In this document: piece after piece, positions 1-31,793 of the stretch | Layout: each line of letters opens with the position of its first letter | How positions within the stretch are numbered: position 1 is the first letter of the stretch | Source of the DNA: Gemmatimonadaceae bacterium | Lineage (GTDB): Bacteria > Gemmatimonadota > Gemmatimonadetes > Gemmatimonadales > Gemmatimonadaceae | Assembly: GCA_035559375.1 (NCBI GenBank) | Contig: DATMBI010000150.1 | Coordinates: 1-31,793, forward strand | Direction: 5' to 3' | DNA length: 31,793 nucleotides | Notes under the pieces: generated by a model | Database searches by the model: none | Told to the model about the DNA's origin: nothing | What the model saw: only the letters and a program-made list of their open reading frames with translations | Made by a program: the position numbers and the translations under genes

Positions 1-411
<411 letters not shown>

Positions 412-576
412 ATTCGCGTCGAAATGCCGTTCTTAACGTAAGGAAACTGCGGTATCTCAACGTGTTGACAAGAAACGACTTGGTCGACAGCTTCTTAGCT
501 CCGCAATCGGAGGTGTTCAGTTGCGAGTACTGTCGTCGGCGACCTACGTCACCGACATATTGACCACGCGTCCGGA

Positions 577-2163
577 ATGACGAACGCCCTGGAACCAGGT
601 GCGCAGGAATCAGCCTCTGCAGGAGCGCCCTCCCGTTACGGATCAGCCGCTTGCGTTGACCAAAACGAAGTCGGCTGGCAGGTAACTGGGGCGCAAGCCC
701 AAACGTCGGCCTGGAACCGCGGCACCTTCGGTCCCGGCTGGTTACCCCGGAACGTAGTGCGCCACGCTGCGCGTGACGCCACGCGAGTTCTGGTACTGGC
801 GGCATCGGATATAGTCCTGTGTTTGCTGTTGCTAGCCCTTCTCCACTTGATCCAGAGCGGCTCGGTTGGCATGTCCGTGGCTTGGACCGCCTGGCTTTTC
901 CCCCAAGGGTTGTTGAGAGGACCCGAGTTTCTGGGAGCAGTGCTGTTGGCGCTGGCATTAGTAGGAGCCTACGGAGCCGGCGATGCGCGGAATGACGGGG
1001 CTCGTCTGTTGGCTGGCTCGGTGCTTGCGGTATTAGTTTCGCTTTACCACGTAGCTTGGGTTCAGGGCTTCGTCGTGACCAGTTTGCGCGGGTTTAGCGT
1101 GACCGTGCTGCTAACGGCGGGCCTCACTGTGAGCCGCGCGATCGTGAACGCCGCTGTGAGGCGAGTCCGCCCGCGGGCAGCGGCTGCCCGGACCATTGTT
1201 GTGGCGCATTCTGACGCGGACTGGCGCGGGTTGGCAACGATGCTAAGACGGGTCGACGAACTCGCCGTTGTGGAGCGCATATCTCTCGATGAACGTGGCG
1301 GGGATGCTGTGCATCCCCGTCTTCGCTCCCTCCCTACGGACATCGAGACCCACCAAGCTGAAACTGTGCTTCTTTGGGGCAACCTGACCGACGCCGAGTT
1401 CGCGTTCCTCATAGACGTTGCTGTGGCCACAGGGTGCCGGTTGCTCGCGGGGGCGCGGACCCTGCGCGATGTGGAACCCAGGGGCGTCTGGATCGGAGGA
1501 CGGTGGCTCGTTGAGCTCACGCCGCCGACACTCCGGGGATGGCAGCTAGTCGTGAAGCGCGGAATGGATGTTCTGGGCGCCGCGCTAGGGTTACTTGTCT
1601 TGGCGCCGCTCATGGTTGCCATCAGCGTCGCCGTGAGACTGGACTCGCCCGGACCTGCATTGTTCAGTCAACGGCGGGTTGGCGCGAGGGGTCGTGTATT
1701 CCGGTTCCTTAAGTTTCGCTCCATGCGGGTCGACGCCGAGGACATGCTCCAGCGAGATCCGGAGCTTGGGCGCCTGTTTCGTGAGAACGCCTTCAAGATC
1801 CCAGAGGATCGGGATCCCCGTTTGACTCGACTCGGGCGGCTGTTGCGGAAGACGAGCCTGGATGAGTTGCCGCAGCTGATCAACGTGCTTCGGGGCGAGA
1901 TGTCGCTTGTCGGCCCGCGACCTATCGAACCCGGCGAGCTAGAGCATTACGGACATTACTTCGGGGACCAGGGGGTCCCGGTTTTTCTCTCGGTCAAGCC
2001 CGGGATCACAGGGGCATGGGCCATCAACGGCCGTTCGCGAGTTGGATACCCGGACCGGGCGCGCTTGGAGCTTGAGTACATCCGCACGTGGAGCATTCTG
2101 CAAGATCTGAGAATCCTGCTGGGGACGATACCGGCTGTCTTGCGGCGGCGCGGCGCTCACTGA
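577..2163 (+). CDS. Priming polyprenyl-phosphate glycosylphosphotransferase (WcaJ/WbaP-type sugar transferase)
   Basis: N-terminal TM helices plus C-terminal Bac_transf motifs KRGMDV, DSPGPALFSQRRVG, FKFRSM-like LKFRSM, DPRLTRLGRLLRKTSLDELPQLINVLRGEMSLVGPRP. The start codon is uncertain. Confidence 0.93.
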   Translation: MTNALEPGAQESASAGAPSRYGSAACVDQNEVGWQVTGAQAQTSAWNRGTFGPGWLPRNVVRHAARDATRVLVLAASDIVLCLLLLALLHLIQSGSVGMSVAWTAWLFPQGLLRGPEFLGAVLLALALVGAYGAGDARNDGARLLAGSVLAVLVSLYHVAWVQGFVVTSLRGFSVTVLLTAGLTVSRAIVNAAVRRVRPRAAAARTIVVAHSDADWRGLATMLRRVDELAVVERISLDERGGDAVHPRLRSLPTDIETHQAETVLLWGNLTDAEFAFLIDVAVATGCRLLAGARTLRDVEPRGVWIGGRWLVELTPPTLRGWQLVVKRGMDVLGAALGLLVLAPLMVAISVAVRLDSPGPALFSQRRVGARGRVFRFLKFRSMRVDAEDMLQRDPELGRLFRENAFKIPEDRDPRLTRLGRLLRKTSLDELPQLINVLRGEMSLVGPRPIEPGELEHYGHYFGDQGVPVFLSVKPGITGAWAINGRSRVGYPDRARLELEYIRTWSILQDLRILLGTIPAVLRRRGAH

Positions 2164-2174
2164 AGGCCGGAACA

Positions 2175-3338
2175 GTGACCGGGTCACCACGCGCGGACGG
2201 TCCCCGCTGGCTGAGGACCGACCGAGTCGGGAGTCTGGAGGGGCTCCGTGTCTTGATCGTTCACGATTGGGTGGTATCTTGGGCCGGCGCAGAGCGCTGC
2301 GTCGAACGGCTCCTTCACGTTTTTCCCCAAGCGGACTTTGTTGTTGGTGTCATCACTCCCGATATGCGCGAATGGAATTCTGTCACACGGCGCGCCCGCG
2401 AGAGTTGGCTGGGCGGCCTGCCAGGCGCGCGGCGCCATCATCGTTGGTTTCTCCCGGCTGAGGGCTTGGCGTTCGCGTCGCTGGACACGGACGGATACGA
2501 CTTAGTCCTGTCGAGCGCTCACGCCCTTGCCAAGGCTGTCCCTGCGCCGAAGCATGGCTTGCACATGTGTTATTGCCACTCTCCCCCCCGGTATCTCTGG
2601 GACTTACACAGCACATATCAGCGGGACGCCAACGGTTTGCAACGCGTCGCTCTTAAACTCGGAGTGAGCGCGGTGCGGTGGTTCGACAAGTGGTCCGCTC
2701 AGCGCGTTGACCGTTTCATTTCCAACTCCCGGCACGTTGCAGATCGCATCCTCAGGTGGTATGGACGCTCGGCCCGGGTGGTGTACCCCCCGGTGCAGCT
2801 GAAATGCCCTGTCAAGGGGAACGGGCCGCGCGGCGACTTCTTGTTGTTCCTTGGGCGGCTCGTTCCGTACAAGCGGGTTGATCTCGCGATAGAGGCGGCC
2901 GCGCGCTCAGGAGTCAAGCTCGTCGTAGCCGGAGATGGACCGGATCGCGCACGTCTTGAAAAGCTCGCGGGCTCGCAAGTGGAATTTCTGGGTGCCGTGT
3001 CGGAATACGACGCAGGGCGTTTGATGGAGGAATGCCGGGCCTTCATCTTCTGCGGCGAGGAAGACTTCGGGATCGCGCCAGTCGAGGCGAATGGACACGG
3101 GGCACCTGTGATTGGGTACGCGAGCGGCGGGCTGTTGGAAACGATGATTCCCGGAACGACTGCCGAGTTCTTCGACAGGCAGGAGGTCAGCGCCGTGGTC
3201 GCGGCCATTCGGCGTGCACTGGCGAGGGCCTGGGACACAGCCGCGATTCGTGCGAACGCAAGGAGATTCGCTCCAGAGCGGTTCGACCGGGAGATCCGGT
3301 CGCATATCGAATCCGCCTTGCGTGGAGAGCAATGGTGA
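2175..3338 (+). CDS. Glycosyltransferase family 4 (WbaZ-like)
   Basis: HDWVVSWAGAERCV N-terminus, FLGRLVPYKRVD and EEDFGIAPVEANGHG (EX7E). Start set at the in-frame GTG 2175, just after the previous stop; the ORF track start at 2088 overlaps the upstream gene. Confidence 0.9.
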   Translation: MTGSPRADGPRWLRTDRVGSLEGLRVLIVHDWVVSWAGAERCVERLLHVFPQADFVVGVITPDMREWNSVTRRARESWLGGLPGARRHHRWFLPAEGLAFASLDTDGYDLVLSSAHALAKAVPAPKHGLHMCYCHSPPRYLWDLHSTYQRDANGLQRVALKLGVSAVRWFDKWSAQRVDRFISNSRHVADRILRWYGRSARVVYPPVQLKCPVKGNGPRGDFLLFLGRLVPYKRVDLAIEAAARSGVKLVVAGDGPDRARLEKLAGSQVEFLGAVSEYDAGRLMEECRAFIFCGEEDFGIAPVEANGHGAPVIGYASGGLLETMIPGTTAEFFDRQEVSAVVAAIRRALARAWDTAAIRANARRFAPERFDREIRSHIESALRGEQW

Positions 3339-3519
3339 CGCGCGGTGTTGCTGCGTAGGTGTGGGATTTGTTTCAACTCGACGACAACTGCGTGGACATC
3401 GCTTCACGCTTGATGCGACCGTTAACGCAGCCGTCAACTGTGGCGTTCGCCAGGGCGTATTAAAGGTGGCTGACACGGGCACGTGCCGGTGCGCACGTAG
3501 GCTCGAGACGGGGGTGTCG

Positions 3520-4569
3520 ATGAGTCGGTTGTTGACGATCGATGGGTGCAAAGTCACGGACGATACGGATTGCTACGTGATTGCCGAGGTGGGTCACAAT
3601 CATCAGGGGAGTCTCGAGAAGTGTCGCGAGTTGTTCCGAGTGGCCAAGGAATGTGGGGTCAACGCCGTCAAGTTACAGAAGCGAGACAATCGGTCGCTTT
3701 ACACGAGAGCCCTCTTCAATAAACCTTACGATAACGAAAACAGTTTTGGGGCGACGTACGGTGAGCACCGTGAGGCGCTGGAGTTTGGCCGGGAAGAGTA
3801 TTGCGAACTCATGCGCTACTGTGCTGAGCTACAGCTCACGATGTTCGCGACAGCGTTTGACATCCCGAGTGCCGACTTGTTGGCGGATCTGAACGTTCCC
3901 GCATTCAAGATCGCATCGGGCGACCTGCGCTCGATACCACTGCTCAGGCACGTAGCGGCGTTTGGTAAACCGTTGATTGTCAGCACGGGTGGGGCCACTT
4001 GGGAGGATATCCAACGGGCCTACGACGCCATCATGCCGATCAATAGTCAGCTATGTTTCATGCAGTGCACCGCCGCGTATCCGGCGGCACCGGAGGACCT
4101 AAACCTCAGGGTTATTGAAGGTCTTCGACGCCGGTATCCAAATCTGGTTATCGGGTTCTCCGATCATGAGAATGGTATTGCTATGGCTGTCGCAGCGTTC
4201 GTCCTTGGAGCGAGAGTCATCGAAAAGCACTTCACTCTTAACCATACATGGAAGGGAACCGATCATGCCTTCTCGTTGGAGCCGATTGGCCTCCGGAAAC
4301 TTGTTCGGGATCTTAGGAGGGCACGGGTTGCGCTTGGTGACGGTGACAAGCGGCCCCTTCCGTCGGAGGAGGCACCCCTTCTGAAGATGGGGAAGAAGCT
4401 CGTGGCCTGCCGCGCTCTACCAGCAGGCCACCTCCTGAGACCAGAGGACATCGCCATGAAATCTCCTGGTGACGGACTGCCGCCTTCTTACATGGACCAG
4501 GTCGTAGGGAGACGCGTCGTGCGGGCGTTAGACGTTGATGAAAACATCACGTTGGATGTGCTGGAGTAA
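3520..4569 (+). CDS. neuB: N-acetylneuraminate synthase family (NeuB/NANS-like PEP-dependent ulosonate synthase) with C-terminal SAF domain
   Basis: IAEVGHNHQG, KLQKR, FKIASGD, STGG, QCTAAYP, GFSDHENG, EKHFTL motifs. ATG 3520 follows GGGGG; the ORF-track extension to 3214 overlaps the GT4 gene. Confidence 0.93.
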   Translation: MSRLLTIDGCKVTDDTDCYVIAEVGHNHQGSLEKCRELFRVAKECGVNAVKLQKRDNRSLYTRALFNKPYDNENSFGATYGEHREALEFGREEYCELMRYCAELQLTMFATAFDIPSADLLADLNVPAFKIASGDLRSIPLLRHVAAFGKPLIVSTGGATWEDIQRAYDAIMPINSQLCFMQCTAAYPAAPEDLNLRVIEGLRRRYPNLVIGFSDHENGIAMAVAAFVLGARVIEKHFTLNHTWKGTDHAFSLEPIGLRKLVRDLRRARVALGDGDKRPLPSEEAPLLKMGKKLVACRALPAGHLLRPEDIAMKSPGDGLPPSYMDQVVGRRVVRALDVDENITLDVLE

Positions 4570-4586
4570 CGTGGCGGTCGAGCACA

Positions 4587-5384
4587 GTGTTTGACCTGTC
4601 AGGTCAGATTGCGGTTGTCACCGGGGCTTTTGGGCGCCTTGGCCCCGTGTGGATCGAGGCCCTCCTTTCGGCTGGGTCGGCGGTGGCGGCAATCGAGCTG
4701 CCAGGGGTGACACCGGATTCGCGCTGGGTTGCAATTGAGCGACGGTTTAGTAACCGAGTGCGTGTTCTGCGGGCGGACGTGCGAGACCGGACGAGCTTGG
4801 AAGTCGCTGCAGGACAAGTCGAGCAGGAATTCGGGGTACCGACCATCTTGGTGAACAACGCAGGCATCGACCAACCACCGGGGAGGACACAAACGCACAC
4901 TGTGGAGTCGTTTCCCGTGCAGGAGTTCCGCAACGTTCTCGAGGTGAACCTGATTGGCGCCTTTCAGGTCACGCAGGTCTTCGGTCCCTCCATGGTGCGC
5001 GCTAGGCGTGGATCGATCGTGAACATCGGCTCACTTTATGGCAGCGTGTCGCCAGACGCTCGGCTCTATGAGCATCTGAGCAACGACCCGCCTTTTCTCA
5101 AGCCGCCAGGATATGGCGCTTCCAAGGCGGGCCTCATTAACCTGACCCGATACCTTGCGGCTCACTGGGGGCCGTTCGGGATACGCGTGAACGCATTGTC
5201 TCCGGGTGGGGTGACCGGTGACCAGGACGATGTGTTCAAGAGAAAGTTCGCGAAGCGCGTCCCCTTGGGTCGGATGGCGACGCCAGCTGATCTAGGAGGA
5301 CCGCTGTTGTTCCTGGCGTCTGATGCGTCGTCGTATGTCACTGGCATAGACCTCCAGGTAGACGGTGGATTCACGGTATGGTGA
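4587..5384 (+). CDS. Short-chain dehydrogenase/reductase (classical SDR, similar in type to PtmA-like SDRs of nonulosonate clusters)
   Basis: TGAFGRLG nucleotide-binding loop, NNAG, catalytic Ser in NIGSLYG, YGASK (YxxxK), IRVNALSPGG, PLGRMA. Confidence 0.92.
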   Translation: MFDLSGQIAVVTGAFGRLGPVWIEALLSAGSAVAAIELPGVTPDSRWVAIERRFSNRVRVLRADVRDRTSLEVAAGQVEQEFGVPTILVNNAGIDQPPGRTQTHTVESFPVQEFRNVLEVNLIGAFQVTQVFGPSMVRARRGSIVNIGSLYGSVSPDARLYEHLSNDPPFLKPPGYGASKAGLINLTRYLAAHWGPFGIRVNALSPGGVTGDQDDVFKRKFAKRVPLGRMATPADLGGPLLFLASDASSYVTGIDLQVDGGFTVW

Positions 5385-5400
5385 CCAGCTGGGGGTCGCT

Positions 5401-6873
5401 GTGGTTGATCTGACGATACCAGCGCGTATTCCAAACTTCGTGGCGGGCAAGGAAACTCCTCCGGCCCGAGAGACTTGGTTTCCCAAGTTCGATCCCGCGA
5501 CCGGACGTGTCGTTGCTGAAGTTGCGCGCTCGCAACGAGATGACGTTACTGCAGCTGTTTGTGCGGCTCAGCGGGCACAGCCCGGCTGGGCCTCCACCAC
5601 TGTTGTGCGAAGAGGAGAGACGCTCCGGGCGCTGACGCTAGAGCTCCAGGCGCATCAGATGGAGATGGCCCGAATCGTGGCCGCCGAGACAGGCAAGTCC
5701 CTCAAGGATGCCATGGCAGAGTGCGTCGGAGCCATTGAGATGGGGTTTTTCGTGGCCAGCGAGGGCCGGCGCTACTACGGGCGCACGACAACGAGCGCGA
5801 TTGAACACCGAGTGGCGATGACGGTACGCCAGCCGCTCGGCGTCGCCGGGCTCATCATTGCTGCCAATACGCCGCTCGCAAACGTGGCGTGGAAGGTCTT
5901 CCCCGCGTTGCTGTGCGGCAATGCGGTTGTTTTGAAGCCGGCGGAAGACACACCACTGAGCGCATGGGCCTTTGCTCGCCTTGCGGCCGCAGCGGCGGTG
6001 CCTGCCGGGGTACTCAATGTCGTTCACGGGTACGGCGATGAGGCCGGGGCTCCACTTGTGGAGTGTCCAGACGTAGCCGTTGTGAGCTTTACCGGGTCAT
6101 GCGAGGTTGGACGGACGATTGCACGAGTGGCCAGTGGCCGTCTGGCCAAGGTCTGCTTAGAGCTCGGCGGCAAGAACCCGCTCGTCGTTTGCGATGACGC
6201 GGATCTCGAGCGCGCTGTCGAGGCGGCGGCCCTATCGGGATTCAGCAATGCCGGACAGCGGTGTGCGGCGGGGAGCAGGGTAATCGTGTTCGACCGCGTT
6301 TACGAGGAATTCCGTGAACGACTGGTGCAGCGCGTCGGTCGCCTTCGGGTGGGTACCGCCAACGGAGACGATTTCGGTCCCGTGATTAATGAGATGCAGT
6401 TAAATGGAATGCTGGCGGCGATCGAGGCTGCGAAGACTCGTGGTATTCGTGTGTTGACAGGTGGGCACAGGCTGTCCGGGCCCGGCTACGACGGTGGCTA
6501 CTTTCTTGCGCCAACGATTCTGGAAGGTGCCGGGCCAGACGACGCCGTGTCGCAAACGGAACTGTTCGGGCCGATCATTGCTCTATATCGAGTCCGCACG
6601 CTGGACGATGCAGTACAGCTCGCCAACCAATCTCCTTTCGGGTTGACAGCGGCCGTGTGGACCCGTTCGATTCATCGAGCTATGGTGTTCATGGAGCGAG
6701 TGCAGGCCGGCGTAGTGTCTGTGAACGGGCCCACGTACGGTAGCGAGCCACACTTGCCTTTCGGTGGGTTGAAGGCGTCGGGCAACGGGCTGCGAGAGGC
6801 GGGGACTGAGGCCCTCGATGTCTATTCCGATTGGAAGACTATCTACCTGAACCACGATCCGCAGGCGCTCTAG
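5401..6873 (+). CDS. NAD(P)+-dependent aldehyde dehydrogenase
   Basis: LKPAE, FTGS, ELGGKNP (catalytic Glu), NAGQRCAAG (catalytic Cys), ELFGP, PFGGLKASGNG. Start estimated at GTG 5401 after GGGGG. Confidence 0.93.
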   Translation: MVDLTIPARIPNFVAGKETPPARETWFPKFDPATGRVVAEVARSQRDDVTAAVCAAQRAQPGWASTTVVRRGETLRALTLELQAHQMEMARIVAAETGKSLKDAMAECVGAIEMGFFVASEGRRYYGRTTTSAIEHRVAMTVRQPLGVAGLIIAANTPLANVAWKVFPALLCGNAVVLKPAEDTPLSAWAFARLAAAAAVPAGVLNVVHGYGDEAGAPLVECPDVAVVSFTGSCEVGRTIARVASGRLAKVCLELGGKNPLVVCDDADLERAVEAAALSGFSNAGQRCAAGSRVIVFDRVYEEFRERLVQRVGRLRVGTANGDDFGPVINEMQLNGMLAAIEAAKTRGIRVLTGGHRLSGPGYDGGYFLAPTILEGAGPDDAVSQTELFGPIIALYRVRTLDDAVQLANQSPFGLTAAVWTRSIHRAMVFMERVQAGVVSVNGPTYGSEPHLPFGGLKASGNGLREAGTEALDVYSDWKTIYLNHDPQAL

Positions 6874-6875
6874 GG

Positions 6876-7628
6876 TTGTCAGGTCCGACGGTTGTAGCTC
6901 TGATTCCTGCGCGTGGCGGCTCCAGACGTGTCCCGCGGAAGAACCTACGCGTTTTGGGTGGGCATCCTCTCCTGGCTTACACAATTGCAGCAGCTCGCTC
7001 AAGTGGTGTGTTCTCTGCGGTGATTGTCTCTTCCGACGACCCTGAGACCGTGGCGGTGGCCGAGTATTACGGCGCAGAGGTTCCATTCCTGCGCCCCGCG
7101 TGGATCGCGACCGAAACATCACTTGACATCGAGTGGGTGCGGTACACCCTTGATAGGCTGGCGCAAGCAGGGCAACGTTGGGACGCCTTCAGCATCCTGC
7201 GACCGACCAGCCCGTTTCGGTTGCCCGAAACGATTTGTCGTGCCTGGCGGCAATTCACTGCCGGTTGCGCGGCCGACTCGTTGAGGGCTGTCGAGCCGTG
7301 TCGGCAACATCCAGGTAAGATGTGGGTGGTCGAGGGCGATTTGATGAGGCCCCTGCTGAACGACGGGCCACGAGACCGACCGTGGCATAGCACTCCGTAT
7401 CAGGCACTACCACGCGTGTACGTCCAGAATGCGAGCTTGGAAATCGCGTGGAGCCGGGTTGTGGAGGAAACAGGAACCATAGCCGGAAAGCGGATAGCAC
7501 CGTTCTTCACGACGGGGTACGAGGGGTTTGATATCAATGATCTGCACGACTGGTGGTTGGCCGAGGAGCTTGTACGCCGGGGCGAGGCGGCGCTGCCTAA
7601 TGTGAACGAGATTCCCTACAAAACATGA
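6876..7628 (+). CDS. neuA: Acylneuraminate cytidylyltransferase family (CMP-ulosonate synthetase, single domain)
   Basis: ALIPARGGSRRVPRKN, VIVSSDD, LRPTSP, YVQNASL, DINDLHDW motifs. Start estimated at TTG 6876; the stop overlaps the next ATG (ATGA). Confidence 0.9.
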   Translation: MSGPTVVALIPARGGSRRVPRKNLRVLGGHPLLAYTIAAARSSGVFSAVIVSSDDPETVAVAEYYGAEVPFLRPAWIATETSLDIEWVRYTLDRLAQAGQRWDAFSILRPTSPFRLPETICRAWRQFTAGCAADSLRAVEPCRQHPGKMWVVEGDLMRPLLNDGPRDRPWHSTPYQALPRVYVQNASLEIAWSRVVEETGTIAGKRIAPFFTTGYEGFDINDLHDWWLAEELVRRGEAALPNVNEIPYKT

Positions 7629-9619
7629 CTGCAGGTGCGACATACCTGATTCCCTTTGAGGAATTCAAGCGCGTTAATACCGCCCCATTAGGCAAAGATG
7701 AGCGACTGGCTCTCATTGCTGACATGTGCCGGCTTAACGCACTGTCAGCGGTCAAGCGCGCCGGGTCCGGACACTTAGGGTCGAGTTTCAGCGCAATGGA
7801 TATCATGGTGCTGCTGTATCACGATCTGCTGAATGTCCGGAGCCTGGGCGTCTCGAACCCTCATCGCGACATCTTTCTCTCGTCCAAGGGGCACGACGTA
7901 CCCGCCCAGTACAGCGTACTGTTTTCCCTCGGCATCGTGTCACGCGAAAAGCTGCTGCGCCTACGCCGCCTAGACGGACTGGAGGGCCACCCCAACGTGC
8001 AAGTCCCTGGGATCGAAGCCAACACTGGGTCACTCGGAATGGGGATCTCGAAGGGACGAGGATTCGCGGTCGCGAAACGGCTGTTGAATCTGGGCGGTCG
8101 GGTGGTTGTCATGACAGGCGATGGCGAATTGCAGGAAGGTCAGGTTTATGAAGCATTGCAGACTACGGTACACCAGAAGGTCGGTATCACGGTCGTTGTG
8201 GACCACAACCAGCTACAGTCTGACAGGCCAGTGGTCGAGATCACCAACCTCGGGGATGTGGTTGCGAAACTCGGTGCATTCGGATGGCATGTCGAACGAT
8301 GCGATGGGCACGATTTTCCGGGCCTGAGGAGGGCGTTCGAACGGTGTTTCGCGCTGGCGGGTCAGCCTGGGATCATTGTCGCGGATACCGTGAAGGGTCG
8401 GGGCGTGTCGTTCATGGAGGGGCCGGCGGCTCTCCGGGAAGGACGGGGGACTTACAAATGGCACGCCGGCGCACCGGATGACGAGTCATTCCTTCGCGCA
8501 CACGACGAGCTTGTCGGTCGGATCATGGAACGGTGCGCTCGCGGCAACCTTGCGCCCGTTGAAGTCGAGCCCATTCCCTTGGAGCGAAAGCCGTCAACGG
8601 TCAGTGAGGAATACGTGGTGGAGGCCTTCGGGCGACGACTCGTTGAGCTGGCCGCCCGGCGGCCGGATCTCGTGGTCCTCGATGGCGACTTGGCGGCGGA
8701 CTGCCGTGTGCGGTATTTCGAGCTTGAGGTGCCTGCCCGGTTCATCGAGAACGGGATTGCCGAGCAGGACATGGTTTCGATGGCTGGTGCTTTGGCGCGG
8801 CAGGGGTTGCTTCCGGTCGTGAACAGCTTTGCCAGCTTCCTTGCCGCGCGGGCGAACGAGCAGATCTACAACAACGTGACCGAACGCTCCAAGGTGATTT
8901 ATGCCTGCCACTTTGGGGGGCTCATCCCCGCCGGACCTGGCCCATCTCACCAGAGTGTCCGAGACATTTCTCTGCTAAGCGCGCTCCCGGGTGTGACCAT
9001 CGTGGAACCGTGCAACGCCGTGGAGACCACGCGACTGCTCGACTGGTGCGTAGACGACGCCGCAGCATCGTGCGTCATCCGCCTGGCGATTGGGCCGTGT
9101 CCGCGAAGGATCACACTACCGGAGGACTATCGCCCGCTGCTCGGCGTGGGCACACTGCTCCGCCGAGGAACGGACGTCTTAGCCTTCTCCTATGGACCGG
9201 TGATGTTGCATGAGGTGTTGACAGCCGCCGAGAGTCTGGACGCTCAGGGTCTGAGCGTGGCTGTTGTGAACATGCCGTGGCTCAACGTGGTGGATCGATC
9301 CTGGCTGAGGGCCTTGGTGTCGTCATATGAGATCATCGTCACGATTGAGGACCATTCGTCAGTTGGCGGACTGGGGGACGCCATGTTGCGAACTCTCGCC
9401 GAGGAGGATTTGTTGCGCCGCCGGCGACACTGGACATTCGGATGTGACGACATCCCGGTGTGCGGTGCGCCCGGCGAGGTACTGAATCGGCATCGGCTCG
9501 ATGCATCATCAATTGCGCGCCGATTGGTTGCGATCGCTGAAACCGCAGGTCGCGTTCACACCCTGCCAGGCGTTGCCCGCGTCGGGTCGGAAGATGCGGC
9601 TGACGCCCCCATTGGGTAG
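7625..9619 (+). CDS. Transketolase-family TPP enzyme with fused N-, pyrimidine-binding and C-terminal domains
   Basis: SGHLGSSFS, SKGH, LEGHP, TGSLGMG, TPP motif GDGELQEG...N, TVKGRG, WHAGAP, GIAEQ, HQS, IEDHSSVGGLG. Confidence 0.9.
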   Translation: MTAGATYLIPFEEFKRVNTAPLGKDERLALIADMCRLNALSAVKRAGSGHLGSSFSAMDIMVLLYHDLLNVRSLGVSNPHRDIFLSSKGHDVPAQYSVLFSLGIVSREKLLRLRRLDGLEGHPNVQVPGIEANTGSLGMGISKGRGFAVAKRLLNLGGRVVVMTGDGELQEGQVYEALQTTVHQKVGITVVVDHNQLQSDRPVVEITNLGDVVAKLGAFGWHVERCDGHDFPGLRRAFERCFALAGQPGIIVADTVKGRGVSFMEGPAALREGRGTYKWHAGAPDDESFLRAHDELVGRIMERCARGNLAPVEVEPIPLERKPSTVSEEYVVEAFGRRLVELAARRPDLVVLDGDLAADCRVRYFELEVPARFIENGIAEQDMVSMAGALARQGLLPVVNSFASFLAARANEQIYNNVTERSKVIYACHFGGLIPAGPGPSHQSVRDISLLSALPGVTIVEPCNAVETTRLLDWCVDDAAASCVIRLAIGPCPRRITLPEDYRPLLGVGTLLRRGTDVLAFSYGPVMLHEVLTAAESLDAQGLSVAVVNMPWLNVVDRSWLRALVSSYEIIVTIEDHSSVGGLGDAMLRTLAEEDLLRRRRHWTFGCDDIPVCGAPGEVLNRHRLDASSIARRLVAIAETAGRVHTLPGVARVGSEDAADAPIG

Positions 9620-9640
9620 GACCGCTCACGTCGCACCTCA

Positions 9641-11119
9641 TTACGATGACTGGTTCGTTAGTCCGAGCCGTTCTGATGTCCGTCCCGCAGCGGTACGCTC
9701 GTTCGGGATGGGCTCGACCATGCGCCAACTCAGGAACTCCCGGGACTGTGGCTCCAGCTTCAGAATCGCTCCGACATACCCGATAATGCCGACCACCCCT
9801 GCCGCCGCGACGGCGACAGGGGTGGATGCCAGTTTGGCGATTCCGGTCAATGCTGCGGCAAGGATAACGCCAAGTCCAAGGGCTGGCGCTACGGCACGCA
9901 TGTGATCGCGGCCCGAGAAGCCCAACAGCCTGTGACACATCCCGACTACGATCGGGGTACCGACGACATGCGCAGTAGCAAAGCCAATCGTAGAACCCGT
10001 CAGCCCCCAGTGACCTCCGCCCAAGAGCCCAGCCAGTGTTAGGCCGGTAATGATGATCGACCACCCTAGCATCGATCCGGGGTGCCCGAGGCCCTTCATC
10101 AGCTGTCCGGCCGGAGAAAAGAATCCCCTGCAGACAGCCGCAACGCCGAGCCAAAGGAACAAGGGCCCGGCCGCATTCCAGCGGCTGCCGAGCAACGCCG
10201 GTACGAGCCTCGGTGCCAAGATGCCGCCTGCCACGGCGATCGGAACGGTCGCCGCAACCGAGAGTTTGATGATGGTCCTGTACTGCATCGCGACTGCAGG
10301 AGGGTCATGCTGAGCTCGTGCCACGGTAGGGAAAAAGTAGACACCCATTGCACCGATGATCGTGGCCACTGGCTGCAGCATGATGCGGGACGCGAGGCTG
10401 TAGTACCCGACAGCGATCGTGCCAAAAAGGCGGCCAATGATGAGCCGGTCGAGATTCTGTGCAGCAGCCTTGAACACGTTGAACGCCAGTACGTTGGCGC
10501 CAAACCCCCACAGGTCCCGAATTGCTGACTTGGAAACGAGCGCGAAGGAGGGGCGCCACGAGCTGAGCTGCCACAGGAGAGCCGATCCCACGCCTGCTGC
10601 GACGAGGTTCACTGCCACTAAGCTCCACACGCCCCCGCCGCTCGCGGCGATGGCGATACCAGAGAGCCCACCGACGCCGTTTGCTATAAGATCGCGGACA
10701 GCGAGAGGTCGAAATCTCAGCTCACGTTGCGCCAACGCGGCGTGGGTAAGACCGAACGCCCGCAGGAGGAAGCCAACCGAAAGGCTAGCCAAGACGGGCT
10801 GGAGGCGGGGCTCGTGGACGAAAACGGCGGCTGGCCAAGAAACCACTAACCCAGCCAGCGAGAGCACACCACCGAGGGCGAGGTTGGTGACGAACGTACT
10901 GCTAGCGTGAGCCGGATCCAGTGAACGACGTTGAATGAGCGCCGCTCCCAGTCCCAATTCCGCGAAGGCTCCGAGGAACGCGGTCCACACGGTGGCGAGA
11001 CCGAGCAACCCAAAGTCTGCTGGCGACAGAAGGGCTGCCAGTGTCAGATAGATAACGAAGGTGAGCGCCTGCCCCCCAACGTGCTGAAGAAGTGCCCAGA
11101 TCACGGCGGCAGAAGCCAC
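9641..11119 (-). CDS. wzx: Wzx polysaccharide flippase (MOP family, WzxC-like)
   Basis: About 12-14 hydrophobic helices, LLSPADFGL, ELGLGAALIQR, ELRFRPLA, NLDRLIIGRLFG..AVGYY. The 5' start is uncertain. Confidence 0.9.
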   Translation of the reverse strand: MASAAVIWALLQHVGGQALTFVIYLTLAALLSPADFGLLGLATVWTAFLGAFAELGLGAALIQRRSLDPAHASSTFVTNLALGGVLSLAGLVVSWPAAVFVHEPRLQPVLASLSVGFLLRAFGLTHAALAQRELRFRPLAVRDLIANGVGGLSGIAIAASGGGVWSLVAVNLVAAGVGSALLWQLSSWRPSFALVSKSAIRDLWGFGANVLAFNVFKAAAQNLDRLIIGRLFGTIAVGYYSLASRIMLQPVATIIGAMGVYFFPTVARAQHDPPAVAMQYRTIIKLSVAATVPIAVAGGILAPRLVPALLGSRWNAAGPLFLWLGVAAVCRGFFSPAGQLMKGLGHPGSMLGWSIIITGLTLAGLLGGGHWGLTGSTIGFATAHVVGTPIVVGMCHRLLGFSGRDHMRAVAPALGLGVILAAALTGIAKLASTPVAVAAAGVVGIIGYVGAILKLEPQSREFLSWRMVEPIPNERTAAGRTSERLGLTNQSS

Positions 11120-11171
11120 GGAGCCATGACGGCGCGCCGTGCGCGGACCGGGGCACTCGCTGTCTGGCGGA

Positions 11172-11906
11172 TCATTCCGATCTGACAGCTGTCGCGAGGA
11201 GGTCCACTGTGACCACTCGTGGCCATGCCGCTACTTCTGCGGCAAGCATCATGCGGTAGACGAACTGGACAATGCACCAGGCTATTGTGCGAAACGGCGC
11301 TAGCGGGCCCAGGAAAATGGGCCTTACCGGGCGACAGTGAACTGCTGTAAACCCGGCGACGTGGAGGACTTGGCTGATGCTGGCCTCAGTAAAGGCTAGC
11401 TCGTGCGTAAAGTCCCCGTAGCGGATGCGTCCGGCGAACGGGGACTGACCGTTGGGGACCTGGATGATCACGCGTCCGCCAGGACGTAGGGCGTTGTGAA
11501 CAAGCTCGAGAATGGCTAGAATCTCCGTCTTTGTGAAATGCTCCAACACGTTGCGCAGAACGACGACATCCCAGTTCTCGGTCTGCTTGGCGAGAAACCT
11601 CTCGAGCGGATCGTTACTCAGGTTTCGGACCCCGAGGCTCGCGGCGATGGCCGTCTGCTCGCCACTGACTTCTACTCCAGCAGCGTTGATGTAGCCGATT
11701 TGCTGGAGCCACCACAGGAGGGCGCCATCGCCGGATCCGACGTCGAGAATGCGAGCTCGGCGGTCGGGGGGTAGCCACCGAGAAAAGTGGGCTCGCCACG
11801 TCCGGGCAAGGCGCCGAGCCCGTTGGAGCGTAAGGGTCCCTTTCCGCGGTACCGTCTGAGTGCTGGCGTACCGCTCGTAGAACCGGCTGCGATAGTCCGC
11901 TGTCAC
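11172..11906 (-). CDS. Class I SAM-dependent methyltransferase
   Basis: ILDVGSGDG motif I, GVEVS, NVLEHF, LRPGGRVIIQVPN, YGDFTHE. GTGA overlap with the upstream GT4 stop. Confidence 0.88.
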   Translation of the reverse strand: MTADYRSRFYERYASTQTVPRKGTLTLQRARRLARTWRAHFSRWLPPDRRARILDVGSGDGALLWWLQQIGYINAAGVEVSGEQTAIAASLGVRNLSNDPLERFLAKQTENWDVVVLRNVLEHFTKTEILAILELVHNALRPGGRVIIQVPNGQSPFAGRIRYGDFTHELAFTEASISQVLHVAGFTAVHCRPVRPIFLGPLAPFRTIAWCIVQFVYRMMLAAEVAAWPRVVTVDLLATAVRSE

Positions 11907-13168
11907 GTGTGATCTCTGGGCACCGTGCCCAGGTGCTGTGTGGTCGCAACCCGTCGAAAGAGGCGTTCGATCGCCGAGTTGGTGCGCGAGATGTCAAAGT
12001 GTGTTTTCACTCGTTCCGCTCCGCGGCGCCCCATGGTCCGGGCAGTTGCGGGATCCGTGAGCAAGCGAACGACCGCGGCCTCGAGTGCCTGCGGATCTCC
12101 CGGCGGGACGAGGATGCCGGTCTCCCCGTCAACCACAATTTCCGGGATTCCTCCCACCCGCGCCGCGACGACTGGTCGAGCGGTAGCCATGGCCTCCAGA
12201 GCAGCAAGGCTGCCACACGCTCGAGGCCCTAACGTGGGGACCATCACCACGTCGGATGCCGCAAGGTATGCGGGCAGATCTCGCTCCGGGACGTCCACGG
12301 CGAGGCGGAGTCGATTGCGGGTCTGGGCAGCTGCTCGCTCCACCGTCGTTCGGAGGGGCCCGGTGGCCCCCGCAATCAGCACACACGCCTCGGGCGAGGA
12401 CGCCAGGATGTTGGGCGCGGCATCAAGAACGGTCTCCAGACCCATGTCTGGCGCAAGCCGACCGAGAAACAGTACGACTCGGCTTTCGGGGTTGAGCCGA
12501 AGGCGAGAGCGGGGGCTCGGCCCTCGGGCGGCTGCCGCAAACCGCTCGATGTGTGTCCCGTATGGAATGACCTCAACGGACGGAGACAGTCCGAAGAGCC
12601 GATAGCTCTGAGCGCAGTGGCGAGAAAGCGACGTCAAGGTGGCCGTCTGGGTAAGGTACTCCAGGAACGGTCGATGAGCTTCCATAAGCGCCCGGTGACT
12701 GTATGCCTCGCCAAAGTTGGAGACGACGAGGGGTACGCCAAGCGTTTCGCTCACCATCGCGCCTACTGGTGCTCCAAACAGCACGTTGTATGCGGCAACC
12801 AGTCGGATCCGCTGCGATCGCAGCGTCGGCTCGATCAAGGCGAAGCGGGTCATGGCGCGCCACCAGGCGCGGCTCGGCATCATCCGGCGGAATCCCAGCA
12901 CTGCTTGCATGTAGCCGAAACGCCGAGCTCGAAGCAGAAGCTGCAGAGGAGAGCAGCGTCGCCTTACAAACCCACGGCTCTCCCGAATGACGGTCAGGTA
13001 GGGACGTTGGAAGCTCGTTCCAATTCCTGGGGAAAGCACCAAGACGTTCCACCCTGCCGCAACCAGTGTCGGCGTAAGCTCCTCTAGGTGCCTCGGCACC
13101 CCGCCGTACGGCGGCGGGTAGTTGCCGATGATGAGGATGGTGTCCCGGGCGTCTGCCGTGGTCGTCAT
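11903..13168 (-). CDS. Glycosyltransferase family 4
   Basis: ILIIGNYPPPYGGV N-terminus, LFLGRL, ALEAMATARPVVAARVGGIPEIVVDGETGILVPPGD. Start set at ATG 13168. Confidence 0.9.
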   Translation of the reverse strand: MTTTADARDTILIIGNYPPPYGGVPRHLEELTPTLVAAGWNVLVLSPGIGTSFQRPYLTVIRESRGFVRRRCSPLQLLLRARRFGYMQAVLGFRRMMPSRAWWRAMTRFALIEPTLRSQRIRLVAAYNVLFGAPVGAMVSETLGVPLVVSNFGEAYSHRALMEAHRPFLEYLTQTATLTSLSRHCAQSYRLFGLSPSVEVIPYGTHIERFAAAARGPSPRSRLRLNPESRVVLFLGRLAPDMGLETVLDAAPNILASSPEACVLIAGATGPLRTTVERAAAQTRNRLRLAVDVPERDLPAYLAASDVVMVPTLGPRACGSLAALEAMATARPVVAARVGGIPEIVVDGETGILVPPGDPQALEAAVVRLLTDPATARTMGRRGAERVKTHFDISRTNSAIERLFRRVATTQHLGTVPRDHT

Positions 13169-13295
13169 GGCCGGGTCACGTGCAGCCGAACGTCGACACG
13201 CTTCACGCCTCTCGCTCGTCGCGACTGTCCAGCGTATGCTGATCGGGTTTGCACAAGCCGTGTCTTGATCCGCATCCGACCAGAGCATCTGCTCG

Positions 13296-14375
13296 TCACT
13301 CGAGTTCCGCTGCGAGATCCAAGATCTCACGGGCGGCGCGCTCCCATCGGAACGTTTGGGCCCGCTCAAAGCCGCGACGACGGTATTCCTGACGAATGGC
13401 GTCGTCCAGCGCGAATTGGCGGATCGCCTGCGCTAGCCCACGAGCATCAGCCGGATCGACATAGATGGCAGCGTCACCACACACTTCGGGTAGAGAGGCG
13501 GCGCGCGCGACGATGGTGGGGCACCCACATGCCATCGCTTCGAGAGGGGGAAGGCCGAAGCCCTCGTACCGAGAGGGGAACACGAGGCAAGTGGCGTGCT
13601 CAAGAAGTGCCCTTAATTCGGCGTCATCGACTCGTCCAACAGACAGGGCACCAGCGGCAGGGGTCTGGTCTGCGAAGACACGGGCGTTCTGCGCGCCCAC
13701 GATTACGAGAGCGCATTCGACTGTTCCCAGGCACTCCATCGCGCGCACGACGAGATCGAGGTTCTTGTGTGGGCGATGGCTGCCAACCGCCAAAACGTAC
13801 CGGCGGTTGAACAGCCCGAATTCCTCGAGCACGCGCGGGTTGGCCGGCCTTGACAGAATATGATCACAGCCGCCCGGAACGACATGAATGCGCTCCTGCG
13901 GGATGCCTGCGAGGCGAGAAAGTTCGTTGCGAGAGAACATGGAGTCCGTTACGACCATGCGCGCCGCCCGACCAAGCTGCGGCAAGAGGAGCCGGTACCA
14001 CGCGCGGAAAGCCTTGGAGTACGTTTCCGGTACGGCAAATACGGACGCGTCATGGATCGTCACGATTTGGCGCGGATGCAGCAGTGGTCCAGTGTTTGCA
14101 AAGCTCATCAGAGTGCCGTGGCGTGCGTGCCAGGGTAGCTCGATCTGCTCCCACGCGTGCCCATTCTGGCGACCCACGCGCTCGACCTTCATTCGTCCAA
14201 ATCCATCAATGAGTGTACAACTGCGCGGTGCGACCACGGTAACCTCATGCTTGCCAGGCCCTTCCGCGGTCAGCAGACGGTCCAGGGCCCCGGTCAACTC
14301 TCTCGCATAGCGCTGGACGCCGGTGACGGCTTGGGAGAAGAACCGGCCGTTCACATACAGCTGGCCAGCGATCAT
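13296..14375 (-). CDS. Glycosyltransferase family 4 (WbpY/mannosyltransferase-like)
   Basis: YVNGRFFSQAVTGVQRYA, IHDASVF, PHKNL, FPSRYEGFGLPPLEAMACG. Abuts the upstream stop (TGAATG). Confidence 0.92.
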   Translation of the reverse strand: MIAGQLYVNGRFFSQAVTGVQRYARELTGALDRLLTAEGPGKHEVTVVAPRSCTLIDGFGRMKVERVGRQNGHAWEQIELPWHARHGTLMSFANTGPLLHPRQIVTIHDASVFAVPETYSKAFRAWYRLLLPQLGRAARMVVTDSMFSRNELSRLAGIPQERIHVVPGGCDHILSRPANPRVLEEFGLFNRRYVLAVGSHRPHKNLDLVVRAMECLGTVECALVIVGAQNARVFADQTPAAGALSVGRVDDAELRALLEHATCLVFPSRYEGFGLPPLEAMACGCPTIVARAASLPEVCGDAAIYVDPADARGLAQAIRQFALDDAIRQEYRRRGFERAQTFRWERAAREILDLAAELE

Positions 14376-15734
14376 TCAGCCGAGTCCCTCATCTGTGACG
14401 ATAGCGCCACCCACAGCGGACGTGTACAACCATTGCATAAGCAAGAAATATGCGGCGCCCATGTAGCTCGAGAACGACGCGTTGAATACGGACGATGTGA
14501 GATACGCGAGGGTCACGCCCGTGGCACAGAACCCGATGCGAGCGCGTTGGCGATCATCGGCACCCATTAGCGCGAACACCCTGCGGAATCCGAAGAAGAG
14601 AGCGAACACAAAGGTGAACGGAAACAACACGGAGTATCCGACAGCGAAGAGGAAGTAGTTATTGTGCGGGACGAGCGCATTGGGATTGTAGGAGGTTGCG
14701 ACTGACGCTGGTCCGAGACCTTCGGGATGGAATCGAATCAGCTCGATTGAGACGCTCCAGGCAGTGGCCATGCGCTCTCGTACGGTCTCCGCCTCCCAAA
14801 AACGAAACGCCTCTGCGAGGCGTCGCAGAGCCAGTGTCTCGGAGTCGAGAAAGAGGGCGGGTACGACCCAAAACAAAGAGAGGAAGAGAGCGAGTAGCCC
14901 CACACCAACGACGAATCGGGCCGGGTTTGCCCGCGCCCCGTGAATCAATGTGACGCCGAGCCAGGTGGATGCCAGAACGATGCCGGACATCATGATCGGT
15001 GTACGGTCTGGGAGGAGTACGTCCACGACCACGAGACTGAGGAGCACCATCCAGGTACCGACGCGCTCTCGGGGAGGAACGAGGTCCCGAAGGACGAATA
15101 GTCCGACCCCCAGGATGTGGACCACAATCTGGTATTCCGCAAACGACGCGAATGTCGCGAACGGCCGGATTAGATTGGCTTGGTAGAGGTTTCTCGCTTC
15201 CCAGGATTCCATTTGCGCCCTGACGTACGCCATATCCCAAGGCGGCAGCGTGAGTTCTTGGGTCAGGAAATGCACGCCCTGGAACAGTGCATACATCTGG
15301 ACCAGGAGGAGCGCTCCGAGGACGGCGTTCGCGGGAAACTGGTGGCCGGCGAAGATGAGAAGGAATACAAAGCCAATGAAGAATTGCTTGACACCGAAGA
15401 TGCTCGCCAGCGGATCCCCGTAAAGTACCCCCAGTAGCGTCACAACGATCAGCGCCCCAGCCGCCCAGATTGCGAGGGGCTGGTCGCGACCCCGCGCCAC
15501 AGCCATGAGTACTCGTACGGCGACCGCCAGCCCCATGAGGCCATAGTAGAGATTCGTGAACAAGGCCAGGCCCAGATAGTACGCCGTGAGGCGATCCAGC
15601 AGCGCGTTGAAGAAGAAGAGCCAGAGAATGGCAAGCAGGAGCCATCTGTGGGCACGCTCGACAGCCGCGCCTGCTGCGGCTCTCTGGGCGGTGGGCCACA
15701 GGGTACCCACCGCGAGGTGGGGTGCGCCCATCAT
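14376..15734 (-). CDS. Putative Wzy/O-antigen ligase-like polymerase (polytopic membrane protein)
   Basis: About 10-11 TM segments, RPFATF, periplasmic R...W...P.GLG...PHNNYF motif typical of Wzy_C/WaaL. ATGA-coupled, and sits among GTs and wzx. Confidence 0.7.
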   Translation of the reverse strand: MMGAPHLAVGTLWPTAQRAAAGAAVERAHRWLLLAILWLFFFNALLDRLTAYYLGLALFTNLYYGLMGLAVAVRVLMAVARGRDQPLAIWAAGALIVVTLLGVLYGDPLASIFGVKQFFIGFVFLLIFAGHQFPANAVLGALLLVQMYALFQGVHFLTQELTLPPWDMAYVRAQMESWEARNLYQANLIRPFATFASFAEYQIVVHILGVGLFVLRDLVPPRERVGTWMVLLSLVVVDVLLPDRTPIMMSGIVLASTWLGVTLIHGARANPARFVVGVGLLALFLSLFWVVPALFLDSETLALRRLAEAFRFWEAETVRERMATAWSVSIELIRFHPEGLGPASVATSYNPNALVPHNNYFLFAVGYSVLFPFTFVFALFFGFRRVFALMGADDRQRARIGFCATGVTLAYLTSSVFNASFSSYMGAAYFLLMQWLYTSAVGGAIVTDEGLG

Positions 15735-16660
15735 CGCCGTGAGCGAGACGCCGCTGGATTATTATCGCTCAAACGTTCAGCCATGACGAAGATGTTGGCG
15801 CCGAACTCCGTCTGTGTTATGGACTGTCGAACCATGGCCACGATTCTATCGCCCCATCTGTGCCAAATGTGTGCCGGGACTTGCGGAACACGGCCTAGCC
15901 CGTTGGGTCCGAGTAATCGAAACATGCGGTACCAAAAAGTGAACTGCCCGGGCTGGTACTGACGGACCAAAACGGGACGGAATCTGCAACGCCGGAGCCG
16001 GGACATCCACTCCTCCTCGCTCAAGAGGTTTAGGTGGAACGATTCCCGGTTGATCCGGTCGCTCGCTGCTGCGCCAAAGTAGAACTGCAGGTGTTCGGTG
16101 TAGCGCCGCACGGGTACCGTGAAGGCCAGGACCCCCGACGGGGCGAGTATTCGCGCTAACTCGGCAAGGATAGCGTCAAGGGCCGCTACGTGCTCCAACA
16201 CGGAGTTGGAGAAAACCGACTGGACAACCCTGTCCGGGAGTGGAATGTGGCAATCAGTCGAATTGACGAGCTGGCGATAGATGCCCCATCGGCTGGCAAG
16301 TGCAAGGGCTGTCGCATCTGTGTCGACACCGAATTCGACCTCTCGAAGAAGAACTGAGGCGAAAGAGCCGTCGCCGGTACCAAAATCTAGCCGGGGCGGC
16401 GGAAGTCGGTCGAGATACTTGCGAAAAAGTGATAGCTCCTGCGCTCTCCAGAAGCTGTGGGCGAAACTACGATATCGTGCATACAGAATCTCGTCGTCGC
16501 ACCAGAGCAGTTCCAGTGGTTCTGGGTCACGAAGATGGATGCCCGTCTTGTCTTGGCCCGGCGACCGAACGGTCGGATGCCGAGGTCGCCTTCTCAGCGC
16601 AAGGAGAGTGTCGAGCGCAGTGCTAGCCCACCCGGTGGCGCGGAGCAGCCGCTCGCTCAT
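15731..16660 (-). CDS. Class I SAM-dependent methyltransferase
   Basis: LDFGTGDG, GVD, FSNSVLEHV, ILAPSGVLAFTVP. ATGA overlaps at both ends. Confidence 0.85.
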   Translation of the reverse strand: MSERLLRATGWASTALDTLLALRRRPRHPTVRSPGQDKTGIHLRDPEPLELLWCDDEILYARYRSFAHSFWRAQELSLFRKYLDRLPPPRLDFGTGDGSFASVLLREVEFGVDTDATALALASRWGIYRQLVNSTDCHIPLPDRVVQSVFSNSVLEHVAALDAILAELARILAPSGVLAFTVPVRRYTEHLQFYFGAAASDRINRESFHLNLLSEEEWMSRLRRCRFRPVLVRQYQPGQFTFWYRMFRLLGPNGLGRVPQVPAHIWHRWGDRIVAMVRQSITQTEFGANIFVMAERLSDNNPAASRSRR

Positions 16661-18375
16661 GATCCCAGGCTCCTGCCGGCGACGCGTTCTGCCGGGTACA
16701 CGAACTCGGTGCCCTTGAGAACGCCGTCGCAGATCACGTCCAGGCCAAGACTGGCGCCGGGCTTCAAGTCGCTGAGGTGCTTGACTATGACGCGGTAGGG
16801 GGGATTGCCCGGTATGGGCTCCATGAAGGGTAGCGGGATCATGCGACGGAAGAAAAAGTGATATGCGTATCGGCGCGCACGTTGGAGGGTTTCAGCCTCA
16901 AGGCGCGGGAAGTTGGGAAGTCGACCGAGCAAGGCATCGTACTCGTCTACAGAGCTCGCGTCGTACGTCAGTCCTTTGTTCCGAATCCAGGCCTCGCCGG
17001 CGACGATCACTGGTATTCCCATGCTCGTCAGCTCTACCCCCGTCTTCGTGCCATAGATGATCGTGGCTACGCATCGCTCCATGACGGCGTACGTGCTGAC
17101 GTTGCTCTCGGGGTCGATGACGAAGACGTTCGGCGGGAGCGACGGGAACGCCTTCCGAAGCTCAGCGACCAGGGGCTGTCGTGACGGCAAGGTGCCGCGT
17201 ATCTCCGCAGGGTGAACCCGAATCACCAGTTGCAGGTCACTGCGCGCGGCGAAGTACCGAACCGTGTGAAGAACCCAATCCAGCATGCTTGGAAAGGCGT
17301 TCGCTGGGTAATGGAGTTGTGCATCCCACATGACGTTCGTGAGCAGACCAACACACGGTCGCGAGAAATCAACTCCCAGTTTGCGGGCGATCCCATTCAC
17401 ATCCTCCTCAGGCTTGTCATGAAACCAAATCCAATCTTGCGTACCGTACCAGCGACTGCGGAGGTAGCTGAGCAGTTCACGTTCGCGCTCAGGAGACCAC
17501 GGAATGTCTTCCCACAGGTCCGTGGGCTCCGTCATCAGTGCGTGATGATAGGTTTGATGGTGGCTGAAAATGAAACATTGCTTGCGATACGCTGGGTTCC
17601 AGTTGACAACGCGCACGCCTTCGGCACGGCAGGCTTCCGCGACCAGTCCCTGTGGAACGTAGATGCCGTGATGGAACACGGCGACATCGTAGCGATGCGT
17701 CCGTAAGAGCTGTCGAACAGCGAGTGCTGCCAGCACGGCGGCGTGGAGATACCTGCGTAGGATGCTTTCGCCATAGGGTTCCCCCTCGAGCGTAGCACGC
17801 GCGAAGAAACGAAGAGCGCCCGCAAGGGCGTGCTCGCCGACGGCGATGCCGTCGACGCGGAAGTTGGAAACCGTTGAAAGGTCCGCTTCCCGTGTGACGT
17901 CGGCAGCGCGCCGCCGCATGTCCTCTGTGAGATACTGACTGTAGCGGTGCACCGGGAGCGCGAGTTGATCGTAGACACGCAGTGCCGGTTCAAAGCAGTG
18001 GTGACAAAGGTCGGTCCGCGGTCCCGTCGCCGCGAAGTGCCGGAGGGACGGGTACCAGCTCGCGTCGCAATGAAGGCAGGCGGGGAGTGCCCTGTCGCAC
18101 AACAATACATGGGCTTCGGCGCCACGAAGTGTCAGCGCCGCGCCCAAGGCGCTTTCGAGCGAGGTCGCAGCCCAATGACCACCTACGCTCGTGGCGATGA
18201 GAACGCGCGGGCCCCGTTGGCGACGCCCAAGAAGAACTGAGCGATCCTGGCCTAACATGCGGGACCAGTTGGGAAGGGCATCAGTAAGTGCCCGCCGCCG
18301 TCGAACGTACAAGCGGATGAGCCGGTCGAGCCGCGGGTAGCGACGCATATGTTGACGGAGGAGGCTCTTGATCAC
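16657..18375 (-). CDS. Capsule-synthesis (KpsS/KpsC-like) glycosyltransferase; candidate CMP-ulosonate transferase
   Basis: LLTNVMWDAQL, LVIRVHPAE (HP motif), IIYGTKTGVELTSMGIPVIVAG resemble the Capsule_synth signature. SD-like GAGGT lies 6 nt before the GTG. Confidence 0.7.
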   Translation of the reverse strand: MIKSLLRQHMRRYPRLDRLIRLYVRRRRALTDALPNWSRMLGQDRSVLLGRRQRGPRVLIATSVGGHWAATSLESALGAALTLRGAEAHVLLCDRALPACLHCDASWYPSLRHFAATGPRTDLCHHCFEPALRVYDQLALPVHRYSQYLTEDMRRRAADVTREADLSTVSNFRVDGIAVGEHALAGALRFFARATLEGEPYGESILRRYLHAAVLAALAVRQLLRTHRYDVAVFHHGIYVPQGLVAEACRAEGVRVVNWNPAYRKQCFIFSHHQTYHHALMTEPTDLWEDIPWSPERERELLSYLRSRWYGTQDWIWFHDKPEEDVNGIARKLGVDFSRPCVGLLTNVMWDAQLHYPANAFPSMLDWVLHTVRYFAARSDLQLVIRVHPAEIRGTLPSRQPLVAELRKAFPSLPPNVFVIDPESNVSTYAVMERCVATIIYGTKTGVELTSMGIPVIVAGEAWIRNKGLTYDASSVDEYDALLGRLPNFPRLEAETLQRARRYAYHFFFRRMIPLPFMEPIPGNPPYRVIVKHLSDLKPGASLGLDVICDGVLKGTEFVYPAERVAGRSLGS

Positions 18376-18406
18376 GTGGCTACCTCAGGGGCAGACGGGG
18401 AAGATC

Positions 18407-19108
18407 TCATTGAGTCGCTGGTCCGGCGCCAGGAACTCCAAGGCGCGCAAGGAACATTTCGGGATCTGGGAGCCGCGGCGTTGACCACCAGGGCCTGGCA
18501 GCTCGGAGCGCAGGCAAGGCATATGAGCCCGTGGCCACGGCGATCACCCGAGCGCCGATGGCGTTGCCACAGCGGATGTCCGCCGGAGTGTCACCGATAA
18601 CAACTGGGTCTAGTGGCGTGCCATCTCCAAGGAGTGCTCTGGCCATGCGGAGTGCCGCTCTGGCAATTGCGGGTCTACTTGCGCCGTGACTTGAGAAGGC
18701 GCCTCCGGCCTCGAAGTACTCGATCAGCCCGTAGTGGGCGAGCTTGGCGCGTGCACCGTTAGCCGTGTTTCCTGTCAGGAGCATCGAGCGGACGTCCTGT
18801 CGATGGCGGACACTCTCGAGGATGTCTCGCACACCGGGGAGAACACTGCCCACGCGACTCGGGAGGCACTCGGGCAGCAGCGTTTCGTAGCGTGCAACGA
18901 TCTGTTCGAGGGGCGCGCGCCTGTCTGACGGGACACTGTTCATGAGCGCCTCTGCGATCTCGTGGTCAGTGAGCCCGGCTGTCGGAAAGTTTTCGAGCGT
19001 TCGAGTCACGCCGGTACAATCGAGCACGGCCTGCTCCCAGGCTGCGATCCCGGCGCGCGCGGTGGTCAGAAGCGTTCCGTCGATGTCCCAGAACAACACG
19101 GTGACCAC
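18407..19108 (-). CDS. HAD-superfamily hydrolase (phosphatase)
   Basis: Motif I WDIDGTL, motif II LLTGN, motif IV VIGDTPADI. Confidence 0.88.
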   Translation of the reverse strand: MVTVLFWDIDGTLLTTARAGIAAWEQAVLDCTGVTRTLENFPTAGLTDHEIAEALMNSVPSDRRAPLEQIVARYETLLPECLPSRVGSVLPGVRDILESVRHRQDVRSMLLTGNTANGARAKLAHYGLIEYFEAGGAFSSHGASRPAIARAALRMARALLGDGTPLDPVVIGDTPADIRCGNAIGARVIAVATGSYALPALRAARPWWSTPRLPDPEMFLARLGVPGAGPATQ

Positions 19109-19117
19109 AGGTGCCGC

Positions 19118-19546
19118 CTAGGTCCTGGAGCGTCCAGAAAGGTTTTGTTGATAACCGCACTTGCGTCGCGCATTCCGGCGGGTGAAACGCCAGTTAATGC
19201 GAGTCCCGGTCCGGTTGGCTCTGGTATTCCATGCTCGCGTTTCGCGCTGCAGGGATGCCAGATCGCCGATGGGCCGGGTGCCGAGACATTGGCGCGTGAA
19301 CAAGCACAGTTCCAACTCCGCTTGGTTGAGCCACCTCCCGTGCTTCGGTGTGTAGCGCACCTGCAGGCGTCGCCACAGCGCCCGCCCCACCTGACGCCCG
19401 GGATGGTCGACCGGGGACTTCTCACAATGGGTATTGAGATAGTCCATTACGAAATGAATCGTCCGGGCGTCCGGGCAGGCCCACACGACCCGGCGAAGGA
19501 TCCATGCGAAGTGCCCGGCCGAGCGGTCGGAGGTGGGCTCAGCCAC
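19118..19546 (-). pseudogene. IS630 transposase catalytic (DDE_3) region, partial
   Basis: TIHFVMDYLNTH, YTPKHGRWLNQAELE, RQCL, AWN..N.....INWRFT. The first catalytic Asp region is absent, and an in-frame TAG precedes the segment. Confidence 0.88.
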
Positions 19547-20006
19547 GCGCTACCTTTTTCCCCCGCCACGGTTTCAGGTCGTGGGCTTGCAAGAGAATCC
19601 GGATCGTCTCGCGTCCCACCCGGGGGACCAGTTTGCGCTTCACCGCTTCTTGCGCAATCAAGCGCACGGTCCAGCGGGCCCGGCCTCGAGGCGGGGGACT
19701 GCAGACCATGGCGACGATCCGCTGCTTCTCGGCCGGGGCCAACACCTCGGCCGCCCCGGGGCGCGGGCGGTCGTACAACGCCCGCGCCAAGCCGCCGGTG
19801 CGATAGCGATGGGCGATCTTCCGCACGGCCTGGGGCGTCAGCGGCGGCGTCCGCGCCACCTCGGGGGCGCTGGCCCCGCGGTCCAGCTGCAAGAGCGCCA
19901 TGGCCCGGAGCACCACCCGCACCTGCTGCACCCCACCGTGCAGCAGGGCTTCCAACTGCCTCGCGTCCTGCGTCTTCAGTCGGAACGGCAAGGGAGGTCG
20001 TGGCAT
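19539..20006 (-). CDS. IS630 transposase N-terminal HTH part (orfA)
   Basis: LRAMALLQLDRG, LYDRPRPG, VCSPPPRGRARWTVRLIA, VGRETIRILL..HDLKPWR. Ends at a GGGGGAAAAA slippery-type run. Confidence 0.85.
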   Translation of the reverse strand: MPRPPLPFRLKTQDARQLEALLHGGVQQVRVVLRAMALLQLDRGASAPEVARTPPLTPQAVRKIAHRYRTGGLARALYDRPRPGAAEVLAPAEKQRIVAMVCSPPPRGRARWTVRLIAQEAVKRKLVPRVGRETIRILLQAHDLKPWRGKKVARG

Positions 20007-20015
20007 ACCTCTGGT

Positions 20016-20045
20016 AGTATAGGGAACGGCGCACCTGGATGGCAA
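20016..20045 (-). promoter_or_regulatory. Putative sigma70-type promoter inside the IS end
   Basis: TTGCCA (20045-20040), 18 nt spacer, TATACT (20021-20016), 9 nt upstream of the orfA ATG. Confidence 0.55.
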
Positions 20046-20083
20046 CAGGCATTGAGAAATCTTTCAGGCGGTCAGAGATCTAG

Positions 20084-21154
20084 CTAGGGCTCCAAGGACG
20101 CACGACGGCGTCCGACAAAACCACGAAGCTGGCTGCGCGCACCAGCAAGTGCTTCGGCGAACTGTCGATAGTCGGGTCGGCTCCGCAAGTCCTCATTTTC
20201 CAGCGGAGCGATGGCCAAGATCAGGGCCAGCGCAGATATTGCGCCAAAGAAAGCGGCGACGAGAACGTACAGTTTCCGCCGCGGGCCCGCTCGCCGATGT
20301 GGCGGAACGGCGCGGTCGATGATGGTCAGTACTGGTGTGTCTCGAACCTCGGCAATACGGGCGTCCTCATAGGCCTTCGCGAGGCTCGTATACACCTCTT
20401 GCTTCGTCTGCACGATCCGATTCAGGCGTGCGTATTCGAACTCGAGCAGCGGCGATCCCTGAAACTGCCGGTTCGTTTGGAGGAAGCGCTGCACGTCTTG
20501 TTCGGCGGCTTCGAGCTCCACTTCAGCTGTTTCCAGCCGTGACGCAACAAAGCGCGCCTGCTCTCGCGCCTGCGACCGTCGGCGCTCGAGATTAAACTCG
20601 TTCAGTAGTTGAGTGAGATGATTGGCGACGTCCGCCGCCAACCTGGCCGAGCGCTGTCGCACGGTTACGGTGACAATCCCGGTCCTCCCGTCTACCTGGC
20701 TGCTGATCAAGGCGCGAAGTCGTCTAATGCCGTTCGCGACGCGCTCGTTTTCCGATCGGCCCTTCACTCGCAGCAGTTCAAGCAGGGGGCGCCGGGCGTG
20801 CTGGTCGGTGCTTTGGAACTCTGAATTGAGGATCGCGTGCAGAAGTTCGCGACTTTCGAGGACACTCGCAAAAAATTCAGGGCTGACACCGGGCGAGGCA
20901 TTGGCAAGACCCAGTTGTCCCGCGAGCCCCGCGAGGGCTCCGAGACTCGCGGGGAGTCCTTGGGTTGGTTGAGCTTGGGGCGTGAAGGACGTGCTTGCGA
21001 CGTAGGTTGCTGGTACGAAGAGGCTAACGATGGCCCCAACGACCCCGAATGACACTGGGATCGCGAGGGCGAGCCGCCAATGGCGTACGAGCGGTGTGAG
21101 TGCAGCGAAGAACGTCAGTTCGTCGCGACTGGTTCCAGGCGCGGCGTGCATCAT
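20084..21154 (-). CDS. Polysaccharide co-polymerase / chain-length determinant (Wzz/GumC-like, no kinase domain)
   Basis: Two TM helices flanking a coiled coil (Q..F...RL..AE.EL), then VLTIIDRAVPP..RAGPRRKL. Start uncertain (21238, 21205 or 21154). Confidence 0.85.
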   Translation of the reverse strand: MMHAAPGTSRDELTFFAALTPLVRHWRLALAIPVSFGVVGAIVSLFVPATYVASTSFTPQAQPTQGLPASLGALAGLAGQLGLANASPGVSPEFFASVLESRELLHAILNSEFQSTDQHARRPLLELLRVKGRSENERVANGIRRLRALISSQVDGRTGIVTVTVRQRSARLAADVANHLTQLLNEFNLERRRSQAREQARFVASRLETAEVELEAAEQDVQRFLQTNRQFQGSPLLEFEYARLNRIVQTKQEVYTSLAKAYEDARIAEVRDTPVLTIIDRAVPPHRRAGPRRKLYVLVAAFFGAISALALILAIAPLENEDLRSRPDYRQFAEALAGARSQLRGFVGRRRASLEP

Positions 21155-21324
21155 CTCGTCACGGGGCTCAGCCACAGAGCGGGCCTGTCGAACGAGCGTG
21201 TGCATCTTCGATGGCGAGCGCGTCGTAGCGACGAGCACGAATCAATCCCCGACCTGCGCCGGACGCGCCTCCTCGGCCACGCGAAGTGCTGCGATCTGAG
21301 CGTATCGTCAGAACCCTTACTCCA

Positions 21325-21480
21325 TCATGGCAACGTCAGGCGCTCGATTGCCAGGATCATCGTGGTCACGGTCGAAACCACCTGCGCCAACCCACCGAAT
21401 GGGACTGCGAGGTCGATGCGACCGGTATCAAGCCGTTGAGGTACGACGGTCGTGCTCCCCGGCCCCGGGTGATGGTAGGA
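21325..21480 (-). pseudogene. Orphan 3' tail of a second, diverged wza/SLBB gene
   Basis: SYHHPGPGSTTVVPQRLDTGRIDLAVPFGGLAQVVSTVTTMILAIERLTLP* aligns with the last 52 aa of 21708-23960 (35 identities by hand count). Confidence 0.88.
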
Positions 21481-21489
21481 GATCTCGCT

Positions 21490-21662
21490 AGCCGCTGTGC
21501 CCCGACAAACATCTCCGCGTTGAGCGGATTCAGAAACATGACATACGTGTTGCCATCGTCCAGCTTGTCCAGCGCCGTGACCAAGCCGCGGGCGTAACGC
21601 CGGTACCCGGCGCCGCGGGCGAGCTTGGGCACGAGGGAGAAGAGGTCGATTCCAACACGCAT
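21490..21662 (-). pseudogene. 5' stub of a GT4 glycosyltransferase
   Basis: ATG 21662 gives MRVGIDLFSLVPKLARGAGYRRYARGLVTALDKLDDGNTYVMFLNP, a typical GT4 N-terminus, which runs out into the wza-tail sequence after about 57 codons. Confidence 0.75.
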
Positions 21663-21707
21663 GTGTAGGTGGGATGACACCCTGGTGTGTCCGCTTCTGT
21701 GCCACGG

Positions 21708-23960
21708 TCACTGCGCTGCCAAGCGGTCAATCACGAGGATCATCGTGGTTACTGCCGACATCACCTGCGCGATTCCCCCAAACAACACCGCCCAATCAAT
21801 CCCCCGCCCATCTGCGGCTCGTTGAGGGACCACAATTGTGCTGCCCGGTCCAGGGTCAGGGTACGAGCTAAACAAGAGGAACTTGCTCCGCACTCGAGCC
21901 GAGCCGTTTGCATACCGCACGCTGACGCGGCCCTTGTCAGCATCGCTGGCGTAACCTCCGGCATTGGCGATGTAGTAATCAAACGCGCGACCCGCCTCGT
22001 ACCGGACCGTCGTCGGGGAGTTGACAGCCCCGGTCACCCTGACAATCGGGATATACTCGGGGACGTGAAGCGAGTCGCCAGGCTGAAGGATGAGATCGTC
22101 ATCGCTGCCGGGTTCGCTCAACACGCGCTCCAGTTCCACATTGACCCTGCCGGCATCGTCCAGCCGGCGGATAAACCGAGCGCCCCCCGCGTACGCAGTC
22201 GGTAATAACCCCCCGGCGCGCTTCACCAGGTCGCTCAGGCGCTCATCCTTCCGCTCCAGCGCGTATGGTCCGGGGAAGGGAACCTCCCCGGTGATGGTGA
22301 CCGTCCGCTGGAGCTCGAACTCGGGTTGCCCGAATATGGTGACTTGGTCGTAAGGCTCGAGCGGCACTTCAGGCGAACTTCCGGCAGCCGGGAACGAGAC
22401 ACCGGCCGCCCCTTTGTACCTGCCCACGGAGTCGCGCTCGAACAGGTACGACGAGTCGAGGGGGACACGGAACACTCGGGCTAGAGCGCCCTGCGAACGG
22501 TCACTTGGAAGCCGTGCAACCTCCGCTTCTCGCAGGTCAGCGCCGACCAGGGGCCCGCGTGCCACCGTGACCAGATCCCGCAGCGACATGCCTGGCGACC
22601 AGGCGTACTGGCCAGGCTTGCGCACCATCCCACTGACGGTGACGTACAGCGAGCGCTCGGGCGGCAGCACGGAGTCCACCACCACCGAGTCCCCATTCTC
22701 GAGCGTGAGCCCGGGTACGAGTACGGGGAACTCGGCTCGGTGTTCGCCCTCCGCTCGCGGCGCTGAGCTCAGGGGGCCGTCCTGGCGCGGCGCCGCTTTT
22801 CCCTCGGCGAGGGCGAGCGGCACGTCAATGACCGCGCGCGGAGCGGGAGCTGGCTCGCGCGCGGCCGGTGGAAGAATGCGGTGCACCGCGACGCGCGCAA
22901 GTTCCGCGTCGGCCCGGAAGCCCCCCGCCATTCGAACGAGGTCGGCCAATGTCTCGCCCGCGCGGAGCTCGTAGATGGCCGGCCGTGTCACCGCTCCGGT
23001 GACGCTGACGCGGACGCCCCGAATGGGTACGAATACCACGTCGCCCTGCTCCAGCACGACATCGCTCGCCGTGCTGCCGCGCATGAGGTACTCGTAGAGA
23101 TCCAGCGAGGAGAATGCCTTGCCTCCCCGCTCCACACGAACCTCGCGGAAGTTCCCTCGCTCCGTGGGTCCGCCCGCCGCGTACAATGCGTTCAGGACCG
23201 TTGCCACCGAGGCCAGTTGATAGGCCCCCGGCTGCGCGACCTCGCCAACGACGAATACCTGAATCGTGCGCAGCCTCGCGATCGTGATGTCGAAATGCGT
23301 CGTGCCGCGAGGGATGCCGGAGTACACCCGCCCGAGCCGCTGTCGGAGCAAGGCCTTCAGGTCAGCCAGCGTCACGTTGCCCACGTACAGCTGCCCCACC
23401 TGCGGGATGACGATGAACCCTTCGCGCGTCACCTGAAGCTGGTGCACCAGTTCCACTTCTCCCGTAAGCACCAGCACCATTACATCGCCCGGGCCTATGC
23501 GGTATGTGTCCGGCACCGGCCCCGCGAGCAGCGGCTGGAATTGCGTCGTGCGCCCACGGAATACGTCGAGGCCGAACAGTCGCGATGCTGCACGGACCAA
23601 CCCCGGTGGCTGCGCTCCCGTGTCCACCGGAAGCTCCTCCACGCCAGCCGGAACGATCGGCAGCACGCCGAGCAGGTCGAGCGCCTGGAGGACGCCACCG
23701 GTGACCTGCGCTCCGGCCGTGTCCGTTTCCGACAGAAACGGATCAAGCATTGATTCCGCGAGGCCAGCCGCCCGGAGCTGTTGTCTGACCTGGTCCGGCG
23801 TGAGACCGGACTGCCGTATGCGCTGCCGCACGAGGTCCGGCCGGCTCTGAAGCAGCTGCAGGGCTTCCGCTCTCGTCATGCCCGCGGGCAGGGACACCTG
23901 TTGCGCGCTCAACGGCAGCCCAAGCGCGGTGACCAGCAGGAAGCAGGCGACGAATCTCAC
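21708..23960 (-). CDS. Polysaccharide export protein with multiple SLBB domains (Wza/KpsD-like)
   Basis: LFGLDVF, YRIGPGD, GFIVIPQVGQL, VFVVGEVAQPGAY, LYAAGGP, repeated V.V.G.V..PG.Y SLBB units. The signal peptide MRFVACFLLVTALGLPLSA-QQ and the promoter position support GTG 23960 over the ORF-track start at 24080. Confidence 0.9.
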   Translation of the reverse strand: MRFVACFLLVTALGLPLSAQQVSLPAGMTRAEALQLLQSRPDLVRQRIRQSGLTPDQVRQQLRAAGLAESMLDPFLSETDTAGAQVTGGVLQALDLLGVLPIVPAGVEELPVDTGAQPPGLVRAASRLFGLDVFRGRTTQFQPLLAGPVPDTYRIGPGDVMVLVLTGEVELVHQLQVTREGFIVIPQVGQLYVGNVTLADLKALLRQRLGRVYSGIPRGTTHFDITIARLRTIQVFVVGEVAQPGAYQLASVATVLNALYAAGGPTERGNFREVRVERGGKAFSSLDLYEYLMRGSTASDVVLEQGDVVFVPIRGVRVSVTGAVTRPAIYELRAGETLADLVRMAGGFRADAELARVAVHRILPPAAREPAPAPRAVIDVPLALAEGKAAPRQDGPLSSAPRAEGEHRAEFPVLVPGLTLENGDSVVVDSVLPPERSLYVTVSGMVRKPGQYAWSPGMSLRDLVTVARGPLVGADLREAEVARLPSDRSQGALARVFRVPLDSSYLFERDSVGRYKGAAGVSFPAAGSSPEVPLEPYDQVTIFGQPEFELQRTVTITGEVPFPGPYALERKDERLSDLVKRAGGLLPTAYAGGARFIRRLDDAGRVNVELERVLSEPGSDDDLILQPGDSLHVPEYIPIVRVTGAVNSPTTVRYEAGRAFDYYIANAGGYASDADKGRVSVRYANGSARVRSKFLLFSSYPDPGPGSTIVVPQRAADGRGIDWAVLFGGIAQVMSAVTTMILVIDRLAAQ

Positions 23961-23989
23961 CGAATGAATAATCCCACTTGGAATGAGTA

Positions 23990-24017
23990 AATGTACTTTG
24001 CGTTGTAAAGTCGTCAA
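23990..24017 (-). promoter_or_regulatory. Putative sigma70 promoter of the export/biosynthesis operon
   Basis: TTGACG (24017-24012), 16 nt spacer, TACATT (23995-23990), in an AT-rich patch 30 nt upstream of GTG 23960. Confidence 0.55.
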
Positions 24018-24097
24018 CATTGCCAAGCTTTTGGCGGGCATACGTCCCGTGGCGGGGCTGCCCGCGCGCGGAAACGTCACGAGTGACTACTGGTGGG

Positions 24098-24580
24098 TCA
24101 AGGGGCTGAGTCGGTCAGACGCTCCGCAAGCCACGAGCCGGCTGACCCTGCCGCCGAGGCCGCTCCCTGGTTCAACGTCGTGCACAGGGTTGTGCCCGTT
24201 AGGCGAGTCGGTCGCGCACCGGTGATTACGCCACGGTAGTCGCACTCGCTGATCCGGAACTCGATGGACGATTTGCCCACGCGGCCCCTCGGAATGGAAC
24301 CGGACTCCGAACGCGTGCTTGGCCGGCTGAGCTGGCCGGAGCAGCTCGTGGTACGTATGAAGCTACCCACGAACGTCTCGAAGTCCTGAACGAGGCTGAG
24401 GGTACCGAGTGTGTTGCAGGTCACCCGGCCCTGATCGAGCGTCGTGGTCTCGCTGTAGGTCCACGAGCCATCAACGTCCGGCAGATCGTCCGGCTCGATG
24501 CCACCGCCGCACGCTCCCCCTCCGAATACCAAAGCGACGGCAAACACTACGTTGGGTGATTTTCGCAATCTGGCCGACAT
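24098..24580 (-). CDS. Hypothetical lipoprotein (~160 aa)
   Basis: AAGGAGG SD 8 nt before ATG 24580; basic N-terminus, hydrophobic stretch and lipobox-like FGGGA-C, followed by a beta-rich body with Cys residues. Confidence 0.7.
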   Translation of the reverse strand: MSARLRKSPNVVFAVALVFGGGACGGGIEPDDLPDVDGSWTYSETTTLDQGRVTCNTLGTLSLVQDFETFVGSFIRTTSCSGQLSRPSTRSESGSIPRGRVGKSSIEFRISECDYRGVITGARPTRLTGTTLCTTLNQGAASAAGSAGSWLAERLTDSAP

Positions 24581-24695
24581 GCCCCGAGCCTCCTTCCCAA
24601 CGCACGCCTTGCCGCGGCGGAGGGAGACCGAGCCTGGGTGCACCCTAACGCTCACGCCTCGTCCGGAAAGCCGCAAGGGGTCGCGTCCCTGGAGC

Positions 24696-25895
24696 ATGGG
24701 GCCTTATGTTCCCGCCCACGAACCAAGCGGAGATCTCGGTCCCATAGCTCGAACGTCAGGCCGGCAGGGCGCGCGCGAGCGCGTTGTCCTCGTTGGCGCA
24801 CCCCGCAAGGGGGGCGACGACGACCGGCATGCCGCCGATCACCTGGACGAGCTCGCTCGCCTGGCCGACACCGCCGGAGCGACGGTGGCCGCCACGGTCA
24901 TCCAGCGCGTCGTGGCGCCAACGCCCGGCTACTACATCGGCCGCGGAAAGGTGCTCGAACTGCAACAGGTCGCGCGGCAACACGGTGCCACCCTCGCGGT
25001 GTTCGACGAGGACCTCTCCCCTGCGCAGGGCCGCAATCTGGAGCGGGCGCTGGGGCTCCGTGTGATGGATCGTTCGGAACTGATCCTCGACATCTTCGCG
25101 ACGCGCGCCCGCAGCAAGGAAGCCCGGATGCAGGTGGAACTCGCGCAGCTGGAGTATCTCCTCCCGCGCCTCGCCCGCATGTGGGTGCACCTCTCGCGCA
25201 TCCGCGGCGGCATCGGCCTGCGCGGGCCGGGTGAGACGCAGCTCGAGACGGATCGCCGCATGATCCGGCGCAGGATCGCCACGCTGAAACGCAAGCTGGA
25301 GCACGTAACCCGGCACAGGGAAACGATCAGGGGCGGGAGGCAACACATCCCCACGGCGGCCCTCGTGGGGTACACAAACGCCGGCAAGTCCAGCCTGCTC
25401 AAGGCTCTCACGGGCGCGGACACGTTCATCGAGGATCGCCTGTTCGCCACGCTCGACACGCTGACGCGAGAGCTGGCCATTCCCTCCGCATTCCGGGATC
25501 GCGGCCCCGCCAGGCGGAGGATTCGGCTGGTGGACACGGTAGGATTCATCCGCAAGCTACCGCACCATTTGGTGGCGAGCTTCCGTGCCACGCTGGAGGA
25601 GGCCCGAGACGCCGATCTGTTGCTCCACGTCATTGACGCGTCTCACCCGCAGTGGGAGCAGCAGGTGGACGTCGTGAGCGACGTGCTCGCGGAGGCCGGC
25701 TGCCTGGAGAAGCCCGTGATCCACGTGTTCAACAAGATGGACCGCGTCGCGAGCCCCAGCGACTTCCGCGCTCGCGTGCGGGAGCGGTACGGGCCAGCGG
25801 TGTGCGTGTCGGCTGCTCTGGGTGAGATCGGTGATCTTGCCGGTGTTCTGTTGCGCTTCGACGAGGCGCAACGCCCGGGGCTCGTGCCGTCTTAG
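24696..25895 (+). CDS. hflX: Ribosome-splitting GTPase HflX
   Basis: LDELARLADTAG, LILDIFATRA..KEARMQVELAQLEY, GLRGPGETQLETDRR, G1 GYTNAGKS, LFATLD, G3 DTVG, G4 NKMD. Start uncertain (ATG 24696 or later). Confidence 0.97.
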   Translation: MGPYVPAHEPSGDLGPIARTSGRQGARERVVLVGAPRKGGDDDRHAADHLDELARLADTAGATVAATVIQRVVAPTPGYYIGRGKVLELQQVARQHGATLAVFDEDLSPAQGRNLERALGLRVMDRSELILDIFATRARSKEARMQVELAQLEYLLPRLARMWVHLSRIRGGIGLRGPGETQLETDRRMIRRRIATLKRKLEHVTRHRETIRGGRQHIPTAALVGYTNAGKSSLLKALTGADTFIEDRLFATLDTLTRELAIPSAFRDRGPARRRIRLVDTVGFIRKLPHHLVASFRATLEEARDADLLLHVIDASHPQWEQQVDVVSDVLAEAGCLEKPVIHVFNKMDRVASPSDFRARVRERYGPAVCVSAALGEIGDLAGVLLRFDEAQRPGLVPS

Positions 25896-25916
25896 AGTTG
25901 GCGCTAGCTTGGCTGC

Positions 25917-27122
25917 GTGACCCAGTCGAGGACGCCGGCGTCCAGGCGCCTGGCACTGTTCACGGGCAACTATCATGCAGTGCCGGATGGGGTATCCCTT
26001 ACCCTGAACCGCCTGGTGGAGTACCTCCAGCGGCACGGGTGGGAGGTGCTGGTTTTTGCCCCCGCGGCCGGAGCCAAGCCCATGGAACACGTGGGGGAAC
26101 TCGTGCCGGTGCGCTCCGTTCCGGCTCCCGGGAGAGCGGAGTACCGGGTCGCGCTGGGGTTCCCGCGAGCCGCGCGGGCCCGCTTCGGAGCGTTCCGTCC
26201 CTCTCTCGTGCACGTGGCCACGCCCGACCTGATGGGAAACCGTGCGCTGTACCTGTCGCTGAAGCTCGGCATCCCGGTGGTGGCATCCTATCACACGCAC
26301 TTCTGCTCGTACCTCAAGTACTACGGCCTCGAGGAGCTGGAAGGGTTTCTCTGGAAGTACTTGCGTAAGTTCTACCGCCACTGCCGTCATGTTTACGTCG
26401 CTTCTCCGTCCATGGCGGCAGTTCTCAGGGCGCACGAGATCACGAACGGGCTGCGGTTGTGGGAGCGCGGCGTGGACATGTCACTGTTCAATCCCGGGCG
26501 CCGGTCGCTCGAGTGGCGCCGGGCGATGGGAGTGGCCGACTACGAGCCGCTCGTCACCTTCGTGGGCCGGGTGGTGTGGGAGAAGGGTCTGGAGACGTTT
26601 GCATCGGTGGTCGAGGCGCTCAGCGCCAAAGGGGTGCCCCATCGGAGCATGGTGGTTGGGGACGGGCCCGCGCGGGAGGCCCTGGCGCGGCGGCTGCCAG
26701 GCACACTGTTCACAGGCTACCTCAAGGGCAGCGACGTGGCCCGAGCCTACGCATCCTCAGACGTGTTCCTCTTCCCCAGTGATACGGAAACGTTCGGCAA
26801 CGTGACATTGGAGGCGATGGCGTCCGGTCTCCCGGCGGTGTGCGCCGATGCGACCGGGTCGAGTTCGCTGGTGATTCACGGTCACACAGGGTTCCTGGCG
26901 GAGCCTGGCCACGCCGGCTCGTTCATTTCGTTCGCCCTGAAGCTGCTGCTCCATCCGGAACTCCGCGCGCGGATGGGTGAGGCGGCGGTGAGGAGAGCCC
27001 GTCACTACGGGTGGGAGGCAACTCTGAGCCGTCTGGCAGCGCACTACGAGGAGGCCCTGCACCCTCGCGCACCGAGTGAGGGCGCGGCCGTCCGCGTGTC
27101 GGGGATCGCTGCTAGCCGGTGA
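25917..27122 (+). CDS. Glycosyltransferase family 4 (PimB/MgtA-like)
   Basis: RLALFTGNY...DGVSLTL, SYHTHF, FVGRVVWEKG, FPSDTETFGNVTLEAMASGLP. Confidence 0.92.
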   Translation: MTQSRTPASRRLALFTGNYHAVPDGVSLTLNRLVEYLQRHGWEVLVFAPAAGAKPMEHVGELVPVRSVPAPGRAEYRVALGFPRAARARFGAFRPSLVHVATPDLMGNRALYLSLKLGIPVVASYHTHFCSYLKYYGLEELEGFLWKYLRKFYRHCRHVYVASPSMAAVLRAHEITNGLRLWERGVDMSLFNPGRRSLEWRRAMGVADYEPLVTFVGRVVWEKGLETFASVVEALSAKGVPHRSMVVGDGPAREALARRLPGTLFTGYLKGSDVARAYASSDVFLFPSDTETFGNVTLEAMASGLPAVCADATGSSSLVIHGHTGFLAEPGHAGSFISFALKLLLHPELRARMGEAAVRRARHYGWEATLSRLAAHYEEALHPRAPSEGAAVRVSGIAASR

Positions 27123-27132
27123 TCTGAGACCG

Positions 27133-28293
27133 GTGCGGTTGCTCTTTGTGTCGCACTCCTTTCCGCCGGCCGGCGCGCCATTGTCCAATGTGGGGGGTAT
27201 GCAGCGCGTGGCCCAGGGGCTGCACGCTGCGCTGAGGCGACGACCGGAGGTGACGCTGAGTTCCGTTGTCCTGCGAACCTCCTGGAGCAAGACGCACTTG
27301 CGGGTTCCCGTGTTCATGGCCAGGCTGTTGTGGGACATCCCCCGGCGTGTGGAACGCGCGGGGATTGAGGTCGTCCTGTTCTCATCTCTGGTTACGGCGG
27401 CCGCGGCGCCGTTCCTCAAGCGACGCCTGTCGCGGCATCGTGTTTGTCTTGTCGCTGTCGTTCACGGACGTGATGCGACGCTTCCCGTGAGGCCGTATCA
27501 ATGGGTGGTGCCGCGCGTGCTGGGCGCGTTGGACGGCGTACTGGCAGTGAGCGAGGCCACGGGGCGAGCCTGTATGGCGCGGGGGCTTCACGCCTCAAAG
27601 CTGCACGTGGTAGGCAACGGCGTTGATCCGGTGGCCTCGTCTTCCGAAGACCGCGCGACTGCACGCGCGGCCTTGTTGGCACGTCTCGCAGCATCGGGTT
27701 GCGCCGTCCCTGGCGACGGCTTTCTCGTGTTCAGCGCCGGGCGGCACGTGGCGCGCAAGGGGTTTCGCTGGTTCGCGAGCGAGGTGGTGCCGCGCCTGAC
27801 TCCCGACGTGCACTACGTGTTGGCGGGCGAAGGGCCGGAGACCGCGGCGATCCGAGCGACAATCACGCAGGCGCACCTGGCAGGGAGAGTCCATTTGCTC
27901 GGCAAGGTTACGGACACCGATCTCGCACGTCTGTACCACGGCTCAGATCTATTCGTGATGCCGAATCTTGCGGTGCCGGGTGATCTGGAGGGATTCGGGC
28001 TTGTGGTCGCGGAGGCAGCCCTTGCCGGCCTGCCGGTGGTGGCGGCCGAGGTTGACGGAATCGCGGAAGTTCTGCGCATCACCGAAGGCGGCACGCTTGT
28101 GCCGAGTGCGGATGCCCACGCGTTCGTGGCTGCGATTGAGGGTTACCGTGAAGGAGCGTTCCGCCGGAAGGTCGGCGACAGGGCGGCTGAGTGTGCGCGT
28201 GAGCGCCTGACCTGGCCCCATGTGGTGACACGGTACTTGAAGGCAATGGAGGAGATTCGCGATGGCCGCCGGGTGCCCGCGTTTGCCGTCTAG
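27133..28293 (+). CDS. Glycosyltransferase family 4
   Basis: RLLFVSHSFPP, GGMQRV, GRHVARKGF, EGFGLVVAEAALAG. Start set at GTG 27133. Confidence 0.9.
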   Translation: MRLLFVSHSFPPAGAPLSNVGGMQRVAQGLHAALRRRPEVTLSSVVLRTSWSKTHLRVPVFMARLLWDIPRRVERAGIEVVLFSSLVTAAAAPFLKRRLSRHRVCLVAVVHGRDATLPVRPYQWVVPRVLGALDGVLAVSEATGRACMARGLHASKLHVVGNGVDPVASSSEDRATARAALLARLAASGCAVPGDGFLVFSAGRHVARKGFRWFASEVVPRLTPDVHYVLAGEGPETAAIRATITQAHLAGRVHLLGKVTDTDLARLYHGSDLFVMPNLAVPGDLEGFGLVVAEAALAGLPVVAAEVDGIAEVLRITEGGTLVPSADAHAFVAAIEGYREGAFRRKVGDRAAECARERLTWPHVVTRYLKAMEEIRDGRRVPAFAV

Positions 28294-29800
28294 CCGGTTC
28301 GTATTCCTCCTGGTGCCCGCGGTGTGCGCCTCCGCCATGGCGCAGGAACCCGCGCAGGGCTCGCGCAACCTGCCGCTCGGTCATTGGGCGTATGAGTACA
28401 TCGGGCGACTGAGAGACCGCGGCTATCTCGCGAACCTCAATCCCCTCGTGCAGCCCTACCGCAGGCTCGAGGTGGCGAAGGGACTGTCCGTGCTCGATCC
28501 CGACACGCTGAACCGTGCGGTCAGAGAATGGGTGAGCCTGTTGCGTGATGAGCTGGCTCCCGAACTGCTGCGCCTGGCTCGTGGGTCAGGCGGCAAGGTG
28601 GGCGTCGAGCTTGCCGTGGGCGGACGGGTGTCCACCAGCCAGCGGCTGGATCCCTTGCGGCCGCTGGGCGAGGAGGATGCATGGCCCCGGTTCAGCGCGG
28701 CGGGATGGCTCGAGACGGGACCTCTTGCGGCCGAGAGTCGGCTGGCGGGGGATGTGTACCTCACGTACGACCCCGACGGAGTTGATCCCGGGCAGAGGCG
28801 TGGCGGGCGTACAGACAACGCATACGTCTCGGCCACGTTCCCCTTCGGCGGCATTACGGTGGGACGCCTGAAGCGGAATTGGTCGGCTATCGGCACCAAC
28901 GGTCTGATGGTCTCGGACGTCGCGACGCCATACCCTCAGCTCGAGTTCGAGGCCGGGGTGGGGCGTTTGACGCTGCGGTCTTTCACCGGCGAGTTGGAGA
29001 CCCTCGGGTCATCCAAGCGATACCTGGCGGCTCATCGCCTCGATTACCAGAGCCGGGATTTCGTCGCCTCATTCGGCGAGTCATTCCTCTACGTGCCGGG
29101 GGAAGGCCAGCTGGCCCTCCGGTACTTAAACCCTCTGGAGTTCTTTTTCTTTGACGCCGACAACCAGCCCACCGACCATGCGGTCAACCTGCTGCTGGAT
29201 GCGCAAGTGTGGTATCGCCGCGGGGTGACGGCGTTCTACTTCGAATGGATGCTGGACGACATTGATGTAATCCCGGGCGCGCGCGATCCGGAGCCGCTGC
29301 TGTACGCCTTCCGGGTCGGCTCGAGAGTCTCACCGCGAGCCGGTTGGTTCAACCTGAGTCTGGAGTACCAGCAGGTCGCCGCATTCGCCTACCGCACCCC
29401 CAACGTGGTGGACCGCTACAGTTTCCTGGGCCGGGGGCTGGGCGAGAACTACTCCGATTTCGATCGCCTGACCCTGGCCGCCGACCTATTTCCCCGCGTG
29501 CGCGGGCTGCGGATCTCTCCGACATTGGCGCTTCAGCGACAAGGCGAAGGCAATTTCCGTGATTCGGTACCGCCCATGGCCGAATACCTCGCCAGCCCCA
29601 CGATCTTTCTGGGTACCGCCGAGCGCACCTTCCGACTGGGCGTGCGCGGGCGCTATCAGCCCAACCGCTACGTCTGGGTATCGTGGGACGTGGGCGAGAA
29701 CTTCGTGGAGAACGTAGGGCACGTGGCAGACATGAGTGAGCGCCGGTTCGCGGCCGTCGTCGAGCTCGGGGCAGCTGTGCCGCTGGGGCGCCGGAATTGA
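28262..29800 (+). CDS. Outer-membrane protein, capsule-assembly Wzi-like
   Basis: GGAGG SD, signal peptide ending ASAMA-QEP, LPLGHWAYEYI, HRL, LNPLEFF, EWMLDD and amphipathic beta-strands. Confidence 0.6.
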   Translation: MAAGCPRLPSSRFVFLLVPAVCASAMAQEPAQGSRNLPLGHWAYEYIGRLRDRGYLANLNPLVQPYRRLEVAKGLSVLDPDTLNRAVREWVSLLRDELAPELLRLARGSGGKVGVELAVGGRVSTSQRLDPLRPLGEEDAWPRFSAAGWLETGPLAAESRLAGDVYLTYDPDGVDPGQRRGGRTDNAYVSATFPFGGITVGRLKRNWSAIGTNGLMVSDVATPYPQLEFEAGVGRLTLRSFTGELETLGSSKRYLAAHRLDYQSRDFVASFGESFLYVPGEGQLALRYLNPLEFFFFDADNQPTDHAVNLLLDAQVWYRRGVTAFYFEWMLDDIDVIPGARDPEPLLYAFRVGSRVSPRAGWFNLSLEYQQVAAFAYRTPNVVDRYSFLGRGLGENYSDFDRLTLAADLFPRVRGLRISPTLALQRQGEGNFRDSVPPMAEYLASPTIFLGTAERTFRLGVRGRYQPNRYVWVSWDVGENFVENVGHVADMSERRFAAVVELGAAVPLGRRN

Positions 29801-29920
29801 TGCTGCTCGCGTCCTCCGCGGGGGCTTCACCAAAAGGTAGGTGTCACATTGGCAGCGAGGACCGAGCGGCGGATGGCCGCGGGGTCGTTGGCGATAGCCC
29901 GGTGCGCACTGGCAACGGGT

Positions 29921-30199
29921 TGATGTCAATTGACGGCGGGCGAGAGCAATTGACCTGGGATCGATGGCAATTGACGGCGATGTGATGTCAATTGGCGGAG
30001 CCTCGATGTCAATTGACATCGCGCCGACGTCAATTGCGCCGGGCCGCCGCAGTTGGCGGCGGACCGATGTCACTTGGAAGCAGTGCGCCGCAATTGACCG
30101 CAGGTCGCTGTCAATTGGAAACTGGCCGTAGTCAATTGACGGCGACCCGTTTCCGATTGCGGCAGGATGATGTCAATTGGAATCGCTCCGTTGCAAATG
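29921..30199. repeat. Degenerate tandem array, 14 units of 19-21 bp with palindromic core (YGATGT)CAATTG(RC)
   Basis: Cores start at 29927, 29947, 29968, 29989, 30010, 30031, 30050*, 30071*, 30091, 30112, 30133, 30154*, 30174, 30194* (* = one mismatch). Perfect 18-bp palindrome CGATGTCAATTGACATCG at 30004-30021. Confidence 0.92.
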
Positions 30200-30281
30200 G
30201 GCACCCCGAAGGGTCAATGCGTTTCCCACCAAGAGGTTAGCCGCCTTCGGCTCCAGTACACCTTCACGGGGCCCTGCCCGT

Positions 30282-31643
30282 TCACCACGACATCACGAAC
30301 CTGCCGTGTGCTCCATCGAACCTCCCATGATCGGTGTAGAGATCTCCGTCCAGGTCCACGCGGTAGCCCAGCAGGACATCGAACCGGTCACGAACGGTCC
30401 AGCCAACATCGAGCTTCACTCGTGTGTTGTGGCGGGCCAACGACTCCTGAACAGGCACCTGGCCGTCGCCGCGGGTCACGTTCCGTAAGTCCCACTCCAG
30501 CGATCCGTTGAGCTTGAACCCTCCCGGCGCCCGATAGCCAACGAGGGCCTGACCGGTCCAGGTGGCGTCCCGATAGTCCGTGTCCGCGAGCCCGGCGGCC
30601 GCGTAGTCGCGCCGCTCGGGCCGCGCCACTCTCGCGCCCCAGGCCTCCAGGCGCCAGCGAGGGGCCGGTATGGCGAGGAGGAACGCACCGGCGCTCGTGG
30701 TCTGCTCGGTAAGCCGGAAGTCATTGAGCGCCGTGTCCAGGGGCAACGGCGTTCGCCTCGTCGTGGCGCGGACGTACCGAGCCATGGCGCCCGCACGGAG
30801 CGTGGGTGCGGCGGACCACTCGATCAACCCCGCCGCCTGCGCGAATGTCTCCTCTTGCCGGAAGCCCTCGCTGGGCGACAGCTGCCGATAGGCTCTCACG
30901 CGCGAGGGTGTGAAGAACCCGGCGTCCGCCTCGATACGCAGGCGGCGCCCAACGGATTGCTCCACACTGGTTCGAAGCGCGAGCGGCTGGCGTTCATAGT
31001 CGAGAGCGGTGTCGGCGAAGCCCGGCCACACCCCAAGCACCTGATAGACGATGTCGCTGAACGCGTCCACGACGCTGAGGGAGACGACCAGTCGCCGCGT
31101 AGGGCTCGCCCATCCCCCGCCGATTGACACGTCGTTCTCCGGCTTGTACGCGAGGAGCGATCCTTCGACATACACGAACGGACCTCGCCAGTCCTTTCTG
31201 AACCGGACCCCGATACGGTTACGGAACAACGGCGGCAAGTCTTGATGGGTAATTCGGATGCTTGAAGTCCATCCGCGGCCGATCGGAACCGAGGCTTTGA
31301 GATCCGCCCCCGTGATCAAGTGCTCATAGTTGATGCTTCCCGCCCAGTACCGGGCGCCGTTGGCGATTCGCTCCCAACGATACTCCTCCGTGATTCCAAA
31401 TCCGGCCGATATCCGGTCAAGCTCGTATTCCGCGTCAATCTCGGCATGAAAGCGCTGGAGCGTACCGCGGGAGTTGAGGCGCCCGCCCCGGGCCGCGCTG
31501 CGATCGAGGGCGAGGAGCCAGGTCTCGTCGGCCCACGTGCGTATGGTGGCGTGAAGTGAAGCCGTATCCTGCTGCGCGAGTGTAGAGGTTGAAGCTGTAA
31601 CGGTGATCAGGAGTGCGAGGATTGGAGACGGCATCTTGCTCAA
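30282..31643 (-). CDS. Hypothetical secreted outer-membrane beta-barrel protein
   Basis: Signal peptide PILALLITVTASTSTLA-QQ, alternating beta-strand pattern, C-terminal GRFVMSW with terminal aromatic residue. TTG start overlaps the upstream stop (TTGA). Confidence 0.65.
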   Translation of the reverse strand: MSKMPSPILALLITVTASTSTLAQQDTASLHATIRTWADETWLLALDRSAARGGRLNSRGTLQRFHAEIDAEYELDRISAGFGITEEYRWERIANGARYWAGSINYEHLITGADLKASVPIGRGWTSSIRITHQDLPPLFRNRIGVRFRKDWRGPFVYVEGSLLAYKPENDVSIGGGWASPTRRLVVSLSVVDAFSDIVYQVLGVWPGFADTALDYERQPLALRTSVEQSVGRRLRIEADAGFFTPSRVRAYRQLSPSEGFRQEETFAQAAGLIEWSAAPTLRAGAMARYVRATTRRTPLPLDTALNDFRLTEQTTSAGAFLLAIPAPRWRLEAWGARVARPERRDYAAAGLADTDYRDATWTGQALVGYRAPGGFKLNGSLEWDLRNVTRGDGQVPVQESLARHNTRVKLDVGWTVRDRFDVLLGYRVDLDGDLYTDHGRFDGAHGRFVMSW

Positions 31644-31792
31644 GACCTCGCGCCTTGCACCCCCAACACCACCCCCCTCAACACCCCCGCCACCTCCCGC
31701 GCAAATCTCCGCGCCGAGTACCGGTCCTCGGCGATGTGGCGGCCGCGCGCACCCATGGCGCGGAGCGCGTCCGCCGGAAGCCTGAGCACGCT
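31640..31792 (-). CDS. C-terminal end of a GT4 glycosyltransferase (runs off the right edge; absent from the ORF track)
   Basis: Reads SVLRLPADALRAMGARGRHIAEDRYSARRFAREVAGVLRGVVLGVQGARS*, the typical GT4 final helices. TGA at 31642-31640. Confidence 0.75.
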   Translation of the reverse strand, partial: SVLRLPADALRAMGARGRHIAEDRYSARRFAREVAGVLRGVVLGVQGARS

Positions 31793-31793
31793 C

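What the first reader, a model, noticed from the sequence alone, without database searches (positions are those of the whole stretch)
8612..9091. Transketolase has lost its phosphate clamp and the stereo-determining Asp
Seen, by motif alignment to the usual transketolase C-domain pattern: ATRDAYG becomes YVVEAFG (V332, 8618), DADLxxS becomes DGDLAAD (D359, 8699), GEDGxTHQ becomes AGPGPSHQ (P438, 8936), and YIRLGR becomes VIRLAI (I489, 9089). Catalytic His residues, the TPP motif and GIAEQ Glu remain. Knowledge: E. coli transketolase R358, S385 and R520 bind the substrate phosphate, and D469 binds the aldose C2-OH. Inference: a catalytically competent enzyme re-tuned for an unphosphorylated, non-standard substrate rather than a pentose-phosphate enzyme.
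Basis: partly seen in the sequence, partly recalled or inferred. Interest (0 to 1): 0.75.

Follow-up and report, generated by a model that had tools for sequence, protein, structure and literature searches.

The report
Phosphate-blind transketolase in sialic-type sugar operon
This gene encodes an apparently active transketolase-like enzyme from a large, unstudied, multi-phylum family that has replaced every residue that grips sugar phosphates, and it most likely cuts two carbons off the tail of a sialic-acid-like sugar to make a new acidic surface sugar.

Summary
ORF 7625-9619 (+, 664 aa) has V332, D359, P438 and I489 where transketolases have the phosphate-binding Arg, Ser and Arg and the stereo-determining Asp. 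All cofactor residues and catalytic His residues are kept. This is not a local loss. The same signature is present in 120 protein homologues and 80 genomic loci. It extends through a clade reaching about 30% identity, which sits apart from canonical short transketolases. The genome also carries an ordinary transketolase elsewhere.

The gene overlaps the stop codon of a CMP-sugar synthetase gene by an ATGA. It closes a NeuB-SDR-ALDH-cytidylyltransferase-TK cassette. All four partner genes are present in 34 of 53 loci with enough flank, from more than eight phyla.

In a Bacteroidota variant, a class-III aminotransferase replaces the ALDH. This points to an aldehyde intermediate. Best reading, by inference only: the SDR makes a terminal ketol, the TK removes C2, and the ALDH oxidises the stump. 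This matches the 5-ketogluconate-to-tartrate route.

An AlphaFold model unexpectedly shows a DXS-like chain arrangement.

The scan has met this cassette before on other DNA, and those follow-ups reached similar readings. No paper describing it was found.

The parts
7625..9619 (+). Transketolase-like ThDP enzyme, 664 aa (P0001), of the no-phosphate-clamp clade.
   Evidence: Pfam Transketolase_N, Transket_pyr and Transketolase_C. Best NCBIfam hit is NF004559, 382 bits, below the 488 cut-off. Best PDB sequence match is human transketolase, E 7e-65.
7715..8419 (+). PP (diphosphate-binding) domain, residues 31-265. It holds H50, H90, H122 and the GDGE motif (D166) with N195.
   Evidence: VIA Z 39.4, rmsd 1.9 A, to the split transketolase alpha chain 6YAK.
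8621..9085 (+). Pyr (pyrimidine-binding) domain, residues 333-487. It holds E380, F402/F405, H429 and H442, and the changed positions D359 and P438.
   Evidence: VIA Z 37.0, rmsd 2.1 A, to the split transketolase beta chain 6YAJ.
9152..9514 (+). Transketolase C-terminal domain, residues 510-630.
8618..8620 (+). V332, at the position of the phosphate-binding Arg (E. coli R358, human R318).
   Evidence: The position is A, V, S or T in 120 homologues.
8699..8701 (+). D359, at the position of the phosphate-binding Ser (E. coli S385, human S345). It is invariant across the whole clade.
8936..8938 (+). P438, at the position of the stereo-determining Asp (E. coli D469, human D424).
9089..9091 (+). 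I489, at the position of the phosphate-binding Arg (E. coli R520, human R474).
3520..4569 (+). NeuB-family ulosonate synthase. The start codon is uncertain; the open frame begins at 3214.
   Evidence: Pfam NeuB and SAF. Below the NeuB and PseI equivalog cut-offs. Best PDB matches are SpsE, PseI and NeuB.
4587..5384 (+). Short-chain dehydrogenase, the proposed tail (omega-1) alcohol oxidase.
   Evidence: Among the best NCBIfam hits are D-mannonate oxidoreductase, gluconate 5-dehydrogenase and KduD, all below their cut-offs; the top-ranked hit is a generic SDR model. The second-best PDB match is gluconate 5-dehydrogenase 1VL8.
5365..6873 (+). NAD(P)-dependent aldehyde dehydrogenase, proposed to oxidise the aldehyde left by the C2 cleavage.
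   Evidence: Pfam Aldedh, E 4e-151. Nearest NCBIfam model is alpha-ketoglutaric semialdehyde dehydrogenase, below its cut-off.
6831..7628 (+). CMP-ulosonate synthetase (CTP_transf_3, NeuA-like). Its TGA stop codon overlaps the transketolase ATG.
16657..18375 (-). 572-aa protein with a weak Capsule_synth (KpsS/KpsC-like) match. It is the candidate transferase for the CMP-sugar.
   Evidence: Orthologues lie directly downstream of the transketolase gene in L006, L007, L023, L024, L025, L034, L050, L066 and L072.
18407..19108 (-). HAD-family hydrolase (233 aa), the candidate ulosonate-phosphate phosphatase of this lineage.
   Evidence: Its orthologue (56% identity) follows the transketolase gene directly in the closest locus, L009. 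Most other cassettes have a KdsC-type HAD between NeuB and the SDR.

Best explanation
The gene encodes a functional ThDP-dependent, transketolase-type C-C lyase/transferase from an old, widespread, uncharacterised clade. This clade has swapped the sugar-phosphate clamp (Arg, Ser, Arg) and the C2-OH/C4-OH-reading Asp for A/V, Asp, Pro and Ile. The enzyme works inside a CMP-ulosonate pathway, not the pentose phosphate pathway. The proposed route is as follows; the gene content is shown and the chemistry is inferred. (1) The NeuB-like synthase condenses PEP with an aldose phosphate. (2) A HAD phosphatase frees the terminal CH2OH. (3) The SDR oxidises the next-to-last hydroxyl, which creates a terminal -CHOH-CO-CH2OH ketol, the substrate head group of a transketolase donor. 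(4) The transketolase-like enzyme binds this ketol with its intact His set and ThDP, and cleaves off the two terminal carbons as ThDP-bound glycolaldehyde. The rest of the molecule carries no phosphate, and its 'C4 oxygen' would be the pyranose ring oxygen, so neither the clamp nor the Asp is needed. (5) The ALDH oxidises the new aldehyde irreversibly to a second carboxylate. This gives a 3-deoxy-ulosaric acid two carbons shorter; if the synthase makes a C9 sugar, the product is a heptulosaric acid. (6) The NeuA-like enzyme activates the product with CMP, and the KpsS/C-like protein transfers it to the Wzx/Wzy-dependent polysaccharide. My confidence that this is a non-phosphate-sugar transketolase-like enzyme dedicated to this cassette is about 0.9. 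The figure given for this explanation refers to the specific tail-trimming mechanism.
For: Residues: the four substitutions are confirmed and fixed, and all catalytic and cofactor residues are invariant. H122 is kept. It corresponds to E. coli H100, which binds the donor C1-OH and is Phe in DXS (PMC7661550). This argues for a hydroxylated ketol donor rather than pyruvate.

Context: an ATGA overlap joins the gene to the cytidylyltransferase gene. Of 53 loci with at least 5 kb upstream, 34 carry NeuB, SDR, ALDH and the cytidylyltransferase within the flank, nearly all in that order, and 47 carry at least two of these partners. The same cassette surrounds relatives at only 39-44% identity.

Natural swap: four Bacteroidota and Kapaibacterium loci have cytidylyltransferase-TK-class III aminotransferase-SDR-HAD-NeuB and no ALDH. 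ALDH and omega-aminotransferase share aldehyde substrates, so the pathway contains an aldehyde that is not the final product.

Phosphatase: a KdsC-family HAD sits between NeuB and the SDR in most cassettes. The tail is therefore dephosphorylated before the later steps.

Precedent: 5-keto-D-gluconate is cleaved by transketolase to a C4 semialdehyde, which a semialdehyde dehydrogenase oxidises to tartrate (PMC13527115). The SDR here is most similar to gluconate 5-dehydrogenase, KduD and mannonate oxidoreductase-type enzymes.

Engineering precedent: changes at S385, D469 and R520 move E. coli transketolase to non-phosphorylated aldehydes (PMC5073344; PMC7661550).

A housekeeping transketolase is present elsewhere in the genome.
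Against: No activity, product or glycan data exist for any member. The order of steps cannot be read from the sequence. A transketolase needs an acceptor for the C2 unit, or must release glycolaldehyde, and no acceptor is evident. The replacing residues are neutral or acidic, so nothing obvious binds the ulosonate carboxylate. Conserved R363, R446 and R494 are candidates but could not be placed in space. Four Chloroflexota loci lack the ALDH and have GDSL acylhydrolases there instead. Three or four loci lack the SDR in the cassette; L038 has a GFO/IDH/MocA oxidoreductase nearby. Six loci, mainly Melioribacter and relatives, carry the gene away from any partner. The similarities of the SDR and ALDH to sugar-acid enzymes are below family cut-offs. 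The AlphaFold model shows a DXS-like, not transketolase-like, chain arrangement, which leaves some room for DXS-like chemistry.
Confidence: 0.55

Rival explanations
1. The SDR and the ALDH (or aminotransferase) act alone on the primary alcohol end of the ulosonate. This would resemble KdnB/KdnA in Kdo8N synthesis and give a full-length ulosaric or omega-amino acid. The transketolase-like enzyme would then do a different job in the pathway, such as making or editing an unphosphorylated precursor or supplying a C2 (glycolyl-type) unit.
For: The Kdo8N pathway shows that alcohol-to-aldehyde-to-amine chemistry on an ulosonate tail needs no transketolase (own knowledge: Gattis et al. 2013, cited in PMC5125639). 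The ALDH/aminotransferase swap is equally compatible with this chemistry. In Melioribacter the transketolase gene is unlinked from the SDR-HAD-NeuB genes.
Against: This leaves the most tightly conserved and translationally coupled member of the cassette without a defined role. The SDR resembles secondary-alcohol sugar-acid dehydrogenases, not primary-alcohol oxidases. No amino-sugar, ACP or lipoyl genes that would accept a glycolyl unit are in the cassette.
Confidence: 0.17
2. The enzyme runs in the synthetic direction. It adds a C2 ketol, from hydroxypyruvate or a free ketose, to an aldehyde made by the SDR on the ulosonate tail, extending the chain by two carbons.
For: Transketolases are reversible, and hydroxypyruvate is a general donor that needs no phosphate clamp (PMC7661550). 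The His set for a hydroxylated donor is kept.
Against: The ALDH or aminotransferase would then compete with the transketolase for the same aldehyde, or have no substrate. An irreversible ALDH placed after a reversible cleavage is the arrangement known from the tartrate route.
Confidence: 0.1
3. The enzyme is functionally a DXS/E1-like decarboxylase-carboligase. It would act on an alpha-keto acid, either pyruvate or the 2-keto acid of the ulosonate itself.
For: The AlphaFold model superposes as a whole chain on DXS (rmsd 2.2-2.6 A over 510-550 residues). It superposes on transketolase chains only domain by domain (rmsd about 19.5 A). There is a Pfam DXP_synthase_N hit (E 2e-11). Some database entries name relatives as DXS.
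Against: The TIGR00204 score is 163 against a cut-off of 466. The His that is Phe in DXS is invariant His here. The DXS phosphate-binding Arg residues and Asp are also missing. Decarboxylating the ulosonate would destroy the 2-keto acid that the adjacent CMP-synthetase needs.
Confidence: 0.07
4. The gene encodes an ordinary pentose-phosphate transketolase, or an inactive relic.
For: It has transketolase Pfam domains and is annotated as 'transketolase' in several sources.
Against: All phosphate ligands are absent, and a canonical transketolase is present elsewhere in the genome. All catalytic residues are under strict conservation across phyla, which argues against a relic.
Confidence: 0.03

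Closest known systems
Short single-chain (human-type) transketolases (PDB 4KXU, 3MOS) and the split-gene transketolase of Carboxydothermus hydrogenoformans (PDB 6YAK, 6YAJ)
   Same: These are the closest by sequence (27-30% identity to human transketolase, 31-38% to the split chains). They share the three domains, the GDG...N motif, the cofactor Glu, and the five donor-binding and catalytic His positions. Human transketolase has Gln at the last of these; this protein has His.
   Different: The phosphate-binding Arg, Ser and Arg and the Asp are all replaced. The linker contains a 21-residue helix, and the predicted chain arrangement is DXS-like rather than transketolase-like. The gene sits in a glycan operon.
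E. coli transketolase variant S385Y/D469T/R520Q (PDB 5HHT), evolved in the laboratory
   Same: Three of the four positions changed here are the ones changed in that variant to move from phosphorylated to non-phosphorylated aldehydes (PMC5073344).
   Different: The natural substitutions differ (D, P and I, plus A/V at R358). They are ancient and come with a different predicted architecture.
[quoted passage not shown]
   Same: [quoted passage not shown]
   Different: Sequence identity is lower (21-26%). The score is below the DXS family cut-off. His is kept where DXS has Phe. The GAP-phosphate Arg residues and Asp are absent.
5-keto-D-gluconate to L-tartrate route (gluconate 5-dehydrogenase, transketolase, semialdehyde dehydrogenase)
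   Same: It uses the same three enzyme classes in the same logic: oxidise the next-to-last carbon of a sugar acid, cleave off C2 with transketolase, then oxidise the aldehyde to a second carboxylate (PMC13527115).
   Different: That route uses ordinary, promiscuous transketolases on a C6 acid. Here a dedicated transketolase clade is hard-wired to a NeuB/CMP cassette, and the substrate is presumably a 3-deoxy-2-ulosonate.
AniP of anisomycin biosynthesis, and other transketolase-like enzymes with non-phosphorylated substrates
   Same: It is a transketolase-family ThDP enzyme in which the phosphate ligands (R358, S385, H461, R520) are not conserved and the substrates are unphosphorylated (PMC11387542).
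   Different: AniP has also lost the His-rich donor site and uses an aryl-pyruvate. This protein keeps the full His set.
Kdn and Kdo8N pathways (Kdn-9-P synthase with a KdsC-type phosphatase and CMP-Kdn synthetase; KdnB/KdnA tail amination)
   Same: They share the synthase, C0-type HAD phosphatase and cytidylyltransferase core, and tail-end aldehyde chemistry on an ulosonate (partly own knowledge).
   Different: Neither pathway contains a transketolase or an ALDH. The synthase here scores below the NeuB and PseI equivalog cut-offs.

Membership tests
Transketolase, EC 2.2.1.1 | PP, Pyr and TKC three-domain architecture | tested here: met
   Pfam PF00456 (E 2e-31), PF02779 (E 7e-24) and PF02780 (E 3e-18), all above the gathering scores.
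Transketolase, EC 2.2.1.1 | ThDP/Mg2+ motif GDG(X)nN and the cofactor-activating Glu | tested here: met
   G165-D166-G167-E168, N195 and E380 are invariant in 120 homologues and in the 63-sequence clade alignment.
Transketolase, EC 2.2.1.1 | Donor-binding and catalytic His set (E. coli H26, H66, H100, H261, H473) | tested here: met
   H50, H90, H122, H280 and H442 are all invariant.
Transketolase, EC 2.2.1.1 | Sugar-phosphate clamp (E. coli R358, S385, R520; H461 also contributes) | tested here: not met
   These positions are V332, D359 and I489. Only the H461 equivalent (H429) is kept in this orthologue group (residue roles from PMC11387542).
Transketolase, EC 2.2.1.1 | Asp that reads the acceptor C2-OH / donor C4-OH (E. 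coli D469) | tested here: not met
   The position is P438. It is invariant in 120 homologues and at least 90% conserved across the clade.
Transketolase, EC 2.2.1.1 | Score above the curated equivalog cut-offs of NCBIfam | tested here: not met
   NF004559: 382 against 488. NF004556: 277 against 575. TIGR00232: 137.5 against 682.
Transketolase, EC 2.2.1.1 | [quoted passage not shown] | tested here: inconclusive
   The monomer AlphaFold model (pTM 0.92) has the DXS-like intrachain pairing. A canonical short transketolase run through the same pipeline gave the transketolase arrangement (TM 0.94). A dimer could not be modelled.
Transketolase, EC 2.2.1.1 | Xylulose-5-P:ribose-5-P ketol transfer activity | not testable with these tools
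   This needs an enzyme assay.
[quoted passage not shown] | Score above the equivalog cut-off | tested here: not met
   TIGR00204: 163 against 466. NF003933: 128 against 395.
[quoted passage not shown] | Phe in place of transketolase His100 (pyruvate donor), plus Arg and Asp ligands for glyceraldehyde-3-P | tested here: not met
   H122 is invariant (rule from PMC7661550). The equivalents of R478 and D427 are I489 and P438.
[quoted passage not shown] | Intrachain pairing of the PP and Pyr domains | tested here: met
   This is met in the predicted model only: rmsd 2.2-2.6 A over 510-550 residues to DXS chains.
Uncharacterised no-clamp transketolase-like clade of NeuB cassettes | Signature: no Arg before the A[FY]G motif; D[AG]DLxxD; P[AGS]xPGxSHQ; no Arg at the R520 position | tested here: met
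   In a FastTree of 80 representatives, the canonical and HGW-type proteins form one starred branch (98), and the no-clamp rows lie on the other side.
Uncharacterised no-clamp transketolase-like clade of NeuB cassettes | Neighbourhood of NeuB, SDR, ALDH (or class III aminotransferase) and a CMP-transferase | tested here: met
   Window genes 3520-9619. Related loci.

The most novel reading that the evidence does not exclude
The cassette is the first biosynthetic route to a CMP-activated 3-deoxy-hept-2-ulosaric acid, a Dha-like doubly acidic sugar; in the aminotransferase variant the product would be a 7-amino-heptulosonate. A nine-carbon sialic-type sugar would be made first. Its glycerol tail would then be trimmed by an SDR, transketolase and ALDH triad. 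The transketolase involved would belong to a distinct enzyme class that combines transketolase chemistry with a DXS-type intrachain active site. The activated form and the biosynthetic enzymes of heptulosaric acid (Dha) remain unidentified in plants (PMC12168206), so this would give that question a testable model.
Probability: 0.35. Interest if true: 0.85.

Novelty: new variant of a known kind. Interest (0 to 1): 0.68.

Why it matters
Transketolase is a textbook enzyme whose natural substrates are sugar phosphates. Use of non-phosphorylated substrates is known mainly from laboratory evolution and a few antibiotic pathways. Here nature appears to have made the same move long ago. It changed the same positions that protein engineers target, and produced a family found in at least 466 species-level genomes from Gemmatimonadota, Desulfobacterota, Chloroflexota, Acidobacteriota, Planctomycetota, Bacteroidota, Ignavibacteriota, Actinomycetota and a methanogen. 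This family is wired into an undescribed sialic-acid-type sugar pathway. If the proposed mechanism holds, three things follow. It would define a new class of bacterial surface sugars, either two-carbon-trimmed ulosaric acids or omega-amino-ulosonic acids. It would provide a natural scaffold for biocatalytic C-C chemistry on unphosphorylated polyols. It would also offer a precedent for how heptulosaric acids such as Dha could be made. In addition, it warns that database labels of 'transketolase' or 'DXS' on thousands of these genes are misleading for metabolic reconstruction.

Tried and rejected
1. Literature. Searches for transketolase with nonulosonic; for NeuB, ALDH and cytidylyltransferase together; for heptulosaric or ulosaric; and for CMP-Dha found no paper that describes this cassette or clade. 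Subscription journals are not covered by the library.

2. Inspecting the active site in three dimensions. The tools return no coordinates.

3. Dimer modelling, to settle a transketolase-like versus a DXS-like active site.

4. Naming the sugar. PDB and NCBIfam comparisons of NeuB, the SDR, the ALDH, the HAD and the cytidylyltransferase reached only family level. The chain length and stereochemistry of the NeuB product cannot be derived. If the aldose were mannose-type, the trimmed product would be an L-arabino rather than the D-lyxo (Dha) isomer. This rests on my own stereochemical reasoning and was not tested.

5. The 572-aa candidate transferase gave no significant PDB sequence match.

6. The glycolyl-donor idea (QncN/L-like). 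I rejected it because no ACP, lipoyl or amino-sugar genes accompany the cassette.

7. The idea that the ALDH merely detoxifies released glycolaldehyde. I consider it less likely because an aminotransferase replaces the ALDH in the variant cassette, but it is not excluded.
Full report
**The gene and the observation**

The finding lies in ORF 7625-9619 (+), which encodes 664 aa (P0001). Pfam finds the three transketolase domains: PP at residues 31-265, Pyr at 333-487 and TKC at 510-630. NCBIfam scores stay below every equivalog cut-off. The best transketolase model scores 382 against a cut-off of 488, TIGR00232 scores 137 against 682, and the DXS model TIGR00204 scores 163 against 466.

The four motifs sit exactly at the stated coordinates. 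Three independent alignments agree on the equivalences:
- phmmer against human transketolase (E 7e-65);
- MAFFT against the genome's own canonical transketolase;
- hhalign of a 63-sequence clade profile against a 17-sequence profile of canonical short transketolases (probability 100%, E 1e-135).

All three place V332, D359, P438 and I489 at the positions of E. coli R358, S385, D469 and R520.

R358, S385, H461 and R520 bind the substrate phosphate. D469 hydrogen-bonds the sugar hydroxyl and selects the stereoisomer (PMC11387542).

The cofactor and catalytic apparatus is intact. H50, H90, H122, H280, H442, D166, N195, E380, F402 and F405 are invariant in 120 homologues.

**This is a family trait, not a local loss**

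The 120 closest database proteins are 57-72% identical. All have A/V/S/T at position 332, Asp at 359 and Pro at 438, and all but one (Val) have Ile at 489. The 80 best genomic loci, out of 466 species genomes with a relative, show the same D[AG]DLxxDC, PAGPG and I[GS]PSP motifs in nearly every case; the few misses are regex misses and none shows a contrary residue.

An exhaustive search of 50%-identity representatives shows that the signature continues down to about 30% identity. The signature is: no Arg before the A[FY]G motif, DADLxxD, PxxPGxSHQ, and no Arg at the R520 position. Across 63 such sequences D359 is invariant and P438 is at least 90% conserved, together with all catalytic residues.

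Canonical short transketolases (TREAY, DADLSxST, GEDGxSHQ, YIRxxR) appear only at 36% identity or less. In a FastTree of 80 representatives, the canonical proteins and a third 'HGW' group form one well-supported branch (98). The no-clamp rows lie on the other side. This is compatible with a single ancient change; the tree is unrooted.

The window's genome is a MAG of 2.26 Mb at 79% completeness. It also carries an ordinary transketolase, split over two contig ends, with Arg, Ser, Asp and Arg in place.

**Genomic context**

The window is a Wzx/Wzy-type polysaccharide locus. It encodes a priming transferase, GT4 enzymes, a flippase, methyltransferases, Wzz and Wza.

The transketolase ATG overlaps the TGA stop codon of a NeuA-like cytidylyltransferase gene (ATGA overlap). 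Upstream lie an ALDH, an SDR and a NeuB-family synthase, packed with small overlaps.

The same set of genes (NeuB, often a KdsC-type HAD, SDR, ALDH, cytidylyltransferase, TK), usually in this order, occurs in contigs from many phyla:
- Gemmatimonadota, Desulfobacterota, Chloroflexota, Acidobacteriota and Planctomycetota;
- Actinomycetota (Gaiellales);
- a Methanoregulaceae archaeon.

Of 53 loci with at least 5 kb upstream, 34 have all four partners, 47 have at least two, and 6 have none. Relatives at only 39-44% identity sit in the same cassette.

In many loci a protein of about 570 aa follows the transketolase gene. In this window it is at 16657-18375 and has a weak Capsule_synth match.

The HAD belongs to the KdsC (ulosonate-phosphate phosphatase) family. 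This lineage instead has a 233-aa HAD at 18407-19108, whose orthologue follows the transketolase gene directly in the closest locus, L009.

**A natural swap that points to an aldehyde**

Four loci from Bacteroidota and Kapaibacterium (L040, L043, L074, L077) carry a variant cassette. The order is a transferase-like gene, cytidylyltransferase, TK (53-55% identical, same signature), a class-III aminotransferase, SDR, KdsC-type HAD and NeuB. There is no ALDH.

ALDH and omega-aminotransferases share one kind of substrate, an aldehyde. The simplest reading is that the SDR and the transketolase together generate a sugar aldehyde. One cassette type oxidises it, and the other aminates it.

Melioribacter has its transketolase gene alone among unrelated genes. 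It encodes the variant-type SDR-HAD-NeuB genes elsewhere in the genome.

**Proposed mechanism (inferred)**

After the synthase and the phosphatase have acted, the tail of the ulosonate ends in -CHOH-CHOH-CH2OH. Oxidation of the next-to-last carbon by the SDR gives -CHOH-CO-CH2OH. This is the head group that transketolase recognises in a donor ketose.

The intact His set includes H122. This residue binds the donor C1-OH in transketolase and is Phe in pyruvate-using DXS (PMC7661550). It fits such a hydroxylated ketol.

Cleavage would remove two carbons and leave an aldehyde. The ALDH would make the step irreversible and create a second carboxylate.

The part of the substrate that reaches the former phosphate site would be a pyranose ring with a carboxylate and no phosphate. 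The oxygen that D469 normally reads would be the ring oxygen. This could explain why the clamp and the Asp were replaced together.

The same three-enzyme logic has been demonstrated for 5-keto-D-gluconate. Transketolase cleaves it to a C4 semialdehyde, and a semialdehyde dehydrogenase oxidises that to tartrate (PMC13527115). The SDR here is most like gluconate 5-dehydrogenase, KduD and mannonate oxidoreductase-type enzymes, though below their cut-offs.

Laboratory evolution of E. coli transketolase toward non-phosphorylated aldehydes changed S385, D469 and R520 (PMC5073344; PMC7661550).

If the synthase makes a C9 sugar, the product would be a 3-deoxy-hept-2-ulosaric acid. The chain length and stereochemistry cannot be read from the sequence.

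**An unexpected structural prediction**

AlphaFold2 with the 63-sequence alignment gave a confident model (pLDDT 94, pTM 0.92). The results by comparison were:
- Sequence: the nearest PDB entries are human transketolases.
- Single domains: they match the split transketolase chains (Z 39.4, rmsd 1.9 A; Z 37.0, rmsd 2.1 A).
- Whole chain: it superposes on DXS (rmsd 2.2-2.6 A over 510-550 residues; TM 0.75/0.88).
- Whole chain against transketolase or PDH-E1: the fit is poor (rmsd about 19.5-20 A; TM 0.45).

As a control, a canonical short transketolase (P0258) was run through the same pipeline. It gave the transketolase arrangement (TM 0.94 to human transketolase). That control is 48% identical to a solved structure, so it is a weak control.

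The linker of P0001 contains a 21-residue helix (286-306) that is absent from the control model.

This may be a real feature of the clade. It may also be an artefact of monomer prediction, in which contacts that really form between two chains are satisfied within one chain. I could not model the dimer.

**What is not explained**

- The acceptor for the C2 unit is unknown.
- No basic residue obviously replaces the clamp to bind a carboxylate.
- Some cassettes lack the ALDH and have GDSL acylhydrolases in its place.
- Some cassettes lack the SDR.
- A 51%-identical relative sits with NeuB and an SDR in what looks like a natural-product cluster.

**Novelty and earlier notes**

I found no paper on this clade or cassette. 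The enzymes and activated form of Dha are still listed as unknown in plants.

Earlier notes of this scan describe the same cassette on other genomes and reach similar readings. They are not independent evidence. I re-derived the residue equivalences, the conservation and the context here. I also added the aminotransferase swap, the profile-profile alignment, the clade tree and the DXS-like model.

**Verdict**

This is a new variant of a known enzyme kind, embedded in an apparently undescribed sugar pathway. It is worth an experiment.

Noticed in passing
L040:7132-14617 (also L043, L074, L077): A variant cassette in Bacteroidota and Kapaibacterium. The order is a transferase-like gene, CTP_transf_3, the no-clamp transketolase, a class-III aminotransferase, an SDR, a KdsC-type HAD and NeuB. 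The aminotransferase takes the place of the ALDH. The product would be an omega-amino rather than a dicarboxylic ulosonate.
   Followed up: partly
window 7625-9619 (model m94fc89c1ccc8): The AlphaFold model has a DXS-like whole-chain arrangement (rmsd 2.2-2.6 A to DXS chains, about 19.5 A to transketolase chains), although the sequence is closer to transketolases. A canonical short transketolase modelled the same way came out transketolase-like. This may be real or a monomer-prediction artefact.
   Followed up: partly
window 16657-18375 (-): A 572-aa protein with only a weak Capsule_synth (KpsS/KpsC) match and no PDB sequence match. Its orthologues follow the transketolase gene directly in many related loci, which makes it the likely transferase for the new CMP-sugar.
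   Followed up: partly
window 18407-19108 (-): A 233-aa HAD_2-type hydrolase. In the closest related locus (L009) its orthologue lies directly after the transketolase gene. Most other cassettes instead have a 173-aa KdsC-type HAD between NeuB and the SDR. This looks like a non-orthologous replacement of the phosphatase.
   Followed up: partly
P0180, P0194, P0197, P0215, P0217, P0222 and relatives: A third clade of single-chain transketolase-like proteins. It has HGW in place of the SGH motif and STG in place of TR. It keeps DADLEKSCRL, TDGKSHQ and LHR. It forms a 100%-supported branch in the tree. Its function is unknown to me.
   Followed up: no
L089:2395-9902: A 51%-identical relative (P0122; PAGAG instead of PAGPG) lies next to an SDR and near a NeuB gene. 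It has no ALDH or cytidylyltransferase. The cluster also contains a sulfotransferase, PhyH, NUDIX, P450 and asparagine synthase genes, and looks like a small-molecule pathway.
   Followed up: no
L017:5716-8951 and L029:7312-8934: In some Chloroflexota cassettes the ALDH is absent. One or two large GDSL-type acylhydrolase genes sit between the cytidylyltransferase and the transketolase.
   Followed up: no
G000 contigs C168:3-752 (-) and C195:2-256 (+): The genome's ordinary transketolase is cut by two contig ends. The N-terminal half is on C168 and the C-terminal half is on C195. This is an assembly gap, not a split gene.
   Followed up: partly
window 14376-15734 (-), 28262-29800 (+), 30282-31643 (-): Three long ORFs with no Pfam match. 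The first lies among GT4 and methyltransferase genes and could be the Wzy polymerase.
   Followed up: no

What the first reader, a model, noticed from the sequence alone, without database searches (positions are those of the whole stretch)
21325..21866. Recombination scar: wza, GT4 stub, then the tail of a different wza, then wzz
Seen: 21325-21480 repeats the last 52 codons of wza (21708-21866) at 35/52 aa identity, with many third-position differences (CCG/CCT, GGG/GGA, ACG/ACA, GTC/GTG) and one codon-sized indel. Between them lies a 57-codon GT4 start that breaks at about 21490, at a CTAG. Inference: this is not a local duplication but the remnant of a second functional wza from another cluster. 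A deletion or cassette swap fused cluster A (wza-GT4...) to cluster B (...wza'-wzz-...), so the polymer of B is now exported through the Wza of A. The CTAG suggests, but does not show, IS630 involvement.
Basis: partly seen in the sequence, partly recalled or inferred. Interest (0 to 1): 0.62.

Follow-up and report, generated by a model that had tools for sequence, protein, structure and literature searches.

The report
Gene-fusion scar in a sugar-coat cluster
In an uncultured soil-type bacterium, a past DNA break joined the start of a sugar-transferase gene to the last 50 codons of a second polysaccharide-exporter gene, probably at the tip of a jumping gene; this is an ordinary kind of scar in surface-sugar clusters.

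Summary
All genes are on the minus strand. After an intact wza (21708-24080) come 45 nt, then the first 58-61 codons of a GT4 glycosyltransferase (from ATG 21662). These are fused to the last ~51 codons of a second wza (21480-21325). That tail keeps an 86-nt spacing to wzz (21238-20084).

The two wza tails share 35 of 48 residues. Synonymous sites are saturated (pS 0.75) and non-synonymous sites are not (pN 0.18; Fisher p 2e-10). So they diverged as working genes, and this is not a decaying local duplicate. Each tail is the other's nearest relative among about 100 sampled loci. wza directly followed by wzz is the usual order in this clade. No relative shows wza followed by this GT4.

New here: an internally deleted IS630-family element lies 1.4 kb downstream (19121-20080), flanked by TA in CTAG. 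The 13 nt at the scar junction match 12 of 13 the sequence that spans this element's tip and target (empirical p about 0.0015). The genome encodes Ku.

Best reading: a real illegitimate join that fused two wza-led clusters, or swapped a cassette, possibly at an IS630 end. This is a known kind of event. Interest is modest.

The parts
21708..24080 (-). wza_A: intact outer-membrane polysaccharide export (OPX) gene, 790 aa, with its own C-terminal tail (21708-21866)
   Evidence: Pfam Poly_export, SLBB x5 and SLBB_2 x4. PDB Wza 2J58 and 2W8I match residues 192-391. Relatives align to residue 783-790.
21663..21707 (-). 45-nt spacer between the wza_A stop and the GT4 start codon
   Evidence: Read directly from the sequence.
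21489..21662 (-). GT4 glycosyltransferase 5' stub. Homology is clear for 58 codons and possible up to codon 61 (21480). About 85% of the gene is missing.
   Evidence: phmmer against 1.84 billion representatives: P0126 E 4e-18, P0127-P0136. Alignment A1. P0126 carries the GT4 Pfam domains. P0127 is named GT4 in NCBI.
21479..21491 (.). Junction 13-mer GAGATCTCGCTAG (plus strand). Bases 21481-21488 cannot be assigned to either parent gene. It contains the CTAG at 21488-21491.
   Evidence: 12/13 identical to 20075-20087, the IS tip plus TA plus the flank. Only 29 of 20000 random genome windows do as well against the two IS boundaries.
21325..21480 (-). wza_B tail: the last 51 codons plus the stop of a second, anciently diverged wza. 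No start codon and no upstream part remain.
   Evidence: Homology starts at the Ser-Tyr pair that is also present in wza_A and in L033.
21239..21324 (-). 86-nt spacer between the wza_B stop and the longest wzz ORF, like the short wza-wzz spacers of relatives
20084..21238 (-). wzz-like polysaccharide co-polymerase (GNVR domain, no kinase domain), intact
   Evidence: Pfam GNVR 34 bits; Wzz 21.7 bits, below the cut-off. 305 homologues of similar length, the closest 60% identical.
19119..20082 (-). IS630-family element: a 960-bp body at 19121-20080 between duplicated TA in CTAG. The HTH ORF runs 20006->19542 and the DDE part 19546->19121. About 240 bp are missing internally, so it is defective.
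   Evidence: Pfam DDE_3, HTH_32 and HTH_29. NCBIfam transpos_IS630 positions 2-118 and 208-297 of 299. Eight related copies of ~1.2 kb in other genomes share the ends and CTAG flanks.
20075..20087 (.). 13-mer GAGATCTAGCTAG: the IS 5' tip (GATCTC in gene orientation), the duplicated TA, and the flank with the wzz stop. It is a direct repeat of the scar junction, 1404 bp away.

Best explanation
This is a genuine scar of illegitimate (non-homologous) recombination in an exopolysaccharide/capsule cluster of an uncultured Gemmatimonadota bacterium. Two wza-led gene sets once existed: wza_A followed by a GT4 gene, and wza_B followed by wzz. They lay either in tandem in one chromosome or in two related genomes. 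One join connected GT4 codon ~58-61 to wza_B codon ~-51. Everything between was lost or replaced. What remains is one intact exporter gene (wza_A), a dead 5' GT4 stub, a dead wza_B tail with its native spacer, and the intact wzz and downstream Wzx/Wzy-type genes.

Shown: the anatomy; that both fragments are parts of real gene families; and that the two wza genes diverged under purifying selection. Inferred: the join was made by end-joining or short-homology repair (the genome encodes Ku). With about even odds, one of the joined ends lay at the tip of a copy of the IS630-family element whose defective relic now sits 1.4 kb downstream. Also inferred: Wza_A now serves the downstream cluster together with a Wzz that evolved beside Wza_B.
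For: Tail homology has E 1.3e-15 within the genome. pS is 0.75 (saturated) against pN 0.18, Fisher p 2e-10. The stub is 64% identical to the first 61 residues of a GT4 family and lacks the next conserved block. Only 8-11 nt at the join cannot be assigned to a parent, so the joint is clean. Tails A and B are each other's closest relatives: 73% identity against at most 57% and 44% to any other tail in 100 loci. wza directly followed by wzz is the clade's usual order. Tandem or multiple wza genes in one locus occur in relatives L043, L053, G032 and G034. There is an IS630 relic with TA/CTAG flanks. The junction matches its tip and target 12/13, p about 0.0015. Ku is present at C304 with 171 bits. 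The longest exact repeat between the two tails is 14 nt and the copies differ at a third of their bases, so an assembler collapse is not expected.
Against: No parental form was found in 40 relatives, 80 metagenome loci, 3 GT4 loci or the protein databases; that is, no wza_A followed by a full GT4 and no full wza_B followed by wzz. Canonical IS630/Tc1-type excision leaves 2 nt of each tip (ISY100, PMC2170065), not 6. The expected TA reads GA at the scar. The residues Leu-Ala-Arg-Ser encoded across the junction could also be native GT4, since P0126 has Phe-Ile-Arg-Thr there.
Confidence: 0.8

Rival explanations
1. The same scar, but made without any IS630 involvement. It would be a plain short-homology deletion between tandem clusters, or homology-facilitated illegitimate recombination after DNA uptake. 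The junction string would be native GT4 and wza_B sequence, with a few shared bases acting as microhomology.
For: Both reading frames stay plausible across the 8-11 unassigned bases: GT4 Leu-Ala-Arg-Ser against Phe-Ile-Arg-Thr in P0126, and wza Ser-Tyr shared with A and L033. The 6-nt tip does not fit the 2-nt stagger known for ISY100 (PMC2170065). No IS sits at the junction.
Against: The 12/13 match to the IS tip and target boundary was reached by only 29 of 20000 random windows. It also reproduces this copy's own tip variant GATCTC rather than the family consensus GGTCTC.
Confidence: 0.4
2. Assembly chimera: the contig joins two co-occurring strains, or mis-joins two loci, at about 21480-21490.
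For: The source is a fragmented metagenome-assembled genome: 397 contigs, 79% complete. Reads could not be inspected.
Against: A graph assembler needs a shared k-mer at a false join. GT4 and wza are unrelated there, and the only similarity to other DNA is an interrupted 13-mer. No other contig carries the missing GT4 part or a wza lacking this tail. The truncated wza of C158 overlaps tail B by 27 residues with a different sequence. The tail keeps a natural spacing to wzz.
Confidence: 0.07
3. Local tandem duplication of the wza 3' end, followed by neutral decay of one copy.
For: The two tails are each other's closest relatives.
Against: Neutral decay would change all codon positions alike. Here 31/48 third positions are changed against 17/96 first and second positions, pS 0.75 against pN 0.18, p 2e-10. 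A duplication also does not explain the GT4 stub between the copies.
Confidence: 0.03
4. The stub-plus-tail region is kept because it works. Either it encodes a small protein, or it carries the promoter or translation signals of wzz. The small protein could be the 98-aa GT4-frame ORF that gene callers predict, or a peptide carrying the Wza C-terminal hydrophobic helix.
For: Both fragments are still free of stops and frameshifts. A 98-aa ORF was called in the public record (P0125). Deletions reaching further would have hit the wzz start.
Against: No homologue of the chimeric ORF exists among 1.84 billion representatives beyond GT4 N-termini. No promoter-like site was found in 21240-21700. Tail B shows 5 lineage-specific changes against 1 in tail A relative to L033, including a Pro in the hydrophobic helix (my count). 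That hints at relaxed constraint but is not significant.
Confidence: 0.05

Closest known systems
Gene remnants and IS-mediated rearrangements in capsule and O-antigen loci (e.g. Klebsiella K-loci, PMC5359410; PMC4453057)
   Same: A variable sugar-synthesis region next to conserved export genes. Reassortment by recombination near wza/wzc-type genes. IS elements inside the locus and dead gene pieces at joints.
   Different: This case is in an uncultured Gemmatimonadota genome. The remnant is the exporter gene itself, and the joint is non-homologous, not a crossover in shared genes.
Homology-facilitated illegitimate recombination and Ku/LigD end joining in bacteria (my knowledge; the term appears in PMC6382021)
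   Same: A one-sided or no-homology join with at most a few shared bases. It leaves a truncated foreign or neighbouring gene next to a truncated resident gene.
   Different: No parental sequences are available, so microhomology, direction and anchor cannot be shown. Only the presence of Ku was tested.
IS630 / ISY100 (Tc1-mariner-IS630 superfamily): TA duplication in CTAG, cut-and-paste (PMC2577343 Table 1; PMC2170065)
   Same: The element at 19121-20080 has IS630-type HTH and DDE_3 parts, imperfect terminal inverted repeats and TA duplication in CTAG, as do eight related copies.
   Different: The window's copy lacks ~240 bp with the first catalytic part. The scar keeps 6 nt of the tip, not the 2 nt expected from ISY100-type cleavage.
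E. coli Wza-Wzc export machine (PDB 2J58; PMC12881504)
   Same: Poly_export plus SLBB architecture, and a neighbouring PCP-family gene.
   Different: Wza_A is twice as long (790 aa, extra SLBB repeats). The partner lacks a kinase domain. The C-terminal tail is not alignable to E. coli Wza by sequence.

Membership tests
OPX / Wza polysaccharide export proteins (wza_A and the tail remnant) | Poly_export (PES) domain followed by SLBB domains | tested here: met
   wza_A: PF02563 59 bits, PF10531 161 bits, PF22461 125 bits. The remnant has none of these, only the C-terminal 51 residues.
OPX / Wza polysaccharide export proteins (wza_A and the tail remnant) | C-terminal membrane-spanning helix, as in E. 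coli Wza domain 4 | tested here: inconclusive
   Both tails end in a ~22-residue hydrophobic stretch. PDB Wza chains align only to residues 192-391. No structure was predicted.
GT4 glycosyltransferases (stub) | Homology to proteins with Glyco_transf_4 N-domain and Glycos_transf_1 C-domain | tested here: met
   The stub is 64% identical to residues 1-61 of P0126. P0126 has PF13439 and PF00534. The stub alone reaches no Pfam model, as expected for 15% of a gene.
GT4 glycosyltransferases (stub) | Complete catalytic protein | tested here: not met
   Homology ends at residue 58-61 of about 385. The conserved VPLPP..WPFRL block and both Rossmann domains are absent.
PCP / Wzz family (downstream gene) | Wzz N-terminal domain and GNVR C-terminal motif region | tested here: met
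   GNVR scores 34 bits, over the cut-off. Wzz scores 21.7 bits, below its 25.5 cut-off. Homologues carry both domains.
IS630 family insertion sequence | Transposase with HTH N-domain and DDE_3 catalytic domain | tested here: inconclusive
   HTH_32 at 57.7 bits and DDE_3 at 38.5 bits pass the Pfam cut-offs. NF033545 matches positions 2-118 and 208-297 only and stays below its 100-bit cut-off. Relative to the G008 copy, ~240 bp are missing.
IS630 family insertion sequence | Terminal inverted repeats and TA duplication within CTAG | tested here: met
   The window copy and all eight related copies are bounded by CTAG on both sides where the contig allows. The consensus ends GGTCTCTGACCG and CGGTCAGAGACC are inverted repeats. 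The target rule is from PMC2577343 Table 1.
Tc1/mariner/IS630 excision footprint (for the scar junction) | TA, 2-3 nt of each transposon tip, TA | tested here: not met
   In gene orientation the scar reads C-GA-GATCTC-C-TA-C. That is 6 nt of the 5' tip, at most 1 nt of the 3' tip, and GA in place of the first TA. ISY100 leaves 2 nt (PMC2170065).
Recombination scar (pseudogene remnants at an illegitimate joint) | Two truncated genes of unrelated families abutting, with a full paralogue showing selection-shaped divergence | tested here: met
Recombination scar (pseudogene remnants at an illegitimate joint) | Joint supported by reads, and a parental arrangement seen in relatives | not testable with these tools
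No parental form was seen.

The most novel reading that the evidence does not exclude
The scar would record a complete IS630 event in a bacterium. A copy sitting in the GT4 gene was cut at its end. The broken flank, still carrying six tip bases, was joined by Ku-dependent end joining to a distant break inside wza_B, which fused two polysaccharide clusters. The element itself re-inserted 1.4 kb away at the CTAG after wzz (a local hop) and later lost 240 bp. This would be natural evidence that transposase breaks plus NHEJ remodel surface-polysaccharide loci in a non-model phylum.
Probability: 0.15. Interest if true: 0.5.

Novelty: new member of a known kind. Interest (0 to 1): 0.3.

Why it matters
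The scar shows, in a barely studied phylum, how surface-polysaccharide clusters are rebuilt. An exporter gene from one set was coupled to the chain-length and assembly genes of another by a non-homologous join, with an IS630 element close by. For annotation, the 98-aa 'hypothetical protein' called here is a chimera of two dead gene pieces. The cluster has only one working exporter gene. The cluster also holds an unusual sialic-type sugar pathway that was flagged elsewhere in this window. Its mosaic history therefore bears on which genes really belong together.

Tried and rejected
- I looked in the same genome for the source of tail B or the stub. There is none. The second wza, on C158, is only 43-48% identical in the tail and overlaps tail B with a different sequence.
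- Word-indexed protein searches with the stub and with tail B (lengths 'longer') gave no hit. This is weak evidence only.
- The ESM Atlas look-up of the stub was uninformative.
- wza followed by GT4 was not seen in relatives: not in 20 GTDB loci, 80 metagenome loci or the 3 closest GT4 loci. In L125 the GT4 lies two genes after wzz.
- There is no GC shift across the joint, with 0.61-0.63 on both sides.
- No inverted-repeat or IS remnant lies at the joint beyond the 13-mer.
- CTAG alone is weak evidence. The window has 30 copies, about one per kb.
- The composite-transposon idea (a cryptic end in wza_B plus the far IS end) was rejected, because no GT4 3' part follows the IS. The HAD gene starts 11 nt after the far-side CTAG.
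- A canonical excision footprint was rejected because the tip is too long.

Full report
**Setting.** The window is the whole 31.8-kb contig C150 of a 2.26-Mb, 397-contig, 79%-complete metagenome-assembled genome. The closest proteins are named Gemmatimonadota, Gemmatimonadales or Longimicrobiales in public records.

The genes of interest lie on the minus strand. In order they are:
- an intact 790-aa Wza-type exporter at 24080->21708, with Poly_export plus nine SLBB-type stretches and PDB Wza matches
- the region under study
- a wzz-like co-polymerase at 21238->20084, with a GNVR domain
- an IS630-family element
- a HAD hydrolase, a KpsS-like protein, methyltransferases, two GT4 genes and a Wzx flippase

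**Observation.** The minus-strand reading of 21480->21325 repeats the C-terminus of Wza. tblastn against the whole assembly gives 71% identity over 49 residues, E 1.3e-15. The codon alignment has 48 pairs and one codon indel, with 35 identical residues and 96/144 identical bases.

The changes sit overwhelmingly at third positions: 31/48 against 17/96. By Nei-Gojobori counting, pS is 0.75, which is saturated, and pN is 0.18 (Fisher p 2e-10). The two tails diverged while both encoded working proteins.

Against the outgroup tail of L033, tail B has 5 private changes and tail A has 1 (my count). B's changes include a Pro in the hydrophobic helix and the one-codon deletion. This hints at some relaxed evolution since the event but is not significant.

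**The stub.** The ORF from ATG 21662 was searched against 1.84 billion representatives. It hits only N-termini of ~380-aa proteins: P0126 at E 4e-18 and others. P0126 carries Glyco_transf_4 and Glycos_transf_1, and P0127 is named GT4 in NCBI.

In alignment A1 the stub is 64% identical to P0126 over 61 residues. The next, strongly conserved block is missing. HMMER's extension to residue 83 rests on an out-of-frame reading of the wza tail, and I discount it.

GT4 homology is safe to codon 58 (21489). wza_B homology is safe from the Ser-Tyr codons (21480), which wza_A and L033 share. Only 8 bases, 21481-21488, are unassigned, so this is a clean, non-homologous joint.

**Relatives.** I compared 20 loci from 40 related GTDB genomes and 80 metagenome loci found with Wza_A.
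- Tail A's best match outside the window is 57% (L033) and tail B's is 44%, against 73% to each other. So wza_B came from the same little-sampled Wza lineage. It was either an old paralogue or the allele of a related species.
- wzz directly after wza is the usual order. It starts within 300 nt of the wza stop in 25 of 70 informative loci, including all eight closest Wzz relatives. The 86-nt spacing of tail B to wzz therefore looks native.
- Several relatives carry two or three wza genes in one locus: L043, L053, G032 and G034. A deletion between tandem clusters is thus as plausible as a cassette swap by gene transfer.
- The stub's GT4 family was never seen next to a wza. In L125 it lies two genes after wzz.
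- No parental arrangement was found anywhere.

**IS630.** The gap between wzz and the HAD gene holds an element with an IS630-type HTH part and a DDE_3 part. It matches NCBIfam transpos_IS630 at positions 2-118 and 208-297 of 299.

Eight related ~1.2-kb copies in other Gemmatimonadota genomes define its ends. All are bounded by CTAG and have inverted-repeat tips with the consensus GGTCTCTGACCG. This fits the known TA-in-CTAG target of IS630 (PMC2577343, Table 1).

The window's copy has a 960-bp body at 19121-20080. It lacks ~240 bp with the first catalytic region and is the only IS630-type match in the assembly. All copies split the transposase after an A-run into two frames, so that split itself is normal for this subfamily.

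**The junction string.** On the plus strand, 21479-21491 reads GAGATCTCGCTAG and 20075-20087 reads GAGATCTAGCTAG. The second string is exactly the IS 5' tip (6 nt), the duplicated TA and the flank with the wzz stop.

I compared random 31-nt windows of the genome with both IS boundaries (+-20 nt, both strands). Only 29 of 20000 reached 12/13. The scar also reproduces this copy's own tip variant, with A at position 2, rather than the family consensus. The two strings are direct repeats 1404 bp apart that enclose tail B and wzz.

I read this as moderate evidence that one of the joined ends lay at an IS630 tip, with three caveats:
- ISY100 leaves only 2 nt of its tip on the flank (PMC2170065).
- The expected TA reads GA.
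- The four flank bases CTAG also match, which the tip model does not predict. A short templated insertion copied from the nearby IS boundary would explain them.

The genome encodes Ku, so end joining of broken ends is available to this organism.

**Artefact?** Reads could not be examined. Several points argue against a mis-join:
- A false join needs a shared k-mer, and there is none.
- The two tails differ at a third of their bases and share at most 14 exact bases.
- No other contig holds the missing halves.

I put this rival at about 7%.

**Consequence (inference).** wza_A is the only intact exporter gene in the cluster. It must work with a Wzz that evolved beside Wza_B. The tails' 73% identity suggests the two exporters were similar enough for this. 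The 98-aa ORF predicted here (P0125) is a chimera of the GT4 stub and an out-of-frame wza tail.

**Verdict.** The phenomenon itself, gene remnants and IS elements at recombination joints of polysaccharide loci, is well known (PMC5359410). This is a new instance in a new phylum, of modest interest.

Noticed in passing
window 19121-20080: Defective IS630-family element between wzz and the HAD gene, inserted at the second CTAG of CTAGCTAG right after the wzz stop. Removing it leaves a 16-nt wzz-HAD spacer. A promoter-like site (TTGCCA-18-TATACT) lies inside it, just upstream of the transposase ATG.
   Followed up: yes
L114-L121 (G008, G332, G081, G329, G401, G127, G399, G120) and window 19539-19560: All copies of this IS630 subfamily end the 155-aa HTH ORF just after an A-run (GGGGAAAAAA) and continue in another frame. 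This looks like a conserved programmed frameshift site.
   Followed up: partly
L043:5993-12133; L053; G034:C7:125991-145734; G032:C2:653433-672688: Relatives carry two or three full-length wza genes in tandem or within 17 kb. In L043 they are separated by an FAD-dependent reductase-like gene.
   Followed up: partly
G000:C158:3455-6157: A second wza paralogue in the same genome, 49% identical, runs off the end of its contig inside its C-terminal tail.
   Followed up: partly
G000:C304:5704-6201: Ku homologue (PF02735, 171 bits), so the organism probably has NHEJ. LigD was not searched.
   Followed up: no
window 14376-15734 and 24098-24697 (minus strand): A 452-aa ORF and a 199-aa ORF have no Pfam family. 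The first sits where a Wzy polymerase would be expected. The second overlaps the long hflX ORF start and may not be real.
   Followed up: no
L033, L043 versus L047, L093, L065: Loci with the closest Wza_A relatives (59-61%) carry distant Wzz (37-38%). Loci with the closest Wzz (45-49%) carry distant Wza (33-39%). Exporter and co-polymerase genes appear to reassort often in this clade.
   Followed up: partly
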